From Acidaminococcales bacterium (GTDB lineage: Bacteria; Bacillota; Negativicutes; Acidaminococcales; JAISLQ01): DNA of 64,000 bases. The DNA lies in contig JAISLQ010000075.1 in NCBI GenBank assembly GCA_031290885.1, positions 41,670 to 105,669 on the forward strand, written 5' to 3'. The position numbers were made by a program, and so were the translations under genes. The notes under the pieces are model-generated. The model made no database searches. It was not told where the DNA came from and saw only the letters and a list, made by a program, of their open reading frames with translations. This document shows, in pieces, positions 1-64,000 of this stretch (its first letter is position 1; the number at the start of each line of letters is the position of its first letter).

Positions 1-126
1 TACGGCATAGCGCGCCTGAAAGGGAAAACTTGGTCGCAGCGGGCAAAAGCGCTGATTGCCATTGCCCACCCGAAATTTCGGGAAAACCTGATTTTTGAAG
101 GAAAAAAACTCAATATAATAATATAG
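1..126 (+). CDS. 3' end of an acetyl-CoA hydrolase/CoA-transferase family gene (cut by window edge)
   Basis: Frame 1 reads YGIARLKGKTWSQRAKALIAIAHPKFRENLIFEGKKLNIII-stop. The RAxALIxIAHPxFRExL tail is recalled as typical of 4-hydroxybutyrate/acetate CoA-transferases; not searched. Confidence 0.45.
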   Translation, partial: YGIARLKGKTWSQRAKALIAIAHPKFRENLIFEGKKLNIII

Positions 127-142
127 GAAGGATGAATTTATT

Positions 143-1018
143 ATGGCATACGCAACGATTAAGTACGAAGTAAAAGATCGGATTTGCACCATTACGTTGA
201 ACAGGCCGGAAAAACTGAATTCCTACACCCCGCAGATGGCTGCCGATATAAACGCCGCGCTTGACGTGGCCAATCGTGACGACAACATCCGCGCGGTAAT
301 TTTCACAGGTGCGGCCAACACAAAGATACCCGCTTTTTGCGCCGGCTCGGATCTGTCGGAAGGCAATCCGTTCAATTTTTCCGAAACGGATTTTTTCACT
401 ATGAGGGACACAGGCGGCACCAACGCCCTCAGCTTATATAAAATGCGAAAGCCCGTCATTGCCGCCATCAACGGCGCCGCCGTGGGAATTGGCGCGACAT
501 TGCCGCTTTCGATGGACATAAGGGTCATGTCCGAAACGGCAAAAATGGGATTTGTTTTCGTTCGGAGAGGTTTTGTAAACGAAGCTTGTTCCAGCTGGTA
601 CCTATCAAAAATAGTCGGGTTGGCCAAGGCCATGGAATGGGTGTTAAGCGGCCGTTTAATCAAAGCGGACGAAGCTTACAGATGCGGCCTGGTCAATGAC
701 GTCGTGGCGCCGGAGCGCGTCTATGAACGCGCCGTGGAAATTGCCGCTGAAATCCGCGACAACGCGGCGCCGGTATCGGTTGCCCTTTGCCGGCAAATGA
801 TTTATCAGATGGCCGGGACAAGGCATCCCATGACCGCCCACAAGATCGAGTCCGCCTGCTATTACCATATCGGGCAGTTGAGCGACGCGGAAGAAGGCGC
901 CAATTCTTTCTTGGAAAAGCGCCCGCCCGCGTTCAAAAACAGCGTATTTAATGATATGCCGGCCGTATATCCTTGGTTTGACGAGCCGGAATTTCCCAAA
1001 AACATACAATCGGTATAG
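143..1018 (+). CDS. enoyl-CoA hydratase/isomerase (crotonase superfamily)
   Basis: 291-aa ORF. It has TLNRPEKLNS, AVIFTGA, CAGSDL and INGAAVGIG crotonase-type motifs, with a purine-rich RBS upstream. Confidence 0.85.
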   Translation: MAYATIKYEVKDRICTITLNRPEKLNSYTPQMAADINAALDVANRDDNIRAVIFTGAANTKIPAFCAGSDLSEGNPFNFSETDFFTMRDTGGTNALSLYKMRKPVIAAINGAAVGIGATLPLSMDIRVMSETAKMGFVFVRRGFVNEACSSWYLSKIVGLAKAMEWVLSGRLIKADEAYRCGLVNDVVAPERVYERAVEIAAEIRDNAAPVSVALCRQMIYQMAGTRHPMTAHKIESACYYHIGQLSDAEEGANSFLEKRPPAFKNSVFNDMPAVYPWFDEPEFPKNIQSV

Positions 1019-1059
1019 TTTCAGCCTCTGTATCCGGGCGAAAGGGAGCCGAGGCGTCA

Positions 1060-2007
1060 ATGACAAACAAACTTACGGAACTATTGGGCATTAAATGTCC
1101 CATCATCCAGGGCGGCATGGCTTATGTTTCGGACGCGGCGCTGGCGGCGGCCGTCTCCAACGCCGGCGGCGCGGGCGTCATAGCGCTGGGCGGGCGCGAT
1201 GCCGATTGGGCGCGCGCGCAAATCAGAAAAGCTAAGTCCCTGACCGACAAAACCTTTGGCGTCAATATCGCCTTGATAGAACCTAACGTCAAAGAACTCG
1301 TCCAAGCCGTATGTGAGGAAAAACCGGCTTTCGCGGCTACCGGCGCGGGCAACCCCGTTCCCTGGATAGACGCGTTCCATCGGGCGGGGATCAAAGTCAT
1401 GCCGGTCGTCCCGAGCGTAAAGCTGGCCAGGCGGGTGGAAGACGCGGGAGCGGACGCCCTGGTCATAGAAGGGATGGAAGCGGGAGGGCATATCGGTACG
1501 CTGACGACCATGGCCCTGATGAGCAACGTCATACCGCAAATAACGAAAATACCGGTCGTCGCCGGCGGCGGCATCGCCGACGGCCGAGCCCTCGCCGCGG
1601 CGTTAGTCATGGGCGCGGCGGGCGTGCAGATAGGGTCGCGTTTTCTCATCAGCGCCGAAAGCCCCGCCCATCCCAAAGCCAAAGAAAAAATTATCGGTGC
1701 CACGGACACGGACAGCGCAGTTACGGGGTTTTCCCGCAAAGCGGGCGTACGCGGCCTAAAAAACGCTTTCACGGAAAAATTCCTGCGGCTGGAAACATCC
1801 GGCGCCCCCATCGAGGAACTCAACGCCCTGTCCACAGGAACGAACCGCCTGGCGCTTATTGAAGGCGACGTTGACAACGGTTTCGTGCAAGCCGGGCAAA
1901 GCCTCAACCTTTTGACCAAAATACAGCCTTGCGCGGAAATCATCGCGGAAATCATGAGCGACGCGCGCAAAATCCTCTCCGACGCCCCTAAAATAGCGCT
2001 ATATTAA
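1060..2007 (+). CDS. FMN-dependent nitronate monooxygenase / FabK-like enoyl-ACP reductase II family protein
   Basis: 315-aa ORF with the NPD/FabK-family motifs IIQGGMAYVS, EGMEAGGHIG and VVAGGGIADGR. Confidence 0.8.
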   Translation: MTNKLTELLGIKCPIIQGGMAYVSDAALAAAVSNAGGAGVIALGGRDADWARAQIRKAKSLTDKTFGVNIALIEPNVKELVQAVCEEKPAFAATGAGNPVPWIDAFHRAGIKVMPVVPSVKLARRVEDAGADALVIEGMEAGGHIGTLTTMALMSNVIPQITKIPVVAGGGIADGRALAAALVMGAAGVQIGSRFLISAESPAHPKAKEKIIGATDTDSAVTGFSRKAGVRGLKNAFTEKFLRLETSGAPIEELNALSTGTNRLALIEGDVDNGFVQAGQSLNLLTKIQPCAEIIAEIMSDARKILSDAPKIALY

Positions 2008-2015
2008 AGAGCGGC

Positions 2016-2059
2016 AAGACATAAGCCCTGCTTTTACACGCGGGGCTTACGTCTTGTTT
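2016..2059 (+). terminator. putative intrinsic terminator after the FabK-like gene
   Basis: AAGACATAAGCCC ... GGGCTTACGTCTT forms a 13-bp stem with one mismatch, followed by a short T-rich tail. Confidence 0.4.
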
Positions 2060-2180
2060 AAAAACAATTCGCTCAAAAGCCGCGAAAAGCGCGAAGGCGA
2101 GGAAAGAATCATCCCTATGTTTTGCCTATCGCAGGGCGGCAATTTTTCTTGCGAATCTTATCCGTGTCCCGGGGCCGGCA

Positions 2181-2813
2181 TCAATCAGACGCTTTCTTGT
2201 CCTTGCCCCTGCCTCGTTCCCTTTCCCTGCCGGCGCGCAAAAAGTCCATGCCCTTGTACAGATTGTCCCTGTCATCCTGATCTATGGCGAGATAACGCTT
2301 GGTTACCTCATAGGAAGAATGGTTGTAGACGTCCATAATGAGAACCGGCGATTTTTGCGCCCGCCAAGCGTGATAACCCAAGGTCTTGCGCAAAGAATGG
2401 GGGCAAATGCGCCCGGCAATATTAAGATATAAAGCCGTGTCTTTTATTATCCGCCAGGCCTGGCTGCGGCTGAGCGGTTTTTCTTTGCTTCTGCCGCCGG
2501 GAAAAAGATAATTTCCGCTATGCGCCCGGCCGCCGGCGAAACAGGTTTTCAGCGCCTCTTTGGCGTCCCGGTTCAAAGCGATGAGCCTTTCTTTGCCGGT
2601 TTTGCTTTCTTTTACGGCAAGGTGGCTCCTGAACCTTTTCCCGGCAAAATCATAGACCTGTTCCCAGGTGAGGGAAAGCAGGTCGCTGACGCGGAGCGCG
2701 GTAGCGATCCCCAGCACGATGAGGAGATAATTGCGGCGCTGCCCTTTATTCAGGCAATAAAGGGCTATTTTGCGTATGTCGCGCTTTTTTCTGATTGGGT
2801 CGGCCTTGTTCAT
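2181..2813 (-). CDS. small tyrosine recombinase (catalytic domain only, about 210 aa)
   Basis: Starts at the internal ATG (MNKADPIRKK...). ALRVSDL (Arg), HSLRKT (HxxR) and TKRYL (Tyr) are catalytic signatures of phage-integrase/Xer/Fim-type recombinases. Confidence 0.8.
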   Translation of the reverse strand: MNKADPIRKKRDIRKIALYCLNKGQRRNYLLIVLGIATALRVSDLLSLTWEQVYDFAGKRFRSHLAVKESKTGKERLIALNRDAKEALKTCFAGGRAHSGNYLFPGGRSKEKPLSRSQAWRIIKDTALYLNIAGRICPHSLRKTLGYHAWRAQKSPVLIMDVYNHSSYEVTKRYLAIDQDDRDNLYKGMDFLRAGRERERGRGKDKKASD

Positions 2814-2898
2814 TTTGACAAACACATCCTTTTCTTTTTTTACTATGTCATTATAAAAAATAGTCAGGACGGCGTATTGGCTGCGAGTTCTGCGGCGA

Positions 2899-2925
2899 CA
2901 TAACAAACATAACAAACATAACAAA
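2899..2925. repeat. perfect tandem repeat CATAACAAA x3
   Basis: Read directly at 2899-2907, 2908-2916 and 2917-2925, about 90 bp upstream of the recombinase start. Confidence 0.9.
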
Positions 2926-2950
2926 TTAGATTATAGTGCGGTTTTCGCGG

Positions 2951-2994
2951 AAAAGCCAACGCGACACAATGGCCATTGTGTCGCGTTGGCTTTT
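2951..2994. terminator. bidirectional hairpin terminator between folC and the recombinase gene
   Basis: AAAAGCCAACGCGACACAATGG/CCATTGTGTCGCGTTGGCTTTT is a perfect 44-nt palindrome flanked by A-run and T-run. Confidence 0.6.
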
Positions 2995-3034
2995 CCTTTG
3001 TTCCCCTGCCGGAGGATTTTTTGCGAGGCGTTTC

Positions 3035-4336
3035 TCAGGGCGCCGCATCCCCTCTTGCCGACTGGCTTTTCCAAATGCTTTTGGCCTGGCCGGCCAGATA
3101 CAAAGAGCCGGCGATACAGACCGCCCCGTCCTCCCCCGCGTCGGCTTCCGCTTGCCTAAGGGCGTTTTCCAAGTCATCGGCTACCGAATTTTTGCCCCGG
3201 CTGTATTTTACGATTTCGTCCGGGCTGGCCGCCCGCGCGCTGCTGTCCGCCGGCACCGCGATCAAGGAGTCTTCTTCGCCCACCAGTTCTTCGACTATGC
3301 CTTTTATATCTTTGTCTTTCATTATGCCCAGCACGAAAGAAATCCTTTTGCCCGGGCAGTATTTGTTGAGCGCCGCCCGCAGCGCGATCGCGCCGCTGAG
3401 GTTATGCGCGCCGTCCAATATTACGCAGGGCGCTTTGGAATAAAGCTCCAACCGCCCGGGCCATTTTACCGTCTCGAGCCCCTTTTGCATGGAAGCGACG
3501 GTTATTTCCGGATGTTTGGCGCACAAAAGCCTTGCCGCCATAACCGCCAGGGCGGCGTTGGTCACTTGGTGGTCGCCGCCCAGTGCCAATTTAAAATTGG
3601 CCACAAAATCGCCGCTTCGGAAAATGAAGCGCTGTTGCGTCAAGTCGCCGCCCAGCCCGATCGCCGTAAAATCCGAGCGGAATATATGAATGGGGCAGCG
3701 CAGGGAGGCCGCCTTGTCTATCAGCGTATTGAGCGCGACGCTTTCCGCCGCGGTTACGACCGGCACGCCGGGTTTGATGATGCCGGCTTTTTCCTGCGCG
3801 ACGTTTTCTATCGTTTCGCCCAAATATTCTATATGGTCAATCGCCACATTGGTAATAACGGAACACTCGGGCGTTATCACGTTGGTCGCGTCCCACCGGC
3901 CGCCCATGCCTACTTCCAGCACGGCGGCGGCAATCCCGGCCTTTTGGAAAAGCCGGAAGGCGGCGGCGGTAACCAGTTCAAACTGGCTGGGTTCCTCAAG
4001 CTCCTCGCCGGCCTCCTTCGCCGCTTGCGCCACCGCGCCGACGGCTTCGCCGAATTCCTCGTCGGTAACGTCGCGCCCGCAGATGTTTATGCGTTCGTTC
4101 CACTTCTCCAAGTGCGGGGAAGTGAACTTGCCCACCTTGAGCCCGGACGCCTCAAATATGCTGGTCAGCATGCTGGTTACCGATCCTTTGCCGTTGGTGC
4201 CGGTCACATGCACATAAAAGATCCCTTCCTGCGGCCGGCCGAGCTTGTCCAGCAAGATCTTTATCCGCTCCAGCCCAGGTTTTATCCCGTGGTTGCCTTT
4301 CCCTGTCAGATAGTTTAAAGTTTCCTGGTAATTCAT
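3035..4336 (-). CDS. folC: bifunctional folylpolyglutamate synthase/dihydrofolate synthase
   Basis: 433 aa. It has a HVTGTNGKGS P-loop and overall Mur-ligase/FolC layout, and sits directly downstream of valS as in many Bacillota. Confidence 0.9.
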   Translation of the reverse strand: MNYQETLNYLTGKGNHGIKPGLERIKILLDKLGRPQEGIFYVHVTGTNGKGSVTSMLTSIFEASGLKVGKFTSPHLEKWNERINICGRDVTDEEFGEAVGAVAQAAKEAGEELEEPSQFELVTAAAFRLFQKAGIAAAVLEVGMGGRWDATNVITPECSVITNVAIDHIEYLGETIENVAQEKAGIIKPGVPVVTAAESVALNTLIDKAASLRCPIHIFRSDFTAIGLGGDLTQQRFIFRSGDFVANFKLALGGDHQVTNAALAVMAARLLCAKHPEITVASMQKGLETVKWPGRLELYSKAPCVILDGAHNLSGAIALRAALNKYCPGKRISFVLGIMKDKDIKGIVEELVGEEDSLIAVPADSSARAASPDEIVKYSRGKNSVADDLENALRQAEADAGEDGAVCIAGSLYLAGQAKSIWKSQSARGDAAP

Positions 4337-4530
4337 GTTTTCACCCCGGTAACAAAATTAATGGCCTTTACGCCGTTCCCCGATTAAACCCAAGCTGCGC
4401 GGGCAAACTTTTCGCCCCATCAAGCGCAAAAAGCGCTCAGGAAAGGCCTGGCGACGATTTCGGGCAAAGCGGCAAGGCAAATTGCCGCTTTGTCAGCCGG
4501 GGCGGCAATCCCTGGAAGCCGCCGCGACCG

Positions 4531-7194
4531 TCAGGCAAGGCCGGCAAGATATGCCATCCGCTCTTTGAGCGCCGCCAGCCTCTCTCCACATTCCCGGCGT
4601 TTTTCCTCTTCTTTGGCCACCACCGCAGCTGGCGCCTTCGCCAAAAATTCCCGGTTGGCCAGTTTGTCGACAAGGCGGCTCAATTCTTTCTCCAGCGCCT
4701 CCTTCTCTTTGCCCAGCCGGCCGGCCTCTTTTTCTACATCAATAAGGCCGCGCAAAGGCAGATATATCTCCGCGCCGGAAATTACCGAAGTTACGGCGTT
4801 TTCCGGCTTAGGGGCGTCGCCAGGGGATATTTCCACCTGTTCCGCCATCGCCAAAGTTTCAATATAACCGGCCTGCTCCCGCAAAACACGCCGCAGCCCA
4901 CTGTCCGGCGACTGCAATATGACGCTGATTTTTTTCCCGGGCGCAACGTCCATCTGCGCCCGCATGTTGCGTATTGCCCGTACACTGTCCATAATCAGCC
5001 GCATATCGCTTTCCGCGCCTTCGTCTACAAGGCCGGCGCCCCCCCCTTGGGGCCAGGCCGCCGTCATTATGCTCACGCCCTCTTCTTTGCGCGGCAGCGC
5101 CTGCCAGATTTCTTCCGTAATGAAAGGCATGAAAGGATGCAAAAGCTTCAGCGCGCCTTCCCATACCTCGCGCAAGGTATCCTGCGCGCGTTGGCGTTCA
5201 CCTGCGGCTTCTTTGTCGTAAAGCGCCGGTTTGGACAGTTCAATGTACCAGCCGCAAAACTCGTCCCAGATAAATTCATAGACGAGCCGCGCCGCTTCGC
5301 CTATTTCATATTTTTCCAGCAAAGCGGTGGTTTCCTTTGCCGCGCGGGCAAAACGCGAAAGTATCCAGCGATCCGCCAGCCGGCAGGGAGAGGGGATGCC
5401 CTGCCCCGCCTTGTAATCTTCCAGGTTCATAAGGACAAAGCGCGCGGCGTTCCATATTTTGTTGGCAAAGTTGCGGCTGGCCTCCGCCTTTTCCCAATAA
5501 AACCGCATATCGTTGCCCGGCGCGCTGCCGGTAACCAAAGTAAAGCGCAGGCTGTCGGCGCCGTATTTTTCAATTACTTCCAAGGGGTCTATGCCGTTGC
5601 CCAGGGATTTGCTCATCTTCCTGCCCTGGCCGTCGCGGACAAGGCCGTGGATGAATACATGGCGGAAAGGCGGGGCTTGCTGGAATTCCAGCCCCATGAC
5701 CATCATGCGCGCCACCCAGAAAAAAATTATGTCATAAGCGGTAACCAACACGCTGGTCGGATAAAAAAACGACAAGTCTTCGGTCCGGTCAGGCCAGCCC
5801 AAGGTAGAAAAAGGCCACAGGGCGGAACTGAACCAAGTGTCAAGCACGTCCTCGTCCTGGCGCGTATGGCCGCCGCATTCAGGGCAGGCGGCGACATCCC
5901 ACGCCGAAACGACCGTCTGCCCGCATTTTTCGCAATACCAGGCGGGTATGCGGTGTCCCCACCAAATCTGCCGGGAAATGCACCAATCGCGGATGTTTTC
6001 CAGCCAGTTTTCGTAAATTTTGGCAAAGCGCCCGGGAACAAAACGGGTTCGCCCGTCTTTTACCGCCGCCAGCGGCTCGGCGGCCAGCGGCGCCATTTTG
6101 ACAAACCACTGCAAGGAGACCAAAGGCTCCGTCACCGTGCCGCAGCGCTGGCAATGGCCCACCGCGTGCGCGTGCTTCTCGACCCCGGCCAAGAGCCCTT
6201 CTGCTTCGATTTTGCGCACGATGGCTTCGCGGCAGGCGTAACGGTCCATGCCCACGAATTCCCCGGCGGCGGCCGTCATGAAACCTTCTTTGTCTATGAC
6301 CACGATTTGCGCAAGGGCATGCCGCTCGCCTATGGCAAAATCGTTAGGGTCATGGGCGGGCGTTACCTTGACCGCGCCGGTGCCGAAAGCCGGGTCGACA
6401 TATTCGTCGGCGATCACCGGCACTATTCGCCCGCAGGCGGGCACGCGCAATTTCCGGCCGACGAAGCGCCCGTAGCGGCCATCGCCCGGATGCACGGCCA
6501 CCGCCGTGTCGCCCGGGATGGTTTCCGGCCGGGTGGTCGCGACCGTGACAAAAGAATCTTCGCCGTCGGCCAGCGGGTAGCGCACCTGCCAGAGAAAACC
6601 GTCCTGCTCCTCGTGTTCCACTTCTATGTCGCTCAAAGCGGTATGGCAGTTCACGCACCAGTTGGTCATGCGCAGGCCGCGATAGACAAGGCCTTTTTCA
6701 TACAGGCGGACGAATACCTCGCGCACGGCGCGGGAACACCCCTCGTCCAAGGTGAACCGCTCCCGCTCCCAGTCGCAGGAAGAACCCAGCCGGCGGAGCT
6801 GATTGGCAATCCGCCCGCCGTATTTTTGTTTCCATTGCCAGACCCGCTCGATGAACTTTTCCCGCCCCAGGTCGTAACGGCTCAAATTTTCCTCTTTCCG
6901 CAAAGTTTCTTCCAATTTTGCCTGGGTGGCGATGCCGGCATGATCGGTCCCCGGCAGCCAAAGCGCGCTATAGCCCTGCATCCGCCGCCAGCGGATCAAA
7001 ATGTCCTGGAAGGTGCCATCGGCGGCGTGCCCCATGTGCAGCTGCCCGGTAACATTGGGCGGCGGTATGACTATGCAAAAAGGTTTTTTAGCTTGCGACG
7101 GCTCCACGTGAAACAATCGGTTTTCTTCCCAGAACCCGTACCATTTCCCCTCTACCGACTGCGGATCGTATACTGTGGGTATATTTTTTATCAT
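4531..7194 (-). CDS. valS: valine--tRNA ligase
   Basis: 887 aa with PPPNVTGQLHMGHA (HIGH), KMSKSLGN (KMSKS) and a C-terminal coiled coil. Confidence 0.97.
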   Translation of the reverse strand: MIKNIPTVYDPQSVEGKWYGFWEENRLFHVEPSQAKKPFCIVIPPPNVTGQLHMGHAADGTFQDILIRWRRMQGYSALWLPGTDHAGIATQAKLEETLRKEENLSRYDLGREKFIERVWQWKQKYGGRIANQLRRLGSSCDWERERFTLDEGCSRAVREVFVRLYEKGLVYRGLRMTNWCVNCHTALSDIEVEHEEQDGFLWQVRYPLADGEDSFVTVATTRPETIPGDTAVAVHPGDGRYGRFVGRKLRVPACGRIVPVIADEYVDPAFGTGAVKVTPAHDPNDFAIGERHALAQIVVIDKEGFMTAAAGEFVGMDRYACREAIVRKIEAEGLLAGVEKHAHAVGHCQRCGTVTEPLVSLQWFVKMAPLAAEPLAAVKDGRTRFVPGRFAKIYENWLENIRDWCISRQIWWGHRIPAWYCEKCGQTVVSAWDVAACPECGGHTRQDEDVLDTWFSSALWPFSTLGWPDRTEDLSFFYPTSVLVTAYDIIFFWVARMMVMGLEFQQAPPFRHVFIHGLVRDGQGRKMSKSLGNGIDPLEVIEKYGADSLRFTLVTGSAPGNDMRFYWEKAEASRNFANKIWNAARFVLMNLEDYKAGQGIPSPCRLADRWILSRFARAAKETTALLEKYEIGEAARLVYEFIWDEFCGWYIELSKPALYDKEAAGERQRAQDTLREVWEGALKLLHPFMPFITEEIWQALPRKEEGVSIMTAAWPQGGGAGLVDEGAESDMRLIMDSVRAIRNMRAQMDVAPGKKISVILQSPDSGLRRVLREQAGYIETLAMAEQVEISPGDAPKPENAVTSVISGAEIYLPLRGLIDVEKEAGRLGKEKEALEKELSRLVDKLANREFLAKAPAAVVAKEEEKRRECGERLAALKERMAYLAGLA

Positions 7195-7231
7195 TGGCAG
7201 CCTCCTGCAAAAATGCCATGGAAAGTCTTCG

Positions 7232-8311
7232 TCAAAGGGAAAGCGGCGGCGGCCCCTGGCCGTGCGGACGGGTAAAATACCACTTCAGGCAAAGCGGCAT
7301 GACAAAATTCAAAAAAAGCAAACGGAAAAGCTGATAAGCCAATATTATCGGCACATTTTCCCCCAGCGCCATGCCGGTTATGCTCATTTCGGCGGCCCCG
7401 CCCGGCGCGCAGGCCAAAAAGGCGGTGGCCAGGCTAAATCCCAGCAAATTACTCAAAAAATAGCCGATAACCAAACTGCCGGCGACGATCATAAGCGCGC
7501 CAAGCAAGCAAACGGGGAAAAGCCGGTGATTTTTGCTCAACTGGAAAGGATCGATAAAAGTGCCCAGATACAGGCCGGTCGTAACCTGGGCGACATTGAC
7601 CAGCCAAACCGGCGCTGCCGGCAAAGGGACGTTCGCATAGATAGACAAGGCGCTGGCGGCGACGATCGGCCCTACGAAGAAAGAGGACGGAAAACGCATA
7701 AACTCAAAAAGCAGCGCGCCAAAGACGGCGGCCAGCGCCAACTGCCAATAAGAAAAGGCGAAATCCCACACCGTATGCAGATTGGCCGCCGCCACCGCCT
7801 GGCCGCTTGCGCCGAAACCATAGGCCAGCAAAACGGGAACCACGGCGATGGACATCATCAGCCGCACCGTCTGCAAAACGGCGACCACGCCAATATCCGC
7901 GCCCGGTATATTTTCGCAAATAAGCATCATGGGGGTAAGGCCGCCCGGCATATTGCCGATCACGCTGCTGGCGTAGCTTACGCCGGTAGTGCGGGTAGTC
8001 AGGAAAGCCAAAAAAACGCTCAGCGCTATGGCGGCGAAAGTAGCCAAGGTGATTCCCGGCAGTTGGTGCATTATTTCCCGTGCGGCTTCGTTTGTCACAT
8101 AGGCGCCGATGTTGTAGCCCAGGGGGATCAAAAAAAGGTTGCGCAGGCCGCGGGGGAAAAATACCTGCGCCGGGTAACGCAATTTCAGCATGGCCGTCCA
8201 AAGCATCGGCCCTAAAATCCAAGGCAAAGGGATGCCCAACTGCAAAAAAAGAAGCGCGCTGCCAAGCCCTCCTATTACCATCGCCAAACGCGCCAAATAA
8301 ACATTGCCCAT
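7232..8311 (-). CDS. AbrB-duplication family integral membrane protein
   Basis: Polytopic hydrophobic ORF. The start is set at the internal ATG (MGNVYLARLAMVIGG...), because the upstream part of the listed ORF is Arg/Gly-rich and overlaps engB. Confidence 0.65.
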   Translation of the reverse strand: MGNVYLARLAMVIGGLGSALLFLQLGIPLPWILGPMLWTAMLKLRYPAQVFFPRGLRNLFLIPLGYNIGAYVTNEAAREIMHQLPGITLATFAAIALSVFLAFLTTRTTGVSYASSVIGNMPGGLTPMMLICENIPGADIGVVAVLQTVRLMMSIAVVPVLLAYGFGASGQAVAAANLHTVWDFAFSYWQLALAAVFGALLFEFMRFPSSFFVGPIVAASALSIYANVPLPAAPVWLVNVAQVTTGLYLGTFIDPFQLSKNHRLFPVCLLGALMIVAGSLVIGYFLSNLLGFSLATAFLACAPGGAAEMSITGMALGENVPIILAYQLFRLLFLNFVMPLCLKWYFTRPHGQGPPPLSL

Positions 8312-8403
8312 CTTTTTACACTTCCCGGCGAGGCGGCGGCCCCGATATTTGCCGCATCGACTGCGGTAATGGGCGGCGGCCGGCACAGGCGGCCGCTCCC
8401 GGT

Positions 8404-9027
8404 TTACAATCCCCTGACGATATTGCCGATAAGTTCCGTCCGGCCGGTATTTTTTACCGCAGAGTACATAACCGCCCGCGCCAGATCCAAAGAAAGCGCC
8501 CGGCAAAGCCGCGCCTTCTGCGCGGCGGCGGCGGCGGCGGACAATTTGTCCGCTTTGGTCAGCGCCACTATGACGGGGATGCCCTCAGCGGCGAGCCACT
8601 CGTAACATTCACGGTCGTTCTGCATCAAATCGTGCCTTATATCTATAAGCTGGCAAAGAATTCTCAAATAGGGAGAGGACGTAACATATCGCCTGATAAA
8701 TCCGGCCCAGGCGGCTTTGTCCGCCTTGGACGCTTTGGCGAAGCCGTATCCGGGAAGATCCACGAGGAAAAACTCTTTGGTGGCGGCGTCGCCGCCGGTC
8801 GTTTTAGCTTGCGCGGCAAAAAAATTTATGGTCCTCGTCTTGCCGGGCGATCCGCTTACCTTGGCCAAACGGCTGCGGCGGCAAAGAGAGTTGATGAGCG
8901 ACGACTTGCCGACGTTCGACCTGCCGATAAAAGCCGCCTCCGGCCAACCGTCCGGCGGATACTGGGCGGGCGTTACGGCCGAAATTACATAGCGCGCACT
9001 GACTATGTCCCATGTTTGTTCAGGCAT
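8404..9027 (-). CDS. engB: ribosome biogenesis GTP-binding protein YsxC/EngB
   Basis: 207 aa with a [13 protein letters not shown]-loop, DLPGYG and TKADK motifs. It lies downstream of lon as in Bacillus. Confidence 0.9.
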
Positions 9028-11359
9028 TGGCGTCTTCCAGGGCCAGGGCGAGCACCTCGTCCATATGACTTACCGGCACAAACTCAATGCTCTTTTTTAT
9101 GGTGGGCGGTATGTCCTCAAGGTCTTTTTCGTTGGCGACCGGCAGCACCACTTTTTTTACGCCGTAGCGGTGGGCGGCCAGCACTTTTTCCTTGATGCCG
9201 CCGACCGGCAGCACCCGGCCGCGCAGCGTAATTTCGCCCGTCATGGCCATGTCCGCGTATACCCTGCGCCCGGTAAGGGCGGAAGCCATGGAAGTCGCCA
9301 TAGTGATGCCGGCGGAAGGCCCGTCTTTCGGGATGGCCCCTTCCGGCAGATGCACATGTATGTCAAGCTCTTTGTAAAAATCGCCCGGTATCTTCAATTC
9401 ATCCGCCTTGCGCCTGATATAAGTATAGCCGGCGCGGGCGGATTCTTTCATCACGTCGCCCATCTGCCCGGTCAGCAGCAAATCGCCCTTGCCGCGCGTT
9501 ACCGACGTTTCCACTTCCAGCACTTCGCCCCCGACGCTGGTCCAGGCTAGGCCGGTGGCCACGCCGGTTTCCGGCTCGGCCCGTTTTTCGGTTTGCGTGT
9601 ATTTGGGCACGCCGAGATATTGGGGGATGTTTGAAGCCGTTACGGACACGCCGCTTTTTTTGTTTTTCTTCAAAACCCTGCGCGCGGCCTTGCGGCAGAC
9701 GGAAGCGATGCCGCGCTCCAATTCCCGCACGCCGGCTTCGCGCGTATATTCGCGGATGATACGGATGACGGCCTTTTCCGAAATGCCGATAAGTCCGCCG
9801 TCAAGTCCGTGCTGCTTTATCTGTTTGGGCATGAGGTAGCGCGAAGCGATCTCTTTTTTCTCCAACTCCGTGTACCCGGGAATGGATATGACCTCCATCC
9901 GATCGAGCAGCGGCTTGGGTATGGGATGGGTAATGTTGGCCGTTACTATCCAGAACACTTTGGAAAGATCAAAAGGCAGTTCCACATAATGGTCGCTGAA
10001 AGCGTTGTTCTGCTCCGGATCCAGCACTTCGAGGAGGGCGGAGGACGGATCTCCCCTGAAATCGCTGCTCAACTTGTCCACCTCATCCAAAAGAAAGACC
10101 GGGTTTTTAAAGCCGCAATTGCGCATCCCCTGGATGATGCGGCCGGGCAGAGAACCCACATAAGTACGGCGGTGGCCGCGTATTTCGGCTTCGTCCTTTA
10201 TCCCGCCCAAAGAAGCGCGGGTAAACTTGCGCCCCATGGCCCGCGCCACCGATTTGGCGATGGAAGTCTTGCCGACGCCGGGCGGCCCGACCAGGCACAA
10301 AATGGGCCCTTTCATGTCGGCGGTCAAGCTGCGCACTGCCAGATATTCAAGTATGCGTTCCTTGACCTTTTCCAGGCCATAATGATCCTCGTCCAATATC
10401 TTCTCCGCCCTGGCCATGTCCAAGTTGTCCTCGGAAACGGCCGTCCAGGGCAGGGAGAGCAGGATGTCTATATAAGAGCGGACTACCGCGCTTTCGGAAG
10501 TCATTGCCGGCATTTTTTCCAGGCGGCCTATCTCCTTGCCTATCTTTTCGCGCACTTCCTCCGGCAGCCCGGCGGCGCTAAGCCGCTGGCGGAATTCCGC
10601 CGTTTCGGCCAGCCGGTCGTCCTTGTCTCCAAGCTCTTTGTTTATCGCCTTTATCTGCTCGCGCAGATAATACTCCTTCTGATTTTTCCCCACTTGCTTG
10701 CGCACCCGCTGGGAGATTTTCTTTTCGATTTCCAATATTTCCAGTTCGCGGCTCAAAATATCATACAACAAATTAAGCCGTTCGCTTACATTTATCGCGT
10801 TGAGCAGTTTTTGCTTGTCGTCAATGTTGATGGCGAGATGCCCGGCGATAATGTCGGACAGCCGCCCCGCCTCCTCCACGCCCAAAATGGACAGGAGTGT
10901 GTCGGACGGTATTTTCTTGCCGTTCTTTACCCATTGCTCAAACTGCTCGCCCACCAGCCTTTTCAATGTCTCTATTTCGGGCGTGGCAAAATCTTCCTCA
11001 AAATGCTCCGTAACCTTTACCGCTATATAATCGCCGCTGTCGTCAAACTCCCTGATGCTGGCCCGGCGCATGCCCTCGACCAATATCCGCGTGCCGCCGC
11101 CGGGCAGCTTTTGCAGCAATTTTATCTGCATGAGCGTACCTACCGGGAAAATGTCGGCAAGGCCCGGATTTTCCGTATGGGCTTCCTTTTGCGTGGCCAG
11201 CATGATAAGGCGGTCATTGAGCATGGCCGCTTCGAGGGCTTTGATCGATTTGTCCCGGCCGACGTCCAAATGAATGATCATGGTCGGGAAAACCAATATT
11301 CCGCGCAAGGGCAGGAGTGGGTAAGCGCGTTGATTGTCTCCGTTATTGATAATGGTCAT
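9020..11359 (-). CDS. lon: ATP-dependent Lon protease
   Basis: GPPGVGKTS Walker A and the PKDGPSAG serine-protease motif. The listed ORF begins at a TTG; the ATG two codons in (11357-11359), with GGAG 9 nt upstream, is preferred. Confidence 0.96.
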
Positions 11360-11397
11360 TGTCAATCATCTCCAATGCATAGCCGCAGAAAACGCGG

Positions 11398-11429
11398 AAA
11401 AAGGGGGGAAAGGACGCAGCCCTTCCCCC
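11398..11429 (-). terminator. intrinsic terminator-like hairpin about 35 nt upstream of lon
   Basis: The minus strand reads GGGGGAAGGG-CUGCGU-CCUUUCCCCC (10 bp including one G.U), followed by CUUUUU. Confidence 0.5.
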
Positions 11430-11672
11430 GAACCGGCCATAAAGCCAGATTTTGGCGCATTCCCCCAGCGGGCGCCGCAGGAAAAACATATATTTATGCG
11501 CCATATTTGAAAGATGCGGCATCTCCAAGCGGCTCACTGCGGCTGTCCTTTGTCAATAATGCCGCCGTTTCCATATCCGCAGCCCCTATTTCATTTTCGG
11601 CGTTGAACGCCCCTTCCATGCAGCGACCGGCCCGGCGCCGGAGAAAGCACGGCCCGCGCCGAAAGCCAGCGG

Positions 11673-12971
11673 CTACGCCGAAGCTTCCTTTTTCTTTTTG
11701 CTGCCCTCGTAAAGCAAAACAGGCTCGGCGCGTTTGAGCACGACCTCTTCGGTCACGATGCACTTGTTTATATCGCTGCGCGAAGGCACTTCATACATAA
11801 CGTTGCGCATTATGCTCTCAATGATCGACCTTAGCCCGCGCGCCCCCGTATTGCGCCGCAAAGCCTCCCGGGCGATGGCGGCCAGCGCGTCCTCGTTAAA
11901 TTCCAAATCGACTTTGTCCATGCGGAGAAATTTCTGGTATTGCTTGATCAGGGCGTTCCTGGGCTCCTTGAGTATGCTGATCAACGAGCCTTCGTCCAGC
12001 GCGTCCAATGTAACCACTACCGGCAGCCTGCCGACGAATTCCGGTATCAGGCCGTATTTCAAAAGATCCTCGGGCAGCACATATTTCAAAAGCTCGTCCT
12101 TGTTGCCGTCTTTCCTGCTTTTTATATCCGCGCCGAAACCCATGGTCTTCTTGCCGATGCGGTTGCTGATGATGCCTTCAATGCCGGCGAAAGCGCCGCC
12201 GCAGATGAACAGTATATTGGTCGTGTCCATCTGCAGGAACTCCTGATGCGGGTGTTTGCGGCCGCCCTGCGGCGGCACGCTGGCCACGGTGCCTTCCAAT
12301 ATCTTCAGCAGCGCCTGCTGCACCCCCTCGCCCGACACATCGCGGGTAATGGAAGGGTTCTCGGATTTCCTGGCTATTTTGTCTATTTCGTCTATGTAGA
12401 TTATGCCGCGCTCGGCCTTGTCGACTTCAAAATCCGCCGCCTGGATCAACTTGAGCAATATATTCTCGACATCCTCGCCCACGTAACCGGCTTCGGTCAA
12501 AGAAGTGGCATCGGCGATCGCGAACGGGACATTGAGCAGCCTGGCCAAGGTCTGCGCCAGCAGGGTCTTGCCGCTGCCGGTAGGCCCGAGCATGATTATA
12601 TTGGACTTTTGCAATTCCACCTCGTCCGCCTTGCCCTTGTCGCGTTTGCCGGCGCCGGCGCCGTATCCGCCGCTGATCCGCTTGTAGTGGTTATAGACGG
12701 CGACCGACAGCGATTTTTTCGCTTCATCTTGGCCGACCACGTACTGATCCAGGATCGCCTTTATTTCCCGCGGTTTGGGCAGCGCCCTGCTGTCGACGGA
12801 CTTGGACTGCTCGCTCCGCTCTTCGTCGATTATCTCGTTGCACAGATCTATGCATTCGTCGCAAATATAGACGTTCGGCCCTGCGACCAGCTTTTTCACC
12901 TGTTCCTGCAGCTTGCCGCAGAAAGAACATTTAAGCTGCCCTTTGTCGTCGCCGCCGTTAAACTTAATCAT
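11673..12971 (-). CDS. clpX: ATP-dependent Clp protease ATP-binding subunit ClpX
   Basis: 432 aa with a CSFCGK...CDEC zinc ribbon and GPTGSGKT Walker A. Confidence 0.97.
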
Positions 12972-12993
12972 ACTGCATCACCTCATTTTCAGC

Positions 12994-13593
12994 TTACGCT
13001 TTGCCCGGCTTTTCGCCCCGGGCAATGACCTTGTCAATCAATCCATATTCCTGGGCCGCCTGCGCCGACATGAAATAATCGCGTTCGGTGTCCTGCCGGA
13101 TCTTTTCAAGCGGCTGGCCGGTATGTTTAACCAATATCTCGTTGCCGACCTCGCGCAGGCGCAATATTTCCCGCGCCTGTATGTCTATGTCGGTCGCCTG
13201 GCCCTGCGCGCCGCCCAGCGGCTGGTGGATCATTATTCTGGAATAAGGCAGCGAATAACGCTTGCCGGCCGCGCCCGCCGTCAGCAAAAGCGCCCCCATG
13301 CTGGCGGCCATGCCGATGCAAATCGTGGAAACATCGGATTTTATATACTGCATAGTGTCATAAATCGCCAAGCCGGCCGTTACGGAGCCGCCCGGGCTGT
13401 TTATATAAAGATGTATGTCCTTGTCCGGCTCCTCCGATTCCAAAAAAAGCAGCTGGGCAATGACAAGGTTGGCCATCATGTCGTGTATTGTCCCGCCGAT
13501 AAAAACAATGCGGTCTTTCAAAAGGCGGGAATAAATATCGTAAGCCCGTTCGCCGCGGTTTGACTGCTCGACAACAATCGGCACAAAGTTCAC
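12994..13593 (-). CDS. clpP: ATP-dependent Clp protease proteolytic subunit
   Basis: 199 aa with [13 protein letters not shown] and the GMAASMG active-site Ser. It has a GTG start with AGAGGGG upstream. Confidence 0.97.
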
Positions 13594-13596
13594 TGT

Positions 13597-14922
13597 TTAA
13601 CGCCCCTCTTCCGTAGCTTCGCCCTGTTCCCCGGCGTCCTCGGCGCTTGCGTCAATTATAAACCGGGCGGCCTTTCGCCGCAAAACCGACGCGGCAAGCT
13701 GCTTGATGTTGCCGGTCTTCACCAAGGCCTTTTTGACCTCGTCCAACGGCTGTTTGTACTGGGCGGCCATCCGCTCAATCTCTTTTGTCAATTCCTCTTC
13801 GCTTACTTCAATGCCTTCCGCTTCGGCGATCGCGTCCATGACCAGTTCGGCCTTGATGTCTTCCAGCGCGGCCTCTTTTTTTTCTTCGCGCAGCTCTTCC
13901 AAAGTCTTGCCCATATACTTAAGATAATCGTCAAAATTCAGCCCGCGCCGTTTCAAGCTGTTGGCCGTGTCCATGATCATCTCGGACGCGCGCTCCTGCG
14001 CCATCGCGTCCGGTATCGTCAAAACCGCGCCGTCCACCGCAGCTTTCAGGATATTATTTTCATATTCGTTCCGCGCGGACAGCAGCGCCGCTTTTTCCAA
14101 GTTTTCCCGGCAATTTTCCCGCCACTGATCAATGGTGAAAAAATCACTGTTGTCTTTGATAAATTCATCCGTAACCTCCGGCGCCTGGCGGCGTTTCACG
14201 TCATGCACCGTTACGCTGAACTGCGCCTCTTTGCCGGCCAGTTCCGCAGCAGGATAGTCGCCCGGAAAATTGACCTTTATCACGCGCTCCTCGCCCGCCC
14301 CCGCGCCCAAAAGCTGATCCTCGAACCCGGGGATGAAACTGCCGGAGCCGATTTCCAGCGGATAACTCTTGCCCTCGCCGCCATTAAAAGGCTGCCCGTC
14401 AATCGTGCCTTTAAAGTCAATTACGGCGAAATCGCCCTTGCCCAACTTAGCGCCTTCCACGACCACCATGGAAGATTTTCGCTCGCGCAGTTTTTCCAGC
14501 GCATCGTCAATGTCCGCGCCGGTGATTTCGCGAACGGCCTTTTTCGCGCTCAGGCCTTTGTATTGTCCCAACTGAACCTCAGGCTTCACCGCGACCGTTA
14601 CCTTAAAAACCATGTCCCGGTCTTCCGCCAGCGTCTCAACGTCCACGCTCGGACGGCTGACCGGCTGTACGCCCGTTTGCTCCAGCGCCTCAACATAGCT
14701 TTTTTGCGCTAAGATATCAAAGGCTTCTTCCTGGATCGCCGGCAATCCCACGCGCTTTTCCACAATTTTGCGCGGTGCCTTGCCCTTTCTGAACCCCGGC
14801 ACGGACAACTTTCCGGCAATATTGCGCCAGGCTTTGTCATAAGCCTTCCCCACGACGGCCTGCGGCACGGTGATGGTTAAAACTACCTGGTTGTTTTCCA
14901 ATTTTTCCGTTGACACATTCAT
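13597..14922 (-). CDS. tig: trigger factor
   Basis: 441 aa with the GFRKGKAP ribosome-binding motif and an FKBP-type middle domain. The tig-clpP-clpX order is conserved. Confidence 0.95.
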   Translation of the reverse strand: MNVSTEKLENNQVVLTITVPQAVVGKAYDKAWRNIAGKLSVPGFRKGKAPRKIVEKRVGLPAIQEEAFDILAQKSYVEALEQTGVQPVSRPSVDVETLAEDRDMVFKVTVAVKPEVQLGQYKGLSAKKAVREITGADIDDALEKLRERKSSMVVVEGAKLGKGDFAVIDFKGTIDGQPFNGGEGKSYPLEIGSGSFIPGFEDQLLGAGAGEERVIKVNFPGDYPAAELAGKEAQFSVTVHDVKRRQAPEVTDEFIKDNSDFFTIDQWRENCRENLEKAALLSARNEYENNILKAAVDGAVLTIPDAMAQERASEMIMDTANSLKRRGLNFDDYLKYMGKTLEELREEKKEAALEDIKAELVMDAIAEAEGIEVSEEELTKEIERMAAQYKQPLDEVKKALVKTGNIKQLAASVLRRKAARFIIDASAEDAGEQGEATEEGR

Positions 14923-15185
14923 TATATAAAAACGGCCCCCTCAATTGCTGAACTGTGCGCCAAAAACGACGGAAACCCGGCGCGCGCGCCTGACCGCGCG
15001 GCAAACCAATGTCCGGCGGCGGTCAAATCTCCCGTTCAATATCAGCCGCATTCAACTTATATGTCGGCTTTTTCGATTGACATTACACGACTGCTTATAA
15101 TATCATAGCACAAACGCCCGTCAATGACAAGACGGGCATTGCGTTTTCCGATTTTTGCCAGGCTTCGGCGCCGGATTCTGCCCGT

Positions 15186-15953
15186 TTAGCGCAAAAGCGC
15201 GCCGGGGGCGGCCTCTGCCTCTGCGCTGGGCAAGCTCGCGGCACTATATTCCTTCAAATTTTGATAAAAAAGGGCCATGGCCGCTTCCAAATACACATTG
15301 GCAAAGACCGTGGCGATGCCCGCAGCAAGAAAGGCCAAGAAAGGGGCATAGGGCAGCAATATAAACAATATAACCACAGGGCTCAGCATCCAGCCGAAAA
15401 AACTCAGGTCAAGCCAAAACAGGCGCATTTTATGCCCGCGCATCATCTCCGCGCTGGCATCTATCGCCTGGTTGGCGGAAAGGTGCGGGGCGTCGGCTTT
15501 GACGTACCAAGCCATGGAGTAGCCAAGGCCTTTGACTATCCCGGGTATGATCAAAAGCAGCGACCAAAAGAAAGTATACGCGCTAATCAATAAAAGCAGC
15601 CAAACATTTCGGCGAAAAGCGGCAAAATCCCTGAAACTGGCAAATATGGCCGCTACGCCCGGCGCATCGCCCCGGACCAGGCGCAAGAAATATAGCGAGA
15701 CGCCCGCTTTAAATTGAGCGGCAACCAGCCAAGACACAACAAAAAGCGCAAAAGAAAATGTCGGCAGGGGCATAACATCCGGCTCTCCGGCGGCATACTT
15801 CGCCGCAAAATTCAGGCCTCCAACGGCATTTCCCGCAAGAGCAGCCAAAAAAACAACTGCGGCCGCGCCGGGCCACTTGCCGCTTAGTTTAGCCAAAGCG
15901 CCCTGGCGCAATTCATAAGCCGTCCTCAACCTAAAATCCGGCTGACATTGCAT
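15186..15953 (-). CDS. DUF975-like integral membrane protein
   Basis: Multi-TM ORF with an N-terminus resembling DUF975 proteins. The ATG lies 8 nt after AGGAGG. Confidence 0.55.
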   Translation of the reverse strand: MQCQPDFRLRTAYELRQGALAKLSGKWPGAAAVVFLAALAGNAVGGLNFAAKYAAGEPDVMPLPTFSFALFVVSWLVAAQFKAGVSLYFLRLVRGDAPGVAAIFASFRDFAAFRRNVWLLLLISAYTFFWSLLLIIPGIVKGLGYSMAWYVKADAPHLSANQAIDASAEMMRGHKMRLFWLDLSFFGWMLSPVVILFILLPYAPFLAFLAAGIATVFANVYLEAAMALFYQNLKEYSAASLPSAEAEAAPGALLR

Positions 15954-16096
15954 CACGCTTACCTCCTGTTTTTAACCTCGGAGCCGATCCATTTCGCTTT
16001 GGCCGGCCAGCGCTTCGCGCGCCGGAGAGCCCCGGATCCGCCGCTTCCGATAACGGCATTATAGCACAAAAACGCCACGGCGGCAACCAAAGGCAA

Positions 16097-16125
16097 TTGA
16101 CGCCCGGCGGCCGCCGTGTTACAAT
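16097..16125 (+). promoter_or_regulatory. sigma-70-type promoter TTGACG-17 nt-TACAAT
   Basis: Hexamers at 16097-16102 and 16120-16125; the spacer was counted as 17 nt. Confidence 0.45.
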
Positions 16126-16156
16126 AAAATTGCAAAAATGGAAGAACCCGACACGC

Positions 16157-16185
16157 AAAAATCCCCTCCGCCACAGGGGATTTTT
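16157..16185 (+). terminator. hairpin AAAAATCCCCT-CCGCCAC-AGGGGATTTTT in the leader of the TraX-like gene
   Basis: Perfect 11-bp arms including A/T runs, located between the promoter above and the ORF start. Confidence 0.45.
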
Positions 16186-16196
16186 ATCTTTCGGCC

Positions 16197-17039
16197 GTGT
16201 TCGCGCGGCCTATGCAGGGGGTGCATTGCGCGATGGCTGCCGACTATGGGAAGCGCCGTTGGGAAATTTTTACCGGCGGACAGTTGAAGCTTATCGGCGC
16301 CGCCCTGATGGTATTTGACCATTTGCGCCAAATGTTTTCGGCGCACGGCGCCCCCGAATGGTTTTACTGGCTTGGCCGGCCGGCCGCGCCGCTCTTTGCC
16401 TTTTTATGCGCGGAAGGCTTTGCCCATACGCATAGCCGGGGCAAATACACGCTGCGCTTGCTGATCGGCTTTGAATTCATGAACGCGGCCTCCAACCTGC
16501 TCGCCCGCGCTTTCCCAAGCCACAGCGTTGTTTTGCTCAACAACATTTTTGAAACCTTTCTGCTCGCTGTTGTTTATATGTGGCTCACGGACAAACTGCG
16601 CCGGGAAATTGCGGAAAAAAATTACCGCAAAGCGTTCCTTTCTGCCCTGCTCATGCTCCTGGCCGCGGCGGCGGGCATCGCCGCCTTCAATCTGCTATTG
16701 GATCCGGCCGCCCTGCCGTCCGTGCCGCTTTGGCTGAAAATACTCTTGCTCCGGGCGATCCCCAACCTGGCGGTTACCGAGGGAGGATTTGTTTTCGTAC
16801 TAATGACCGTACTTTTTTACCTTTTCCGCGCACACCGCCCTTGGCAAATATTGACGCTCCTTTTGACCGGCGCCCTCTGTTTTTGCTTAGGCGCGGAGGC
16901 GCAGGCCCTCATGTCCTTCGCCGCGGTTTTCATGCTTTTGTATAACGGCGAACGGGGCAAGGCCGGCAAATACTTTTTCTACATTTTCTATCCGGCGCAC
17001 ATCTACCTTTTCTATTTGGCCGCCTGGTATGCCAAATGA
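16197..17039 (+). CDS. TraX-family membrane protein
   Basis: 280-aa hydrophobic ORF with LKLIGAALMVFDHL near the N-terminus, typical of the TraX family. The true start is probably a few codons inside (ATG at 16212 or 16233). Confidence 0.65.
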   Translation: MFARPMQGVHCAMAADYGKRRWEIFTGGQLKLIGAALMVFDHLRQMFSAHGAPEWFYWLGRPAAPLFAFLCAEGFAHTHSRGKYTLRLLIGFEFMNAASNLLARAFPSHSVVLLNNIFETFLLAVVYMWLTDKLRREIAEKNYRKAFLSALLMLLAAAAGIAAFNLLLDPAALPSVPLWLKILLLRAIPNLAVTEGGFVFVLMTVLFYLFRAHRPWQILTLLLTGALCFCLGAEAQALMSFAAVFMLLYNGERGKAGKYFFYIFYPAHIYLFYLAAWYAK

Positions 17040-17215
17040 AGCCTCCGGCCACGGCAAAAGCTTATGTTTTCGCCGTCCGCGCAAAAACGCGGCCATGTCG
17101 CTGTCGCCGCCGCAAACGAAAACACATTCCGTGAAATCGCCCGCGAGAATGGGCGCCGAACAGAAAAAACGCGGCAACGCTCAGGCCACGGCCGGGAAAG
17201 AAGCGGCGCGGCTTG

Positions 17216-17244
17216 TTGACAAACCAGCGTCTTTTCATTATACT
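17216..17244 (+). promoter_or_regulatory. promoter TTGACA-17 nt-TATACT upstream of tRNA-Ser
   Basis: Hexamers at 17216-17221 and 17239-17244 with a counted 17-nt spacer. The tRNA starts about 55 nt downstream. Confidence 0.5.
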
Positions 17245-17303
17245 GTTATGTGCCACGGCTTAAGCGTACCGTAGCGCAATTTAATATCCGCCTTGGCGGC
17301 CAC

Positions 17304-17393
17304 GGAGAGATGTCTGAGTGGTTGAAGGAGCACGCCTGGAAAGCGTGTGTAGTCGAAAGGCTACCGAGGGTTCGAATCCCTCTCTCTCCGCCA
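17304..17393 (+). tRNA. tRNA-Ser (anticodon GGA)
   Basis: GGAGAGA/TCTCTCC acceptor stem, CACGC-CTGGAAA-GCGTG anticodon arm, long variable arm, GGTTCGAATCC T-loop and an encoded CCA. Confidence 0.95.
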
Positions 17394-17446
17394 CTATGGA
17401 CAAATGCGAACCCGGCTCGCGCGTTTATCGCCGGGAAGTCGTTCGC
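17390..17446. repeat. direct repeat copy 1 (att-like; starts with the GCCA 3' end of the tRNA)
   Basis: GCCACTATGGACAAATGCGAACCCGGCTCGCGCGTTTATCGCCGGGAAGTCGTTCGC. Confidence 0.9.
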
Positions 17447-17495
17447 GGTAGTGTTTCAATTAGACTTTAATAAATGATAGGGAAGTATATTTTTA

Positions 17496-18209
17496 ATGTT
17501 TGTCGACGCAAGAGACCTTTCCCTTGATGAGATAGAAAACATTGAAAAACTGACTCTTCGTTGGCTTGTCCAAGCAACAATGGATTTTGGCTTTGATGCC
17601 TACGATATTTTCTATTATTCACCCGATAGCGTCAAGGATGTTGCAGAAGACATTACCCGTGAAATTGTTGACCGACTTCCAGGGTACAATACTACACAAC
17701 GAATATTCGGCACTGTGGATTATAAAAAAGCTCGCTACATAATCTTGCCCAACCAAATTGTAAGGCAGGCTCTCTTTGTTGACTCTAAAGCTGAGAAAAC
17801 GAATCAAACAGCAACACTTCAAATTTCACAAACATCTCTCGAAATTCGTCAGATGCGGAGTGGCTCAATTGTGAACGTACAAGGCAGATTGCCAGCAATT
17901 TATCCCCATGACAATAACAATTATTTAAGTACGACTCTTCTTCTGCACTACTGTTACGAAGATATTGAGAATCGACATTTTCTCAAAGATATTACAGTAT
18001 GCTGCGTGCCAAATGGTTTGTTACAGGAACGTTATAATCCAACACCAGAAAGAACTTTTTGGGTTGCCGGTCGAAACGCACCTTCGTTAGGAGAGGAGTT
18101 TCGCACAAGGATTAGTTTTGCGCGCTTAATTGCGCTAACTCCTTGGAGGGTTCAACGAATAAATATCATTCGCGAGGAAACAAAATTATCGCATTCTTGG
18201 CAGGAGTAG
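17496..18209 (+). CDS. type II restriction endonuclease candidate (PD-DxK fold, SfiI-like spacing)
   Basis: 237 aa. D75 ... D96-S-K98 (VDY ... FVDSKAEK) gives a PD-(D/E)xK layout. It lies immediately upstream of, and is translationally coupled to, a methyltransferase gene, and its composition is AT-rich. Confidence 0.55.
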   Translation: MFVDARDLSLDEIENIEKLTLRWLVQATMDFGFDAYDIFYYSPDSVKDVAEDITREIVDRLPGYNTTQRIFGTVDYKKARYIILPNQIVRQALFVDSKAEKTNQTATLQISQTSLEIRQMRSGSIVNVQGRLPAIYPHDNNNYLSTTLLLHYCYEDIENRHFLKDITVCCVPNGLLQERYNPTPERTFWVAGRNAPSLGEEFRTRISFARLIALTPWRVQRINIIREETKLSHSWQE

Positions 18210-18216
18210 GGGGGCT

Positions 18217-19215
18217 ATGAAATATCTTGATGTAAATCGGGTATATTGCGGTGACGCGAGAGACTTACTGCCAAAAATTTATCCAAACTCAATTTCACTG
18301 AGCGTTTGGTCGCCACCTTATCATGTGGGTAAAGACTATGAAAAAACGATGACCTATGGTGAGTGGGTCAATTTATTGTCTATCGTAATAGAGTTGCATT
18401 TTAACATTTTAAAACCAGGCGGATTTTTAGCGATAAATATCGCAGATATATTATGCTATAAAGACGGATCTATGCCTCAAATTATGGCCGAGAATGTGAG
18501 TAGGCGTAAAGTTTCGATTACTAAAGAACAGATTCTTGAAGCATGGTCACAACACGCGACTTATTCACGAAAGCAAATTGCTGAATTGATGGGGTGCAGC
18601 GAACAGACAATTGATAGAAGAATAAACGGCAACAATGTCCGTGGCGGCAAATATTCTCCGCAAACTAGAGTGAAACTTGCTGGCAATATTCTTGAAGATG
18701 CAGCATACAAGAGTTCATTATATCTTTATGATCGTCGTATTTGGGTAAAAGATCCCGCTTGGGAGAATAGTAGGTGGCATACTATATCTTATCGGGCCAT
18801 TGACGAATTTGAATACGTCTATATTTTCTGGAAGCCAGGCATTACCACTATAGATCGTTCCAGACTTAGCAAGGATGAGTGGATAAACTGGGGGTCTCGC
18901 GCAGTTTGGAATATTGCATCTGTAAGGGCGAATGATAATCACGAGTCAAAATATCCGATTGAACTGCCTCGACGTTTGATTCAATTACTAACTGTTCCAG
19001 GCGAAACAGTTCTTGATTGTTTTATTGGAAGCGGCACAAGTGCTGTTGCCGCAATAATTGAAGATAGAAATTATATCGGCATTGACAAAGAGCCTAAATC
19101 TGTGCATTTAACTAATTTAGCGTGCAAAGATGCATTTGCAAATAAAGTTACGATAGAAAACGCTCGAATGGAAGGCGAAAACCATTTTAACAAGCAGGCC
19201 GCGAAGCGGACTTAA
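18217..19215 (+). CDS. beta-class DNA N4/N6 methyltransferase (SPPY motif IV before FxGxG motif I)
   Basis: 332 aa with SPPY at aa 32-35 and DCFIGSGTSAVAA near the C-terminus. An HTH-like insert lies between them. Confidence 0.85.
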   Translation: MKYLDVNRVYCGDARDLLPKIYPNSISLSVWSPPYHVGKDYEKTMTYGEWVNLLSIVIELHFNILKPGGFLAINIADILCYKDGSMPQIMAENVSRRKVSITKEQILEAWSQHATYSRKQIAELMGCSEQTIDRRINGNNVRGGKYSPQTRVKLAGNILEDAAYKSSLYLYDRRIWVKDPAWENSRWHTISYRAIDEFEYVYIFWKPGITTIDRSRLSKDEWINWGSRAVWNIASVRANDNHESKYPIELPRRLIQLLTVPGETVLDCFIGSGTSAVAAIIEDRNYIGIDKEPKSVHLTNLACKDAFANKVTIENARMEGENHFNKQAAKRT

Positions 19216-19217
19216 CG

Positions 19218-19238
19218 GAAAACTCAAAATGAGTTTTC
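19218..19238 (+). terminator. weak hairpin after the methyltransferase gene
   Basis: GAAAACTCA-AAA-TGAGTTTTC, with no clear T-tail. Confidence 0.3.
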
Positions 19239-19348
19239 AGAGGGTGTTAGGATTCGCCCTTATTCCCGATGGTATGCCCGCGATTGTGCCACAGGATGTT
19301 TTTAAGCGGGTGCAGGAGCGAACGGAGAAGATGAAGCGGCAGCCGTAA
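19229..19348 (+). pseudogene. short fragment resembling an internal segment of a large serine recombinase
   Basis: The 39-codon ORF ends ...IPDGMPAIVPQDVFKRVQERTEKMKRQP-stop. The (h)IVxxxxFxxVQ pattern is recalled from serine-recombinase 'recombinase' domains. It has host-like G+C. Confidence 0.3.
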
Positions 19349-19400
19349 GAGCGCTCCATATCAGCGATTTTCGCTGTTCGCATTTGGACGGCAATGCCCT

Positions 19401-19457
19401 GCCACTATGGACAACCGCGAACCCGGCCCGCGCGTTTATCGCCGGGAAGTCGTTCGC
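19401..19457. repeat. direct repeat copy 2 (att-like), which doubles as the tRNA-Ser terminator stem
   Basis: GCCACTATGGACAACCGCGAACCCGGCCCGCGCGTTTATCGCCGGGAAGTCGTTCGC, followed by TTTTGTTTTT. Confidence 0.9.
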
Positions 19458-19470
19458 TTTTGTTTTTAAT
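19414..19470 (+). terminator. intrinsic terminator (GCGAAC CCGGC ... GCCGG ... GTTCGC + T-run)
   Basis: Nested stems inside repeat copy 2. Only this copy retains the TTTTGTTTTT tail. Confidence 0.6.
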
Positions 19471-19505
19471 CTTGCCTAAGCGCTTGCGCCCTTGTGTCTT
19501 TTACG

Positions 19506-19534
19506 TTGCCCTTATACCTTGTGCATGATAAAAT
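19506..19534 (+). promoter_or_regulatory. promoter TTGCCC-17 nt-TAAAAT with a TG extension
   Basis: Hexamers at 19506-19511 and 19529-19534, with TGA immediately 5' of the -10. Confidence 0.45.
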
Positions 19535-19583
19535 GAATTAGGCATTGGATGATAACGTATCGAAAGCGCAGGAGGTGTGCTTG

Positions 19584-20525
19584 GTGGGGTTTACATATAT
19601 AGATTTATTTGCGGGCATTGGCGGCTTCCATCAGGCGGCCGATGCTCTTGGCGGCGAGTGTGTTTTTGCAAGCGAAATTGATGCAGAAGCTAAGAGAGCA
19701 TATGAAGCGAACTATGGCCTTGCGCCGCATGGAGACATCACGAAAATTATTGCAGACGATATACCTGACCACGATGTGCTATTTGCTGGGTTCCCTTGTC
19801 AACCATTTAGCATTATTGGGAGCAGGCGCGGTTTCGACGATATTCGGGGAACTCTGTTTTTTGAAATCGCCCGCATACTTGAAGGAAAAAAAAATAAGCC
19901 GCAATTGTTCATATTGGAAAATGTTAAACAATTGAGCCGCCATAATAAGGGAAAGACCTTACAAACCATAATTGAAACATTGGAGCAACTCGGATATAAA
20001 GTTAAACATGACATTCTCAATGCTTTAGATTTTGGGTTGCCTCAAAAACGCGAAAGAACGATTATCGTGGGATTCCTAGACCAAAATGTTTCGTTCGCTT
20101 TTCCCGCGGAGAAGACATTGGGCAAGCTTGAAGATGTCTTGGAACCGAATGAAACGGTCGATTCTAAATTTTTTGCCAGTGAACGGATTATAGAAAAAAG
20201 ATTGACAAAACACAGGAGCGAGCATTGCCCTAGCATTTGGCACGAAAACAAAAGTGGCAACATTACGAGTTATCCGTACTCCTGCGCTTTGCGGGCTGGC
20301 GCGTCTTATAACTATTTGTTGGTGAATGGCAAACGGCGTTTGACTCCGCGCGAAATGTTGCGGTTGCAGGGTTTCCCGAATACGTTCAAAATCGTTTGTA
20401 ATGACAGCCAGACTCGCAAGCAAGCAGGCAATGCAGTTCCTGTAAATGTTATAAAAGCTGTGCTAAAGGATGCCCTTTATGCCCAGGCCGAGGTTAAGAG
20501 ACAATCAAAGGAGAGAGCCATTTGA
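19584..20525 (+). CDS. dcm: DNA (cytosine-5)-methyltransferase
   Basis: FAGIGGF (motif I), FPCQPFS (PC motif IV), ENVKQL and QAGNAVPVNV. The listed ORF starts at TTG 19545, but AGGAGG at 19570-19575 favours the TTG at 19581 or the GTG at 19584. Confidence 0.9.
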   Translation: MGFTYIDLFAGIGGFHQAADALGGECVFASEIDAEAKRAYEANYGLAPHGDITKIIADDIPDHDVLFAGFPCQPFSIIGSRRGFDDIRGTLFFEIARILEGKKNKPQLFILENVKQLSRHNKGKTLQTIIETLEQLGYKVKHDILNALDFGLPQKRERTIIVGFLDQNVSFAFPAEKTLGKLEDVLEPNETVDSKFFASERIIEKRLTKHRSEHCPSIWHENKSGNITSYPYSCALRAGASYNYLLVNGKRRLTPREMLRLQGFPNTFKIVCNDSQTRKQAGNAVPVNVIKAVLKDALYAQAEVKRQSKERAI

Positions 20526-20544
20526 GCTTTATCCCCTTGGCCAA

Positions 20545-20712
20545 GTGCCAGACGAGATTATAGTTGGAATAGGCAAATGGATAACATATAGGCATGCCGT
20601 AGGGCAATCCGACATTGACGGCGGCGACTGGGGCGATATCTTTGCAAGAGCAATAGGCGGAGAACATCTTGGCGCTCCGCTTGGGCTTGCCGATGTTTGG
20701 CATGGTTGCCCA
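20545..20712 (+). pseudogene. 5' remnant of a gene downstream of dcm, probably the cognate restriction endonuclease (truncated)
   Basis: An AT-rich in-frame stretch (VPDEIIVGIGKWITYRHAVGQSDIDGGDWGDIFARAIGGEHLGAPLGLADVWHG) breaks off where composition switches to host-like. The rest of listed ORF 20470-21012 runs through a terminator and into the next gene. Confidence 0.3.
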
Positions 20713-20760
20713 TATTGTAAACACGCGAGCATTCGCCCCGAATCCAATCAAAAATATTGG

Positions 20761-20813
20761 TTTTTTCGCCCCGCGCCATCGGCCGCAAGCGGCGATTGCG
20801 CGGGGCGAAAAAA
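20761..20813. terminator. bidirectional intrinsic terminator
   Basis: TTTTTTCGCCCCGCGC ... GCGCGGGGCGAAAAAA; perfect arms with flanking T and A runs. Confidence 0.65.
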
Positions 20814-20851
20814 CCCAAAAAGCAAAACCATGAACACGGGGAGGGCGGCAA

Positions 20852-22129
20852 ATGGCAAACAACCGATTCCCGCGCCAACGGAAAATTATCGCCGGAACAA
20901 TATTGGGAACCATCATTGTTGTTTTCACCAGCTTTGTATTATATGGGGGCATGAAAGCCAGAGGGCTCGTCAAAGAATATATAGCCTCCGAATTTTTAGC
21001 CGGGGAATTTGATTTCGGCGAAGTCAGCGGCGTGTTCAGCGGCGACGTCGTAATAAGGGACATTTTATGGAAAGACCCGGAGGGAAACCCTGTCGTCAAA
21101 ATACCGAGGGCAAAAGCGTATGTGCGCCTGCGGGACATATTGTTCGGCAATTTCGGCGCCAATTCCCTCCGCCGGGTCGAGCTGTCCGAGCCGGAGATAT
21201 ATCTTAAATACGACGAAAAAGACGGGCTGAATATATTCCGTCTGCTGAAAACAAGCACGCCCGCCCCTGCAAGCGGCGAAAAAAAATCAAGTCCTTCCGA
21301 AAACGGGCAAAAGCAAAAGGCGGCCAAATATCAGACGACGCTTGAAATCGACAACGGCTTCACGCTCATAAACAATCAGCGGATAAACATCAATGGCGAA
21401 ATCGTGTTCAGCGACGAAAAAGAGGACTTAAATTTAAAAATTGACTCAAACAAGATTAAAATAGACGCTTTGCTGCCGGGGCTTGGCATATACGACGAAT
21501 TGCTTTTCACCATTGACGCCAAAGGCACGCTGGACAAACCGCAAGCAGAAGGGGAAATATCCATGCCTAAGTTAAATGCGGCCCAGCTGGCTTTGACAAA
21601 CTTGAAAGGCCACTTTGCTTTCAGCGATGGGAACATCAAAGTTTCCGACGCTTCCGCCAATGTATACGGCGGTTCCGTAAAAGGCGGCGGCAACATCAGA
21701 TGGGCGGACAGATCCTTTGAATTTGACGCCGCCGGTTCCGGCATCAACAGCGGAGAATTGAGCGATTCATTGGACGCGCCTGTTTCTTTCAACGCGCACA
21801 TCAGCGGGACAAGCGATTTCAATTCGCTTGTTGCGTCCGGCCCCTTTGCCGTTGGCGCGGGACAAGCCAAAGGCGTCCCGTTCACTTCCATAACCGGCAA
21901 TTTTTACAAACGCGGCGGCAACATGACCTTCAGCAACTTAAACGTGTCAACCGCTGTGGGCAACTTAAAAATCAAGCGGGTCTTTGTAAATGAAAACAAT
22001 AAAATTTCGGTGGACTTCAGCAATCTTTTGGATGACGCCAACGCCGCGCTGAAAAAGCAAGCGGACGCGGCGACCCGAAAAGGGATCAACAAAACATTGG
22101 ATTCTATAAAAAAGGGTTTAAAATTTTAA
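20852..22129 (+). CDS. membrane-anchored AsmA/TamB-like beta-rich protein (hypothetical)
   Basis: 425 aa with an N-terminal TM helix (IIAGTILGTIIVVFTSFVLYGG), then a repetitive G/S/N/D-rich beta-type sequence reminiscent of AsmA-family proteins. GGGGAGGG RBS. Confidence 0.45.
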   Translation: MANNRFPRQRKIIAGTILGTIIVVFTSFVLYGGMKARGLVKEYIASEFLAGEFDFGEVSGVFSGDVVIRDILWKDPEGNPVVKIPRAKAYVRLRDILFGNFGANSLRRVELSEPEIYLKYDEKDGLNIFRLLKTSTPAPASGEKKSSPSENGQKQKAAKYQTTLEIDNGFTLINNQRININGEIVFSDEKEDLNLKIDSNKIKIDALLPGLGIYDELLFTIDAKGTLDKPQAEGEISMPKLNAAQLALTNLKGHFAFSDGNIKVSDASANVYGGSVKGGGNIRWADRSFEFDAAGSGINSGELSDSLDAPVSFNAHISGTSDFNSLVASGPFAVGAGQAKGVPFTSITGNFYKRGGNMTFSNLNVSTAVGNLKIKRVFVNENNKISVDFSNLLDDANAALKKQADAATRKGINKTLDSIKKGLKF

Positions 22130-22840
22130 GCATCCGGGCGCAAACAATCCAAAAAACATCTGCCGGGAAATCCCTGATGGCTGTTTGCGGCGCTAAGCCG
22201 GATATTCCCCCTCCCGGCCCTTTGCCGAAAAAGGCGGCGCGGCCTATGGCGGAGCAAATCAACGACAGCCCGCGCCCAAGAGATTATCTCCGCAAGCCCT
22301 TTGCGTACGGGCTTGCGCGGCGGAATCGCCCCAAAAGCCCCCCTGCGGCTACGGCCATGCAGCACTTGGAAAACGCGTTGTTTAAAACAACGACATGGAT
22401 ACTGTTCGCAGATTAAAACCATACTATCTTTGCGCTCTTGGCCATACCAAAACGAATTGGAAAAATGACGCATTGAACAACAAGGGCGCCCGGGCGATTC
22501 TTGCTTTGCCGGCTCCGGCCGGCAGCATGCGCCCGGCGGCGCTTCTTTTTTTGCCTTCAGGCGTTTTCCAATCGGCTTATCGGTTTGTCTGTGCTTGCCA
22601 ATATGTCCGCCGACAAATTACAGGACGGCTCTCCGCCAAGCTTTTCCCCCTTCGGATGGGGCAGTTGCGCTTTCAATCGGCGGCACTTTTTGCCTGATTA
22701 TAATTTACGGCAATTTGGCCGCATGGCTTTCCCGCTTCCGGCAAAAAAGCCTGCCCATTATTTCTCCGGCAAAAAAAGGGATACGGCGGCTATGCGGCGA
22801 ATATGGCAATATTTGGGTATGTCCGCAAAGGAGGCTCTTC

Positions 22841-24976
22841 ATGGAAAAGGAGATGCTTTTTGCTCTTGATATAGGGACGCGCAGCGTGGTCGGCATCGTC
22901 GCCGAAAAAGAGGACAAAACCATCAACATCATCGCCGTCGACCGCCAAGAACACGTTACCCGCGCCATGCTGGACGGACAGATACACGACGTGCCGCAGG
23001 TGGCGCATACCATCGGCGAAGTGCGCGACCGCCTGGCCAAAAAGACCGGCCATGCCCTGACCAAAGCCTCGGTTGCGGCAGCCGGGCGCGCCCTGATCAC
23101 CATAACCGCCTCATCCGAGCTTGATACCGCCAACATCCTTTCGCTGGACGCGGAAACTGAACAAATGCTGGTCCTTTCCGCCGTGCAGTCGGCTCAGCGC
23201 GGCCTGGCGGCCGACTGCCGGGCGAACGATCCCACCGGCTACTATTGCGTGGGCTATTCGGTCATAGAATTCAAATTGGACGGTTCGCGCCTGTCAACCC
23301 TTATCGGACAAAGGGGGCGGACGGCTTCGGTAACCATCATAGCGACCTTTCTGCCGCGGCCGGTCATAGACTCCATGCAATCCGCCTTGTCCAGCCTGGA
23401 TTTGGAAATAGGCACCATCACCCTGGAGCCGATCGCCGCCATAAATGTCCTCATACCGCCCACCATGCGCCACCTGAACCTGACCTTGGTGGACATAGGC
23501 GCCGGCACTTCCGACGTTGCCATAACTTCGGGCGGATCGGTCATAGGCTTCGGCATGGTGCCCTGCGCCGGCGACGAAGTAACCGAAGCCCTGTCGCAAA
23601 AATATCTTCTGGATTTTAATGTGGCGGAAAAGATAAAAAGGCAGCTCAACGAAAAGCCCAAAAAAATCGAAATGCACGACGTCCTCGGCGGCGTCATACA
23701 CTCCACCCCCAAGGAAATATTGGACAGCATCCGCCCGACCGTCCAAGAATTGGCCGATCTGATTGTCAAAGAAATACTTTCCCTCAACAACAACAACAAC
23801 CCGCAGGCCATACTGCTCATCGGCGGCGGCGCGCTCACGCCCATGCTGCAGGAACTGATCGCCGAGACCATCGGCATGCCGCCGGAAAAAGTCGCCATCC
23901 GCCTGCCTGCGCCCACCCTTCTCCTGCCCAGCATACCGGACGAGCTTTATTCGCCCGAGGCGATAACCCCGCTCGGCATACTTTGCCTCAGCAACAGCGA
24001 CCACCTTAATTTCATAACTATCAGGATGAACAAGCAAGTGCACCGCCTGTTCAACCTCGGCAGCCTGAAAATATCCGATGCCCTGCTGTCGAGCAACATT
24101 GACATCAACAGCATAAAAGGGCGCCCGGGGCTTGGCATAACGGTGGAAGTAAACGGCCAGACCAAATTTATCCCCGGCACTTACGGCACGCCCGGCTCGC
24201 TTGAGCTGAACGGCAAACCGGCGGCCTTAGACGACAAACTTAAAGACGGCGACAAATTAAAAGTAGTAAAAGGCGTTGCCGGCAAACCGCCGAAAAGCCA
24301 TGTCCTCGACATCGTTGACTGTTCCAACATGGGCAACGTCTACGTCAACGGCAAAAAATACCCCCTGATCCCGGTCATCCTCTTGAACGGCGAACCGGCC
24401 GGCCCGTCCTCGCGCCTGTCCGACCGGGACAAAATAGAAGTCCTGCCGCCGGACAACATCGGCCGCCTGCTTGACCAGGCAGGCGTGGATTATGAAGACG
24501 ATGAATTTGAATACGCGGTGAACAAAAACATCATCGGCTACAAATGCCCGCGGCCGATAACCCTGAACGGGCAGAAAGCCAGCCTTTTGTCGCCGGTAAA
24601 ACCGGGGGACGTCATCGGCGTGGAAAAAGGCGAGCGCCCGACATTGGAACAATTGCTCGCGCTGGATGTCGTAACCGTGGATACCATCGAAGTATTCTTT
24701 AATGACGCCCCGGTCAGGATCGCCCGCTCCTTTAAAGAATTTACCGTCAACGGCAAATCGGCCAAGCCCTCTTACGTCCCCAAAGAAACCGACGCGATCG
24801 CTTTCCGGCTGGGCAAAAAAACCCCGATGATTAGCGACGTGCTTTTGGCCGGCGAATTTGACCCGCAAAAAATAGCCAAAGAACGCAAAAACATTGAAAT
24901 CCTCCTAAACGGCGAAAAAACCGAATTCACCGCGCCGGTAAAAAACGGCGACAAAATAACCGTTACCGTCCGCTGA
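22841..24976 (+). CDS. FtsA/actin-fold ATPase fused to repeated ThiS/MoaD-like beta-grasp modules
   Basis: The start is at the ATG after AAAGGAGG. The N-terminal half has ALDIGTRSVVG (phosphate 1), LVDIGAGTSDV (phosphate 2) and LIGGGALTP (adenosine) actin-fold motifs. The C-terminal about 320 aa holds about six xNGxx...(D/N)GDxIxV units. Confidence 0.7.
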   Translation: MEKEMLFALDIGTRSVVGIVAEKEDKTINIIAVDRQEHVTRAMLDGQIHDVPQVAHTIGEVRDRLAKKTGHALTKASVAAAGRALITITASSELDTANILSLDAETEQMLVLSAVQSAQRGLAADCRANDPTGYYCVGYSVIEFKLDGSRLSTLIGQRGRTASVTIIATFLPRPVIDSMQSALSSLDLEIGTITLEPIAAINVLIPPTMRHLNLTLVDIGAGTSDVAITSGGSVIGFGMVPCAGDEVTEALSQKYLLDFNVAEKIKRQLNEKPKKIEMHDVLGGVIHSTPKEILDSIRPTVQELADLIVKEILSLNNNNNPQAILLIGGGALTPMLQELIAETIGMPPEKVAIRLPAPTLLLPSIPDELYSPEAITPLGILCLSNSDHLNFITIRMNKQVHRLFNLGSLKISDALLSSNIDINSIKGRPGLGITVEVNGQTKFIPGTYGTPGSLELNGKPAALDDKLKDGDKLKVVKGVAGKPPKSHVLDIVDCSNMGNVYVNGKKYPLIPVILLNGEPAGPSSRLSDRDKIEVLPPDNIGRLLDQAGVDYEDDEFEYAVNKNIIGYKCPRPITLNGQKASLLSPVKPGDVIGVEKGERPTLEQLLALDVVTVDTIEVFFNDAPVRIARSFKEFTVNGKSAKPSYVPKETDAIAFRLGKKTPMISDVLLAGEFDPQKIAKERKNIEILLNGEKTEFTAPVKNGDKITVTVR

Positions 24977-25052
24977 CCGCCAAAAACGGTTCCTTTGTTT
25001 TTCCCATAGCCGCCTATGCTGCTGGGCGGCAGCGAAGCCCCAAAAGCTGGGA

Positions 25053-25089
25053 TGCTGGACTTGTTTTCCAGTCCAGCCTTTTCTGTCTT
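25053..25089 (+). terminator. intrinsic terminator after the FtsA-like gene
   Basis: GCTGGACT-TGTTTTCC-AGTCCAGC followed by CTTTTCTGTCTTT. Confidence 0.6.
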
Positions 25090-25195
25090 TGGCCGATGCT
25101 TGCCTCTACGATATCCGCGCCGCAACCGGCGCGGTCCGTTCCGTGTTGCAGCCCCGCATTTTAACTTGCCGCTGATTATTGGTAAATGGGAGCGA

Positions 25196-26353
25196 CTATT
25201 TATAAACGCTCTTTTTCACATAGACAATCCCGTCCATAATCCGGCGAGCCGTGCGATAAACGCCGATGCGTTTCATCCGGGGCTGCCCGCCTGAAATGTC
25301 GGCGTCCGACTCTACCGCGATGACGCCGCCCGGATGCCCGATGTTGACGGTAACGCGCCCTTTGGCGCCATCGGCCAATACCTGCCACGCAATGCTGCCC
25401 GGAACGCGCGCCGCGGCTCCGGTACATACCGTGCCCGTTACCGGATAGGTCTTATGCATCCGCTGCATGAACACCAGGCGCGCCACCAAGTCCACTTCGG
25501 ACGCCTTTACCGCCCGGCCGCTGATGCTCATATAATCGGCGCCGGGGCTGACAATGGCCACAAACGGATTGTAGGGGCTTTGGGCAACCGAGTCCTCCAG
25601 CTTGCCAATAAACCCCACGCGCAGTGCCGCCTCGGCGCGAATTCTCTCTATGGCGGCCATCAGCGGCTTGTTTCCCTCAATCTCCTGCGGCGATTCGGTT
25701 CCCTTCAGCCCCAAGCTCCCCGCCTCAACAAACACCGTGGTGGTGCCCGCATCCACAATTGACACCGCGTACTGTTTCCCATCAATATGGAAAACATCCT
25801 GCGCGTGGCCGGTCGGGAGCAGCTTGCCGGTAAAGGCTCCCGCCGTGTCGGCCCAGTCAAGCGTAATCTTCGCGCCGGTTCCCGGGACGCCGTCGATTGC
25901 GAAATCGCCTTCCACCATCGCCTTGCCGCCTTTGACCGGAACTTCCGCCACCAGGATGTTGTCGCTGTTGGTCAGATGGATACGCACCGTTGTAATCGGT
26001 TCCACCGGCGCCACCATCCCTTCGTCGATGGCAAACGGCCCGACCGCCGAAGAGATATTGCCGCAGTTGCCGCCATAGTCAACGGCATCGGTGTCAAAGC
26101 TCACCTGCCCGAAGGTGTAGTCCACATCGGCGCCTTCCCGCGTGGAGGGCGAAATGATCGCCAATTTGCTGGTCAGGACGTCCGCGCCGCCCAGCCCGTC
26201 AATCTGGCGCACGTCGGGGCTTCCGAAAATCGCCCTGATAACCGCGTCCCGTTTCGCCGGATCCTGCGGCAGCTCATTTTTCTTAATGAACACCCCTTTG
26301 CTGGTTCCGCCCCGAACCAGCGCGCAGCGCAGCATTTCCATATCTTGGTACAT
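25196..26353 (-). CDS. PrpF/3-methylitaconate isomerase family protein
   Basis: Start at the ATG after AGGAGG (MYQDMEMLRCALVRGGTSKGVF...). The RGGTSKG motif and length are typical of the PrpF family. Confidence 0.8.
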   Translation of the reverse strand: MYQDMEMLRCALVRGGTSKGVFIKKNELPQDPAKRDAVIRAIFGSPDVRQIDGLGGADVLTSKLAIISPSTREGADVDYTFGQVSFDTDAVDYGGNCGNISSAVGPFAIDEGMVAPVEPITTVRIHLTNSDNILVAEVPVKGGKAMVEGDFAIDGVPGTGAKITLDWADTAGAFTGKLLPTGHAQDVFHIDGKQYAVSIVDAGTTTVFVEAGSLGLKGTESPQEIEGNKPLMAAIERIRAEAALRVGFIGKLEDSVAQSPYNPFVAIVSPGADYMSISGRAVKASEVDLVARLVFMQRMHKTYPVTGTVCTGAAARVPGSIAWQVLADGAKGRVTVNIGHPGGVIAVESDADISGGQPRMKRIGVYRTARRIMDGIVYVKKSVYK

Positions 26354-26528
26354 TCGCGCGTCCTCCTTTGCGTTGGCGCGGCCATCGTCGCTTTGTCCCG
26401 CTCGGAGGCCGCCGCCTTTTTTCTTTTTCACGCCTTTTTTCAATCGGCCGGTTTTAATTTGTCATCGGGCAACAAGCGCGGCCAACGGTTGCGGCAGCGC
26501 CGCGCTTAAGGCTGGCGGGGCGTGCCCG

Positions 26529-27416
26529 TTATTTGCTTTTGGCGCCGCCGTATTTTTCTTCAATGGCGCGAATCCCGTCCAGCCCGATAAAGCGGTTAAA
26601 TTCGGGGAAGGGCAGCATCTTGCTCTCTATAAGGCGCTCGGTCGTGCCCGCCTTTTTGAGTTCCTGAAGATAATCCATCACCGCTTTTGCGCAAACATAA
26701 GTGGAAGCGACGCAGAAAATCACTATCGCATAACCGATGGCCTGCAACTCCCGCGCGCTTTTGAGCGGCGTGCGCCCTTTTTCCAGCATGTTGGCCAATA
26801 CCGGCGCGTCAAAGCTATCCGTGATTTGCTTCATCTCCTCCTCGCTCTCGGGCGATTCGATGAACAACACGTCCGCGCCGGCCTTTTCGTAAAGCTTTCC
26901 GCGGCGGATGGCTTCTTCAATGCCGTGGTCGGTCCTGGCGTCGGTACGGGCAACAATGACAAAATCCTTGTCCTTGCGCGCATCGGCGGCCGCCTGAATT
27001 TTGCCGGCCATTTCCTCGGCCGGAACCACTTCGCGCCCCAGCATGTGCCCGCACTTTTTGGGCGCAACCTGGTCTTCAAGCTGAATGGCCGCAACCCCGG
27101 CCGCCTCATACTCGCGCACTGCCCGCTGGACATTGACCGCATTGCCGAAGCCGGTGTCGCCGTCGGCAATCACCGGGATATTTACCGCGCCGGCAAAACG
27201 GCGCGCTTGATAAGCCATTTCGCTCAAGGTCAGCAAGCCGACATCGGGTTGCCCCAGCAAACTGGCCGCGGCGCCGTATCCGGTAAGGTAGACGGCGTTA
27301 AAGCCGGCCGCTTCCACCAAACGGGCGCTCAGCGCATCGTGCGCGCCCGGCGCAACCAGAATTTCCCCCCGCTGCCCCTTTTCCAAAAGTTTCCGCAGTT
27401 GTGTTGTCGCTTTCAT
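26529..27416 (-). CDS. isocitrate lyase/PEP mutase family enzyme (methylisocitrate lyase or dimethylmalate lyase-like)
   Basis: 295 aa with APGAHDALSARL, YLTGYG, IADGDTGFG and KKCGH motifs of the ICL/PEPM family. Confidence 0.8.
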   Translation of the reverse strand: MKATTQLRKLLEKGQRGEILVAPGAHDALSARLVEAAGFNAVYLTGYGAAASLLGQPDVGLLTLSEMAYQARRFAGAVNIPVIADGDTGFGNAVNVQRAVREYEAAGVAAIQLEDQVAPKKCGHMLGREVVPAEEMAGKIQAAADARKDKDFVIVARTDARTDHGIEEAIRRGKLYEKAGADVLFIESPESEEEMKQITDSFDAPVLANMLEKGRTPLKSARELQAIGYAIVIFCVASTYVCAKAVMDYLQELKKAGTTERLIESKMLPFPEFNRFIGLDGIRAIEEKYGGAKSK

Positions 27417-27693
27417 TGGCGTCTCTCCTTTAGCCTTATTTTTAAATTAGAGCCTGTCCGCGCTATCCGAAAATGTTCAAGCTTTGAGCGATTTTTTCGT
27501 CAGGCGCGGCGCAAAACGCAGGCGAAACCTTATGTTCAGCGCGGCTTTAGGGCAAAGCATGGCGGAAAATCCGCCATCATGGGCGTTGAGCGGCATTGCC
27601 AGCAGGCTCCAAACCCGCCGCTGCCCTCTGGCCCGTCGCAAGGCGGACATGATCCTTTTTCTTCGCTCTAAACCACCGGGGCAGGCTATGCCG

Positions 27694-28413
27694 CTAAAGA
27701 GCGCCCTCCGCAAAACAGCAATAGATCCCCGCCTTGCCCGCCGCTTCAAAACTCAGTCCGTCCCTTCCTTCTTTCAGCCGGTTGCTGACGGCGTAGGGGC
27801 GGCTTTGGCACAAAAGGCCGTCCTGCAGTTCCCAGCGGCAGCCGGTCAAGGTTGCCCGCCCCCTGCCGGAAAGCGGCAAAAGCGATATAACTTCAGGCCT
27901 TTGGAAAAACCTGACGCTGATTTTTTCCGCCCGGCCGGCAAAAATCAGCGTTTCATATTGATCCGCCGCTATCAATGGGCAGCCGAGGCCCTGCCTGTAA
28001 GCGGACAAAGTGAAAAGCGCGCTGAAGGCGTGATCAAACCGCCCGCCCAAGACGCCGCTTGCGACCAGCGACCCGCAGTCTTTTTGTTTTTTCAAATAAA
28101 TGAGTGCCAAGGCCAAGTCCGTCCGGTCTTTGTCGGCCGGATACCGCAACGTCCGCGCCCCTTCCCCGCGCGCCCATTGCCAATCCTCGCCCGCGCTGTC
28201 GGCGTCCCCTATGACGGCCTCGGGCACAAGCCCGGCGCGCCGGCAATAGGAAACTCCCCGGTCGGCGCAGACGGCCGCCCTTCCCGCAGCCGCGGCTGAA
28301 AGCCAGGCGGTCGCGGGCGCGCGCCCGCCTGCGACCAAAATATAGCCCCTTTTCTTTTCCCCCGCGCTTTCCGCGCCCATTGTAATTTCGTATTGGGGAA
28401 GAGTCAAGCGCAT
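27694..28413 (-). CDS. thiN: thiamine pyrophosphokinase
   Basis: ILVAGG ..., VIGDADS and DKDRTDLALAL motifs. The start is uncertain: the listed ORF uses TTG 28437, and ATGs occur at 28413 and 28380. Confidence 0.7.
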   Translation of the reverse strand: MRLTLPQYEITMGAESAGEKKRGYILVAGGRAPATAWLSAAAAGRAAVCADRGVSYCRRAGLVPEAVIGDADSAGEDWQWARGEGARTLRYPADKDRTDLALALIYLKKQKDCGSLVASGVLGGRFDHAFSALFTLSAYRQGLGCPLIAADQYETLIFAGRAEKISVRFFQRPEVISLLPLSGRGRATLTGCRWELQDGLLCQSRPYAVSNRLKEGRDGLSFEAAGKAGIYCCFAEGAL

Positions 28414-28593
28414 TTTCTCACCCGCTTTTTCAGACAATTATATCACGCGCCCGGAAATTTTGCGCGCCCGGAAAACAAATTGTCCGCTTGCAACCGGCGG
28501 AAAAAGTGTTATTATTAATTTAGATCCCCCTTATACAAAAAGTTTCGGCCTTTCTGCGGCAAGCCGGAAAGCGCCGGCCTGGTTGGTGAAAAA

Positions 28594-29934
28594 ATGCGCG
28601 TGGTAATTGTCGGCGCGGGAAAATTAGGCTACAGCCTGGCGGAATACTTGACCAAGGAACAGCACGAAGTGGTAGTGGTGGAATCCGACGAATCCCATCG
28701 CGAAATAATAAAAAACAATCTTGACATACTTACCATCGCCGGCAACGGCGCCAGCCCCAGCGTGCTTACCGACCCGGACGTCAAGGGCGCCGATGTCCTG
28801 ATTGCCTGCACCTACAGCGACGAAGTGAACATGATTATTTGCATGATGGCGAAAAAAGTCGGCGTCAAGCAGACCGTCGCCCGTATAAGAAGCAATGAAT
28901 ATACCGGGGAGGCGGACAATTTCATCCGCGACGTGACGGACATTGACCTAGTGCTCAACCCGGAGCGCATTATCGCGCTGGAAATACTCCGCCTCCTGCT
29001 CACCCCTTTTACCATTGACGTGGGCAACTTCGCCGATGGGCAGGTAAAAATTTTCGAGTGCCGGATTTCGGAAAATTCGCCCTTGGCCAACAAGCAGCTA
29101 CGGGAACTTGGCCTGCCCAAAGGAATTTTGGTAACGGGCATATTGCGCAAGAACAAGCTTACCATACCGCGCGGCGGCGATGCAATCCTGCCCGGCGACT
29201 TGATTTTCTGTATCGGGCTGCTCGGCGTCGTCGAAGATTTTGAAAAATTCCTGGGCGTATCTTTAAGCAAAATCGACCGCGTCCTGCTCATCGGCGCCGG
29301 CCGGGTCGGGCGCTATTTGGCGCCTCTTTTGGAAAACCAGGGGATATCCGTAAAAATCATTGATAAAAACATGGAAAGATGCGAACAAATCACCGCCCTT
29401 TTAAAAAACGGCCTGGTCATCTGCGGCGACGGCACCAACATTGAACTGCTCACGCAAGAAGGGGTCGCCGAAGCCGACATCGTCATCTGCCTGACCGAAG
29501 ACGACAAGCTCAACCTCCTGCTCGCGCTTTTGGCCAAACACTTGGGCGCGAAAAAGACCGTAGTGAAAACCGCTTACACGGAATACGCCGGCCTGATGGA
29601 AGAAGTAGGGGCGGGCACCGTAGTGTCCACCAGGCTTTTGAGCGTTGGCGAAGTCCTGCGCTTTATCCGCCGCGGCGACGTGCTCGGGGTATCCATTTTT
29701 GAAGGCGCGAAAGCGGAGGCGATCGAAATGGTAATAGACGCCCTCAGCCCCCTGGCCGGCATACCCCTGCGCAACGCCAACCTGTCCAGCCGCTGCCTCG
29801 TCTGCGCGGTCGTGCACGAGAAAACCGCCCTCATACCACATGGCAACACCGTCCTTTATCCGGGCGACCGGGCCATCCTGTTTGTCGAATTCGACGCCGT
29901 AAACGAAGTGCTGGCAAGCCTCAAGGGCAAATAG
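28594..29934 (+). CDS. trkA: Trk potassium uptake protein, NAD-binding subunit
   Basis: 446 aa with two Rossmann repeats (VVIVGAGKLG; VLLIGAGRVG) and RCK-C domains. Confidence 0.9.
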   Translation: MRVVIVGAGKLGYSLAEYLTKEQHEVVVVESDESHREIIKNNLDILTIAGNGASPSVLTDPDVKGADVLIACTYSDEVNMIICMMAKKVGVKQTVARIRSNEYTGEADNFIRDVTDIDLVLNPERIIALEILRLLLTPFTIDVGNFADGQVKIFECRISENSPLANKQLRELGLPKGILVTGILRKNKLTIPRGGDAILPGDLIFCIGLLGVVEDFEKFLGVSLSKIDRVLLIGAGRVGRYLAPLLENQGISVKIIDKNMERCEQITALLKNGLVICGDGTNIELLTQEGVAEADIVICLTEDDKLNLLLALLAKHLGAKKTVVKTAYTEYAGLMEEVGAGTVVSTRLLSVGEVLRFIRRGDVLGVSIFEGAKAEAIEMVIDALSPLAGIPLRNANLSSRCLVCAVVHEKTALIPHGNTVLYPGDRAILFVEFDAVNEVLASLKGK

Positions 29935-29952
29935 TCGGCGGGAGCGCAAGAG

Positions 29953-31407
29953 ATGAATTTTTTATTGATCGAATTTATCGTCGGGCAGCTCCTTTTGGTC
30001 TGTTCCGCCTGTATGCTCTTGTCCGTCCTCATGTCCTTTCTTTTTTGGGAACATGATGTTCTCGCGCTCATGCTTTCTGCGGCCGTAACTGCCATAGTCG
30101 GCTATTCCATGACCATCTGCGGCCGCCGGGGCGCCGACATGTCCACGCGCGAGGCGATCCTGTCCGTTTGCGGCGGCTGGGCAATGCTGTCTGTTTGCGG
30201 CGCTTTGCCTTACATGTTCTCCGGCGTGCTTTCGCCCTTTTACGCCGTTTTGGAAAGCACGTCCGGTTTTACTACCGTAGGCTCGACCCTGATCCGGGAC
30301 ATTTCGCCCGTCCCCAAAAGCATCCTCTTTTGGCGCAGCATGACGCAATGGCTCGGCGGCATGGGCATAATCGTCCTTTTCGTTTCTTTCCTGCCGCAGT
30401 ACGGGGCAGGGGCCATCAGCCTTGTTAAAGCCGAGACGGGCGCTTCCCGGGAAAGGGTGCTGCCGCGCCTTAGCGACGCGGCTTTTATGCTCTGGAAGAT
30501 CTATACGGGCATGACGGCGATTTTCGCGCTTATCCTTTTTTTCGCCGGGCTGGACGCTTTTGACGCGATCACGCACAGCATGGCCTCCGTCTCGACTGGC
30601 GGTTTTTCCGTCCATAACGAAAGCATCCGCTATTTTAACAGCCCTTTGGTGGAATTTCTCACCGCGATCGTTACCATTTGCGCGGCGGTCAACTTTTCCC
30701 TGTACCATCAAGTTTTCGTCCGCGGCTGGCGAAAATTTGCCGCCGATCTGGAATTTCGCGTTTTTATCGCCCTGATCGCCGCCGGCTCCTTGCTAATCGC
30801 CTACGACCTGTACCGCGCCGGCATTTATTCTTTGGGCGGTTCGCTGCACAACGCCTTCTTTCACGTCTCTTCCGTCCTGTCCACTTCCGGCCTAGTCCTT
30901 GCCGACCTTAACCCCTGGCCGCCTTTCAGCAAATTCCTTGTCTTCGCTTTCATGTTCATCGGCGGCTGCACCGCATCCACCGCCGGCGGTCTCAAAATCG
31001 CCCGCTTGATCATCATCTGCGAGCTTATTTATATCGAACTCAAGCGCATACTGCACCCTAAAGTAATTTTCAATCTTTCCATAAACGGCCAAACCGTAAA
31101 CAGCACTTTGACGTCGTCCGCCGCCCGCTATGTGTTCGTTTTCATTTTTGTTTATTTTTGCGCCGTCGCCGTCTTGACCTTCCGCGGCGTCGACTTTTAC
31201 GAAAGCATACTGCTCATGGCCTCCATCATCGGCACGGCGGGCACGGATGTCCCTTTCGCCCTTTTGCCCAGCGCAAAAAGTTTAATCGACTTGGATGAAA
31301 TAAGCAAAGTGGCTATTACTTTCTGCATGCTGCTGGCGCGGCTGGAATTTTTCACCGTCTTGGTGCTGCTGCGGCCGGAATTCTGGCGCAAGACGCGCAA
31401 CTGGTAA
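29953..31407 (+). CDS. trkH: Trk-type potassium transporter membrane subunit
   Basis: 484-aa polytopic protein with repeated (T/S)TxGF/TGG selectivity-like motifs (TSGFTTVGST, VSTGGF, STSGL, STAGGLK), adjacent to trkA. Confidence 0.9.
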   Translation: MNFLLIEFIVGQLLLVCSACMLLSVLMSFLFWEHDVLALMLSAAVTAIVGYSMTICGRRGADMSTREAILSVCGGWAMLSVCGALPYMFSGVLSPFYAVLESTSGFTTVGSTLIRDISPVPKSILFWRSMTQWLGGMGIIVLFVSFLPQYGAGAISLVKAETGASRERVLPRLSDAAFMLWKIYTGMTAIFALILFFAGLDAFDAITHSMASVSTGGFSVHNESIRYFNSPLVEFLTAIVTICAAVNFSLYHQVFVRGWRKFAADLEFRVFIALIAAGSLLIAYDLYRAGIYSLGGSLHNAFFHVSSVLSTSGLVLADLNPWPPFSKFLVFAFMFIGGCTASTAGGLKIARLIIICELIYIELKRILHPKVIFNLSINGQTVNSTLTSSAARYVFVFIFVYFCAVAVLTFRGVDFYESILLMASIIGTAGTDVPFALLPSAKSLIDLDEISKVAITFCMLLARLEFFTVLVLLRPEFWRKTRNW

Positions 31408-31472
31408 AAGCGGCGGGCTGCTGTTCCTTTGGGGGCGCAGGGATATCCGGCGCGGCGAGCCACATTGCGCCG

Positions 31473-31506
31473 CAAAGCGGCCAACGCCATGGCACTGGCC
31501 GCTTTG
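31473..31506. terminator. hairpin between convergent trkH and the coiled-coil gene
   Basis: CAAAGCGGCCA ... TGGCCGCTTTG (11-bp arms). Confidence 0.45.
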
Positions 31507-31512
31507 CCTGTT

Positions 31513-31968
31513 TTATCGATCTTTTTTCTGGTTGGGGAAAAACAATTTATCTTTTTTGCTGTACATGCCGGAAGTCTTGATTTCTTCGCTTTCCCGCTTC
31601 TTTTGTTCCGCTTTGCTCTTGTTGTCGAGCGAACCGCCGATCTGGGAAAGCCTGTTGACGAGCTCTTTTTGCTCCGCTTCCAGTTCCTTGTAGTCCTGGT
31701 CGGCCACCCTTATGTTTATGCGCCCGTCGGCGATGAGCTGTTCGATGATCTTCATGTCAACCTGCGTGTCAAGCACTACCCGGGCAAAACTCGCGCCGGG
31801 ATTTTCATCGCGGAGATATTTTCTTATTTTATCTTCCGCTTCCTGCTCTTTTATTTCCCGTTCCAATTTTTTGAACAGTTGCTCGTTGGCGGCGCGAAAA
31901 AACGGATTTTTCATTTTCTCCTTCATTTCTTCCAAAAAAGCCTTTTTTTCCTCTTCTGCCTTTCCCAT
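31513..31968 (-). CDS. hypothetical lysine/glutamate-rich coiled-coil protein
   Basis: 151 aa from the ATG with GAGGTGG upstream. It is highly charged (KE-rich); no family was recognised. Confidence 0.45.
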   Translation of the reverse strand: MGKAEEEKKAFLEEMKEKMKNPFFRAANEQLFKKLEREIKEQEAEDKIRKYLRDENPGASFARVVLDTQVDMKIIEQLIADGRINIRVADQDYKELEAEQKELVNRLSQIGGSLDNKSKAEQKKRESEEIKTSGMYSKKDKLFFPNQKKDR

Positions 31969-32024
31969 GCTTTCCCACCTCTTTTTGCTGCTTTTGCGCG
32001 GACTGAAAATTTCCCCTGTTTTTA

Positions 32025-33986
<1,962 letters not shown>

Positions 33987-33989
33987 TTA

Positions 33990-34205
33990 TCAATATTCGT
34001 CAAACGCGCCTTCCGCGCGTTTTTTTAAAGTTGCGGCCGAAAGCTCGGAAAAAACCGCGCCGTCATCCGTAAGCACACAACTGTAGTCTCGTTCCCGCCG
34101 GAACTTTCTTTCGCAACAAAGGTCTTTCGCCGCGCCCTTTGAATCAAACACGCCGATTATTTTTTGCGTTTCCACCATAATGCCGGAACCTATGTGCAAA
34201 TACAC
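33990..34205 (-). CDS. remB: DUF370/RemB (YaaB)-like small protein
   Basis: YLHIGSGIMVETQKIIGVFD ... SATLKKR resembles B. subtilis YaaB, and the position between recF and gyrB is conserved. GTG start with AAGAGG upstream. Confidence 0.65.
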   Translation of the reverse strand: MYLHIGSGIMVETQKIIGVFDSKGAAKDLCCERKFRRERDYSCVLTDDGAVFSELSAATLKKRAEGAFDEY

Positions 34206-34230
34206 GGATACAAACCTCTTTCGCTTGCCC

Positions 34231-34563
34231 TTAATCAAGCCGCCCACCGGGGCAGCCAGCGTTTTTTACTTCTTCCGGAAGCGCGCCGATAGAAAATTTT
34301 ATGTCTGTTATTATTATAGCATTTAATTTTAGGTTTATTCTATCTATAATTTCTTTTTTCCGCATTAAAAGATCATGAGCCCGGCTTGAACCTTCCACGC
34401 GCAAAAAAAGAATGTCTCCGCGCAGGGCGGCAGGAAAACTCTTCGCGGCCGCTCCTTCTCCCGCGATATCGCGCCAATTGGCCCTAAGCCAGGCGCAAAA
34501 ATATTTTTCCCGGTTTTCCTTGCCGCCCAAAAGCTTTCGCAGGACGTTATATACGCCATCCAT
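34231..34563 (-). CDS. DUF721 (DciA-like) protein
   Basis: 110 aa. WRDIAGE ... LFLRVEGSSRAHDL is typical of DUF721 proteins, which are found next to recF/dnaN. Confidence 0.65.
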   Translation of the reverse strand: MDGVYNVLRKLLGGKENREKYFCAWLRANWRDIAGEGAAAKSFPAALRGDILFLRVEGSSRAHDLLMRKKEIIDRINLKLNAIIITDIKFSIGALPEEVKNAGCPGGRLD

Positions 34564-34564
34564 C

Positions 34565-35686
34565 TCAACCCTCGCTGATCCCGCCTTTTTCCACCCGATA
34601 AAAAACCGCCTGCTGCGGATTCCGAAACAAATCCTTTTCCGTCAGAGTAATGAAAGTCTGTATGCGGCCGCTGAGAAAATCTATTAGTTTTTGCCGGCGG
34701 CGGCCGTCCAATTCACTCAGCGCGTCATCAAGCAAAAGAACAGGATACTCCCCGCACTCTTCCCTTATAATCATAGTTTCCGCTATTTTCAGCGCCAGCA
34801 CGAAACTGCGTTGCTGCCCTTGGGAAGCGAACCCTTTAAGCGGCAGGCCGTCCAAAGTAAAAAATATATCGTCGCGATGCGGCCCTAAACCGGTGGAAGC
34901 GCTTTCGGTATCCTTTTTTACCCGCGCCGCCAACCCTTCTCTGTACCAAAGATAACTATTTTCGCCATTTTCCTCTAAAAACCCATCTTTGTCGCCTTCC
35001 CGGCGGCGGTAAACCATACCGGCTTTTTCCCGGCCTTCTGACAGCTCGCCGTATACCTCGGCCGCCAAACGGGATATTTTTGCCAAAGTTTTAAGACGAG
35101 CCGGCAAGATTATGCTGGCCTCTTTTGCCAGTTGCTCGTCCCACATTTCCAGCAAACCAATAGACATCCTCTTTTCCTTTATCGCGGCAAGCAATTGGTT
35201 CCTTTGCTGCAAAATCTTGTTATACCGCGCCAAAGAAAAACAATAAGCGCTATTTACCTGCGCTATTTGAATGTCAACGAACCGGCGCCTTAACGCCGGC
35301 TCGCCTTTGGCCAATTTCATGTCTTCCGGCGAAAAAATAGCCGCTTTTATCTGCCCAATCAATTCACGCGGTTTAACATTATTATTGTCAACCTTTATTT
35401 CCTTGTTTTTCCGCCGGGCGCTTTTTTTAATAACAATCTTCGTTTCCCCGCCGGTTTCCCTTTCCGCTACGACGCAGACGCCCATGCCGGATGCCGCGTA
35501 GTTTATAAGATCGTCCTCCTGAAAAGTTCTGTGCGAACAACCTAAAGCGGAAAAATACAAAGATTCTATAATATTAGTTTTTCCCTCGCCGTTTTGTCCA
35601 TACAAAACATTTATCCCGCCGGAAAAAGACCAATCGCCCTTTTGGCAATTGCGGAAATTGTCGACAAGCAACCTTTTTACCTTCAT
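34565..35686 (-). CDS. recF: DNA replication/repair protein RecF
   Basis: Start at MKVKRLLVDNFRN. It has a GQNGEGKTN Walker A, an LSQGQQR-like signature (ASQGQQRS) and a LLLDD Walker B. Confidence 0.93.
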   Translation of the reverse strand: MKVKRLLVDNFRNCQKGDWSFSGGINVLYGQNGEGKTNIIESLYFSALGCSHRTFQEDDLINYAASGMGVCVVAERETGGETKIVIKKSARRKNKEIKVDNNNVKPRELIGQIKAAIFSPEDMKLAKGEPALRRRFVDIQIAQVNSAYCFSLARYNKILQQRNQLLAAIKEKRMSIGLLEMWDEQLAKEASIILPARLKTLAKISRLAAEVYGELSEGREKAGMVYRRREGDKDGFLEENGENSYLWYREGLAARVKKDTESASTGLGPHRDDIFFTLDGLPLKGFASQGQQRSFVLALKIAETMIIREECGEYPVLLLDDALSELDGRRRQKLIDFLSGRIQTFITLTEKDLFRNPQQAVFYRVEKGGISEG

Positions 35687-35754
35687 TTTCCATTTTGTCC
35701 GCCGCCTATGCGCAGACAACGGTCAAAACGCCTTTTCCCTCCAATAACTTTCAT

Positions 35755-36876
35755 TTAAGCGCCCAACCTGATAGGAGTCATGACATAAAGATAATTTTCG
35801 TCGTTTTCTCCCGCCACCTGCGCCGGGCTGACCGAACTGTTCAAGCTTATGATGGTATATTCGCTCTCTATTCTCTTTAATATGTCGCTGATGTATCTCA
35901 TGTTAAAAGCTATTTCAATCTGCCCGCCCTTATTTTCACAGCCAATCCTCTCCGTGCTTTTGCCTTTTTCCGGATTGCTGGCGAAAATGACCATCCGGCC
36001 GTTGTCAATGTTCAGCTTCAACACGTTGTTTTCCCCTTCTTTGGAAAAAGGAGCCGCCCGGTTGACCGCTCCCAAAAGATCCGCTGTCTTTACCTTGGCC
36101 GTTTTGCCGAAAGAAGCCGGTATTACCTTGCGGTAGTCAGGGAAACTGCCTTCGATGAGCCGCGATTCCATATAAACGTCGCCGAAACGCAAGATTATCT
36201 GATGATTTTTCCAGCCGACAATCACGTCTTCCGGCAAATCGCCTAAATTTATGCTCTCAATTTCCCTCAATATCCTGGCAGGTATTACCATGGAGAAATC
36301 TCCCTGCTCGTTGTCCAACTCATATTTTTTCACCACGAGCCGGTGCGTATTGGTGGCGGCGAAAACAAGCTCCCGCCCTTTCATTTCCATCAGCACTCCG
36401 GTAAAAACCATCCGCATCTCTTTTTCGGAAGAACAGGCAAATACCGTTTTTCTGATCATCTCTTTAAGTACATCATCTTTTATCTTTATAAAATTAGTTA
36501 CGGCCAATTTATTAATTACAGGATACTCTTCGACCGGCAGACAGAAAATGACCGCTTCCCGGTCTTCGCCTGAAGATATGACAACTTTGCCTTCGTTTTC
36601 ATTTTTGTAAATTTCCACAAATTCCCGCTCGCTTTTTTCCACCACCGATGTAAAAAGCGCCCCGGCGATTACAGCCTCGCCTTCTTCGACAACTTGGGCG
36701 TCCAGCGTTACCGATACGCCAAATGTCGAATCAGTAGCCTGCAGTTCAACTTTATCTTCAAACGCTTTTAAATAAACACACATATAAACCTGAGAACTTA
36801 CCGCTTTAGACGGCAGGGCTTTTTGCAATATTTGAGCCGCTTTGCCGAGTTTTTGGGCTTGGCAGATTACTTTCAT
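35755..36876 (-). CDS. dnaN: DNA polymerase III beta sliding clamp
   Basis: 373 aa with a three-domain beta-clamp pattern, positioned between dnaA and recF. Confidence 0.95.
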   Translation of the reverse strand: MKVICQAQKLGKAAQILQKALPSKAVSSQVYMCVYLKAFEDKVELQATDSTFGVSVTLDAQVVEEGEAVIAGALFTSVVEKSEREFVEIYKNENEGKVVISSGEDREAVIFCLPVEEYPVINKLAVTNFIKIKDDVLKEMIRKTVFACSSEKEMRMVFTGVLMEMKGRELVFAATNTHRLVVKKYELDNEQGDFSMVIPARILREIESINLGDLPEDVIVGWKNHQIILRFGDVYMESRLIEGSFPDYRKVIPASFGKTAKVKTADLLGAVNRAAPFSKEGENNVLKLNIDNGRMVIFASNPEKGKSTERIGCENKGGQIEIAFNMRYISDILKRIESEYTIISLNSSVSPAQVAGENDENYLYVMTPIRLGA

Positions 36877-36894
36877 ACTTTTCCTCCGCGTTTT

Positions 36895-37145
36895 TGCTTT
36901 TTAGTTAATATTATATAAAATTTTTCGTAGTCTTAGTATTAGTATTTGTTCGTTTCGGTGATAATGTCCATTTTCTTTCTGGGCAAGGCAAACTGCTATG
37001 TGAAAAAAGCGTTGATTTAAAACTTTTAGAACGGCCTTTTTATCAACATTATCAACAGACAAACAGCAATTTAAATTTTTATCAACATTTCCAATCAGTT
37101 ATTGAGGATATTTGCACATAAAATTTGACGCCTTGTCAACATTTT
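36895..37145. promoter_or_regulatory. oriC: oriC candidate: AT-rich unwinding stretch plus four co-oriented DnaA boxes
   Basis: TTATCAACA at 37040-37048, 37049-57 and 37079-87, and TTGTCAACA at 37133-41; the consensus is TTATCCACA. Very AT-rich from 36895 to 36960. Confidence 0.6.
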
Positions 37146-37153
37146 TGCAAAGG

Positions 37154-38518
37154 TCAATCGGTATTTAAAATTTTCTGCGCGATTTCTTTGATTTCTTGTT
37201 CAAATTCCCTGTCCCTTTCCATATCCTTGGCAATCTTCTGTACGGCGTGGATTATCGTGGAATAATTTCTGCCGCCGAAAATTTCCCCGATCTTGGCGAA
37301 AGGATAATCCGTGAGGTCCCGCAAAAGGTACATAGCCACGTGCCTTGGAAAAACAGTGTCGCGGGAGCGCCTTTGCGCTAAAATATCTTCTTTTTTGATT
37401 TTATAATGCGCGGAAACTTTATCAAGTATCAAATCAGCGGTAACCGGCTGGCTTATGTTTTCGCCGATGATGTTTCTTAAAGCTGAAATAGTAGAATCCA
37501 AATTAATCGGCGTATTGTTGAATTTGGAAAAAGCGATTACCTTGCTAAAGGCCCCTTCCAACTCCCTTATGTTGTTTTTTATTTTCCCGGCGATAAAAGC
37601 GAGCACCTCATTGTCAATCGACAGATCGGCGGACTGCGCCTTTTTTCTCAGTATTGCGATCCGGGTTTCTTGGTCGGGCGGATGAATGTCGGCGACAAGG
37701 CCGCTTTCAAAGCGTGAAACAAGCCTTGCTTCCAAAGTCATTATTTCCCTGGGCGGACGGTCGCTGGCAATGACAATTTGTTTGTTGGAATCAAAAAGAG
37801 TGTTAAAAGTATGAAAGAACTCTTCTTTGGTCTGTTCCTTTTTTGCCAAAAACTGAATATCGTCAATCAGCAGGCAATCAATGTTCCGGTATTTTTTGCG
37901 AAACCCTGCGGCGGAAGTTTTGTTGCTGATAGAATCTATAAATTCGTTCGTGAATTTTTCGCTGGAAGTATAAATAACCTTGCTGCCGGTTATATTTTCT
38001 TTTATTTTATGGCCGATGGCATGCATTAAATGTGTCTTGCCGAGGCCGACACCGCCGTAAATGAACAAGGGATTGTAAATTTTGGCCGGCGTTTCGGAAA
38101 CAGCCAGTGCGGCGGCGTGCGCGAAACGGTTGGAATTGCCGATGACAAAAGTGTCAAAATTATATTTATTGTTTAAAGTTTTGGTAAATTCCTCCTCCGT
38201 CGTAAAATCGCTTTTCTTTGTCTCAATGTCGCCATTGTCTTGGGGTAATTTTTCCGTCTGTTTGTCTTCAGCCCCTTCCATGTTTACAATCCGGACCTTA
38301 ACATTTTCGGCGCATACGGCACAAAGCGCCGCCGCTAATTTTTCGCCGTAATTGCTTTCCACCTGATCTTTGATAAAATCGTACGGGGAAGCAAGCGTAA
38401 AGATGCCGTCATTCGTATCCAAAGGAATAAGGGGCATTACAAAAGTCTTAAAAACAGGAGCAGGCGTTTCCTTTTCCAGCCGGTTTAAGACTTTTTGCCA
38501 GACATCGTTTATTTCCAT
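37154..38518 (-). CDS. dnaA: chromosomal replication initiator protein DnaA
   Basis: 454 aa with GGVGLGKTHL Walker A, a LLIDDIQF box and a C-terminal DnaA-box-binding HTH. Confidence 0.97.
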   Translation of the reverse strand: MEINDVWQKVLNRLEKETPAPVFKTFVMPLIPLDTNDGIFTLASPYDFIKDQVESNYGEKLAAALCAVCAENVKVRIVNMEGAEDKQTEKLPQDNGDIETKKSDFTTEEEFTKTLNNKYNFDTFVIGNSNRFAHAAALAVSETPAKIYNPLFIYGGVGLGKTHLMHAIGHKIKENITGSKVIYTSSEKFTNEFIDSISNKTSAAGFRKKYRNIDCLLIDDIQFLAKKEQTKEEFFHTFNTLFDSNKQIVIASDRPPREIMTLEARLVSRFESGLVADIHPPDQETRIAILRKKAQSADLSIDNEVLAFIAGKIKNNIRELEGAFSKVIAFSKFNNTPINLDSTISALRNIIGENISQPVTADLILDKVSAHYKIKKEDILAQRRSRDTVFPRHVAMYLLRDLTDYPFAKIGEIFGGRNYSTIIHAVQKIAKDMERDREFEQEIKEIAQKILNTD

Positions 38519-38530
38519 GTATGGTCTCCT

Positions 38531-38550
38531 TTATGAAGCTTGCTTCATAA
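38531..38550. promoter_or_regulatory. perfect palindrome TTATGAAGC-TT-GCTTCATAA abutting the dnaA RBS
   Basis: 9-bp arms with a 2-nt centre, ending 1 bp from the AGGAG of dnaA. Confidence 0.35.
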
Positions 38551-38590
38551 ATACATCAGAAAAACATTTATCATCGTCATAGAGTATCTT

Positions 38591-38623
38591 AACAAAAATA
38601 GGCGCTCTAAGCAACAAGCGCCT
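38591..38623 (-). terminator. terminator insulating dnaA from island transcription
   Basis: The minus strand reads AGGCGCT-TGTTGCTTAG-AGCGCCT followed by ATTTTTGTT. Confidence 0.45.
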
Positions 38624-38639
38624 GACAATACTTTTTATG

Positions 38640-38720
38640 GACAGGCTTGGTTGCTTGAATATATGTGATATATAGCGCTTCAACCCAAAAATTGTTAAGG
38701 TTTCTGCAAAATATGACGGC
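38640..38720 (+). repeat. decayed copy of the rpmH promoter region (left island border)
   Basis: GACAGGCTTGGTT is identical to 48685-48697. TATAGC and TCTGCAAAATATGACGGC blocks are collinear with 48715-48740. Confidence 0.6.
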
Positions 38721-38882
38721 AATATAGGCATGGCACATAATAAAGATTATCGGCAGGCGGCGATTGATTTCAAATTGAAAAAGATGGGGCAAACATGAAA
38801 TGCAGCCTGATTGACAGCATTATCGGCAACGAAGATACTGCAAGCGCCGTTTACAAGCATTTTGATGTTGATACTTTTTAAG

Positions 38883-39137
38883 TCAGATCACATATGTATC
38901 CAATGCCTTTATTTCCGCTCCAAGCAACTCATAAAGTTTCCTCATTTCTGCTTCCGTCAAGGTTACGCCTTTGCCCATCTTCTTATGCTCGCCGTCCCAA
39001 TCGCGAACGTCATACTTAGGTTCTCCGCTATTCCAACTTACGCGATTGAACTCCTTGCGCCATCCTTTGCTTCGTTCAGAAATGACACCAAGTTCGTTGA
39101 CAATCTCGTACTTGAAATCATCCTTCTTTGTTGTCAT
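38883..39137 (-). CDS. PC4/YdbC-like ssDNA-binding family protein
   Basis: 84 aa. FKYEIV..LGVISE.SKGW.KE.N.VSWN...PKYD(V)RDW....KKMGKGVTLT resembles lactococcal YdbC. Strong AAGGAGG RBS. Confidence 0.6.
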   Translation of the reverse strand: MTTKKDDFKYEIVNELGVISERSKGWRKEFNRVSWNSGEPKYDVRDWDGEHKKMGKGVTLTEAEMRKLYELLGAEIKALDTYVI

Positions 39138-39244
39138 TGCCAGACACCTCCTTCATTTAGCCCGCCAAGCAGGTTTATTCCCAGTAACGACAGCGTTTTT
39201 CAAAGAAATATTTCATGCCTGAATGTTCCAGTGCTTTTTCAATG

Positions 39245-39562
39245 TCATTTGGAGTTGATCTTTGCTAGTCCTTGATGCCCTGTGCCGACCTCAAGTACGG
39301 TTCCCGATTTCGCGTATGCGCCGCCTTCCTTGAAAAGACGCAAATCTGCCCGGTTGCCGTTGGCAAACGCAAGGCAGAGAACCTTGCCGTCCGCTTTGTT
39401 GACTACGGCCCGTGTTTCACATCGTGCCGCTTTTCCGCTTATGAAATAGATATGATCTCCACCATTTTCGCAAATGTTGTACGCTTTGCCCCTGTCAGAC
39501 GCCGAAAATCCTGACTGGATAGTTTGACTGTTTCTTCGTATTTCATATAATGAGCATATCAC
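39245..39562 (-). pseudogene. degenerate internal fragment of a DDE transposase
   Basis: SGKAARCETRAVVNKADGKVLCLAFANGNRADLRLFKEGG...LEVGTGHQGL parallels the recalled YSGKKKRHT..K.QVVVD..TG.I....F..G..HDF.LFK.S......ADxGYQG pattern. Catalytic residues are replaced (HD to AD, D to G) and there are no flanking ends. Confidence 0.5.
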
Positions 39563-39848
39563 ATTTTTGGTTGCGCAGGAAGTCTATTGTCTGCATAGCT
39601 CTGATTGACTTCTTTGTTTGATCGATTTTTGTAGATTTGCGTTCCCGTGGCGAAAATCACCCCTTTGTTGCCCGTCGGCTCGTCAAGATGGCGGCATTTC
39701 CGAAACGCTTTGTCAAGGGATTAAATGACGCTTTCGTGCGAATGCCGAAAGTTTGTAGCATTGCACAATAAGAGCTTCGTGGGACGAGGCGTTTATTTCG
39801 CATTTTACTGATTGCGGTTCACTCTGCGAACAAAGTCGATTTGGGTGC

Positions 39849-39877
39849 TTGACATAAATTATAGCATCTGTTATAAC
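39849..39877 (+). promoter_or_regulatory. promoter TTGACA-17 nt-TATAAC for the XRE-hsd operon
   Basis: Hexamers at 39849-39854 and 39872-39877 with a counted 17-nt spacer. The spacer and -10 contain the inverted repeat TTATA-N8-TATAA. Confidence 0.5.
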
Positions 39878-39901
39878 CTATTCTTGAGGTGGTGGATAAT
39901 C

Positions 39902-40120
39902 ATGACGATCGCCGAGATTCTCAAAGCAATGCGCAATGAACTGAGCATTTCACAGGAAATGCTTGCGCGTGACTTGACCGTTAGCTTCGCAACGCTCAAT
40001 CGTTGGGAGAACCGGCGCGCCAACCCGAGCCGCCTCGCAATGTCGAAGCTCAAAGAATACGCCGCAAAGAGTGGTGTTTCAGATACGATTGTGGCGGAGC
40101 TTAACCGTATTCGCACATAA
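39902..40120 (+). CDS. XRE-family helix-turn-helix protein (72 aa)
   Basis: ISQEMLARDLTVSFATLNRWENRRANP is a classic Cro/C1 HTH. The ATG follows GAGGTGGTGG. Confidence 0.8.
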   Translation: MTIAEILKAMRNELSISQEMLARDLTVSFATLNRWENRRANPSRLAMSKLKEYAAKSGVSDTIVAELNRIRT

Positions 40121-40139
40121 CATGCGGAGGGATAAACCT

Positions 40140-41966
40140 ATGGACACAGCAACCTACAACTCAATCGTGAGTTTCATTTGGGGCATCGCCGACGACTGTC
40201 TCCGTGATGTTTATGTGCGCGGCAAGTACCGCGATGTTATCTTGCCGATGACCGTCATTCGCCGCCTCGATGCTGTGCTTGAAGCGACTAAAGATGACGT
40301 ACTGAAAATGAAGAAGATGCTCGACGACTCCGGCATTGTCAATCAGACCGAGGCACTCTGCAACGCCGCGAAACAGTCATTTTGCAACGCTTCGCCGTTC
40401 AAGCTGAAAGACCTTGCAAACCGCGCCGGCCGGCAGAAACTGAAAGCGGACTTTTTAGTATACCTTAACGGTTTTTCGCCCAATGTTAAGGAGATACTGA
40501 AAAAGTTCAAGTTTGCCGTACAGGTGGACACGATGTCCGAAGCCGGCATTCTCGGCGCGGTGATAGAAAAATTCGTGTTGCCGACTGTAAATCTTGGCCC
40601 TTACCCTGTGCTTGACGACATCGGCGGCATAAAGATACCCGCGCTTGACAATCACACGATGGGGACGGTGTTCGAGGAGCTTATACGCCGCTTCAACGAG
40701 GAAAACAACGAGGAAGCCGGGGAACACTTCACGCCGCGTGACGTGGTGGAGCTTATGGCAGACCTTGTGTTTGTGCCGATTGCCGACAAAATCAAAGACT
40801 CGACCTATTCCTGCTACGACGGCGCAAGCGGCACGGGCGGTATGCTCATGGTGTCGCAGGGACGGCTTGCCGACATTGCGCAAAAGAGTGGCAAGAGCGT
40901 GTCCATTCACCTGTTCGGGCAGGAGGTAAACCCCGAAACATTCGCAATCACCCGCGCCGATATGCTGCTCAAAGGCGAGGGCGGCGAATCTGGCAACATC
41001 GCCTATGGCTCGACGCTTGCGGACGACCGCTTTCCAAGCCGCAGCTTTGACTTTATGCTCTCCAACCCACCTTACGGCAAGAGCTGGAAAACAGACGCGG
41101 AAAAAATGGGCGGCAAGAAAGGCATACTTGACACGCGCTTTGTTACGCAGTTCAAGGACGACCCGGAGTTTTCTATGATACCGCGCACAAGCGACGGCCA
41201 GCTTATGTTCCTGTTGAACAACATCAGCAAGATGAAGCACGACACCGAGCTTGGCTCGCGCATTGCCGAAGTTCACAACGGCTCAAGCCTGTTTACGGGC
41301 GACGCTGGGCAAGGCGAGAGCAACGCTCGCCGCTATATGATTGAAAACGACCTCGTGGAAGCGATTATCGCCCTTCCTGAAAATATGTTCTACAACACCG
41401 GAATCGGCACGTTTATTTGGGTGCTGTCTAACCGAAAGACCCCGCAACGGCGCGGCAAACTGCAACTGATTGACGCAACTTCGTTCAAGTCGCCGCTGAA
41501 GAAGAATCTCGGCAAGCGCAACTGCGAGCTTACGCCGGACGACCGCAAACGCATACTCGACCTGTTCCTCAATATGACCGAGAACGAGCACAGCCGCGTG
41601 TTTGACAACTCCGAGTTTGGCTATTGGAAAGTGACCGTCCTGCAACCGCAGCTTGACGGGAGCGACAAGCCGCTCCGCGATAAGAAAGGCGCTTTTGTCG
41701 TCGATAAGGACAAAACCGACACGGAGCAAGTCCCGTTTGCATACCCCGGCGGTGTCGAAGCGTTTATCGAGAACGAAGTGAAGCCCTACGCGCCGCTTGC
41801 GTGGATGGACGAGAAGCAGACGAAAATCGGGTATGAAATTAGCTTCACCAAGTATTTCTACAAGCCTGTGGAACTGCGTCCGCTTGCTGAAATCACCGCC
41901 GACATTCTCGCGCTTGAACGCGAAACGGCAGGACTGTTGAGTGAGATTTTGGGGGTAGGGGTATAA
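40140..41966 (+). CDS. hsdM: type I restriction-modification system methyltransferase subunit
   Basis: An HsdM N-terminal domain, DGASGTGGM (motif I) and NPPYGKSW (motif IV). The ATG follows GGAGG. Confidence 0.92.
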   Translation: MDTATYNSIVSFIWGIADDCLRDVYVRGKYRDVILPMTVIRRLDAVLEATKDDVLKMKKMLDDSGIVNQTEALCNAAKQSFCNASPFKLKDLANRAGRQKLKADFLVYLNGFSPNVKEILKKFKFAVQVDTMSEAGILGAVIEKFVLPTVNLGPYPVLDDIGGIKIPALDNHTMGTVFEELIRRFNEENNEEAGEHFTPRDVVELMADLVFVPIADKIKDSTYSCYDGASGTGGMLMVSQGRLADIAQKSGKSVSIHLFGQEVNPETFAITRADMLLKGEGGESGNIAYGSTLADDRFPSRSFDFMLSNPPYGKSWKTDAEKMGGKKGILDTRFVTQFKDDPEFSMIPRTSDGQLMFLLNNISKMKHDTELGSRIAEVHNGSSLFTGDAGQGESNARRYMIENDLVEAIIALPENMFYNTGIGTFIWVLSNRKTPQRRGKLQLIDATSFKSPLKKNLGKRNCELTPDDRKRILDLFLNMTENEHSRVFDNSEFGYWKVTVLQPQLDGSDKPLRDKKGAFVVDKDKTDTEQVPFAYPGGVEAFIENEVKPYAPLAWMDEKQTKIGYEISFTKYFYKPVELRPLAEITADILALERETAGLLSEILGVGV

Positions 41967-43246
41967 TGTGGTTCGGCATACTGCCCAAGCATTGGGATAC
42001 AACTCGCCTTGCTAGCGTGTTTACCGAGCGGAACGAAAAGGTTAGCGATGCAGAGTATGCGCCACTATCTGTAACAAAGAATGGCATACTACCGCAACTT
42101 GCTCGCGCCGCAAAGACAGACAATGGCGATAACAGAAAACGTGTATGCGTTGGCGACTTCGTGATAAACAGCCGCTCCGACCGCAAAGGCAGTAGCGGCG
42201 TCTCTACGTTTGACGGGTCTGTGTCGCTGATAAACATGGCCCTTGTATTGCGCGGCAGTTATGACCTGCAATATCTGCACCACCTATTGAAAAGCCACGA
42301 CTTTATAGAGGAATATTATCGTATGGGACGCGGCATAGTTGCGGACTTGTGGACTACACGTTTCAGCGAGATGAAAACGATACAACTCCCCCTCCCGCCC
42401 CTTGTCGAGCAGAATCAAATCGTGCAATACCTCGACTGGCAGACCTCTCGACTGAACACGCTTATCAACGCCCGCAAGCGGCAGGTTGCGCTCCTGCGCG
42501 AGGCGAAGCAAGCGGCGATTAACGAGGCGGTGACACGCAGGGACGAGGGGTGGCAAGATATAAGCCTTGGCAATCTCGGTAACTTCCGTAAAGGATTTGG
42601 CGGTTCGCGCACCGATGATGACGAAAACGGTGTGGCATGTATTCGCTACGGTGACATATATCGGACTGGCAAAATGATACTTGTCGAGCCGATAACGAGA
42701 ATCAAAGATAGCGCAAAGGATTTCTATGCGCGAATTCAACGGTTGGAGTTGCTGTTTGCTTTGTCCGGTGAAACCAAAGAAGAAATCGGGCAAGCATTGG
42801 TAAACGACATTGCCGCAGACACTTGGACGAGCGGAGACGCGGCTATATTTACCTGCAACAACAGCATACGGCCTATGTTCTTGACATACGCTTTGCGCTG
42901 TCCTTACATTCTGAAACAGCGGGTTTCACGCGCAAAGGGTGACATTATCGTTCACATATCTGTAAGCGCATTGCGGCAATTACGACTGCTTGTACCGCCG
43001 ATTTCAGAGCAAGAGGAAATTGTGGCGAATCTCAATAAGCAATGTATGGCGTATGACAGCGCAATATCCGCCATTGAGAATGAAAACTCCCTCCTCGCCG
43101 AGTACCGCACACGGCTTATCAGCGACGTCGTCACGGGCAAGATTGACGTTCGCGGCGTCGCCGTCCCGGAGTATGAGCGAGTCGAAGCGTTGAACGAGGT
43201 TGAAGACGCGGAAGAAGTACAGGAGGATACTGAAAATGCCGACTAA
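41966..43246 (+). CDS. hsdS: type I restriction-modification system specificity subunit
   Basis: 426 aa with two target-recognition halves separated by conserved coiled-coil spacers (LPPLVEQNQIV, PPISEQEEIV). TAATG overlap with hsdM. Confidence 0.9.
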   Translation: MWFGILPKHWDTTRLASVFTERNEKVSDAEYAPLSVTKNGILPQLARAAKTDNGDNRKRVCVGDFVINSRSDRKGSSGVSTFDGSVSLINMALVLRGSYDLQYLHHLLKSHDFIEEYYRMGRGIVADLWTTRFSEMKTIQLPLPPLVEQNQIVQYLDWQTSRLNTLINARKRQVALLREAKQAAINEAVTRRDEGWQDISLGNLGNFRKGFGGSRTDDDENGVACIRYGDIYRTGKMILVEPITRIKDSAKDFYARIQRLELLFALSGETKEEIGQALVNDIAADTWTSGDAAIFTCNNSIRPMFLTYALRCPYILKQRVSRAKGDIIVHISVSALRQLRLLVPPISEQEEIVANLNKQCMAYDSAISAIENENSLLAEYRTRLISDVVTGKIDVRGVAVPEYERVEALNEVEDAEEVQEDTENAD

Positions 43247-46190
43247 CACACAGGAATCGGGACTTGAAAGCCTAATCGTTGACTGGCTCGTAGTGCATAA
43301 CGGTTTCGAGCAGGGCGTAAGCGCGGACTATAACCGCGAGTACGCCGTTGACGAGTTGCGCATGTTGCGCTTTCTTGAAACGACGCAACCGAAGCAGTAC
43401 GGGCAACTTGGGCTTGACGGCGCGGGGATGAAACGACTACAATTCCTTGACCGGCTGCGCGGCGAAATCGCCAAGCGCGGCATTGTTGACGTTTTCCGCA
43501 ACGGGATAAGGATTTACCCCGCCAGCCTTGTGATGTTCTATATGACGCCATCGGAGAAGAACACGAAAGCGGCGGAGCAGTTTGAGCGGAACATATTCAG
43601 CGTGACGCGGCAGTTGCGGTATTCGCAGGGCAATACGAAACTCGCGCTTGACCTTTGTCTGTTCATTAACGGCTTGCCTGTTATCACCTGCGAACTCAAA
43701 AATCAGCTTACGAAGCAGGACGTTGACGATGCGGTGTACCAGTACAAGACCGACCGCGACCCGAAAGAGCTATTGTTCCAGTTCAAACGCTGTATGGTAC
43801 ACTTCGCCGTTGACGATGCGCGGGTGAAGTTCTGCACACGGCTCTCCGGCAAATCGTCGTGGTTTCTGCCGTTTAACAAGGGCTATAACGATGGCGCGGG
43901 CAACCCGCCCAATCCCGACGGCATTATGACCGATTACCTGTGGAAAGACATTTTTACTAAGCGCGAGCTTGCGAACATTATAGAGAATTACGCGCAAGTG
44001 GTTTCTGAGAAGAACGAGGACACAGGCAGGACAAGCGAAAAGCAGATATTCCCGCGCTATCACCAGCTTGCCGTAGTCAAGGCGTTGCTTTCCGATGTCC
44101 GCAAAAACGGCGTAGGTCAGCGGTATCTGATACAGCACAGCGCGGGTAGCGGAAAGTCCAACTCCATAGCGTGGCTCGCGCATCAGTTTGTCGGGCTTGA
44201 GGTCAGCGGCGCGAATGTTGTTGACTCCGTGATTGTCGTCACCGACCGCGTGAACCTCGACAAGCAAATCCGCGACACAATCAAGCAGTTTATGCAGGTG
44301 TCGAATACCGTGGCGTGGGCGGAACACTCCGGCGATCTCCGCGCCGCTATCACGGGCGGAAAGAAGATTATCATTACGACCGTTCACAAGTTCCCGCTAA
44401 TCCTCAACTACATAGGCTCGGAGCATAAGCGCCGCAAGTTTGCGATTATCATTGACGAGGCGCACAGCAGTCAAAGCGGCAGCATGTCCACTAAGATGAA
44501 CCTCGCGCTCGGCGGCTGCTATGACCCGAACGACGATGTGGAGGACAAGATTAACAAGCTCGTTGAGGGGCGTAAAATGCTAACAAACGCGAGCTACTTT
44601 GCGTTCACCGCCACGCCGAAGAACAAGACTTTGGAGATGTTCGGCGTTCCTGTGCAGCAGGGCGACGGCACGGTTCACCATAAGCCGTTCCACAACTACT
44701 CGATGAAACAAGCCATTCAGGAGGGCTTTATACTCGACGTCCTGCGCTCCTTCACTCCGATTCAGAGCTATTACAAACTCACTAAGACCATTAGCGAAGA
44801 CCCTAAGTTTGACAAGAAAAAGGCGCAGAAGAAGCTGCGCAAGTTTGTTGAGAGCAACGACTACGCTATCAATCAGAAAGCCGACATAATGGTGGAACAC
44901 TTCCATGAACACGTCGCGCAGAAGATTGGGGGCAAAGCCCGCGCTATGATTGTGACGGCGGGGATTGAACGCGCCATTGACTATTTCCACGCCGTCAATC
45001 GTTGTCTTGAAGCACGAAAAAGCCCGTACAAGGCGATAGTCGCGTTCAGCGGCGATAAGGAATATGGTGGCGTAACCATAAACGAAGCCGCGCTTAACGG
45101 CTTTCCGAGTAACGCCATACCCGGCAAGTTCAAGGAAGGACCATACCGTTTCTTGATTGTCGCGGATAAGTTCCAAACAGGCTATGACGAACCGCTTTTG
45201 CACACGATGTATGTTGATAAAATTCTAAGTGACATTAAAGCGGTGCAAACCCTTTCTCGGTTGAACCGCGCAATGCAGGGCAAGTTAGATACCTTTGTGC
45301 TTGACTTTGCCAATGACCCTGACGACATACAAGAGTCATTCTCGCGCTATTACCGCACAACGATGCTTTCAGGCGAGACCGACCCGAACAAGCTATATGA
45401 CCTCATAGCGGTTATGGAAGCTCACCAAGTTTACACAAAGTATCACATTGACACATTCGTTGACCTGTACCTAAACGGCGCGGAGCGCGACAAACTCGAC
45501 CCGATACTTGATGTATGCACGAACCTATACAAACGGCTTGACGAGAACGCGCAAGTTGAGTTCAAGTCGTCGGCTAAGGCGTTTGTCCGCACCTATGGTT
45601 TCTTGGGCGCAATACTGCCGCATGGCAATGCCGAATGGGAGAAACTATCTATATTCCTCAACCTGCTTCTGCCTAAGTTGCCGTCGCCCATTGAGGAAGA
45701 CCTTTCGCAAGGCATAATAAACGCTATTGACCTCGACAGCTATCGCGCCGTAGCCAAAGAACAGATGGCGATTCAGCTTGAAGACGCCGATGCAACCGTT
45801 GAACCTGTTCCGACCGGAAAGGTTGCGGGAAAGGGTGAGCCGGAGCTTGACTTGTTATCGACCATTCTCTCCAATTTCAATGACCTATTCGGCAACATTG
45901 ACTGGAAAGACGCCGACAATATCAGGCGGCAAATCGCAGAGATTCCGGGTATGGTTGCGAAAGACCAAACCTATCAGAACGCAATGAAAAACGCCGACAA
46001 GCAGGAAGCCCGCACCGAGAGCGACCGCGTCCTGCAAAGAGTGGTTATGAGCATAATGTCCGACAATATGGAGCTTTTCAAGCAATTCAACGACAATCCG
46101 CCATTCCGCAAGTGGTTACAGGATATGGTGTTCTCTATGACTTACGACAGCAATTCTGATAGAATGAAACCTGCGGAAATGAGAGATTAG
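43236..46190 (+). CDS. hsdR: type I restriction endonuclease subunit R
   Basis: N-terminal PD-ExK nuclease (LDL...CELK), SAGSGKS Walker A and a IIIDEAHSSQ DEAH box. AGGAGG RBS, overlapping the hsdS stop. Confidence 0.92.
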   Translation: MPTNTQESGLESLIVDWLVVHNGFEQGVSADYNREYAVDELRMLRFLETTQPKQYGQLGLDGAGMKRLQFLDRLRGEIAKRGIVDVFRNGIRIYPASLVMFYMTPSEKNTKAAEQFERNIFSVTRQLRYSQGNTKLALDLCLFINGLPVITCELKNQLTKQDVDDAVYQYKTDRDPKELLFQFKRCMVHFAVDDARVKFCTRLSGKSSWFLPFNKGYNDGAGNPPNPDGIMTDYLWKDIFTKRELANIIENYAQVVSEKNEDTGRTSEKQIFPRYHQLAVVKALLSDVRKNGVGQRYLIQHSAGSGKSNSIAWLAHQFVGLEVSGANVVDSVIVVTDRVNLDKQIRDTIKQFMQVSNTVAWAEHSGDLRAAITGGKKIIITTVHKFPLILNYIGSEHKRRKFAIIIDEAHSSQSGSMSTKMNLALGGCYDPNDDVEDKINKLVEGRKMLTNASYFAFTATPKNKTLEMFGVPVQQGDGTVHHKPFHNYSMKQAIQEGFILDVLRSFTPIQSYYKLTKTISEDPKFDKKKAQKKLRKFVESNDYAINQKADIMVEHFHEHVAQKIGGKARAMIVTAGIERAIDYFHAVNRCLEARKSPYKAIVAFSGDKEYGGVTINEAALNGFPSNAIPGKFKEGPYRFLIVADKFQTGYDEPLLHTMYVDKILSDIKAVQTLSRLNRAMQGKLDTFVLDFANDPDDIQESFSRYYRTTMLSGETDPNKLYDLIAVMEAHQVYTKYHIDTFVDLYLNGAERDKLDPILDVCTNLYKRLDENAQVEFKSSAKAFVRTYGFLGAILPHGNAEWEKLSIFLNLLLPKLPSPIEEDLSQGIINAIDLDSYRAVAKEQMAIQLEDADATVEPVPTGKVAGKGEPELDLLSTILSNFNDLFGNIDWKDADNIRRQIAEIPGMVAKDQTYQNAMKNADKQEARTESDRVLQRVVMSIMSDNMELFKQFNDNPPFRKWLQDMVFSMTYDSNSDRMKPAEMRD

Positions 46191-46786
46191 CTCCCTCTTC
46201 CCCGCAGGTTTCGTCAGAGTATAAAAATCCGTTTGCGCGGGGCATTCGTGTGCTCTGAACACGGCCACCTCGCGCAAAGCCTTGATTTTACTGCGCTTCT
46301 TTCGTTTTTCTCACTTCGGCGATTATTAGACTTCCTGCGCAACTTAAAATATGATGTACTAATTATAGGAGATACGAAGAAACAGTCAAACTATCCAATC
46401 GGAATTTTCGGCTTCTAACAGGGGCAAAGCGTACGATATTTGCGCAAATAGCGGAGACCCTAACGATTGCAGAAGCGGAAAAGCGGACACAAAAGCAAGC
46501 GGCCAATGCTCTCTGCGATTGAAACGGGGGATTGCGAAATTTATTTTTGGCGATATTAGCTTGATCGCCCTGGCAAACGAGCGAATTGCGGCAAATCGCC
46601 GAAAACGAAGAAATTGTTCACGCTCCCGTGGCAACGCTTATTGACCCAAAGGATGTTTAGTGCTAGTTTGCAAACACGCCCTGATTTGTCCAATTTGACA
46701 GCAAGCAAAAATTCTGCTAACGTATAGACATAACAAAGATTGGAGTTGATAGAGGGTGCGCGGCATTTCTTGCTGATAATTAAAGC

Positions 46787-46970
46787 ATGACGAAATTATG
46801 AAGATAGAGTTTTCATCTGTTTTGTCGTGCCTGCGCAAGAAAGTCGCATGCTCTTTTCGCTCAAATATTGTGCCTTGCCTTGCCCTTATGGGTTGGGCTC
46901 GCTGTGTTTTATGGGCTGCAAGAACTGGCTTTCTTGCAGCTTTCATAATTTTACGGGGAGGGACAAGGCC
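46787..46970 (+). promoter_or_regulatory. leader/attenuator of the ABC-F gene
   Basis: It contains short upstream reading frames, the terminator below and an upstream segment able to compete for the terminator's 3' arm. Confidence 0.5.
46915..46945 (+). terminator. intrinsic terminator just 5' of the ABC-F RBS
   Basis: GCTGCAAGAA-CTGGCT-TTCTTGCAGC (perfect 10 bp) followed by TTTCATAATTTT. Confidence 0.6.
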
Positions 46971-48452
46971 ATGTCGCTTATAAGCGTGTCAAATTTAACC
47001 TTTGCCTACGCGGGCAGTTATGACAACATCTTTGAAAACGTAAACTTTCGGATAGAAACCGACTGGAAATTGGGCTTTATTGGAAGAAACGGCAGGGGCA
47101 AGACTACATTCCTTAACTTGCTGCTTGACAAATATGAGTATGCCGGCAACATTTCCGCAAGTGTCAGTTTTGCGTATTTTCCGTATGATGTGCCGGACAA
47201 GCAAATAAACACAATCGATGCCATAAATAGCATTGGCCATGATTGTTTGGACTGGGAGCTTAGGCGCGAGCTTTCGCTGCTTGAAGTTTCGGACGATATT
47301 TTAAACCGGCGTTTTAACGCTTTATCTGCCGGCGAACAGACAAAAGTATTGCTTGCCGTGCTTTTTCTCAAAGAAAACAGTTTTTTGCTTATTGACGAGC
47401 CGACCAATCATCTTGACATGGCGGGCAGGGCCATTGTAAGCGCTTATTTGAAATCAAAGAAAGGTTTTATTTTGGTCTCGCATGACAGGGCTTTTCTTGA
47501 CAACTGTGTTGACCATATCCTGTCCATCAACAAAACGAATATCGAAATACAGCGGGGCAATTTTTCTTCGTGGCTTCTCAACAAGGAGTGCCAGGACAGC
47601 CAGGAAACCGCTGAAAACGAACGGTTGAAAAAAGACATCAAAAAACTGAATGAAGCCGCAAAACGTACAGCTGCATGGTCTTGCCTGGCCGAAAAAACGA
47701 AACACGGCACACGCAATTCAGGGTTGCGCCCCGACAGAGGCTTCATCGGGCACAAGTCCGCCAAAATGATGAAGCGATCCAAAGCGATTGCAGCACGGCA
47801 GCAGTCCGCAATTGACGATAAATCAGGGTTATGTAAAAATATTGAGAGCGCGGACAACTTAAAAATAACGCAAATGCGCTACCATACAAGCCGTTTGATT
47901 GCTCTTGAAGGCGTTTCTGTTTTCTACGGCGAAAAAACGGCTTGCCAAAACGTCAGTTTTTCGATCGAACAAGGCGACAGAGTTGCCTTGTCCGGCAAAA
48001 ACGGGTCGGGCAAATCAAGCGTCATAAAACTCATTTGCGGCGAGAACATGCAATATACCGGAGTTTTTCACAAAGGCAGCCGGTTGGCCGTTTCCTATGT
48101 TTCTCAGGACACTTCCTTTTTATCGGGAAGCCTGTCCGGTTACGCTTTAAGATGCGGCATTGACGAGAGCCTTTTCAAAGCCATTTTGCGCAAGCTCAAT
48201 TTTTCGAAGGTACAATTTGAAAAGGATATGCGTGATTTCAGCGGCGGACAGAAGAAAAAGGTGCTGATTGCCCAAAGCCTATGCGAAAAAGCCCATTTGC
48301 ATGTTTGGGATGAACCCCTCAATTTCATTGATGTCATATCACGTATGCAGATTGAAAATTTACTGATAGAAAATGCTCCCACTATTTTGTTTGTGGAGCA
48401 TGATAGCGTTTTCTGCGATAATATAGCGACAAAGAAAATCATGCTGAGTTAA
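46971..48452 (+). CDS. ABC-F ribosomal protection protein, Lsa-like (candidate lincosamide/streptogramin A/pleuromutilin resistance)
   Basis: 493 aa with two ABC cassettes (GRNGRGKTT; GKNGSGKSS) and no TM domain. An inter-domain linker is present, and similarity to Lsa(A) as recalled extends along the full length (NWKLGLIGRNGRGKTT, LIDEPTNHLD, ILVSHDR). Confidence 0.8.
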   Translation: MSLISVSNLTFAYAGSYDNIFENVNFRIETDWKLGFIGRNGRGKTTFLNLLLDKYEYAGNISASVSFAYFPYDVPDKQINTIDAINSIGHDCLDWELRRELSLLEVSDDILNRRFNALSAGEQTKVLLAVLFLKENSFLLIDEPTNHLDMAGRAIVSAYLKSKKGFILVSHDRAFLDNCVDHILSINKTNIEIQRGNFSSWLLNKECQDSQETAENERLKKDIKKLNEAAKRTAAWSCLAEKTKHGTRNSGLRPDRGFIGHKSAKMMKRSKAIAARQQSAIDDKSGLCKNIESADNLKITQMRYHTSRLIALEGVSVFYGEKTACQNVSFSIEQGDRVALSGKNGSGKSSVIKLICGENMQYTGVFHKGSRLAVSYVSQDTSFLSGSLSGYALRCGIDESLFKAILRKLNFSKVQFEKDMRDFSGGQKKKVLIAQSLCEKAHLHVWDEPLNFIDVISRMQIENLLIENAPTILFVEHDSVFCDNIATKKIMLS

Positions 48453-48682
48453 ACTAAAGAAATAGCCAAACCAGGCCGCAATGCGCTTTGCGGTTTAATT
48501 ATGCAGAATGGGTCTTTAAAAACAAATTCCGCAATGCCATGCCAAAATGAAACAATACGGGCAGCGCTTCTCGCGGTTATCGTTGTTTTGGTTAGGCGAA
48601 TTGTCTTTGACAAGGCCTAACTGGAAAATGTGCGATGCTTAGACTTGCCATTTACAACGCGTACGGCGAAAATGCAAAATTC

Positions 48683-48711
48683 TTGACAGGCTTGGTTATC
48701 TAACATATAAT
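48683..48711 (+). promoter_or_regulatory. rpmH promoter TTGACA-17 nt-TATAAT
   Basis: Consensus hexamers at 48683-48688 and 48706-48711. Confidence 0.6.
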
Positions 48712-48778
48712 TTCTATAGCTATCTGCAAAAATGATGGCCGTTGACAAACGGCGGATATGGCGGGAGGATTTTGCGCG

Positions 48779-48913
48779 ATGAAAAGGACTTACCAGCCAA
48801 ACAATCTTTGGCGCAAACGGACGCACGGCTTTCGTGAACGAATGAAAACCATCGGCGGGCGCGCTGTTTTAAAGCGGCGCCGCGCGCGCGGCCGGAAAAG
48901 GCTGTCGGCGTAA
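48779..48913 (+). CDS. rpmH: 50S ribosomal protein L34
   Basis: Not in the ORF track (44 aa): [53 protein letters not shown]. Confidence 0.95.
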
Positions 48914-49015
48914 AGCGCGGCGTTTTCGCGCGTGGCGCGCCGCTTGGCGGAATTTGCCGCGCGGCTGGGGCAACAGATCGCTTTTGGCCGGGCGGTTAGA
49001 CGGGGAAAATATTAA

Positions 49016-49420
49016 ATGGCTGAAAACGGCGGGCGGCTAAGCTATAAATTCGGGCGTTCTTTGCGGCTGCGCAAAAAGAAAGATTTCCAGAAAGTTTACG
49101 AAAAAGGCAGGTCTTTCGGCGATTATGCCGGAATTTTGCGCGTATTGCCTTTGCGCGGGTCGCAGGAAAAAAGATTCGGCGTGGCGGCGGGCAAAAAGCT
49201 TGGCAATGCCGTGCGGCGCAACCGAATGAAAAGAATGATGCGGGAAGTTTGCCGGCATTTTCAGCATGAAGTGAAAGAAGGCGCCGCTTTCATCTGGATC
49301 GCCCGCCGGCCTTTGCTGAAGGCCGGGCGGGAGGCGTTTGAAAGGACATTTTTGAATTTAGCGGAAAAGGCGCGCATTTTAGTAAAAAAAGAACGCGGGG
49401 AAGAATGCGAAAAGCACTGA
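49016..49420 (+). CDS. rnpA: ribonuclease P protein component
   Basis: 134 aa. [11 protein letters not shown] and [11 protein letters not shown] (RNR motif), downstream of rpmH. Confidence 0.9.
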
Positions 49421-49614
49421 TTTTACTCATTCGTTTTTACCAATTGTGCATATCGCCGTTTTTGGGTGCCAATTGCCGTTTTTATCCGACTTGTTCCGCT
49501 TACGCTGTAACGGCCATAGAAAAATATGGCGCGGGCAAAGGCAGTTTTTTGGCCATCAAGCGGATACTGCGCTGCCATCCTTTTCATAAAGGCGGCTACG
49601 ACCCAGTTGTTTGA
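49405..49614 (+). CDS. yidD: membrane protein insertion efficiency factor YidD
   Basis: 69 aa with the [10 protein letters not shown] motif. Confidence 0.9.
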
Positions 49615-49656
49615 AAGATCGGATGGCCGGGACAAAATAGGGGTGATGTTATAAAA

Positions 49657-50349
49657 ATGGCAGGCATAGCGGATTTATTTATAGAGTTTATCCAAAAAAT
49701 GATTGAGTTTTGTTACCAGGCCGGCGCGGCCGCCGGTTTCGCCAATTATGGGTTTGCCATTATTTTATTCACTCTCATAATCAAATTGGCAATGTATCCC
49801 CTGACAAGAAAACAGATACAATCCACGAAAGCCATGCAGGAAATACAGCCGCAGATGAAGGCCCTGCAGGAAAGATATAAAAACGACAAACAAAGGCTTC
49901 AGGAAGAGACCTTGAAACTATACAAAGAAACCGGCTTTAATCCTCTGGCCGGCTGTTTGCCGCTGGTGGCGCAGATGCCTGTCCTGATGGGCATTTTTTT
50001 CGCTTTGAAAGGATTTGACTACGGCGGCAGCCCGCCGTCTTTTTTATGGATGCCCAGCTTGGCGGAGCCTGATCCCTACTATATAATGCCTGTGCTGTCC
50101 GGGCTGACCACTTTAGCGCAGTCCTACTATACCATGCCCGACACGTCTTCCGGCCAGAACCGGATGATGCTTTATTTTATGCCGCTTTTTATCGGCTATA
50201 TTAGTTTGCAGTTTGCCGCCGGGCTGGTCCTTTACTGGGTAACAACCAATATTTTGCAGGTCGCGCAGCAATTTTGGCACGCGCGCGGAGACAGACGGGA
50301 GGCGGCGGCAAAAACCGGACAGAAATCCACCAGCAAAAGGAGGCCTTAA
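49657..50349 (+). CDS. yidC: membrane protein insertase YidC/SpoIIIJ
   Basis: 230 aa with the YPLTRKQ and LYWVTTNI motifs of Oxa1/YidC. Confidence 0.9.
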   Translation: MAGIADLFIEFIQKMIEFCYQAGAAAGFANYGFAIILFTLIIKLAMYPLTRKQIQSTKAMQEIQPQMKALQERYKNDKQRLQEETLKLYKETGFNPLAGCLPLVAQMPVLMGIFFALKGFDYGGSPPSFLWMPSLAEPDPYYIMPVLSGLTTLAQSYYTMPDTSSGQNRMMLYFMPLFIGYISLQFAAGLVLYWVTTNILQVAQQFWHARGDRREAAAKTGQKSTSKRRP

Positions 50350-50356
50350 TTAAAAA

Positions 50357-50989
50357 ATGCCCAACGTAGTCGAGAAAACCGGAAAATCTTTGGAAGAGGC
50401 GCTTAAAGCCGCTTTGGACGAAATTGGCGTGGAAAAAGACAAAGTAGAATACGAAGTAGTGGAAGAAAAAGAAAAAAAAGGTTTGTTCGGCTTGTTTGGC
50501 ACAAAGCAGGTTACCGTCCGCGTATCGGTACGCGCGGTCGCCCCGGCGGACGCGGCGAAAGAATTTTTGGCCGGCATTTTTGAAAAAATGGCGATGGAAG
50601 TTTTGATCGAAAAGTTTGCGGGCGAAGATGACACGGTGAATTTAGAAATATACGGTTCGGACATGGGCCTTTTGATCGGCAAACACGGACAGACGCTGGA
50701 AGCGTTGCAGTACCTGGCCAATCTGGTTGCCAACAAAGGGCGTGAAACTTGGGTAAAAATCCTGTTGGACATTGAAAACTACCGTAAACGGCGGGAAGAA
50801 ACCCTAAGCAAATTGGCCCTGCGACTGGCGGACAAAGTCAAGCGCGGCGGCGAGCGCGTAGCGCTTGAGCCGATGAATTCGCACGAGCGCAAGATAATCC
50901 ATATGGCGCTGCAGGACGACCGGCGGATCACTACATACAGCGAAGGCGAAGGCCATTACCGGCACGTGGTGATAATTCCCAAGAAATAA
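50357..50989 (+). CDS. jag: Jag/KhpB RNA-binding protein (KH + R3H)
   Basis: 210 aa with a Jag-N domain, a GKHGQTL KH motif and HERKIIH (R3H). Confidence 0.85.
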   Translation: MPNVVEKTGKSLEEALKAALDEIGVEKDKVEYEVVEEKEKKGLFGLFGTKQVTVRVSVRAVAPADAAKEFLAGIFEKMAMEVLIEKFAGEDDTVNLEIYGSDMGLLIGKHGQTLEALQYLANLVANKGRETWVKILLDIENYRKRREETLSKLALRLADKVKRGGERVALEPMNSHERKIIHMALQDDRRITTYSEGEGHYRHVVIIPKK

Positions 50990-51033
50990 CCTAAGCGGCC
51001 GCCCTTGCGCCAAAGGGCGGCCGCTTAGGTTTT
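50990..51033 (+). terminator. strong intrinsic terminator after jag
   Basis: CCTAAGCGGCCGCCCTT-GCGCCA-AAGGGCGGCCGCTTAGG followed by TTTT. Confidence 0.7.
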
Positions 51034-51084
51034 GGCGCGCCCGGCGCGCGGTTTTGCCAAAAAAGTTTCTTTGCGGGAGGAAAT

Positions 51085-52467
51085 ATGTCCCCTGACACGA
51101 TAAGCGCCATTTGCACAGCCGCCGGCGAAGGCGCGGTCGGCATTGTGCGGATAAGCGGCCCGGGCAGCGCGCCGATCGCCGGCAAAATATTCAAAGCCAA
51201 AAGCGCTCTTTCGCTTGAGGCGGCGGACAGCCATAAAATGCTTTACGGGCACGTTTGCGATCAAGGCGATATAATTGACGAAGCCTTTTGCGTCTACATG
51301 CGCGCCCCCCGTTCCTATACGGCGGAAGATGTCGTGGAGATTCATTGCCACGGCGGGCGGGCGGCCTTAGGGAAAGTCTTGGCGCTGACCCGCGCGCACG
51401 GGGCGCGCATGGCCGAGCCGGGGGAATTTACCCAAAGGGCTTTTTTGAACGGGCGCATAGATTTGGCCCAGGCGGAGGCCGTAATGTCCATAATCCGCGC
51501 TGGCAGCGCGTCGGCTTTGCGGCAGGCGGTTTATCAGCAGGAGGGGATGTTGTCCGCCGAAATAAAAGCTATGCGCGCCAAGCTGAAAGACCTGCTGGCG
51601 CGGGCGCGGGCGGCGCTTGACTACCCGGAAGAAGATTTGCGTCCGCCGTCCGCCGCCGAAGAGCTCGCCCTGCTTACGGAACTTAAAGATCAGGCGGACC
51701 GGCTGCTGAATACCGCCCCGGCCGGCCGGATAATCAAAGACGGCTTGCGGGCGGTGATCGCCGGCCGGCCAAATGTGGGAAAATCCAGCCTGCTCAATAG
51801 CCTGGCCGGGTATGAGGCCGCCATCGTCACGGAAGTGGCGGGTACGACTAGGGACAGCATAGAGCAGGAGCTGATTTTGGGGGACATGCCGCTGATTCTT
51901 GTCGATACGGCGGGAGTGAGGGAAACGGCCGACAAAGTGGAGAAAATCGGCATAGAAAAAAGCCTGGAAAAAATGGGGCGGGCTGACCTGATTTTGTTTG
52001 TTTTGGACGGATCGGAACCTTTGACGGCGGACGATCGGTTTTTGTTGGCCAATTTCCCGGGCAAACCCTGCCTTGTTTTGATCAACAAAAGCGATCTGCC
52101 GGCAAGGGCGTCGCGCGCCGAAGTAAAAGCTCTCGCAAGCTGTGCGGGGGATGACATTATCAACATATCCGTGAAAGATAAAAGCGGCTGGCCGATTTTG
52201 CAAGAGCGCCTGCGGCAAAAGGCCGGCGGCGCGGGCGCTCTTTTGACGGAAGGGGCCTGTGTGCAGGAACAGAGGCACGCCGAACTTCTGGCAAAAGCGG
52301 CGGCCAGCCTTGGCGACGCAAAAGCGGCGGCGCGCGCGGATTTGCCGCTGGACTGCCTCTTGATCGACTGTGAAAACGCTTTTTGCGAATTGGGGAAAAT
52401 TACAGGCGAGACGGCCAGCGATGAAATACTGCGGGAAATATTTTCCCGGTTTTGTTTGGGCAAATAG
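51085..52467 (+). CDS. mnmE: tRNA modification GTPase MnmE
   Basis: 460 aa with GRPNVGKSS and DTAG motifs and the C-terminal CLGK tetrapeptide. Confidence 0.95.
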   Translation: MSPDTISAICTAAGEGAVGIVRISGPGSAPIAGKIFKAKSALSLEAADSHKMLYGHVCDQGDIIDEAFCVYMRAPRSYTAEDVVEIHCHGGRAALGKVLALTRAHGARMAEPGEFTQRAFLNGRIDLAQAEAVMSIIRAGSASALRQAVYQQEGMLSAEIKAMRAKLKDLLARARAALDYPEEDLRPPSAAEELALLTELKDQADRLLNTAPAGRIIKDGLRAVIAGRPNVGKSSLLNSLAGYEAAIVTEVAGTTRDSIEQELILGDMPLILVDTAGVRETADKVEKIGIEKSLEKMGRADLILFVLDGSEPLTADDRFLLANFPGKPCLVLINKSDLPARASRAEVKALASCAGDDIINISVKDKSGWPILQERLRQKAGGAGALLTEGACVQEQRHAELLAKAAASLGDAKAAARADLPLDCLLIDCENAFCELGKITGETASDEILREIFSRFCLGK

Positions 52468-52476
52468 GAGGGCTAC

Positions 52477-54351
52477 GTGGCCGATAATTATGACGTCGTT
52501 GTCATCGGCGGCGGGCCCGCCGGCTGCGAGGCGGCGCTGGCCAGCGCCCGGCTGGGCGCGAAAACGCTGATGGCGACAATCAGCATGGACAATATTGGGT
52601 TTATGCCTTGCAACCCTTCCATCGGCGGCCCGGCCAAAGGGCATTTGGTGCGCGAAGTGGACGCTTTGGGCGGGCAAATGGGGATAATTGCCGACCAAGC
52701 CGCCATACAGACGCGCGTTTTGAACAAAGGCAAAGGGCCCGCCGTCCAAGCGCTGCGCATACAGGCCGATAAAGCTCTCTATCAGCGCCTGATGAAACAA
52801 GCCGTGGAAGCACAGGAAAACCTTGACGTAAAACAACTGATGATTGATGAAATCCTGCTTGAAAACGGCGCGGCGGCAGGCGTGCGGGACGAAGCGGGAG
52901 AAATTTTCGCCGCCGGCGCGGTCGTCGTCGCCACCGGCACCTATCTGCGCAGCCGGATCATTTACGGCGCGGTAAACTACGCCGGCGGGCCCAATGGCAT
53001 GCGTTCCGCCCGTCGGCTGTCCGTTTGTTTTAACAAACTCGGCCTGAAAACCATGCGCTTTAAAAGCGGCACCCCGGCGCGGGTGGACAAAAAATCCCTG
53101 GACTTTGGCCGGATGCAAATACAGCCGGGAGACGAAGAGCTGCGCGCCTTTTCCTTTTTGACGGATCCTTTGCCGCGGGAACAGGTTTCCTGCTGGCTTA
53201 CCTATACCAACGAACAGACGCACCGGGTGATAAAAGACAACCTCAGCCGCGCGGCCATGTTTAACGGCCAGGTGGAGGGGATAGGCCCGCGCTACTGCCC
53301 GTCGATCGAGACGAAAATCGTCCGTTTCGCGGATAAAAGCCGGCACCAACTTTTTGTTGAACCGGAAGGGACGGCGACCGACGAAATGTACGTACAGGGC
53401 ATGTCAACCTCTTTGCCGGCGGATGTGCAGGTGGCTTTCCTGCGCACAATACCCGGCCTGGAAAAAGTGAAAATGATGCGGGCAGGTTACGCGATTGATT
53501 ACGACTGCCTTGACCCGCTGCAACTTAATCCTTCTTTGGAACATAAAGAAATCGCCGGATTGTTTTCCGCCGGCCAGTCCAATGGCACCAGCGGCTACGA
53601 AGAAGCCGCCGCCCAGGGGATCGTTGCGGGAATAAACGCCGCGCGCAAGATACGCGGGCAGCCGCCGTTTCTCCTTTCCCGGGCGGACGCCTACATCGGC
53701 GTATTGATTGACGACTTGGTAACCAAAGGGACGGACGAACCTTATCGCATGATGACATCAAGGGCGGAGTACCGGCTTTTGCTGCAACACGACAACGCCG
53801 ATTTGCGCCTTACGGAAAAAGGGCGGCGGCTTGGACTGGTAGACGGCCTGCGCTATGAAAGGTTTCGCGCCAAACATTCAGCGGTTGAGCGGGCGCTGGC
53901 GCAACTGAGCCTGAGCCGGATAACGCCGGCGGCAGAAAACAGCCGCTTTCTGCGACTTCTCGGCAGCGCGGATATAAACAGCGGGCTGAGCCTGGCACAG
54001 CTTTTGAAGCGTCCGGAGATACGTTACCGGGACATAAAGGATTTTTTCCATTTGGAAGACTTGACGGCCGAACAAGCGGAACAAGTGGAAACACGCATAA
54101 AATACGCCGACTACATTCAAAAGCAAAAAGCGCAGGTAGAAAAAAACGGACGGCTGGAAGGCAGAAAATTGCCGCCAGACATGGATTATCACGCCATAAA
54201 GGAAATAGCCGTGGAAGCGCGGGAAAAACTTGCCAGGATAAAACCCGCGTCCGTCGGACAGGCCGCGCGCGTACCGGGCGTTTCGCCGGCGGACATAAAC
54301 ATGCTCCTGATCTGGCTGAAAGCCAATCGGAATGGGGACGGCATTGTTTAA
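52477..54351 (+). CDS. mnmG: tRNA uridine 5-carboxymethylaminomethyl modification enzyme MnmG
   Basis: 624 aa with a VIGGGPAGCEAA FAD-binding motif. GTG start after AGGAGG. Confidence 0.97.
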   Translation: MADNYDVVVIGGGPAGCEAALASARLGAKTLMATISMDNIGFMPCNPSIGGPAKGHLVREVDALGGQMGIIADQAAIQTRVLNKGKGPAVQALRIQADKALYQRLMKQAVEAQENLDVKQLMIDEILLENGAAAGVRDEAGEIFAAGAVVVATGTYLRSRIIYGAVNYAGGPNGMRSARRLSVCFNKLGLKTMRFKSGTPARVDKKSLDFGRMQIQPGDEELRAFSFLTDPLPREQVSCWLTYTNEQTHRVIKDNLSRAAMFNGQVEGIGPRYCPSIETKIVRFADKSRHQLFVEPEGTATDEMYVQGMSTSLPADVQVAFLRTIPGLEKVKMMRAGYAIDYDCLDPLQLNPSLEHKEIAGLFSAGQSNGTSGYEEAAAQGIVAGINAARKIRGQPPFLLSRADAYIGVLIDDLVTKGTDEPYRMMTSRAEYRLLLQHDNADLRLTEKGRRLGLVDGLRYERFRAKHSAVERALAQLSLSRITPAAENSRFLRLLGSADINSGLSLAQLLKRPEIRYRDIKDFFHLEDLTAEQAEQVETRIKYADYIQKQKAQVEKNGRLEGRKLPPDMDYHAIKEIAVEAREKLARIKPASVGQAARVPGVSPADINMLLIWLKANRNGDGIV

Positions 54352-55060
54352 GAAAATCGTGGAAGCGGCGGCGGCGCAAAGCGGGATAGCCTTGGACGCC
54401 GGGCAGTTGGCGCAATTTTCCCTGTATTTGGAGCTGCTCGCGCAAGCCAACGAAAAGATGAACCTGACCGCGATTTCCGGCCCGGAGGAAATTGCCGTCA
54501 AACATTTTATCGACTCGCTGACAGTATACGATGCCAAATACTTCCCGGCCGGCGCGCTGGTCTGCGACGTTGGCACCGGCGCCGGGTTTCCCGGCCTGCC
54601 GTTGAAAATCTTCCGGCCGGATCTCAAAGTGGCGCTTTTGGACGCCACCGCCAAAAAACTGGCCTTTTTGGACAGGCTGATAGCGGCTCTGCAATTGACC
54701 GGCGTCGGCACCTGCCATATCCGGGCGGAAGACGCCGGCCGCTCCCCGCGCTGGCGGGAACGCTATGATGTAGTTACGGCGCGCGCGGTCGCCCCCTTTA
54801 AAGTGCTTTGCGAGTATTGCCTGCCCTTGGTAAAAGTCGGCGGCGTGTTTGCCGCCATGCGGGCGCGGCGGGCGCGGGAAGAAAGCGCGGAAGCGGAAAA
54901 CGCGGCCATGCTGCTGGGCGGGCGGACGGAAAACATAAAAGAAGCGCGTCTGCCCGGCCGTCCGGACGTGCGGGCGATAATCTACCTGCGCAAAATAAAG
55001 CCGACACCGCCGCTTTATCCGCGCAAAGCCGGACGAATGGGCAAAGGCCCGCCGCTGTGA
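54332..55060 (+). CDS. rsmG: 16S rRNA (guanine527-N7)-methyltransferase
   Basis: 242 aa with MNLTAI, DVGTGAGFPGLPLKI and ARAVA motifs. Confidence 0.9.
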   Translation: MGTALFKKIVEAAAAQSGIALDAGQLAQFSLYLELLAQANEKMNLTAISGPEEIAVKHFIDSLTVYDAKYFPAGALVCDVGTGAGFPGLPLKIFRPDLKVALLDATAKKLAFLDRLIAALQLTGVGTCHIRAEDAGRSPRWRERYDVVTARAVAPFKVLCEYCLPLVKVGGVFAAMRARRAREESAEAENAAMLLGGRTENIKEARLPGRPDVRAIIYLRKIKPTPPLYPRKAGRMGKGPPL

Positions 55061-55127
55061 CGGCGGTTCCGGCGGCGGGGGAATCTATAATTTCTTTCCC
55101 GGAGAATGGCGGCCAAAGTGAAAAATA

Positions 55128-55136
55128 TGTTATAAT
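55128..55136 (+). promoter_or_regulatory. extended -10 element TGTTATAAT upstream of noc
   Basis: Read directly; about 48 nt upstream of the ATG at 55184. Confidence 0.4.
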
Positions 55137-55183
55137 TGACAAACAAAGAAAGGAACGGATCAGCAACTTATCGGGGGTGCTTT

Positions 55184-56107
55184 ATGGAAATCCAGGACAC
55201 GGTCAGGCTGGCGGAAGCGGATCAAACGGGCAGGGCGGTTGTCAATGTGCCGATCGGCAATATTATTCCCAATCCTTTCCAGCCCCGCCGGTTTTTCGAT
55301 GCCGACGCGTTGCAGGAGTTGGCCGAATCAATAAAGGAATACGGCATATTGCAGCCGCTGTTGGTCGTGCCGCTGGAAGGGGAACAATATCTTTTAATTG
55401 CCGGCGAGCGGCGCTTGCGCGCCGCCTATGTGGCGGGAATAGGATCCATACCCGTTCTGCTGGGCAATTATAGCAGCCAGGAAGTCGCCGAAATCGCCAT
55501 GATTGAAAACCTGCAGCGCGAAGATTTGCACTTTCTGGACGAAGCCAGCGGCTACGAGCTTTTAATGCGCGAATTTGACATAACTCAGGAAGAATTGGCG
55601 AAGAGGGTAGGAAAGAACCAATCCACCATCGCCAACAAACTGCGGATACTGAAATTGAGCAAAGCGGTGCTGGATGGCCTGCGCGCCGCCTCCCTGACCG
55701 AGCGCCACGCCAGGGCCCTTTTGAAGCTGCCGGAAGAAAGCCAGCAATTGTCGGTGCTGCAAGCCGCGGCGGACAATGAATTGAACGTGCGGCAGACAGA
55801 AGAATTGGTGGAGCGCCTGCTCGTATATGCCGCGGAAGGGACGGTGTCCGCCCCGGAACAGCTGGGCGGGAAAAGAACCAGAATTATCCGCGACGTGCGC
55901 ATTTTTGTCAACAGCATCAAAAAAGTCGTCGACGATATTAAAAAAATCGGCATAAACGTCAAATTAGACAAACAAGAAACCGACAAGGAACTGATTCTTA
56001 CAATGAAAGTGCCTTTGAGCCCGCCGCCCTCTAAAACGAAGCGCCGGGCGGAGGGGAAGGGCGGCTGCCCTGTCCGGGCCGATTTTGGCCCTGCGGCCGG
56101 CGGGTAG
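55184..56107 (+). CDS. noc: ParB-family nucleoid occlusion protein-like
   Basis: ParB N-domain (IIPNPFQPRR, LLIAGERRLRA) and an HTH. It is the first of two parB paralogues, located after rsmG as in Bacillus. Confidence 0.75.
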   Translation: MEIQDTVRLAEADQTGRAVVNVPIGNIIPNPFQPRRFFDADALQELAESIKEYGILQPLLVVPLEGEQYLLIAGERRLRAAYVAGIGSIPVLLGNYSSQEVAEIAMIENLQREDLHFLDEASGYELLMREFDITQEELAKRVGKNQSTIANKLRILKLSKAVLDGLRAASLTERHARALLKLPEESQQLSVLQAAADNELNVRQTEELVERLLVYAAEGTVSAPEQLGGKRTRIIRDVRIFVNSIKKVVDDIKKIGINVKLDKQETDKELILTMKVPLSPPPSKTKRRAEGKGGCPVRADFGPAAGG

Positions 56108-56233
56108 CTTGCGGGTGATTGCCGAAAGCGGACATCTATCTTTCGACTGGTTTTACAAGAACGCGCAAAAAAATCCGGCAACGGCCGTCCGGAACCGGCT
56201 GGGGGAAAACGCGTTCGCACAGGGGATGAAATT

Positions 56234-56995
56234 ATGGGCAAAAGCATAGCGATAGCCAATCAAAAAGGCGGCGTCGGCAAGACCACCACGGCGATCAATC
56301 TTTGCGCCTGCTTGGCGGATTTTGGCCGCCGTACGCTTTTGGTGGACGCGGACCCGCAGGGCAACGCGACCAGCGGGCTGGGGATTGACAAGGACAAAGC
56401 GCCGCTTTGCGTGTACGACGGCTTAATCAACTGGGCGGCGGCGGTCGGCATCATTCAGCCGGCGCCGGAGGCCGGGCTTGATGTCATGCCCAGTGCCATC
56501 CGGCTGGCAGGCGCGGAATTGGAACTGGCCGCCGCGCCGGAGCGCGAGTTCCGCCTGAAAAAACTGCTTTGGCCGGTCAAAGACAACTATGACTATATCG
56601 TCATAGACTGCCCACCCTCCCTAGGGCTTTTGGCCGTAAACGCGCTGACGGCGGCCGATTCGGTGCTTATTCCTATACAGTGCGAATTTTACGCGCTGGA
56701 AGGGGTCGCCCAATTCATGAACACCGTAAACTTGATCCGGGAGGCATTTAATCCGTCCCTCCAATTAGAAGGCATAATCATGACCATGTACGATGGCCGC
56801 ACCAATCTTTCCGCGCAAGTGGAGGACGAAGTGCGGCGGCATTTCGGCGCGAAAGTTTATCAAACCATTATTCCCCGCAACGTACGGTTGAGCGAGGCCC
56901 CCAGTTTTGGCCGGTCCGTCCTGCAATATGACCGCAAATCAAGAGGCGCGGAAGAATACATGAGTTTTGCCCGGGAGGTTTTGGGGAATGAATGA
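56234..56995 (+). CDS. parA: chromosome partitioning ATPase ParA/Soj
   Basis: 253 aa with the deviant Walker A NQKGGVGKTT. Confidence 0.93.
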   Translation: MGKSIAIANQKGGVGKTTTAINLCACLADFGRRTLLVDADPQGNATSGLGIDKDKAPLCVYDGLINWAAAVGIIQPAPEAGLDVMPSAIRLAGAELELAAAPEREFRLKKLLWPVKDNYDYIVIDCPPSLGLLAVNALTAADSVLIPIQCEFYALEGVAQFMNTVNLIREAFNPSLQLEGIIMTMYDGRTNLSAQVEDEVRRHFGAKVYQTIIPRNVRLSEAPSFGRSVLQYDRKSRGAEEYMSFAREVLGNE

Positions 56996-57866
56996 CAACA
57001 AGCAGAACAGGCTGGGAAAAGGGCTGGACGCGCTTTTGCCCGCATCCTCCTCTTCCGCGCCCACGCTTTTGGAAACGGGAAAGCTTAGGCCCAACCCGCG
57101 GCAGCCGCGCAAGAATTTCGACTCGGAAAAAATGCGGGAGCTGGCAAGCTCCATCCGGCAGCACGGAATCATTCAGCCGCTCATCGTCCGGCCGGTGGGC
57201 GACGGCTATGAAATAGTCGCGGGCGAACGGCGCTGGCGGGCGGCGCGCGAACTGGCGCTGGAAACAGTGCCGGCGCTTGTCCGGAATTATACGGACGCGC
57301 AAATCATGCAAATCGCTTTGATCGAAAACATTCAAAGGCATGACCTCAACCCCATTGAAGAAGCGGAAGCGTTCAAGCAACTTATCGAGGCCGGCCTTAC
57401 CCAAGAAGAAATAGCGCAAAAAATAGGCCGCAGCCGTCCGGCGGTGGCCAACACCCTGCGCCTGCTTAACCTGCCGGAAAAGGTGCGGGAATTTGTTTCA
57501 CGTGGAACTATGAACATGGGGCAAGCCCGTCCGCTTTTGGCCTTGTCGGATCGAAAACAACAGGCCGCCGCCGCTGAAAAGATCGTAGCTGACGGAATGA
57601 GCGCGCGCGCGGCGGAAAGTTACATAAACAAATTGACGCAGACGGCGGAGAGGGCAACGCAGCCCCCGCCTGCGGACATACATACGGCAGAGATAGAAGA
57701 TCGGCTCGCTTTGGCTTTGGGGACGCAGGTGCGCGTCAAAAGGCAAGGCGGCAAGGGAAAGATTTTGATTGATTTTTATTCCGACCAGGATCTGGAACGG
57801 TTGCTGGAAATATTTTCACGGCCGCAGCCGCCGGCCGTTGTCGGCAAAGGCGGGTTTGCGGTATAG
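56988..57866 (+). CDS. parB: chromosome partitioning protein ParB/Spo0J
   Basis: Start at MNDNKQNRLGKGLDALL, with IVAGERRWRAA and HTH motifs. Confidence 0.93.
   Translation: MNDNKQNRLGKGLDALLPASSSSAPTLLETGKLRPNPRQPRKNFDSEKMRELASSIRQHGIIQPLIVRPVGDGYEIVAGERRWRAARELALETVPALVRNYTDAQIMQIALIENIQRHDLNPIEEAEAFKQLIEAGLTQEEIAQKIGRSRPAVANTLRLLNLPEKVREFVSRGTMNMGQARPLLALSDRKQQAAAAEKIVADGMSARAAESYINKLTQTAERATQPPPADIHTAEIEDRLALALGTQVRVKRQGGKGKILIDFYSDQDLERLLEIFSRPQPPAVVGKGGFAV
57494..57509. promoter_or_regulatory. parS: parS site (15/16 match) inside parB
   Basis: TGTTTCACGTGGAACT versus the consensus TGTTNCACGTGNAACA. Confidence 0.6.
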
Positions 57867-57994
57867 GCTGTTGGGCGGGAAGCTGATCCTAAGTTGGATG
57901 GCCGGCAACGAAAGCGTTGAAAGCTCATAGTTCGGTATTTGCGTAAAAGCGCGTAAGGCGCCGGTTAAGCCAACGGCAAGCGCGGGAGGAATTA

Positions 57995-58681
57995 ATGCGG
58001 GGGACGATAATCAACGCCGCCAGCATCGTCGGCGGCGGCATGCTGGGTTTGTTTTTGAAAAAAGGCATTCCGGAAAGCTGCCAGCAGACCATAATGCGGG
58101 GAATAGGCTTGGTGATCATTGTTATCGGCGGGCAAATGGCCTTGAAGGGCGACATGCTCGTCATGCTCAGCAGCGTGGCCGTGGGCGGCCTGGCCGGGGA
58201 ATTTCTGGCGCTTGACCGGCGGCTGGCGGCAGCCGCCGGCTGGCTGTCAAAAATGGCGCCCAGCTGCGGCGGCACGGACAAACAGGCGTTGGGCAAAGGA
58301 TTCATAACGGCTACGTTAGTATATTGCGTGGGTTCCATGGGCGTTGTCGGCAGCATACAGGATGGGCTGACGGGCGATGCCGGCATACTTTTTGTCAAGG
58401 CCATGCTGGATGGGATAACCGCCGTTTTTTTTGCTTCCACTTTGGGCGCGGGCGTACTTTTTGCCGCCTTGCCGGTCTTTTTGTATCAGGGGGCGATAAC
58501 CGTTATGGCCGGTTTTTTGTCCGGCGTGCTGGCGCAGGAAGTAATTGCCGAAGTAAACGCCGCCGGCGGCGTGCTGGTCATGGGGATAGCCTTTGCCCTG
58601 CTGGGCGTCTGTGAGATAAAGATCGCCAATCTTTTGCCCGCGCTGCTTTTTGCGGCGGTTATCGCGGCGATTTGCCATTAA
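57995..58681 (+). CDS. DUF554 family membrane protein
   Basis: 228 aa, polytopic. The N-terminus MRGTIINAASIVGGGMLG is typical of DUF554/YdfK-like proteins. Confidence 0.65.
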   Translation: MRGTIINAASIVGGGMLGLFLKKGIPESCQQTIMRGIGLVIIVIGGQMALKGDMLVMLSSVAVGGLAGEFLALDRRLAAAAGWLSKMAPSCGGTDKQALGKGFITATLVYCVGSMGVVGSIQDGLTGDAGILFVKAMLDGITAVFFASTLGAGVLFAALPVFLYQGAITVMAGFLSGVLAQEVIAEVNAAGGVLVMGIAFALLGVCEIKIANLLPALLFAAVIAAICH

Positions 58682-58948
58682 GGAACTTCTGATAACGGTT
58701 TGCGGTGCCGCGCCGAATTTGCGCCTTACGGGGCAACCTCGCCACTTAGCGGCCTTTGCGCAGACAAAAGGCGCTTGCGCCAGAGCGGACAGCCGGCAGT
58801 AAAATTTTGCGCGCCTGCGGCTGCAAAAAAACGCTGCTGCCTGACCAGGCGAAAAACCTTTTGACGCCGCATCCGCCGGCAATTATCAGAAATGCCCTAT
58901 GGTCTGAGGTTGCGCAAAAAACATCCCGCCGCGCCCAAGGAGAAGTTT

Positions 58949-60004
58949 ATGTATTTGAACAAAAGCAAAGCGGACAGCGTCCAGGAAGCCATAAACGGTT
59001 GGGAAGAAAGCGGCGACTTGGACAAAGAAACCGCCGGCAGGCTGCGCGCAACCATCCAAATAGCCTCTTTTGATTGGAAACGGCTGGCTGCCTGGGGATT
59101 TTATTTTGCCATAGCCTGCTTCGCCGCCTCGGCGGCCGCGCTCGTCGCCGCCCCTTGGTTTGTCCTCTTTTTGCGGGAAATTTTTCAAAGTGACTTTGGC
59201 CGGCTTGTCTTGAGCGCATCTCTTTCCGCAGTTCTTTATTTTTATGCTTTTAAACTGCGGCAGAGACGGCCTGAACGCGTTTATTTAAACCAGGCGGCGC
59301 TTTTTCTGGCTGTCCTGGCCAACGCTTGGGCGGTGGGGGAGACGGGGATTTTTTTCAGCAAGGGCAGCGGCCATTTTTCCTTGCTCTTTCTTTTATCCTG
59401 CATTATTTATGCTTTGATCGGTTATTTCGGCAAAGCGAGGTTGGTCTGGATTTTCGCGCTGCTTTCTTTCGGGGCGTGGATGGGGGCGGAAACCGGCTAT
59501 GTTTCAGGCTGGGGCGCTTATTATCTGGGCATGAACTATCCCTTGCGCTTTACCCTGCTCGGCCTGCTGCTGACGGGGACGAGCCTTTGTCTGCGCCGGG
59601 ACGCTAAGTTCAGCTTATTTTTCCCCGTTACCCTTTCTGTCAGCCTGCTTTATCTTTTCCTTTCCCTCTGGCTGTTGTCCATTTTCGGCAATTATGCCTA
59701 CGATGCTTGGCAGCGCGTCAGGCAGATAGAACTTTTTCACTGGTCGCTGCTTTTTGCCGCCGCCGCCGCCGCGTCCTTCGGCCTGGGGCTGAAAATGGAC
59801 ATTCGCATGCTGCGCGGCTACGGCCTTGTGTTTTTGGCCATCAATCTTTACACCAGGTTTTTCGAATATTTTTGGGACGCTTTGGACAAGGCGCTGTTTT
59901 TTGCTTTGCTGGGCCTTTCCCTTTGGCTTTTGGCCAAAAGATCGGAAAACTTGTGGCTGGAAGCGGAAAAGCAGTTCGGGCGGCTGCTGGACAAATACGA
60001 ATGA
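58949..60004 (+). CDS. polytopic membrane protein (DUF2157-like)
   Basis: The ATG follows AAGGAG. A soluble N-terminal segment is followed by about 9 TM helices; the family assignment is tentative. Confidence 0.45.
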   Translation: MYLNKSKADSVQEAINGWEESGDLDKETAGRLRATIQIASFDWKRLAAWGFYFAIACFAASAAALVAAPWFVLFLREIFQSDFGRLVLSASLSAVLYFYAFKLRQRRPERVYLNQAALFLAVLANAWAVGETGIFFSKGSGHFSLLFLLSCIIYALIGYFGKARLVWIFALLSFGAWMGAETGYVSGWGAYYLGMNYPLRFTLLGLLLTGTSLCLRRDAKFSLFFPVTLSVSLLYLFLSLWLLSIFGNYAYDAWQRVRQIELFHWSLLFAAAAAASFGLGLKMDIRMLRGYGLVFLAINLYTRFFEYFWDALDKALFFALLGLSLWLLAKRSENLWLEAEKQFGRLLDKYE

Positions 60005-60091
60005 CGGTGGAAACCCTTTGCCTCGGGGAAATCCTTAACCTTGCCAACGCCGGGGGCAAAAATTTTTAAGAAAGAAGGAACAAGGAAAATA

Positions 60092-60586
60092 ATGGAAGCG
60101 CTATTTGGCGCGGCAGGCATATCCCAGCCTGCCGCCGCAGTTTTGGCCGTAGTCGTGGCCGCAGCGTTGGTTGCTGTCGCCTACCAGGCTTTTCTTCTCC
60201 GGCGGTTGAGCGCCCGCTATGACGCGCTGATGCGCGACGTCGGCGGAAAAAGCCTGGAAGAGATGGTACTCGGGCGCCTGGAGCAAGTACAAAAAGTGCA
60301 AAACGACATGGCTTTGCTGAACAACCGCTATTGGCAAATGGGCGAGCAATTAGCCAAATGCGTCCAAAAAGTCAGCGTTGTGCGTTTTAGCGCCTTTGAC
60401 GGCACCGGCAGCGACTTGAGTTTCGCCATAGCTTTTTTGGACGGAAAAAATGACGGGGTGGTTTTTTCCAGCATCTACGGCCGCAATGAAGGCCGATGCT
60501 ACGCAAAGCCGGTCAATCAGGGGCAATCGACCTATGCTTTGTCGGATGAGGAAAAAAGGGCGATTGAATTATGCAAAAAAAATTAA
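60092..60586 (+). CDS. DUF4446 family protein
   Basis: An N-terminal TM segment, a coiled coil and then VVRFSAFDGTGSDLSFAIAFLD. It occupies the usual position downstream of parB in Bacillota. Confidence 0.65.
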   Translation: MEALFGAAGISQPAAAVLAVVVAAALVAVAYQAFLLRRLSARYDALMRDVGGKSLEEMVLGRLEQVQKVQNDMALLNNRYWQMGEQLAKCVQKVSVVRFSAFDGTGSDLSFAIAFLDGKNDGVVFSSIYGRNEGRCYAKPVNQGQSTYALSDEEKRAIELCKKN

Positions 60587-60763
60587 CAGATTAAAAAGGA
60601 TTTGCAAAATTTTTGGCGAAATTAACGAAACAGCGGGTTTTCGACAAATGGCGGCGAGTTGCAACTGATCCGCCGCGCAACATAGAGGCGGGTTTAACAG
60701 GGCAGCTTGGTTCGGCGGCAAAAATCTTGAAACAAAGATTTTTGCCCAGCAAAGAAACGACGA

Positions 60764-61717
60764 TTGCGGCTGGCAAAGGTGATAATTAAAGTGGTAGGCA
60801 AACAGCGAAAAACATTGGACAAGCGCGCATATACTTTTATGTTCATTCCGCATCGGGGAACAAAGACCCGTAGTTTCAGTCTGCCAATAATGACGGTGAA
60901 GCGTATTGGGGCGGCTCTTTTTTGTGCGCTTTTATTTTTCGGGGGGCTGCAGGCCAAACATATGCTGACAGTCTGGCAGGCGCAGGCGGAGCGGGAGGAA
61001 CTGGCGCATCTGCGCTCGAACAAGGAGAGCTTGGAGGAAAAGGTCAGCAATCTCTCCCGCCTGACACGGGAAATGCAGGAGGAGATGCATAAAGTAACCC
61101 AGCTGGAAAGCGAAGTGCGCCGTTCTTTGGGCACGGAAGGCGCCGCCAATGTTTCCCGTTCGGCCGCCGGACGCGGAAATTTAATGACAGCGCGGCCTGC
61201 GGCGGAAATTGATCATACCGACATAGACGGACTTGCCCAAAGGGTAAGGGAAATATACGCTTTTGCCAGGCAAAAACAGGTGGCGCTCGCCCAACTGGAC
61301 GCTCAGTTGAAAGAGCGCAATGCCAGGAGGGCGGCAACCCCTTCCGGCTGGCCGGCTTACGGCGAGGTAACGTCAAGGTTTGGCCGGAGAAATTCGCCGA
61401 GCGGCATGGGCAGCAGCATGCACAAAGGGCTCGACATCGCGGGCGGCTATGGTTCGCCGGTTGTCGCGACGGCGGACGGCGTAGTGGAAATGGCTTCCTA
61501 CCATTACGGATACGGCCTTTATGTGCGGATAAATCACGGTTACGGGCTGCAGACGGCCTACGGGCACAATTCCGGCCTGGCGGTGGGCGTAGGCCAAAAA
61601 GTAAAAAAAGGTCAGGTTATCGCCTATATGGGCAGTTCCGGCGTAAGTACCGGCACCCACCTGCATTATGAAGTAATCCGAAACGGCGTCCAGGTGGATC
61701 CCGCCAATTTTCTCTGA
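60764..61717 (+). CDS. M23 family metallopeptidase
   Basis: HKGLDIAG ... GSSGVSTGTHLHYEV (HxxxD / HxH motifs). The start is uncertain, with alternative GTGs a few codons in. Confidence 0.85.
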   Translation: MRLAKVIIKVVGKQRKTLDKRAYTFMFIPHRGTKTRSFSLPIMTVKRIGAALFCALLFFGGLQAKHMLTVWQAQAEREELAHLRSNKESLEEKVSNLSRLTREMQEEMHKVTQLESEVRRSLGTEGAANVSRSAAGRGNLMTARPAAEIDHTDIDGLAQRVREIYAFARQKQVALAQLDAQLKERNARRAATPSGWPAYGEVTSRFGRRNSPSGMGSSMHKGLDIAGGYGSPVVATADGVVEMASYHYGYGLYVRINHGYGLQTAYGHNSGLAVGVGQKVKKGQVIAYMGSSGVSTGTHLHYEVIRNGVQVDPANFL

Positions 61718-61910
61718 TCGGAAAAGGCAGATTTCCCCGGCGGCCGCGCCGCCTGTTTGAAAAGTGAAAAGCGCGGCCGGTTGGGGGTTTCGCCTGTTCT
61801 GCGAGGCTCCTTTGGTACATTCGGCAAAGGCCTTTGCCGCACGCGGTTGAGTTTGCGCGGGGCACAGGGCAGTTTGGGTTCAGCAATGAAGAGTGTCAGG
61901 AGGTGGTCAA

Positions 61911-62318
61911 GTGTTCGGTTCAAGCAAAAAATCTGTTGTAAATACTTCCGCCGGGCCTTCCGGCAACGTTGAAACATTGATTGGAAAAACTACGTCATTG
62001 AACGGCGTTTTAAATTCTGACGGTTCGGTGCGGGTAGAGGGTATGTTTGAGGGGCAGATCACTGCCAAAGGGGACATTTTCATCGGGCCCGACAGCCGGA
62101 TAAAGGCGGAGATCAACGGCCGCAACGTAACCATTTCCGGCACGGTCACCGGCAATGTAAGCGTAAACGAAAAACTGGAATTGCTGGCGGGCGCTACATT
62201 GAACGGCGACATAAAAGTGAAAAAACTGGTAATCGAAGAAGGCGCAGTCTTTAAAGGCATAAGCGAAACAAAAAATGAAATCGCCAAACCGATGGCATCC
62301 GTCACGCCGGCAAAATGA
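61911..62318 (+). CDS. bactofilin
   Basis: A GTG 7 nt after AGGAGG. The repetitive beta-helix sequence (GSVRVEGMFEGQITAKGDIFIG...ISGTVTGNVSV...LNGDIKVKKLVIEEGAVFKG) is characteristic of DUF583/bactofilin. Confidence 0.85.
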   Translation: MFGSSKKSVVNTSAGPSGNVETLIGKTTSLNGVLNSDGSVRVEGMFEGQITAKGDIFIGPDSRIKAEINGRNVTISGTVTGNVSVNEKLELLAGATLNGDIKVKKLVIEEGAVFKGISETKNEIAKPMASVTPAK

Positions 62319-62541
62319 GCGCCCCCCTGCTTTTGTTTGCATGGTTTGTCGCGGCGGGGCTTTTTTCTCTGACATAACGGCAACAGCCCGGCAGTCGCCG
62401 GCGCGCAAAGACGCATTGCCGGTTCTCTATGGGGGCAAGGCGGCTTTTCCGCAGGTTGCGGCAGATAGAGCGGCCGGCGGCGTCCGAACGGAAAAAGGTT
62501 CATCGCCGCGCCGCAATGGATTGTTAGCGGTCCCCTTGCGA

Positions 62542-62594
62542 ACAGGCGGCTCTTGCGGCGGTCTATTCTATCCGCCGCAAGAGCCGCCTGTTTT
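62542..62594 (+). terminator. very strong hairpin (20-bp perfect stem) plus TTTT
   Basis: ACAGGCGGCTCTTGCGGCGG-TCTATTCTAT-CCGCCGCAAGAGCCGCCTGT followed by TTTTG. Confidence 0.6.
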
Positions 62595-62793
62595 GTCTGT
62601 GCCACTCGGCCGCCGGGCCGCGGGAGAAGCTTGTGCCGCGCCCGCGGGCTTCCGGCGCAGCAAATGTTTCCCTGCCGCGCGCTTTGCGCGGCAAAATGCC
62701 GGCGCCGGGGCTATGCTAAACGGCATTTTCACGCTCGCGTGCCGGCGAAACGATTGAAGGGAACTTCCGATAAGCGCCAAAGGAGGATTTTTC

Positions 62794-63714
62794 ATGGCAA
62801 AATTCACGGTAGCCGCCCTGCAAATGGGTTCCGCGCCGGAGGGCAAGGGCCGGACGCTGGAGAAAATTTTATCTTTTGAAGACGAAATCAAAAAGAGCGG
62901 GGCGGCGGTGGTAGTGCTGCCGGAAGCGCTGCTCGGCGGTTATCCCAAAGGCAGCCTTTTCGGCGCGTATCTCGGATACCGCCTGCCGGCGGGCAGGGAA
63001 ATGTTCGCCGCCTATTACGGCAACGCCATAGACGTGCCGGGGCCGGAAACTGCGGAATTGGCCGGACTGTCCCAACGGACGGGGGCGAGCTTGGTAACGG
63101 GCGCCATCGAACGGGACGGTTACACTCTTTATTGCTCGGCGCTGTTTTTTACGCCGGAAGGCGTTTTGGCAAAACACCGCAAACTCATGCCCACCGGAAC
63201 CGAAAGGCTGATCTGGGGGCAGGGCGACGGTTCCACCCTGACGGTTGTGCAAAGCAAGGCGGGCAAGCTCGGCGCGGCTATTTGCTGGGAAAATTACATG
63301 CCGCTCCTGCGCATGGCGATGTACGCCAAAGGGGTGGAAATCTGGTGCGCTCCCACGGTAGACGCCCGGGAAAGCTGGCAGGCGTCCATGCGCCATATTG
63401 CTTGCGAAGGGCGCTGTTTTCTCGTCAGCGCTTGCCAGGCGCAGCCTTCCCCCCGCGACCTCGGGGCGGAAGTTCCCGGCTGGCCGCCGGATCAGCCGCT
63501 GATGCGCGGAAACAGCATTATCGTCAACCCTTACGGGGAGATCATCGGCGGGCCACTCCAGGACGAAACAGGGCTTGTCACGGCCGCCGTCGACACCGAA
63601 GAACTGGCCAGGGCCAGATACGACCTGGACGTGGCGGGCCATTACGCGCGCCCGGACGTTTTCGCCTTGTCGGTAGACGAGCGGGCAAAAAAGGGCGTGG
63701 ATTTTCAAAGCTGA
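62794..63714 (+). CDS. nitrilase/carbon-nitrogen hydrolase family protein
   Basis: 306 aa with LPEA (Glu), HRKLMPT (Lys) and AAICWEN (Cys) catalytic-triad motifs. Confidence 0.85.
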
Positions 63715-64000
63715 CCATCCCCGCGCCTAAAAGCGGGAAATTGCCGCGAGGGAAGCCTTTCGCGCAGAGAAAAACAAAAAATCAAGGCCGATGGCGCCTT
63801 GCAAAACAAAAGCGGAACCCGCCTTTTTTGGGGACAGAAAACAAACAGCGGATTCTCATGGGGCCAAGGCAAACTTGCCGCTTAAAGCGGCGGCAGGCGG
63901 CTATCACGGCCGCGGGGCGTGGCATGGGGGAGTTTGCGCAGGGATTGGCCGGCGCAAAACGCAGGCGGCACCGTAGCTTCGGCGAGGCTTTAGGGCAAAG

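Follow-up and report, generated by a model that had tools for sequence, protein, structure and literature searches.

A restriction-modification pair between direct repeats behind a tRNA-Ser gene: possible tandem accretion of integrase-less cassettes

The locus described here lies in a 64-kb stretch of DNA (hereafter the window). In our judgement the chances are about even that it is a tandem array of integrase-less cassettes, built up through site-specific recombination where a tRNA-Ser gene ends. Behind tRNA-Ser(GGA) two cassettes would be docked in a row, both starting with the same ~57-nt sequence. This start would comprise GCCA (the last four bases of the tRNA), a 12-nt spacer and a ~40-nt palindrome with invariant GCGAAC/GTTCGC feet. 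The tRNA-proximal cassette (17390-19400) would hold an intact restriction-modification (R-M) pair of the SfiI family, and the distal cassette (19401 to ~20740) a HhaI-like dcm gene whose endonuclease and vsr partners have been destroyed by deletion.

The repeat pair and the tRNA-Ser(GGA) gene

The tRNA-Ser(GGA) gene, with its CCA encoded, occupies positions 17304-17393 of the + strand according to ARAGORN; the Rfam match (RF00005, 55.6 bits) spans 17304-17390. The gene is intact beside the cassette. A repeat search of the window detects a direct repeat pair of 67 nt at 90% identity (17390-17456 and 19401-19467). Its first 57 nt (17390-17446 and 19401-19457) are identical at 54 positions, in agreement with a previous sequence-only reading of the window. 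The mismatches between the two copies are at repeat positions 15, 16 and 28, so that the longest exact run is 29 nt, and 1,954 bp lie between the copies. A 41-nt core occurs exactly twice in the window, versus no occurrence in 100 shuffles.

Copy 1 (17390-17446, + strand) is attL-like and consists of GCCA, a 12-nt spacer and a 41-nt palindromic unit, GCGAAC-N29-GTTCGC. As had been proposed, it begins with the last 4 nt (GCCA) of tRNA-Ser(GGA), placed there by the ARAGORN coordinates, and only 4 of its 57 nucleotides are tRNA sequence. Copy 2 (19401-19457, + strand) would serve both as attR of the R-M cassette and as left trailer of the dcm cassette. It is followed by the T-tract TTTTGTTTTT (19458-19467, + strand), which completes an intrinsic-terminator-like structure. 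Directly after copy 1 is the tail GGTAGTGTTT (17447-17456, + strand), a degenerate T-tract. The earlier statement that copy 2 alone keeps the T-tract is thus correct. Tails similar to TTTTGTTTTT are present in two other loci, L176 and L085.

Upstream of the tRNA, a promoter-like site, TTGACA-17-TATACT (17216-17244, + strand), agrees with the consensus at 11 of 12 positions; no other strong match to a promoter precedes the R gene. With the T-tract lost from copy 1, the tRNA promoter probably drives the R-M pair too, through read-through transcription.

The R-M pair between the copies

The sequence-only reading had described the insert as an AT-rich nuclease gene, a methyltransferase gene and a 39-codon recombinase-like fragment, and searches with Pfam, PDB and tblastn bear this out. 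The GC content is 0.40 over 17447-19215, compared with 0.56 ahead of the site and 0.53 past position 22130. The flanking genes are core genes: ValRS, Lon, ClpX, ClpP, trigger factor and TraX, then AsmA-like, FtsA-like and PrpF. No mobility gene or integrase is found among the annotated neighbours.

The first gene (17496-18209, + strand) encodes a SfiI/BglI-family type II restriction endonuclease of 237 aa, full length for the family (Pfam PF11487, 2e-58, 198 bits versus a cut-off of 25). It aligns with SfiI (PDB 2EZV) at 1e-37 over residues 2-244; the likeness to SfiI itself is modest, judged from the E-values for the PDB match alone. Residues D75, D96 and K98 align to D79, D100 and K102 of SfiI, which we take to be the catalytic residues of that enzyme, and they are invariant in 28 homologues. 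The gene is intact and, with the catalytic D-D-K conserved, its product is a predicted enzyme.

The second gene (18217-19215, + strand) encodes a beta-class N4/N6 DNA methyltransferase of 332 aa (N6_N4, PF01555, 3e-33, 116 bits), with SPPY near the N-terminus, FxGxG near the C-terminus and an inserted HTH at about residues 103-140. In ~80 loci the two genes are kept in this order, R first and M second. The tRNA-linked R genes form two clades in which they are mixed with unlinked R genes, indicating that the R-M pair has been shuffled repeatedly. There is no signal of avoidance of SfiI sites (GGCCNNNNNGGCC) in the 64-kb window, where two are present versus about two expected from base composition (an estimate).

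A recombinase relic and a shared 16-mer

Directly after the stop codon of the M gene, a perfect 9-bp inverted repeat, GAAAACTCA/TGAGTTTTC (19218-19238), can be read from the sequence. The 39-codon ORF (19229-19348) has its ATG (19229-19231) at the junction of the loop and the 3' arm of this repeat. The recombinase-like character that had been ascribed to this fragment proved genuine on checking. Indeed, residues 11-39 match large serine recombinases (tblastn versus phages, E=3e-5, 59% identity), and the ORF matches PHROG 95, 'integrase', at E=0.03. The match delimits a gene relic of 26-29 codons (19262-19339, + strand), which corresponds to the end of the 'recombinase' domain with its motif IPxxIPAIVxxxxFxxVQ. 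Beyond the relic, the 64-kb window contains no other serine-recombinase-like sequence.

A 16-mer, TGTTCGCATTTGGACG (19375-19390, + strand), is located 10 nt upstream of copy 2. The exact 16-mer is also found upstream of the second trailer in L085, and these are its only two occurrences in 177 loci plus the window. The estimated chance that two ~200-nt stretches share a 16-mer is ~1e-5. TGTTCGCATTTGGACG is a candidate for the element-side arm of an att site.

The trailer behind other tRNA-Ser genes

The trailer, which can be written 'GCCA + spacer + GCGAAC-N28-GTTCGC', follows tRNA-Ser genes in other metagenomic contigs of uncultured bacteria with host GC contents of 0.50 to 0.60. Among at least five distinct contigs, four isoacceptors of tRNA-Ser have it: GGA (the window), CGA (L083/L088 and L090), TGA (L085/L086) and GCT (L176). 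The loci retrieved amount to 1.84 Mb and contain five tRNA-Ser genes, every one of them with the trailer, and in a profile search the only matches beyond the tRNA-Ser trailers are copy 2 of the window and L085b. After each trailer comes low-GC DNA with either this R-M pair or a dcm-R-vsr module. The closest homologues of the R-M pair lie directly behind the CGA (L083/L088/L090) and TGA (L085/L086) genes, and L090 has exactly the GTTCGC|GGTAGTGTTT junction of the window. The 3' strands of the acceptor stems, TCTCTCC in the window, CTTCTCC in L176 and CCTCTCC in the others, each match their own 5' strand. Since they differ between tRNAs, the common sequence must begin at or after CTCC|GCCA, where copy 2 begins.

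In all aligned copies the GCGAAC/GTTCGC feet and the ~40-nt length are invariant, while the interior of the palindrome is variable and often poorly paired. This combination points to sequence-specific recognition of the trailer rather than to terminator function alone. The earlier identification of the repeat as the tRNA terminator is too simple: the repeat is a family-specific sequence with invariant feet, and it occurs between cassettes as well. The two copies of one genome are closer to each other than to those of other genomes. Those of the window have a common long spacer, and those of L085 a common short spacer and GCGAGGT. Such likeness would be expected just as well if a host sequence had been duplicated or if copies were homogenised within the genome.

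Not all loci have the same layout. In L090 and L176 the left copy is present and a second (attR) copy was not found; in L090 a convergent aminoacyl-tRNA-synthetase gene lies ~250 nt after M. In L085 the stretch from the R-M pair to the second trailer resembles the host in GC, and a MetRS gene is part of it. None of the six trailer-bearing loci contains an integrase or a complete recombinase.

An orthologous empty site, which would have the repeat only once, was not found in the sequence collections searched, since the organism has no close relative in them. The arrangement that had been predicted for such a site does exist in L176, where a tRNA-Ser(GCT) gene is followed by a hairpin with a T-tract and then by dcm; this locus belongs to a different organism and is not orthologous. 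The proposal that the two copies are the attL/attR scar of a tRNA-targeting element is partly supported. The homologous trailers at other tRNA-Ser isoacceptors, the L176 arrangement, the recombinase relic and the 16-mer speak for it, whereas the lack of an integrase, the lack of an orthologous empty site and the single left copy in L090 and L176 speak against it.

A decayed dcm-R-vsr module after copy 2

The gene after copy 2 (19584-20525, + strand; 19584 is the start of the called product, while the longest ORF opens at 19545) encodes a predicted C5-cytosine methyltransferase (dcm) that aligns end to end with M.HhaI. Its low GC (0.445) and its homology to L176 mark it as foreign, the first gene of a decayed dcm-R-vsr module. 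By blastn the homology to the L176 module extends over 19571-20696 and stops at 20696. The endonuclease partner of dcm is reduced to an N-terminal remnant of ~68 codons (20494-20696, + strand). It was recognised by BLASTP to an L176 protein (61% identity over 120 aa, E 2e-45), to which about the first 68 residues are near-identical. Fused to this remnant, by a ~0.7-kb deletion relative to L176, is a 43-nt vsr remnant (20696-20738, + strand) with 84% identity to positions 3772-3814 of L176, inside its Vsr gene. A 23-bp inverted repeat with A and T runs (20759-20815), bidirectional terminator-like and detected by the repeat search, now delimits the foreign segment on the right, before the AsmA-like gene.

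The sequence-only reading had pictured a single insertion beside a native dcm gene. The low GC and the decayed state of the dcm module do not agree with this picture and favour an array of two cassettes, in which the tRNA-distal module is decayed and the tRNA-proximal R-M pair intact.

How the cassettes may have been added

In the array model, a circular form with one trailer would recombine site-specifically with the trailer adjacent to the tRNA, the crossover occurring at or just 3' of ...CTCC|GCCA. The two 57-nt copies would then be attL and attR. The newcomer would land next to the tRNA and push the older trailer, together with the dcm cassette, downstream; the presumed order of insertion is dcm module first, R-M pair second. 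The recombinase may have acted in trans or may have been deleted since. It was presumably a serine recombinase, in which case the 26-codon relic and the 16-mer just inside attR would be the remains of the recombination module of the element. Canonical large serine recombinases leave a shared core of only 2 bp, and the 57 bp seen here count against this model. The small part of the repeat that lies inside the tRNA, only 4 nt, is likewise unusual for tRNA-targeting integrases.

Two other explanations deserve serious consideration. In the first, an SfiI-family R-M unit was inserted without any recombinase into an ancestral arrangement of tRNA-Ser, hairpin terminator and dcm, with duplication of 57 bp of the target. 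Insertion of R-M genes with long target duplication was reportedly described by Nobusato et al. in 2000. The arrangement exists in L176, R and M are both in the insert, the insert is smaller than 20 kb and has no intact mobility gene, and the repeat is longer than 30 bp. Moreover, the window copies are near-identical while the trailers of other genomes differ in the hairpin interior. What makes this explanation unlikely in our view is the recurrence of the same site and the same edges. The left junction GTTCGC|GGTAGTGTTT, followed by the R gene, is found again behind a different tRNA-Ser in L090, the 16-mer adjoins the right copy in L085 too, and the trailer is seen at four isoacceptors in different organisms, always beside foreign DNA. 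An insertion process without specificity would not arrive repeatedly at one kind of site with one set of junctions. The recombinase relic inside the insert is a further point against this explanation, and with three mismatches in 57 bp the duplication must be old, unless the copies were never identical.

The second explanation, to which we attach a similarly low probability, dispenses with a dedicated recombinase as well. Here the trailer would be common to the tRNA-Ser genes of the lineage, and the cassette would loop out by RecA-mediated exchange between two trailers and re-enter at another trailer, whether in that genome or following uptake of the DNA. This corresponds to the alternative offered by the sequence-only reading, of an R-M unit that moves by using the repeat itself. 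A repeat of 57 bp at 95% identity, with an exact run of 29 nt, suffices for low-frequency recombination by RecA. The greater likeness of copies within than between genomes, the mixing of tRNA-linked and unlinked R genes in two clades and the lack of an integrase anywhere in the loci are all in line with such exchange. However, the model needs a pre-existing trailer behind several isoacceptors, in hosts with GC of 0.50-0.60, which itself calls for a mobile explanation. It leaves unexplained the invariant feet with their free interior and the 16-mer outside the repeat, and the hairpin interiors are too different between genomes for cross-genome exchange.

It is very unlikely that the locus is an integron-like array, with the 40-nt palindrome as an attC-like single-strand site and the tRNA-Ser 3' end as attI. 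The conserved AAC...GTT feet, the variable interior, the roughly constant length and the stacking of cassettes with the newest beside the anchor recall integrons. The feet, [T/C]GCGAAC...GTTCGC[G/T], nevertheless fit RYYYAAC/GTTRRRY only at the AAC/GTT triplets, and part of the repeat is outside the palindrome. No IntI-type integrase is annotated in the neighbourhood, which consists of core genes, and a tRNA gene serves as anchor. The cassettes have two or three genes each, and in the dcm cassette a promoter-like site lies shortly before dcm. Finally, it is hardly credible that assembly spliced in a low-GC segment of another organism through a shared repeat: the source organism appears to be uncultured and the GC of the inserted segment is very different, but the three mismatches leave a longest exact run of 29 nt, which we infer to be short for a mis-join at the usual final k-mer sizes, and independent contigs of other samples (L083, L088, L090) display the same continuity of tRNA-Ser, trailer and R-M pair.

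Site-specific addition of cassettes behind the tRNA thus remains our preferred reading. A bolder extension of it, which we regard as doubtful, is that the tRNA-Ser genes of a lineage of uncultured anaerobes anchor an integron-like stacking of defence cassettes (R-M pairs, dcm-R-vsr modules) carrying the ~57-nt trailer. A trans-acting recombinase, possibly a large serine recombinase, would insert cassettes successively behind the acceptor stem; the newest would be driven by the tRNA promoter while the older ones decay distally. Such cassettes would constitute a previously undescribed non-autonomous class.

How bare R-M pairs move between genomes without a mobility gene is a long-standing question, and this locus with its relatives allows it to be tested on a concrete example. 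One R-M pair and a dcm module unrelated to it are found docked behind tRNA-Ser genes of four kinds, at one conserved trailer and with conserved junctions, in a stack where the presumably newer cassette is intact and the older one decayed. If a recombinase that recognises the trailer is found, the trailer would be a minimal att site and the cassettes a family of very small, trans-mobilised defence elements, with R-M expression linked to the tRNA promoter. If the trailer instead proves to be a native terminator, the locus would be a clear-cut case of long target duplication, at a hotspot that is hit repeatedly.

Comparison with known systems

The closest parallels are found among the ssrA islands of Dehalococcoides. 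These islands are arranged in tandem at the 3' end of a tRNA-like gene and bounded by direct repeats, with a conserved 15-bp motif just upstream of each repeat and a CcrB-like serine recombinase, and many members, which are without the integration module, have been proposed to be cis-mobilizable elements (McMurdie et al. 2011, PMC3146451). The present locus shares with them the tandem stacking, the direct repeats at the 3' end, a short motif upstream of the repeat and, presumably, a serine recombinase. In contrast, the target here is tRNA-Ser, in four isoacceptors, and not ssrA. The repeat is 57 nt long, with 4 nt in the RNA gene and the rest made up of a palindrome-bearing trailer. Cassette size is only 1.3-2 kb, and in the loci examined a 26-codon relic is found instead of an intact recombinase.

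The SCC and pseudo-SCC islands at rlmH (orfX) in staphylococci and the CIMEs of streptococcal ICEs include att-flanked, recombinase-less elements that accrete in tandem at one site, and R-M systems are a common cargo of both. The cassettes described here resemble pseudo-SCC elements and CIMEs in their att-like direct repeats, the lack of a recombinase of their own, the tandem accretion and the R-M cargo. They differ in target and in recombinase lineage, and their mobility is putative.

For R-M insertions with long target duplication, the proposed criteria are R and M in an insert of less than 20 kb, a repeat of more than 30 bp that is not tRNA-like, no other mobile-element genes, and a related genome with an empty site (Furuta, Abe and Kobayashi 2010, PMC2853133). 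The present R-M pair is likewise without an intact mobility gene, shorter than 20 kb, flanked by direct repeats of more than 30 bp and lower in GC than its host. The repeat starts with the GCCA of a tRNA. Unlike in that class, a recombinase relic (19262-19339) lies in the insert, and the same type of site and the same junctions recur in unrelated loci. The relic and the conserved flanking 16-mer point to site-specific recombination.

Classical tRNA-targeting islands, which fall into the sublocation classes of Williams (2002), use tyrosine integrases, and their attL and attR may extend beyond the gene. They share with the present locus the position at a tRNA 3' end, the intact state of the tRNA gene and the attL/attR-like direct repeats. 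The present locus is set apart by the lack of a tyrosine integrase, by a block of identity that is almost wholly outside the tRNA and by the use of several isoacceptors.

The repeats and the R-M pair at tRNA-Ser(GGA)

The locus at tRNA-Ser(GGA) consists of two foreign modules, one intact and one decayed, with the second copy of a 57-nt direct repeat between them. Since the tRNA gene (17304-17393 by ARAGORN, with Rfam in agreement) ends at 17393, the first copy of the repeat (17390-17446) begins with the GCCA of the tRNA, as the sequence-only reading had it. Copy 2 (19401-19457) is identical to copy 1 at 54 of 57 positions, the mismatches being repeat positions 15, 16 and 28, and the two stay weakly similar over another 10 nt. 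A 41-nt core of the repeat occurs twice in the 64-kb window and in none of 100 shuffles. The tails differ in the manner first described: TTTTGTTTTT comes after copy 2, GGTAGTGTTT after copy 1. The RNA of copy 2 plus its tail is predicted to fold into a terminator-like hairpin with GGACAA/UUGUUU as closing pairs. Rfam reports nothing besides the tRNA over 17000-20000 or at the right end of L085, one of the loci fetched for comparison. GC content falls from 0.56 upstream of the site to 0.40 over 17447-19215, and is 0.53 beyond 22130. The genes flanking the site are core genes, none of which encodes an integrase; the one adjoining the tRNA specifies a TraX-family membrane protein (16197-17039). 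Further downstream, a 793-aa ORF (22595-24976, start codon uncertain) joins an FtsA/MreB-like ATPase core to C-terminal ThiS/Ub-Mut7C-like beta-grasp matches, an unusual architecture.

The nuclease and methyltransferase genes noticed between the copies are both real. The first (R, 17496-18209) encodes a SfiI/BglI-family endonuclease of 237 aa (PF11487, 2e-58). An N-terminal truncation was suspected initially because the Pfam match began at profile position 87. This is rejected: 237-243 aa is the usual length among the more than 2,000 members of this family, the alignment to SfiI (2EZV) starts at residue 2, and the protein is full length. Residues D75, D96 and K98 are invariant in 28 homologues. 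In the alignment they fall on D79, D100 and K102 of SfiI. The second gene (M, 18217-19215) encodes a beta-class N4/N6 methyltransferase. An internal helix-turn-helix, inserted between motif IV (SPPY) and motif I (residues ~103-140) and conserved in relatives, may be a regulatory or DNA-binding segment. At the DNA level the cassette finds no homologue among the collected phages; plasmids give a single match, to M alone.

A recombinase relic

A perfect 9-bp inverted repeat, GAAAACTCA/TGAGTTTTC (19218-19238), stands immediately 3' of the M stop codon, and a 39-codon ORF (19229-19348) has its ATG where the loop of this repeat meets the 3' arm, so this start codon is probably spurious. Residues 11-39 of this ORF, which had been called recombinase-like, do match large serine recombinases, by tblastn against phage records (E=3e-5, 59% identity) and through PHROG 95 'integrase' (E=0.03). 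The profile check proposed for this stretch is thus positive with PHROGs and negative with Pfam, which returns nothing even at E=10; the relic is recognisable only through tblastn and PHROGs. The ORFs matched by the fragment encode complete recombinases (~530-590 aa) in which resolvase, recombinase and zinc-ribbon parts are present. These matches make the fragment a genuine relic, ~80 nt of a large serine recombinase gene with deletions on both sides. No other serine-recombinase-like sequence is found in the whole window.

A decayed dcm module beyond copy 2

The dcm gene (called start 19584, end 20525; GC 0.445) had been regarded as the native neighbour of a single insertion. This did not hold, for dcm heads a foreign, decayed dcm-R-vsr module. 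The gene is M.HhaI-like across its entire length, and its closest relative, at 86% identity, lies in locus L176. There, as in L177, it leads a dcm-R-vsr module. The L176 order is tRNA-Ser(GCT), repeat, T-tract and dcm-R-vsr, the segment having a GC content of 0.40-0.45 against ~0.60 for the host. The Methylomusa-like dcm-R-vsr locus L177 has neither tRNA nor repeat. Homology of the window to L176 spans 19571-20696, that is dcm and ~68 endonuclease codons, then skips 719 bp, resumes for 43 nt of vsr (20696-20738) and ends there. A deletion of ~0.7 kb has fused the ~68-codon endonuclease stub to the vsr remnant, leaving dcm as an orphan methyltransferase. It is this homology and decay that make the locus one of two foreign modules. 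The foreign dcm segment extends over 19545-20738. Two ORFs were rejected as genes, one of 180 aa (20470-21012), which is the endonuclease remnant reading on through a terminator, and an antisense one of 277 aa. No third, degenerate repeat copy was found 3' of dcm in the window.

Trailers and junctions

The repeat sequence behind tRNA-Ser genes, here termed the trailer, is present at all five tRNA-Ser genes of the fetched loci. A profile built from six trailers detects as further copies window copy 2 and the second copy in L085, and no others. Aligned trailers have in common the order GCCA, a spacer of ~12 nt (TTAGGAACAAAT in L090 and L176 alike), GCGAAC, ~28 variable nt and GTTCGC. The unit from GCGAAC to GTTCG measures 40 nt in both window copies, L083/L088, L090 and the second L085 trailer; it is longer in L176 (42 nt) and in the first L085 trailer (50 nt). 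Across the six aligned sequences only the outermost pair of the foot varies, giving ACGAAC in L176 and GTTCGT in L083, and the five pairs inside it never change. The interior is variable, and for several copies the fold is no better than that of shuffled sequence. Such a pattern is more in keeping with a site recognised by a protein than with a simple terminator. The acceptor 3' strands are unlike between the tRNA-Ser genes, each pairing with its own 5' strand; therefore the common sequence starts at or after CTCC|GCCA, the point at which copy 2 starts.

The left junction, GTTCGC|GGTAGTGTTT, is the same in the window and L090. A blastn match to L083, L088 and L090 spans 17365-19160 of the window without a break: it opens in the tRNA T-arm, crosses the trailer and runs on through R into M. 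On the right, the 16-mer TGTTCGCATTTGGACG sits 10 nt upstream of copy 2. Exactly this 16-mer also precedes the second L085 trailer (hairpin 15015-15055, then TTTTGT), 5.2 kb downstream of the tRNA-Ser trailer of that locus; these are its only two occurrences in the data. Viral-contig scans for it and for a left-junction 17-mer gave chance matches only, devoid of the hairpin context, and the phage contigs with the closest serine recombinases contain no trailer-like or 16-mer-like att sequence. Repeats flanking R-M in L083, L084, L089, L092, L095, L097 and L176 do not exceed what chance would give. Two identities for the 16-mer were rejected. To the eye it partly resembles a decayed tRNA T-arm, but finding it unchanged in two genomes speaks against independent decay; the resemblance to a Xer/dif arm is likewise partial. 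The GTTC target of IS91 was a further candidate considered.

Relatives of the host and the cassette

The window organism is without a close relative in the collections searched. Exact-protein look-ups of TraX, M, trigger factor and P0001 found no record, a 28-mer of the repeat had no match in metagenome contigs, and a TraX-anchored scan of genome contigs gave relatives of at most 50% identity and no orthologous site. The best TraX relatives (79% and 70%; L081 and L082) are on short contigs whose gene neighbourhood is unlike that of the window and has no downstream tRNA-Ser; TraX was rejected as an anchor for the orthologous site. The nearest named TraX relatives are MAGs labelled Clostridiales Family XIII, Synergistaceae and Treponema (loci L001-L080), and several R-M and dcm relatives stem from the same few metagenome projects, which together suggests a shared habitat.

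The order R then M is kept in ~80 metagenomic loci. The 177 fetched loci (1.84 Mb) carry 12 tRNA genes, five of them tRNA-Ser and these solely beside the closest cassette relatives; where loci were fetched via R and dcm homologues, every tRNA gene is tRNA-Ser. R-M is preceded by tRNA-Ser(CGA) in L083/L088 (R 84% identical) and L090 (81%), and by tRNA-Ser(TGA) in L085/L086 (75%). The tRNA-linked loci split between two clades of the R tree, implying that the pair has associated repeatedly with tRNA sites.

Three of these loci have features of their own. In L083, behind tRNA-Ser(CGA), the foreign DNA extends past R-M to take in an ORF of 70 aa and an AlbA_2/Schlafen-like gene (2037-3149), so that this site may hold a larger defence island. 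In L095 a ~275-bp insertion (3250-3525) interrupts the SfiI-family R at the equivalent of window 17629/17631 and could be a small mobile element inactivating the endonuclease. In L085 (9756-15070) the segment between the trailers comprises an R-M pair (GC 0.38-0.40) and, beyond it, genes for a PNP_UDP_1-family protein and a MetRS of 543 aa, a stretch that may be either cargo or host DNA; past the second trailer are genes for an S66 peptidase and a Dam-like methyltransferase.

Origin of the locus

We give an about even chance to sequential site-specific insertion, resulting in a tandem array at the tRNA-Ser 3' end. Every incoming unit would bring a fresh GCCA and trailer beside the tRNA, and the newcomer would displace the older trailer downstream with its cargo. 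The window would then read tRNA, attL, intact R-M, recombinase relic, 16-mer, attR (the old attL) and decayed dcm module. Against this, an integrase is absent from all trailer-bearing loci, the right-hand copy is absent in L090 and L176, and the PNP-family and MetRS genes between the L085 trailers have a host-like GC content. Trailer copies are also more alike within one genome than between genomes.

The locus also qualifies, on operational grounds, as an 'R-M insertion with long target duplication' (PMC2853133), by which the R-M pair would have duplicated its target on entry; we consider this origin unlikely, and give equally low odds to transfer by way of homologous recombination at the repeat. 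An integron-like array is highly improbable and an assembly artefact more improbable still.

Comparison with known systems

Several features are already known: R-M pairs between long direct repeats, insertion of islands at tRNA 3' ends, accretion in tandem, and derivatives that lack an integrase. What appears new is a family whose 57-nt trailer lies almost wholly outside the tRNA, with invariant palindrome feet, the use of four tRNA-Ser isoacceptors, and R-M-module cassettes of only 1.3-2 kb. A close precedent for reading the window as a site-specific array is provided by the Dehalococcoides ssrA islands, which are arranged in tandem and bounded by 3'-end repeats, each immediately preceded by a conserved motif; they involve a CcrB-like serine recombinase, and their integrase-less members are proposed to be cis-mobilizable (PMC3146451).

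Follow-up and report, generated by a model that had tools for sequence, protein, structure and literature searches.

Locus and transcription signals

The stretch of DNA analysed here, referred to as the window, comprises 64,000 nucleotides from an Acidaminococcales bacterium (assembly GCA_031290885.1, contig JAISLQ010000075.1, positions 41,670-105,669 of the forward strand). On its plus strand, positions 22841-24976 form an open reading frame with a stop-free translation of 711 amino acids, and its ATG at 22841 coincides with the MEK or MDK at which the homologous proteins begin. The gene and its flanking signals are the following.

22841..24976, plus strand: whole gene, FtsA-like ATPase with a beta-grasp tail, 711 codons plus stop
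22830..22834, plus strand: ribosome-binding site GGAGG, 6 nt before the ATG, by direct sequence reading
22777..22802, plus strand: candidate promoter of the sigma-H type, AGGGATA-N12-GGCGAAT, by motif match, 39 nt before the start codon
25054..25077, plus strand: terminator-like hairpin, 78 nt after the stop codon

The transcript is apparently monocistronic. The downstream genes, encoding PrpF and methylisocitrate lyase, lie on the opposite strand, while the upstream gap of about 710 bp (22130-22840) holds short ORFs only, as expected from the original prediction of a non-coding stretch of some 700 bp. Rfam gave zero matches on positions 22000-23000, and therefore no known riboswitch or leader is present upstream; a remnant of fakA was also looked for in the gap and none was found. 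The gene preceding the gap had been called AsmA-like, and it does match DUF748 and AsmA, but both matches fall below the Pfam cut-offs.

Of 79 homologous loci, 10 have the pattern AGG[AG]www-N11-13-RnnGAAT upstream of the gene, compared with a mean of 0.66 (maximum 3) in shuffled controls and 2 on the reverse complement, and the genome encodes its own SigH (363 bits against a curated cut-off of 294.8). Judged by these motifs, the gene is probably transcribed singly in this genome from a sigma-H-type promoter rather than from one of the flagellar sigma-D type. The sigma-D pattern, TAAA-N14-17-GCCGATA, was found in one of 81 upstream regions, a number equal to that in shuffles, and a sigma-D promoter was rejected for this lineage.

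FtsA-class ATPase domain

The N-terminal half of the protein contains the following features.

22841..23995, plus strand: actin-fold ATPase domain of the FtsA class, aa 1-385, by Foldseek and the TIGR01174 profile
22865..22885, plus strand: phosphate-1 motif LDIGTRS, aa 9-15, invariant in 57 homologues
23063..23356, plus strand: inserted subdomain, aa ~75-172, at the position of subdomain 1C of FtsA and PilM, from the secondary structure of the model
23486..23515, plus strand: phosphate-2 motif LVDIGAGTSD, aa 216-225, with D218 and G220-D225 invariant in 57 homologues
23813..23842, plus strand: adenosine motif LLIGGGALTP, aa 325-334, with G328-G330 and T333 invariant in 57 homologues

The motifs from which an actin-like fold had originally been proposed are in place, with FALDIGTRSVVG at aa 7-18, LVDIGAGTSDV at aa 216-226 and LIGGGALTP at aa 326-334, and they are invariant in the 57 homologues; by its residues, the predicted nucleotide site is intact. 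Pfam places domains of the FtsA, PilM and MreB type in aa 198-377. We searched the full-length AlphaFold2 model (pLDDT 86.7) with Foldseek, and the ATPase domain matched the FtsA structures 7q6g, 7q6d and 1e4g with TMt values of 0.83-0.85, above PilM (0.63-0.75) and MreB (about 0.6). The range over FtsA structures, TM 0.80-0.85 across ~400 columns, upholds the assignment of this half to the FtsA class of the actin fold. The inserted subdomain is composed of E75-80, E86-95, H104-124, E134-146 and E161-172 in the model, and its position and topology suggest that it corresponds to subdomain 1C. At the sequence level the likeness is more distant: the FtsA profile TIGR01174, whose cut-off is 175.85 bits, scores only 95.9 over aa 6-353, and in a genome-wide FtsA search, with Bacillus subtilis FtsA as a control, the protein scored 98 bits, again under the cut-off. 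Across Negativicutes this half is ~55-60% identical, and the family is single-copy.

Tandem beta-grasp modules

The remainder of the protein consists of one hairpin and five repeat units.

24005..24058, plus strand: extra beta hairpin a0, aa 389-406, opening the tail, with strands E390-396 and E399-405 in the model
24059..24286, plus strand: repeat unit 1, aa 407-482, with a helix, a hairpin, the xNGx strand pair and the GDxIxV strand
24287..24448, plus strand: repeat unit 2, aa 483-536, with Pfam Ub-Mut7C at aa 510-536
24449..24628, plus strand: repeat unit 3, aa 537-596, from the model and profile-profile comparison
24629..24820, plus strand: repeat unit 4, aa 597-660, with a weak, sub-threshold Pfam match to S4 at aa 634-653
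24821..24973, plus strand: repeat unit 5, aa 661-711, without a hairpin and with a terminal beta strand, Pfam ThiS at aa 669-708

In profile-to-profile comparison the five units match one another pairwise with probabilities of 96.6-98.8% and E-values of 5e-10 to 5e-17; they are mutually homologous and do not resemble each other by chance. In hhalign, hairpin a0 matches the internal hairpins of units 2 and 4 with probabilities of 92% and 89%. About six repeats had been predicted, and their tandem arrangement stands, but the count is corrected to five units plus a single N-terminal hairpin (aa 389-406). Direct-coupling analysis of the tail (295-318 sequences), concerned with the packing of each hairpin with its own or the next unit, gave a signal dominated by indel artefacts.

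Sequence matches in Pfam comprise ThiS (E 1.8e-9), Ub-Mut7C, and weak S4 and TGS hits below cut-off, while the tail profile compared with PDB sequences returned only weak matches to S4 (YabO), MoaD and SAMP2 (E 0.08-0.7). The structural matches of the tail model (pLDDT 92.4, pTM 0.64) include multi-ubiquitin proteins, di-ubiquitin, ThiS, MoaD, SAMP1 and TGS, the best being the bacterial multi-ubiquitin proteins 9cd2 and 9d5a (E 3e-5 to 2e-4). Single modules superpose on ThiS 3cwi (TMt 0.67, rmsd 2.3), MoaD 6jbz and SAMP1 3po0, and ubiquitin chains are matched as well.

The ThiS/MoaD-like character originally ascribed to the tail thus holds for the fold, by Foldseek and Pfam, but not for a role as modifier or carrier, as the modules are internal and both Gly-Gly and an E1 neighbour are missing. 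The protein ends in TVTVR, the C-termini of 35 homologues are variable with none ending in GG, and no E1-like partner was detected among the neighbours in the window or the recurrent neighbours of 100 loci, the sole ThiF match near the gene being a spurious Rossmann hit on TrkA. The AlphaFold2 model finishes in a beta strand (E705-710, sequence ...KNGDKITVTVR), and therefore the FtsA membrane-targeting helix is missing, as the first reading of the sequence had it.

Family breadth, naming and gene neighbourhood

The architecture, initially regarded as unusual, proved to be shared by a large family conserved across Negativicutes, Bacilli and Clostridia, with over 8000 clusters at 90% identity in Bacillota. 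Clostridia homologues have frames of 582-770 aa, and the number of repeats differs between lineages. Members occur in Selenomonas, Pectinatus and Megamonas-type genomes and also in Sporomusa, and therefore the family has no tie to sporulation. Databases label the members as 'cell division protein FtsA' or 'rod shape-determining protein'; both labels look wrong for thousands of entries, and they could mask a real absence of FtsA in Negativicutes of the Selenomonad, Veillonella and Acidaminococcus types. Full-text literature searches returned no paper describing an FtsA-like domain joined to a beta-grasp array, and a survey of the beta-grasp fold (PMC1949818) leaves FtsA unmentioned.

Conservation of the neighbourhood, one of the checks proposed at the outset, was found in part. 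The recurrent neighbours are fakA/fakB, the fatty-acid kinase genes, in Negativicutes (divergent) and aroA/ccpA in Bacilli; these genes are divergent or on the opposite strand, and the arrangement is therefore read as synteny rather than as an operon. Flagellar or chemotaxis genes adjoin the gene neither in the window nor in 80 Negativicutes and Bacilli loci, and E1-like neighbours are likewise missing. Of 20 Clostridia loci, 9 have a GGDEF gene immediately after the homologue and 7 have HD-GYP genes nearby; most of the GGDEF-bearing loci share one syntenic block.

Phyletic distribution and flagellar genes

We compared the distribution of the family with that of FlhA, used as the flagellar marker, in about 850 Bacillota genomes, revealing a consistent pattern: all 369 carriers possess flagellar genes, and none of 312 FlhA-negative genomes carries the family, although related genomes are not independent and the independent joint losses countable with the given group labels number only about three to five. 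In Negativicutes the protein is present in 90 of 151 genomes and FlhA in exactly the same 90, with identical tallies at family and genus level and at least three independent joint losses. In Bacilli it is found in 107 of 301, all 107 being FlhA-positive, with no carrier among 85 FlhA-negative genomes; every one of the Clostridia carriers (53 of 250) is FlhA-positive as well, compared with 0 of 161 FlhA-negative genomes. Three apparent exceptions to the FlhA match contain FliG or flagellins. The proposed phylogenetic profile thus yields a distribution that follows FlhA in three classes.

The match extends to finer levels. Within one Selenomonad-type family, the protein occurs in 138 of 152 genomes, and the 12 genomes lacking FlhA, from three genera, are all without it; two of these 12 are closed, with flagellin and CheA also absent. 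Genome sizes there are 2.1-2.6 Mb without the protein and 1.4-4.3 Mb with it. The flagellum-less members keep MreB-type matches, and therefore the protein has no tie to rod shape. The genome under study itself contains a fla/che cluster with FlhA and CheA on another contig (C70).

Among the flagellated Bacillota sampled, about half carry the family, compared with none of the non-flagellated ones. Since 145 flagellated genomes of Bacilli and Clostridia are without the protein, the family is not required for flagella as such.

Proposed function

The original prediction had offered no pointer to function; a role in flagellar motility or chemotaxis is now suggested by the phyletic profile. As the family is found only in genomes with flagellar genes, it is probably an unrecognised motility accessory and not a division protein. 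Our preferred reading, which we hold to be probable, is that the protein is a soluble cytoplasmic ATPase of the FtsA/PilM class in which five beta-grasp modules replace the membrane helix, and that it serves as an accessory of flagellar motility or chemotaxis in Bacillota, not as the FtsA of the divisome. The co-occurrence does not separate flagella, chemotaxis and c-di-GMP control from one another.

In such a protein, the ATPase domain would bind ATP and could dock or self-assemble through FtsA-like surfaces (subdomains 1C and 2B), while the rigid beta-grasp array would act as a protein-binding platform connecting the ATPase to one or more motility proteins. Candidate partners may be components of the basal body, the switch, FlhF/FlhG, the stator or the chemosensory array, or c-di-GMP enzymes, and the outcome would be an effect on the placement, assembly or control of flagella. 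More speculatively, and at odds that we consider rather low, the protein may be a new cytoskeletal element, forming ATP-assembled filaments or rings whose interlocked five-module rigid arm positions or counts basal bodies or chemoreceptor arrays, in parallel to FlhF/FlhG.

What is known of how flagella are assembled and placed in Gram-positive and diderm Bacillota comes mostly from Bacillus subtilis, which to our knowledge has no protein of this architecture; we likewise know of no standard model organism with this gene, nor of such a function described in them. Single-copy, conserved and confined to flagellated genomes, the family is a strong candidate for a missing motility component.

Alternative explanations

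The protein could instead be a sensor or regulator whose modules, resembling TGS, S4 and ThiS, recognise RNA or a nucleotide messenger (c-di-GMP, (p)ppGpp), the ATPase relaying the signal to motility genes or the motor. Such a role is suggested by the superposition of single modules on ThiS and on TGS from SpoT/Rel, the weak S4 and TGS sequence matches, the recurrence of GGDEF and HD-GYP genes beside Clostridia homologues, and the loops GRPG and PGTxG of unit 1, which are invariant in 57 homologues as would be expected for a binding site. We nevertheless consider it unlikely: the S4 and TGS matches are below cut-off, no beta-grasp receptor for c-di-GMP was found, nor do we know of one, and GGDEF and HD-GYP genes are so numerous in these genomes that their nearness within 8 kb may be chance. 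The lineage-dependent repeat number, moreover, is easier to reconcile with a spacer or platform than with a defined ligand site.

An indirect link to flagella also seems improbable to us. The protein would then act in cell polarity or curvature, or in the homeostasis of envelope or lipids, in motile Bacillota with a rod or crescent shape and be lost together with motility in reduced, host-adapted lineages, which agrees with the fakA/fakB neighbours in 38 of 80 loci, the absence of the sigma-D motif and the predominance of small-genome lineages among non-flagellated clades. Against this, the match with FlhA holds in three classes and down to genus level within one family of similar genome sizes, MreB-type genes remain where the protein is lost, and fakA, transcribed divergently, is not a neighbour outside Negativicutes.

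That the protein is the organism's functional FtsA, tethering or organising FtsZ with the beta-grasp tail in place of the membrane helix, is quite improbable in our estimate, although the genome, 95% complete, has no canonical ftsA and no better FtsA-like sequence, and the fold is closest to FtsA. The candidate sigma-H-type promoter also recalls Bacillus subtilis, where ftsAZ has a sigma-H promoter. The profile score, however, is under the curated cut-off, the amphipathic C-terminal helix is missing, and the gene lies on contig C75, while the dcw cluster, on C54, consists of murC, ftsQ, two small genes and ftsZ, with no ftsA. Homologues never adjoin ftsZ in 100 loci, and two SepF genes are present to anchor FtsZ. 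True FtsA and a protein of this type occur together in 43 Negativicutes genomes and three whole families lack both. The distribution tracks FlhA, not FtsZ.

That the protein is a PilM-type part of a pilus of type IV or of a competence machine is very unlikely: TIGR01175 and PF11104 match and PilM structures superpose (TM 0.63-0.75), but the score of 53.7 bits compares with a cut-off of 133, pilN/pilO-like genes are adjacent in 0 of 100 loci, and the fold is closer to that of FtsA. A ubiquitin-like conjugation, sulfur-carrier or anti-phage system of the Bil/Bub multi-ubiquitin type, brought to mind by the best tail matches (9cd2, 9d5a) and by Pfam ThiS and Ub-Mut7C, can be practically dismissed, given the variable C-termini without Gly-Gly, the lack of E1, E2 or deubiquitinase genes nearby, a PADLOC result limited to PDC-M61B (E 2.9e-6 over 34 residues, insignificant, with no stretch passing alone), and the behaviour of a core gene, stable and single-copy in flagellated lineages, in contrast to defence islands.

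Comparison with known systems

Among proteins with several ubiquitin-fold domains per chain, those of the Bil/Bub type (PDB 9cd2, 9d5a, 9d5b) give the best E-values for the tail, but global TM is just 0.16-0.23 and the gene has neither conjugation machinery nearby nor a defence-island context. With ThiS, MoaD and SAMP and with TGS domains (PF02597; 3cwi, 6jbz, 3po0, 2kmm, SpoT 7qpr), the tail modules have in common the xNGx ... GDxIxV signature and superpose at TMt 0.5-0.67 and a probability of 0.97-1.00. Unlike ThiS, MoaD and SAMP, they are internal and tandem, without a free Gly-Gly or an E1 partner; unlike these and TGS, they place the helix first in each unit, and the structural matches span 87-103 columns, more than one unit of 51-76 residues.

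With FtsA (TIGR01174, PF14450; PDB 7q6g, 7q6d, 1e4g, 3wqt, 4a2a), the protein has in common the actin fold, the insert at the 1C position and the three nucleotide motifs. It differs in being about 20% identical, in having five beta-grasp modules where FtsA has its amphipathic helix, and in lying outside the dcw cluster and following flagellar genes rather than FtsZ. PilM (TIGR01175, PF11104; PDB 5eou, 2ych) has no C-terminal domain array, and the present gene has no pilNOPQ neighbours; PilM is nevertheless, by analogy, the nearest functional counterpart, being likewise soluble and FtsA-like, with no membrane helix of its own, and acting for a surface-appendage machine. The family is a naturally occurring fusion of an actin-fold ATPase with tandem ubiquitin-fold modules and, if the proposed motility function is true, would add a third role of the FtsA/PilM scaffold to those in the divisome and the type IV pilus.

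Gene structure and ATPase domain

The gene under study occupies positions 22841-24976 of the forward strand and, upon translation, yields a 711-codon frame without interruption. A longer alternative frame of the same gene opens at TTG 22595; ATG 22841 is the true start codon, since GGAGG precedes it at 22830-22834 and homologues open with the same MEK/MDK. The three actin-fold nucleotide motifs quoted in the original prediction are all present and are invariant in a 57-sequence alignment of homologues from Negativicutes and Bacilli; by motif conservation, the nucleotide site of the ATPase domain is intact. Pfam searches gave the following matches, together with S4 and TGS matches in the tail that both fell below their cut-offs:

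aa 198-377: FtsA (PF14450, E 4e-15), PilM_2 and MreB_Mbl
aa 510-536: Ub-Mut7C (E 1.3e-9)
aa 669-708: ThiS (E 1.8e-9)

A full-length AlphaFold2 model, built from the 57-sequence alignment, reached a mean pLDDT of 86.7. Its closest PDB structures are those of FtsA (7q6g, 7q6d, 7q6f, 1e4g and 3wqt), with target-normalised TM values of 0.80-0.85, ahead of PilM (0.63-0.75) and of EutJ and MreB (about 0.6). This ranking places residues 1-385, with their inserted subdomain (aa 75-172), in the FtsA class of actin folds. The 711-aa protein has no membrane helix.

An array of five beta-grasp-type repeats

Cutting at the helices delimits five units in the tail:

aa 407-482: unit 1
aa 483-536: unit 2
aa 537-596: unit 3
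aa 597-660: unit 4
aa 661-711: unit 5, without hairpin

Profile-to-profile comparison found the units mutually similar at 96.6-98.8% probability, which confirms the homologous repeats of the original prediction while revising their number from about six to five, plus one extra N-terminal hairpin. Each unit opens with a helix, followed by a beta hairpin (a); the xNGx strand pair (b) comes next, and the GDxIxV strand (c) closes the unit. Invariant GRPG and PGTxG loops occur in unit 1 of the 57-sequence alignment. By alignment, the closest counterparts of the extra hairpin (aa 389-406) are those in units 2 and 4. Because this hairpin precedes unit 1 while unit 5 has none, hairpins, helices and b-c sets number five each, arranged as a0-α1-a1-b1c1-α2-a2-b2c2 ... 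α5-b5c5. The canonical beta-grasp order is hairpin-helix-b-c. In its simplest reading, the tail would be five canonical beta-grasps interlocked in a chain, with each domain's hairpin inserted in the preceding domain; supporting this, Foldseek alignments to single domains (targets of 64-89 residues) extend over 87-103 columns and are therefore longer than one sequence unit (51-76 residues).

A tail-only model (aa 386-711, 50-sequence alignment) had a pLDDT of 92.4 and a pTM of 0.64, a value high for a multi-domain chain that suggests fixed inter-domain packing. Its top Foldseek matches in the PDB were beta-grasp proteins without exception, including the bacterial multi-ubiquitin proteins 9cd2 and 9d5a, linear di-ubiquitin, ThiS 3cwi (TMt 0.67, rmsd 2.3), TGS domains (2kmm and SpoT 7qpr), MoaD and SAMP1. 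Since all of the best matches are of this fold and no S4-domain protein appears in the top 50, the proposed beta-grasp identity holds against another fold with an established role in the family.

Family extent and variation

The architecture had been regarded as an oddity, a view refuted by a word-indexed search that returned at least 8000 related clusters, nearly all of 700-740 aa and with the same Pfam set. These are named 'cell division protein FtsA', 'cell division FtsA domain-containing protein' or 'rod shape-determining protein'. An exhaustive search gave 536 representatives (50% clusters) at E ≤ 1e-30. Carriers include Pelosinus, Sporomusa, Propionispira, Pectinatus, Selenomonas, Mitsuokella, Anaerovibrio and Megamonas, and, among Bacilli, Brevibacillus, Aneurinibacillus, Ureibacillus, Alkalibacillus and Psychrobacillus. 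Identity to the query is 39-51% over the whole protein and 26-40% in the tail, so that, at sequence level, the ATPase half is far more conserved. Clostridia homologues, with frames of 582-770 aa, align only over the first 500-560 residues of the query, and thus differ in repeat number or sequence. No earlier description of an FtsA-like ATPase with a beta-grasp tail was found in the literature searched or in the main beta-grasp survey (PMC1949818).

Selenomonad-type homologues (family f13; loci L027, L028, L044, L050 and L056, upstream of position 8001) have open frames of 740-1371 aa, with a basic, Lys/Arg/Ala/Pro-rich low-complexity extension ahead of the ATPase domain that is missing from the window's protein. 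One MAG carrying the Clostridia label Acetatifactor (L042 / G155) has two copies, 45% and 33% identical to the query; the former resembles Selenomonas copies, lies on a short contig and is probably a mis-binned Selenomonad contig.

Distinction from the divisome FtsA

Identification as the divisome FtsA was rejected, on grounds that include score, gene context and phyletic variation. The NCBIfam FtsA equivalog matches aa 6-353 with 95.9 bits, against a cut-off of 175.85. The genome from which the window comes, of 2.13 Mb and 95% completeness, has no match over the FtsA cut-off; its best match is the gene under study and its second the MreB gene adjoining mreCD. Contig C54 carries the dcw cluster, in which ftsQ (after mraZ ... 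murC) is separated from ftsZ by two small genes and ftsA is missing; the genome also has two SepF genes. At C54:1653-5879, murC and the ftsQ-like gene are followed by genes of 232 aa and 109 aa and then by two tandem ftsZ copies (361 and 325 aa), the second match being flagged with one internal TGA and one TAG. True FtsA (a frame of about 400 aa, above cut-off) was found in 43 of 151 Negativicutes genomes, all 43 of which also carry the long protein; the Selenomonad-type and several other families have the long protein without true FtsA, and both are absent from three families, one of them the closest to the window's genome. The distributions of the two genes are therefore independent.

Co-occurrence with flagellar genes

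A phylogenetic profile with the export gate FlhA as flagellar marker confined the long protein to genomes with flagellar genes, as summarised below.

Distribution of the long protein and FlhA by class
Negativicutes (n=151): both in exactly the same 90 genomes, both absent in 61
Bacilli (n=301): long protein in 107, FlhA in 107/107 carriers; long protein in 0/85 FlhA-negative genomes; 109 FlhA-positive genomes without it
Clostridia (n=250): long protein in 53, FlhA in all 53; long protein in 0/161 FlhA-negative genomes; 36 FlhA-positive genomes without it

Within Negativicutes, counts by family and by genus are identical. One Selenomonad-type family was covered completely: of its 152 genomes, 138 carry the long protein; it is absent from all 12 genomes, belonging to three genera, that miss FlhA, and two fragmented, 90%-complete assemblies have FlhA with no copy detected. 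Three carriers without detected FlhA possess FliG, or five flagellin genes and CheA, so their fla/che operon is merely unassembled. Two closed genomes from flagellum-less genera lack flagellin, CheA, FlhA and the long protein alike. In total, flagellar genes are present in 369/369 distinct carriers, and the long protein in 0/312 FlhA-negative genomes. Joint losses were visibly independent at least three times: the window's own order accounts for one, the Selenomonad-type family for at least one, and the other Negativicutes families likewise for at least one.

Two other associated traits were rejected: sporulation, as non-sporulating Selenomonas-type genomes carry the gene, and rod shape, as MreB-type matches persist in flagellum-less genomes. 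Since 145 flagellated genomes do without it, the long protein cannot be indispensable to the flagellum. We consider it reasonably probable that it is an accessory of motility or chemotaxis.

Genomic neighbourhood and expression

The gene looks monocistronic, and the following features surround it:

17496-20525: restriction-modification cluster, preceding the AsmA/DUF748-like gene
20852-22129: AsmA/DUF748-like gene, upstream (Pfam, sub-threshold)
22777-22802: candidate sigma-H-type motif copy, upstream (motif match)
25054-25077: terminator-like hairpin, downstream

The upstream gene, called AsmA-like in the original prediction, reaches 32.8 bits for DUF748 against a cut-off of 50 and 27 bits for AsmA against 29.8, both sub-threshold; the non-coding stretch ahead of the gene, predicted at 700 bp, measures 710 bp. 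The endonuclease of the restriction-modification cluster is SfiI-like, has 237 aa and aligns with the Pfam model over its C-terminal two thirds alone; the cluster further encodes a C5 cytosine methylase and an N4/N6 DNA methylase. Beyond the downstream hairpin lie PrpF and a methylisocitrate-lyase-type gene on the opposite strand. Around the gene, the window has no flagellar genes; the fla/che cluster is on contig C70 (flhB, flhA, flhF, flhG, cheA, cheW, cheC, cheD and a sigma-D-like gene, named from order and size).

Rfam gave no match at positions 22000-23000 of the window. The gap contains, at 22398-22434, a copy of a short dispersed repeat (TACTGTTCGCAGATTAAAACCATACTATCTTTGC...) with at least 20 copies in the genome. 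Elsewhere this repeat runs on over some 100 nt (…GCGGCCAATTTGCCGCCCCGCT…), and the spacer between flhB and flhA harbours one of the copies (C70:16869-16904); the repeat may be MITE-like, REP-like or regulatory. A G+C-rich, terminator-like hairpin with a T-run is found on the + strand at 22529-22542, 400 nt past the end of the AsmA-like gene.

The sigma-D consensus is not enriched upstream of the gene, with a hit in 1 of 81 loci, the same as in shuffles. A sigma-H-type motif, AGGAwww-N11-13-RnnGAAT, occurs upstream in 10 of 79 loci versus 0.66 in shuffles, an enrichment mostly from Brevibacillus and Aneurinibacillus; the window's genome encodes a bona fide SigH, and a sigma-H-type promoter is a candidate at the motif level.

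Neighbourhood conservation, suggested earlier as a check, revealed a recurrent DAK2-domain (FakA-like) gene, divergent from the homologue in 38 of 80 loci (L005-L070, position -1 or -2), all from Negativicutes. A DegV (FakB-like) gene often joins it, and this synteny is lost in the window. Clostridia homologues (L093-L101, L110) recurrently have GGDEF and HD-GYP genes beside them: in 9 of 20 loci the next gene, in the same orientation, encodes a membrane GAF-GGDEF diguanylate cyclase, and in 7 of 20 HD-GYP is encoded a few genes upstream. Most of these loci have in common one syntenic block (response regulator, kinase, protease, HD-GYP, glycogen synthase, nth, target, GGDEF).

Proposed role and comparison with known systems

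The FtsA and PilM scaffold docks short cytoplasmic peptides of membrane partners and self-associates. By analogy, the ATPase half would be a docking or assembly module and the rigid beta-grasp array a putative protein-binding arm, and the GRPG and PGTxG loops of unit 1 may either connect to the ATPase half or form a putative binding site. An accessory role in placement, number control or coupling to c-di-GMP enzymes or chemosensory arrays fits best, with the GGDEF/HD-GYP proximity in Clostridia a weak pointer to c-di-GMP coupling; any particular mechanism is much less probable than the accessory role itself. The protein shares with FtsA a similar actin fold, including the inserted subdomain, but differs in its five beta-grasp-type repeats and in lacking a membrane helix; PilM is the weaker structural match (TM 0.63-0.75 versus 0.80-0.85 for FtsA). 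We regard the protein as an FtsA/PilM scaffold that has gained a new tail and works in what is probably a new cellular context.

Follow-up and report, generated by a model that had tools for sequence, protein, structure and literature searches.

Among described systems, the locus analyzed here can presumably be likened to the staphylococcal SCC elements at rlmH (orfX). SCC elements are characterized by ccr serine recombinases and by defined attB direct repeats within the 3' end of a gene. With respect to individual components, ARE ABC-F proteins of the Lsa family confer resistance to lincosamides, streptogramin A, and pleuromutilins. To our knowledge, the target preferences of IS30 elements comprise palindromic hot spots, their own inverted repeats, and AT-rich sites, and a fixed spacing to a -35 element is not among them. 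Here, we analyzed a 64,000-nt stretch of DNA from an Acidaminococcales bacterium (hereafter, the window), in which accessory genes separate dnaA from rpmH. With a probability of roughly 0.68, this interval represents a mosaic islet of accessory DNA, built up step by step in an insertion-tolerant spacer.

Position and gene content of the interval

Pfam searches confirmed dnaA (37154-38518, minus strand; Bac_DnaA, Bac_DnaA_C, and DnaA_N), the product of which matches a protein of an Acidaminococcales MAG at 100% identity, as well as rpmH, coding for L34 (48779-48913, plus strand; start set by alignment with L086 and L087), followed downstream by rnpA, yidD, yidC, jag, and mnmE. The host is a gut-type bacterium. 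From start codon to start codon, the gap amounts to 10,260 nt, in agreement with the approximately 10.2 kb given in an earlier reading made from the sequence alone (the sequence-only reading). That the junction is normally compact and divergent was likewise confirmed: in the more distant Acidaminococcales, the intact gap measures 234 nt (L083 and L084) or 292 nt (L087), and in no fewer than 7 additional relatives, a single contig includes both dnaA and yidC. The databases hold only three close relatives, all on short contigs, and in 3/3 the junction is broken, with different cargo in each: an HNH-like gene is found in L081 and polysaccharide-synthesis genes in L082, and in L085 rpmH is absent within 577 nt. 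In the comparison with relatives that had been proposed in order to find an empty junction, no empty site was seen among database relatives at >60% DnaA identity. Taken together, the gaps and cargo of the relatives bear out the view that the interval is accessory DNA wedged between dnaA and rpmH.

Toward dnaA, the relatives are homologous up to about 38642, and toward rpmH, homology begins at 48643. The conserved block upstream of dnaA (38555-38642, minus strand; 76-85% identity to L081, L082, and L085) contains a promoter-like TTGCTT-17-TAAGAT with an A-rich upstream element, the putative dnaA promoter.

Gene content and coordinates within the interval were confirmed using Pfam, NCBIfam, and PADLOC, and the genes named in the sequence-only reading were recovered. 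These include an intact PC4/YdbC-like gene of 84 aa (38883-39137, minus strand; Pfam PC4, E=3.9e-9), the product of which is a singleton at 90% identity, and the plus-strand XRE-hsdMSR genes, for which the suggested search of defence databases returned the PADLOC calls MTase_I, Specificity_I, and REase_I. The XRE-type HTH gene (39902-40120; Pfam HTH_3; start set by its RBS) encodes an exact match to an annotated MAG protein and precedes hsdM, which codes for a type I methyltransferase (40140-41966; Pfam HsdM_N PF12161 and N6_Mtase PF02384; PADLOC, 772 bits). In hsdS (41966-43246; Pfam Methylase_S), PADLOC Specificity_I matches two stretches (residues 2-191 and 195-402), corresponding to two target-recognition halves. 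The intact hsdR (43236-46190) harbors HSDR_N, SWI2_SNF2, ResIII, and T1R_D3-like Pfam domains and matches TIGR00348 with E=3.7e-62 and 211 bits, under the curated cutoff of 285. Homology of the hsd region to L211 starts at 40125, with 86% nucleotide identity for hsdM, and the related locus of L211 lies at another genomic place. Among hsdM, hsdS, and hsdR, hsdM alone has relatives at >90% identity elsewhere.

The restriction genes are bounded by two dead IS5-family remnants. The left one (39245-39600, minus strand), recognized through an inverted repeat, translations, and tblastn, consists of the N-terminal 35 aa fused to a DDE-region piece across a frameshift and a deletion that removed about 270 internal nt, and the gene lacks its 3' part. 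The right one (46313-46683, plus strand) is inverted relative to the left copy and is ended by the ABC-F cassette; the arms 39427-39586 and 46327-46486 are 85% complementary over 160 nt. The two pieces match IS5-family transposases in tblastn, which agrees with the dead DDE transposase postulated before, and Pfam gave no match: the N-terminal piece matches annotated IS5-family transposases with E=2e-4, and the DDE-region piece reaches E=4e-10 for an unannotated top record and 1e-7 to 1e-6 for the next annotated records. Neither remnant contains an intact ORF, owing to stops, frameshifts, the deletion, and the 3' truncation, and the outer ends are absent. The IS elements of the islet are not functional.

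The ABC-F cassette (46684-48511, plus strand) is 85% identical over 1833 nt to a cassette in L209, a Family XIII MAG of the Clostridia. Its CDS (46971-48452) is preceded by a putative promoter (TTGACA-17-TAACGT, 46695-46723) and a leader (about 250 nt) that contains an attenuator-like hairpin (46913-46942) and is followed by a short tail. The protein, with two ABC domains (Pfam ABC_tran, two stretches), exceeds the cutoff of the ribo_prot_ABC_F equivalog NF000355 (455.5 bits versus 380). It aligns over the full length of the Lsa model NF000167 (1-492/492) with 731.1 bits, 19 below the cutoff of 750, and is 72-76% identical to chromosomal Lsa-type proteins across Bacillota. The description of this gene as Lsa-like was, thus, appropriate, although the score below the Lsa cutoff and the identity to chromosomal proteins suggest that it may belong to the intrinsic type and have been mobilized in cassette form, and may not be a clinical resistance determinant. 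Because the cassette is 85% identical at the nucleotide level across classes, whereas DnaA is only about 50% identical, its sequence indicates acquisition by horizontal transfer. Judging from their intact reading frames, both the XRE-hsdMSR system and the ABC-F gene are probably functional. Their location close to the origin may, as proposed in the sequence-only reading, benefit them through a higher gene dosage.

Composition and mosaic structure

Base composition and codon usage, which had been proposed as a check for foreignness, do not mark the islet. The modules have G+C values of 0.42, 0.52, and 0.44; GC3 of hsdMSR (0.58-0.68) equals the host background, and GC3 of the ABC-F gene (0.52) is near that of dnaA (0.50). 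Among the compositional measures, only the GC skew deviates, being near zero in the islet (0.03) compared to 0.09 in the native right flank. The host-like GC3 of hsdMSR requires the assumption that these genes have resided here for long or came from a donor of similar composition. No tyrosine/serine recombinase or integrase was detected among the ORFs of 38640-48740 with Pfam, NCBIfam, or PADLOC. The description as one island of about 10 kb did not hold: the interval comprises at least four modules with separate homology boundaries and G+C values, together with relics of two IS families.

The origin region

The dnaA-dnaN spacer (36877-37153; 31% G+C) contains an AT-rich stretch and three TTATCAACA DnaA-box-like sites (37040, 37049, and 37079) and is likely the oriC core. 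The same spacer is box-bearing in L083, L087, L081, L082, and L085, and it is the only such place in every relative. The sequence-only reading had noted no convincing boxes upstream of dnaA (38519-38880), which can be extended to 38519-39890, where none occurs at ≤1 mismatch. Its further suggestion that an insertion displaced a box cluster has to be dropped, since all relatives have their boxes within the dnaA-dnaN spacer and the intact rpmH-dnaA spacers of L083 and L087 contain none at ≤1 mismatch either. As the boxes of this bacterial order occupy the stretch that separates dnaA from dnaN, only two divergent promoters are left in the rpmH-dnaA spacer.

The rpmH promoter and its putative left copy

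The functional-looking rpmH promoter TTGACA-17-TATAAT (48683-48711, plus strand) was confirmed as a 12/12 consensus match and is conserved in L086, L087, and L083. A decayed duplicate of it had been proposed beside dnaA. The corresponding block (38635-38720, plus strand) reads TATGGACAGGCTTGGTT...TATAGC...TCTGCAAAATATGACGGC, with both hexamers degraded. The repeat blocks do exist: the exact 13-mer GACAGGCTTGGTT occurs only at 38640 and 48685 within the 64 kb, and TCTGCAAAATATGACGGC (38703) corresponds to TCTGCAAAA-ATGATGGC (48723) in a 16/17 block. However, the support for a duplication is modest and only nominally significant (p ~0.001-0.014 pairwise), and independent profiles miss it. In the shuffle-controlled alignment that had been recommended, the gap-tolerant version ranked the flanks best of 695 genomic tiles, with 1-7/1000 shuffles reaching the score, but the strict local version recovered the 13-mer alone, a score reached by 12-14/1000 shuffles. 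When the L086 orthologue of the promoter served as an independent query, the left copy reached no better than E=6.6, and a three-species promoter profile did not recover it. Identity between the copies is uneven, with a 13/13 core, about 55% around the -10, and a 22-nt insertion.

These observations bear on the explanation that a single event introduced the 10-kb island and duplicated the rpmH promoter flank, leaving a decaying copy by dnaA and a functional one by rpmH. Possible routes are site-specific or Campbell-type integration and illegitimate recombination, facilitated by homology, with an origin-region fragment of foreign DNA. The collinear blocks in the same orientation at both ends and the gapped alignment, which beats 993-999/1000 shuffles and all tiles, speak for such an event, as does the fact that homology to the relatives breaks off within what would be the -35 of the left copy; moreover, the left copy is closer to the right copy of the window than to the L086 orthologue, which fits an event within the lineage. 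An empty site of the form ...TTTTTATG-GACAGGCTTGGTT-ATCTAACATATAAT... would amount to a single insertion with a 13-bp duplication. Nevertheless, we consider a single event unlikely: apart from the uneven identity, the failure against independent promoter queries, and the missing integrase or recombinase, terminal inverted repeats are absent from the would-be ends, and the interior is a mosaic in which the ABC-F cassette, the hsd region from 40125, and the IS5 arms have boundaries of their own. Furthermore, L086 shares the right junction, including an IS30 end, but differs from the window in its dnaA-side cargo. We take the promoter-like block next to dnaA to be a chance similarity or else what remains of one partner in an old promoter duplication; the islet can be explained without it. 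The exact 13-mer flanking nearly the whole interval lies outside the mosaic model unless it reflects chance or an older duplication.

A probable IS30-family relic at the right boundary

A better-supported boundary marker is found at 48639-48657 (plus strand), where position and similarity to an IS end point to a probable relic (TTAGACTTGCCATTTACAA) of an IS30-family right inverted repeat, namely of its outer end. Within the outer 18-19 nt, 16-17 match (for 2 mismatches in 19, 0.04 matches are expected in 64 kb), and the ATTT of the relic ends 29 nt ahead of the rpmH -35. The relic was not detected with an nhmmer profile of IS ends, its inner part is not conserved, and neither an IS30 transposase remnant nor a left inverted repeat was found within the window. 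At the orthologous site, L086 retains an intact IS30 right end and the transposase C-terminus (36 aa, 28/36 identical to a full-length copy) before its contig breaks inside the IS, and the spacing to the rpmH -35 is 29 nt as well.

Full copies of this element (transpos_IS30, 231 bits) are about 1.2 kb long, have terminal inverted repeats and, in some copies, target duplications of 14-18 bp, and their transposase reads toward a sigma-70 promoter. Among unique right flanks from metagenomes (n=75), 73% contain a promoter at ≥9/12, compared to 14% of shuffled and 23% of reverse-strand controls, and in 48/55 promoter-bearing flanks the -35 starts 28-30 nt past the IS end. We found no description of this fixed spacing in the literature searched, and the promoter-targeting IS30 lineage is the most interesting by-product of our analysis.

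Proposed history of the islet

In the stepwise reading that we favor, a widespread IS30-family element, which targets positions 28-30 nt ahead of the -35 in strong sigma-70 promoters, would have inserted upstream of the consensus rpmH promoter in the common ancestor of the window lineage and its nearest relative, L086. It would have persisted in L086 and shrunk to the relic of about 18 nt in the window, and the spacer opened in this way may have accrued and turned over further DNA. XRE-hsdMSR between its inverted IS5 copies would represent a composite-transposon-like unit, the right copy of which is truncated by the ABC-F cassette with its own promoter and attenuator, and the PC4-like gene adjoins the truncated left copy. 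As neither a transposase remnant nor a left inverted repeat accompanies the short relic, we infer the founding role of IS30 in the window lineage from its position and from L086.

Alternatively, the IS5-bounded hsdMSR might itself have been the founder, transposing straight into the spacer, with the IS30-like 18-mer being chance or irrelevant. While the inverted arms around the cassette and the missing IS30 transposase remnant fit this scenario, we regard it as improbable, even more so than a single event, considering that the relic lies at the modal distance from the -35 and is orthologous to the intact L086 end, that the truncated outer IS5 ends make a target duplication undemonstrable, and that the two IS5 copies do not enclose the ABC-F and PC4 modules. 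L086 also points to IS30 at rpmH without IS5 or hsd, although its dnaA-proximal part is on another contig. That the arrangement is native to the clade through vertical descent, or a MAG assembly or binning chimera, is very improbable despite the host-like GC3 of hsdMSR and the metagenome-assembled source, as close relatives have other genes at the locus, the ABC-F cassette is far more similar across classes than DnaA, the GC-skew switch and the order gyrB-recF-dnaN-dnaA | rpmH-rnpA-yidD-yidC-jag-mnmE are coherent along the contig, and 13-mers are too short as joins for De Bruijn assemblers. As a stepwise assembly, the islet is a real but fairly ordinary hotspot, with piecemeal growth where one IS family habitually lands.

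Comparison with known systems

The restriction operon resembles type I systems of the EcoKI/EcoR124I type in its intact HsdM, HsdS, and HsdR with the defining domains, overlapping in one operon, but an XRE-type HTH gene stands ahead of it, dead IS5 copies flank it on both sides, and the likely oriC is about 3 kb away. As in Tn10/Tn5-style composite transposons, two inverted copies of one IS surround a cargo operon; however, the copies in the window are deleted, frameshifted, and truncated, their arms are merely 85% alike, and outer ends and target duplication have been lost. The ABC-F protein shares two ABC domains, the lack of a membrane domain, and an attenuator-like leader hairpin with Lsa(A)-like ARE ABC-F proteins, yet scores below the curated Lsa cutoff. 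In contrast to bipartite Bacillota-type origins with box clusters on both sides of dnaA, the upstream cluster is missing in the window, L083, and L087. The IS30 lineage agrees with the family (IS30, ISApl1, and IS1630) in its IS30-equivalog transposase, terminal inverted repeats, and the long target duplications of some copies, which recall IS1630; it differs in its fixed spacing to the sigma-70 -35, and the window keeps only the relic. Finally, the islet has in common with SCC elements that restriction genes and genes of the resistance type are found close to oriC, at a recurrent site with differing cargo in related strains. Unlike SCC, the islet contains no recombinase, occupies a promoter region between genes, and carries a mosaic cargo shaped by IS elements.

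Results

The origin region

A metagenome-assembled Acidaminococcales bacterium (Negativicutes, Bacillota) encodes a protein with 100% identity to DnaA of the window. The gene order (minus strand, gyrB-recF-dnaN-dnaA; plus strand, rpmH-rnpA-yidD-yidC-jag-mnmE), together with a switch in the sign of the GC skew across 37–46 kb of the window, marks this as the region of the replication origin. Few gene adjacencies in Bacillota are as conserved as the dnaA–rpmH junction, which commonly serves for locating oriC. Here, the start codons of dnaA (37154–38518, minus strand) and rpmH (48779–48913, plus strand), at 38518 and 48779 as set by alignment with relatives, are separated by 10,260 nt (referred to as the islet), and rpmH has a perfect TTGACA-17-TATAAT promoter (48683–48711). 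With respect to composition, recF, dnaN, and dnaA (34565–38518) show 43–48% G+C and a GC3 of 0.50–0.53, compared to a genome background of 55–58% and 0.60–0.75, and the stretch from rpmH to jag is intermediate (51% G+C).

The sequence-only reading had suggested that the islet may have displaced a DnaA-box cluster. No DnaA boxes (≤1 mismatch) were found upstream of dnaA in the window; three DnaA-box-like sites (TTATCAACA) are clustered in the dnaA–dnaN spacer (31% G+C). The same layout, with boxes in the dnaA–dnaN spacer and none upstream of dnaA, was found in three close relatives as well as in 2 more distant Acidaminococcales with an intact rpmH–dnaA spacer (L083 and L087). Since these intact-spacer relatives equally lack boxes there, no box cluster was displaced. 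In this order, the rpmH–dnaA spacer is devoid of replication signals, which explains the tolerance of insertions.

A terminator-like hairpin (AGGCGCT-N10-AGCGCCT, followed by ATTTTTGTT; 38600–38623, minus strand) overlaps the dnaA promoter block and sits just downstream of the co-oriented PC4-like gene. Its interpretation as a clade-conserved terminator insulating dnaA was rejected, as the pairing is lost in 2 close relatives (L081 and L082) and RNAalifold predicts none.

Intact and broken junctions in relatives

In a collection of 5.8 billion proteins, only three relatives with 78–85% DnaA identity were found (dnaA contigs L081, L082, and L085), and a DnaA scan of genome contigs yielded matches from Bacilli only (approximately 50% identity); an exact-match look-up of the window DnaA gave no hit. 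In more distant Acidaminococcales, the gap between the divergent rpmH and dnaA amounts to 234 nt (L083 and L084) or 292 nt (L087), i.e., the junction is canonical in these sister lineages, and in at least 7 further relatives dnaA and yidC share one, often short, contig. In the three close relatives, by contrast, the junction is broken, with dnaA and rpmH on separate contigs in all 3. The sequence upstream of dnaA harbors an HNH-like gene in L081 and polysaccharide-synthesis genes in L082; rpmH is absent within 577 nt of dnaA in L085, and the yidC contig of the third relative (L210) stops short of rpmH.

An 88-nt block upstream of dnaA (38555–38642) is common to all 4 genomes, beyond which they all diverge from each other; past 38642, only gap-ridden, unconvincing alignments between the window and its relatives were obtained. 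On the opposite side, the nearest relative (dnaA contig L081) shows 84% identity to 48643–48778 on its rpmH contig, L086. Therefore, with the junction canonical in distant relatives, broken with other cargo in close ones, and homology ending at both sides, the interval is accessory and the locus is a turnover site in this clade. This comparison bears out the proposed accessory nature of the interval.

Modules and composition of the islet

All genes named in the sequence-only reading are present in the interval. They comprise a PC4-like ORF (Pfam E = 3.9e-9), which adjoins a truncated left IS5 copy; an XRE-type HTH gene ahead of hsdMSR; hsdM, hsdS, and hsdR with all defining domains; and a gene for a two-cassette ABC-F protein. 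The dead DDE transposase gave no match in a Pfam search, and its identity is supported by an N-terminal 47-aa and a 70-aa downstream piece that match transposases annotated as IS5 family on plasmid records (E = 2e-4 and 4e-10, respectively). These pieces are contiguous here and approximately 270 nt apart in intact genes; this IS5-family copy is thus internally deleted, frameshifted, and 3'-truncated. Furthermore, an inverted repeat of 160 nt (39427–39586 and 46327–46486, 85% complementary) represents the 5' ends of two IS5-family transposase genes facing outward from XRE-hsdMSR, which is a decayed composite-transposon-like unit. At the DNA level, hsdM is 86% identical to that of a metagenome contig with a related hsd locus in a quite different, non-origin context (L211), with homology beginning at 40125, just ahead of hsdM. 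The order there is hsdM-fic-hsdS-darT-macro (L211:5396–11900; the macro-domain gene is darG-like), with only fragments of hsdR. With fic located between hsdM and hsdS, this locus is an example of defence-gene exchange within an hsd operon.

The right IS5 copy is truncated by the ABC-F cassette (46684–48511). Over 1833 nt, this cassette shares 85% identity with a contig from a "Clostridiales Family XIII" MAG (L209), and the match spans a promoter-like TTGACA-17-TAACGT, an attenuator-like hairpin leader, and the gene. Compared to a DnaA identity to Clostridia of approximately 50%, this nucleotide identity indicates that the cassette moved horizontally. The promoter-like element and a leader of approximately 250 nt are conserved (46695–46970 and L209:9730–10000), with a hairpin and T-run (46913–46942) just before the ABC-F start codon. 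Antibiotic-responsive attenuation is known for ARE ABC-F genes, and the leader hairpin, a putative attenuator, is consistent with it. The modules of the interior have separate homologies and a G+C content of 0.42, 0.52, and 0.44; a megablast search of plasmids and phages with the entire interval returned no meaningful match.

Deviant G+C and codon usage, which had been considered as marks of foreign DNA, do not flag the islet: GC3 is 0.58–0.68 for hsdMSR and 0.52 for the ABC-F gene, the latter resembling dnaA (0.50) and dnaN (0.52), which are low themselves. Among composition measures, a hint that the islet is not equilibrated comes only from the GC skew, which is near zero within it (0.03) and 0.09 in the right flank of native DNA. 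Unlike the dnaA–rpmH islet, a second restriction islet (17304–20525), directly after tRNA-Ser (17304–17393), is compositionally foreign (G+C 40–45%, GC3 0.35–0.45 compared to the host GC3 of 0.60–0.75); it encodes an SfiI-like type II endonuclease, an N4/N6 methyltransferase, and a C5 cytosine methyltransferase.

An IS30 lineage positioned at promoters

Upstream of the rpmH promoter, L086 (105–159) encodes a transposase C-terminus followed by GGGCAATTTAACTTGCAATTT, and the contig breaks inside the element. A metagenome scan with this end motif revealed more than 120 contigs among the matches listed (loci L089–L208), which is a lower bound. To the left of the motif, an IS30-type transposase was identified (NCBIfam transpos_IS30, 231 bits), with many contigs breaking approximately 105 nt inside the element; full copies measure 1.19–1.29 kb and have matching inverted repeats, with the right end reading ...GGGCAATTAAACTTGCAATTT. 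The DNA to the right is unique and usually contains a near-consensus sigma-70 promoter, toward which the transposase reads. Among the matches listed, a promoter with at least 9/12 matching positions was found in 73% of 75 unique right flanks (shuffled, 14%; opposite strand, 23%), and the -35 begins 28–30 nt after the ...ATTT of the element in 48 of the 55 promoter-bearing flanks. The lineage is thus stereotyped at promoters, and L086 carries a member at rpmH. Targeted promoters, again among the matches listed, belong to diverse genes, including rpsL, rpsF, guaB, prfA, mutS, flagellin, and rpmH. Direct repeats of 14–18 bp, unusually long for a target duplication, abut the ends of 3 of the 21 full copies (L190, L191, and L201); none were found for the other 18.

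In the window, 48639–48657 (TTAGACTTGCCATTTACAA) differs from the IS30 end by 2 mismatches in 19 positions (0.04 such matches expected by chance in 64 kb), and the spacing from the end of its ATTT to the rpmH -35 is exactly 29 nt, the same as in L086. An end relic of this element also lies approximately 100 nt past the dnaA block in L085; the end of that contig (L085:1–150), just past the relic, consists of low-complexity G/C runs, probably an assembly artefact, which limits its reading. A target duplication of the 30 nt adjoining the relic was sought in the window and not found. Because neither an IS30 transposase remnant nor a left inverted repeat was found in the window, and the relic was missed by an nhmmer profile built from IS30 right ends, the landing step is inferred from position and orthology. 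An IS30-family element probably inserted upstream of the rpmH promoter at the distance typical of its lineage, surviving in L086 and as a short relic in the window.

The promoter-like block beside dnaA

The repeat blocks described previously are present: within the window, the 13-mer GACAGGCTTGGTT has just two occurrences, at 38640 and 48685, and is followed by a collinear block with 16/17 identity. Alignment with shuffled controls upheld them in part, as the blocks beat most shuffles but with modest significance. Under strict scoring, only the 13-mer aligns, with a score reached by 12–14 of 1000 dinucleotide shuffles; under gap-tolerant scoring, the block pair outscores all 695 other genomic tiles and 993–999 of 1000 shuffles. 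A search with an independent query, the orthologous promoter from the nearest relative, scored the left block (38635–38720) at only E = 6.6, and a three-species promoter profile search did not find it. The identity is very unevenly spread: the core matches at 13/13 positions, the surroundings of the -10 at approximately 55%, and 22 nt are inserted.

We consider it somewhat more likely than not that the left block is truly paralogous to the rpmH promoter region. One possibility is an old tandem promoter pair, of which the block would be the upstream member, parted from rpmH by the IS30 insertion; another, in line with the sequence-only reading, is a product of integration at microhomology; the resemblance could also be due to chance. 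The 13-mer as a transposon target duplication was rejected, since it lies 28 nt from the IS30 relic end and the would-be 10-kb element lacks terminal inverted repeats; target duplications of the IS5 family comprise only a few bp. A single-event island, which with a 13-bp duplication would imply an empty site reading ...TTTTTATGGACAGGCTTGGTTATCTAACATATAAT..., is argued against by the absence of a recombinase, by the mosaic interior, and by L086, which shares the right junction yet carries different dnaA-side cargo.

Discussion

We propose, with a probability of roughly 0.4, that a widespread IS30 lineage recognises active sigma-70 promoters and inserts approximately 29 nt upstream of the -35, and that at rpmH in this clade this made a replication-neutral spacer into a lasting oriC-side landing pad where defence and resistance cassettes were gained and exchanged. 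An IS30 insertion would have opened the spacer in a common ancestor, and later insertions and deletions, involving the IS5-bounded R-M unit, the ABC-F cassette, and the PC4 gene, would have given rise to the islet as it stands. Both the R-M system and the ABC-F gene are predicted to be functional and may gain from origin-proximal dosage.

In one clade, the dnaA–rpmH junction has become a variable accessory-gene site with undisturbed origin signals, so dnaA/rpmH adjacency should not be assumed by origin finders, and restriction and ribosome-protection genes are able to occupy the position of highest gene dosage. The proposed landing pad would give this hotspot a mechanistic reason, and IS30 promoter targeting, if true, would represent a bacterial "safe-haven" strategy. 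The literature searched contained no published account of promoter-targeting IS30 elements or of dnaA–rpmH islands, which does not prove novelty; if undescribed, an IS30 lineage with stereotyped sigma-70 spacing would allow promoter-guided transposition in bacteria to be tested directly.

Mosaic islets that are shaped by IS elements and carry R-M and ABC-F genes are already known. What is unusual, albeit not categorically new, is the location, which splits a very conserved Bacillota adjacency beside oriC. The most interesting by-product of this analysis is the IS30 lineage with its promoter spacing.
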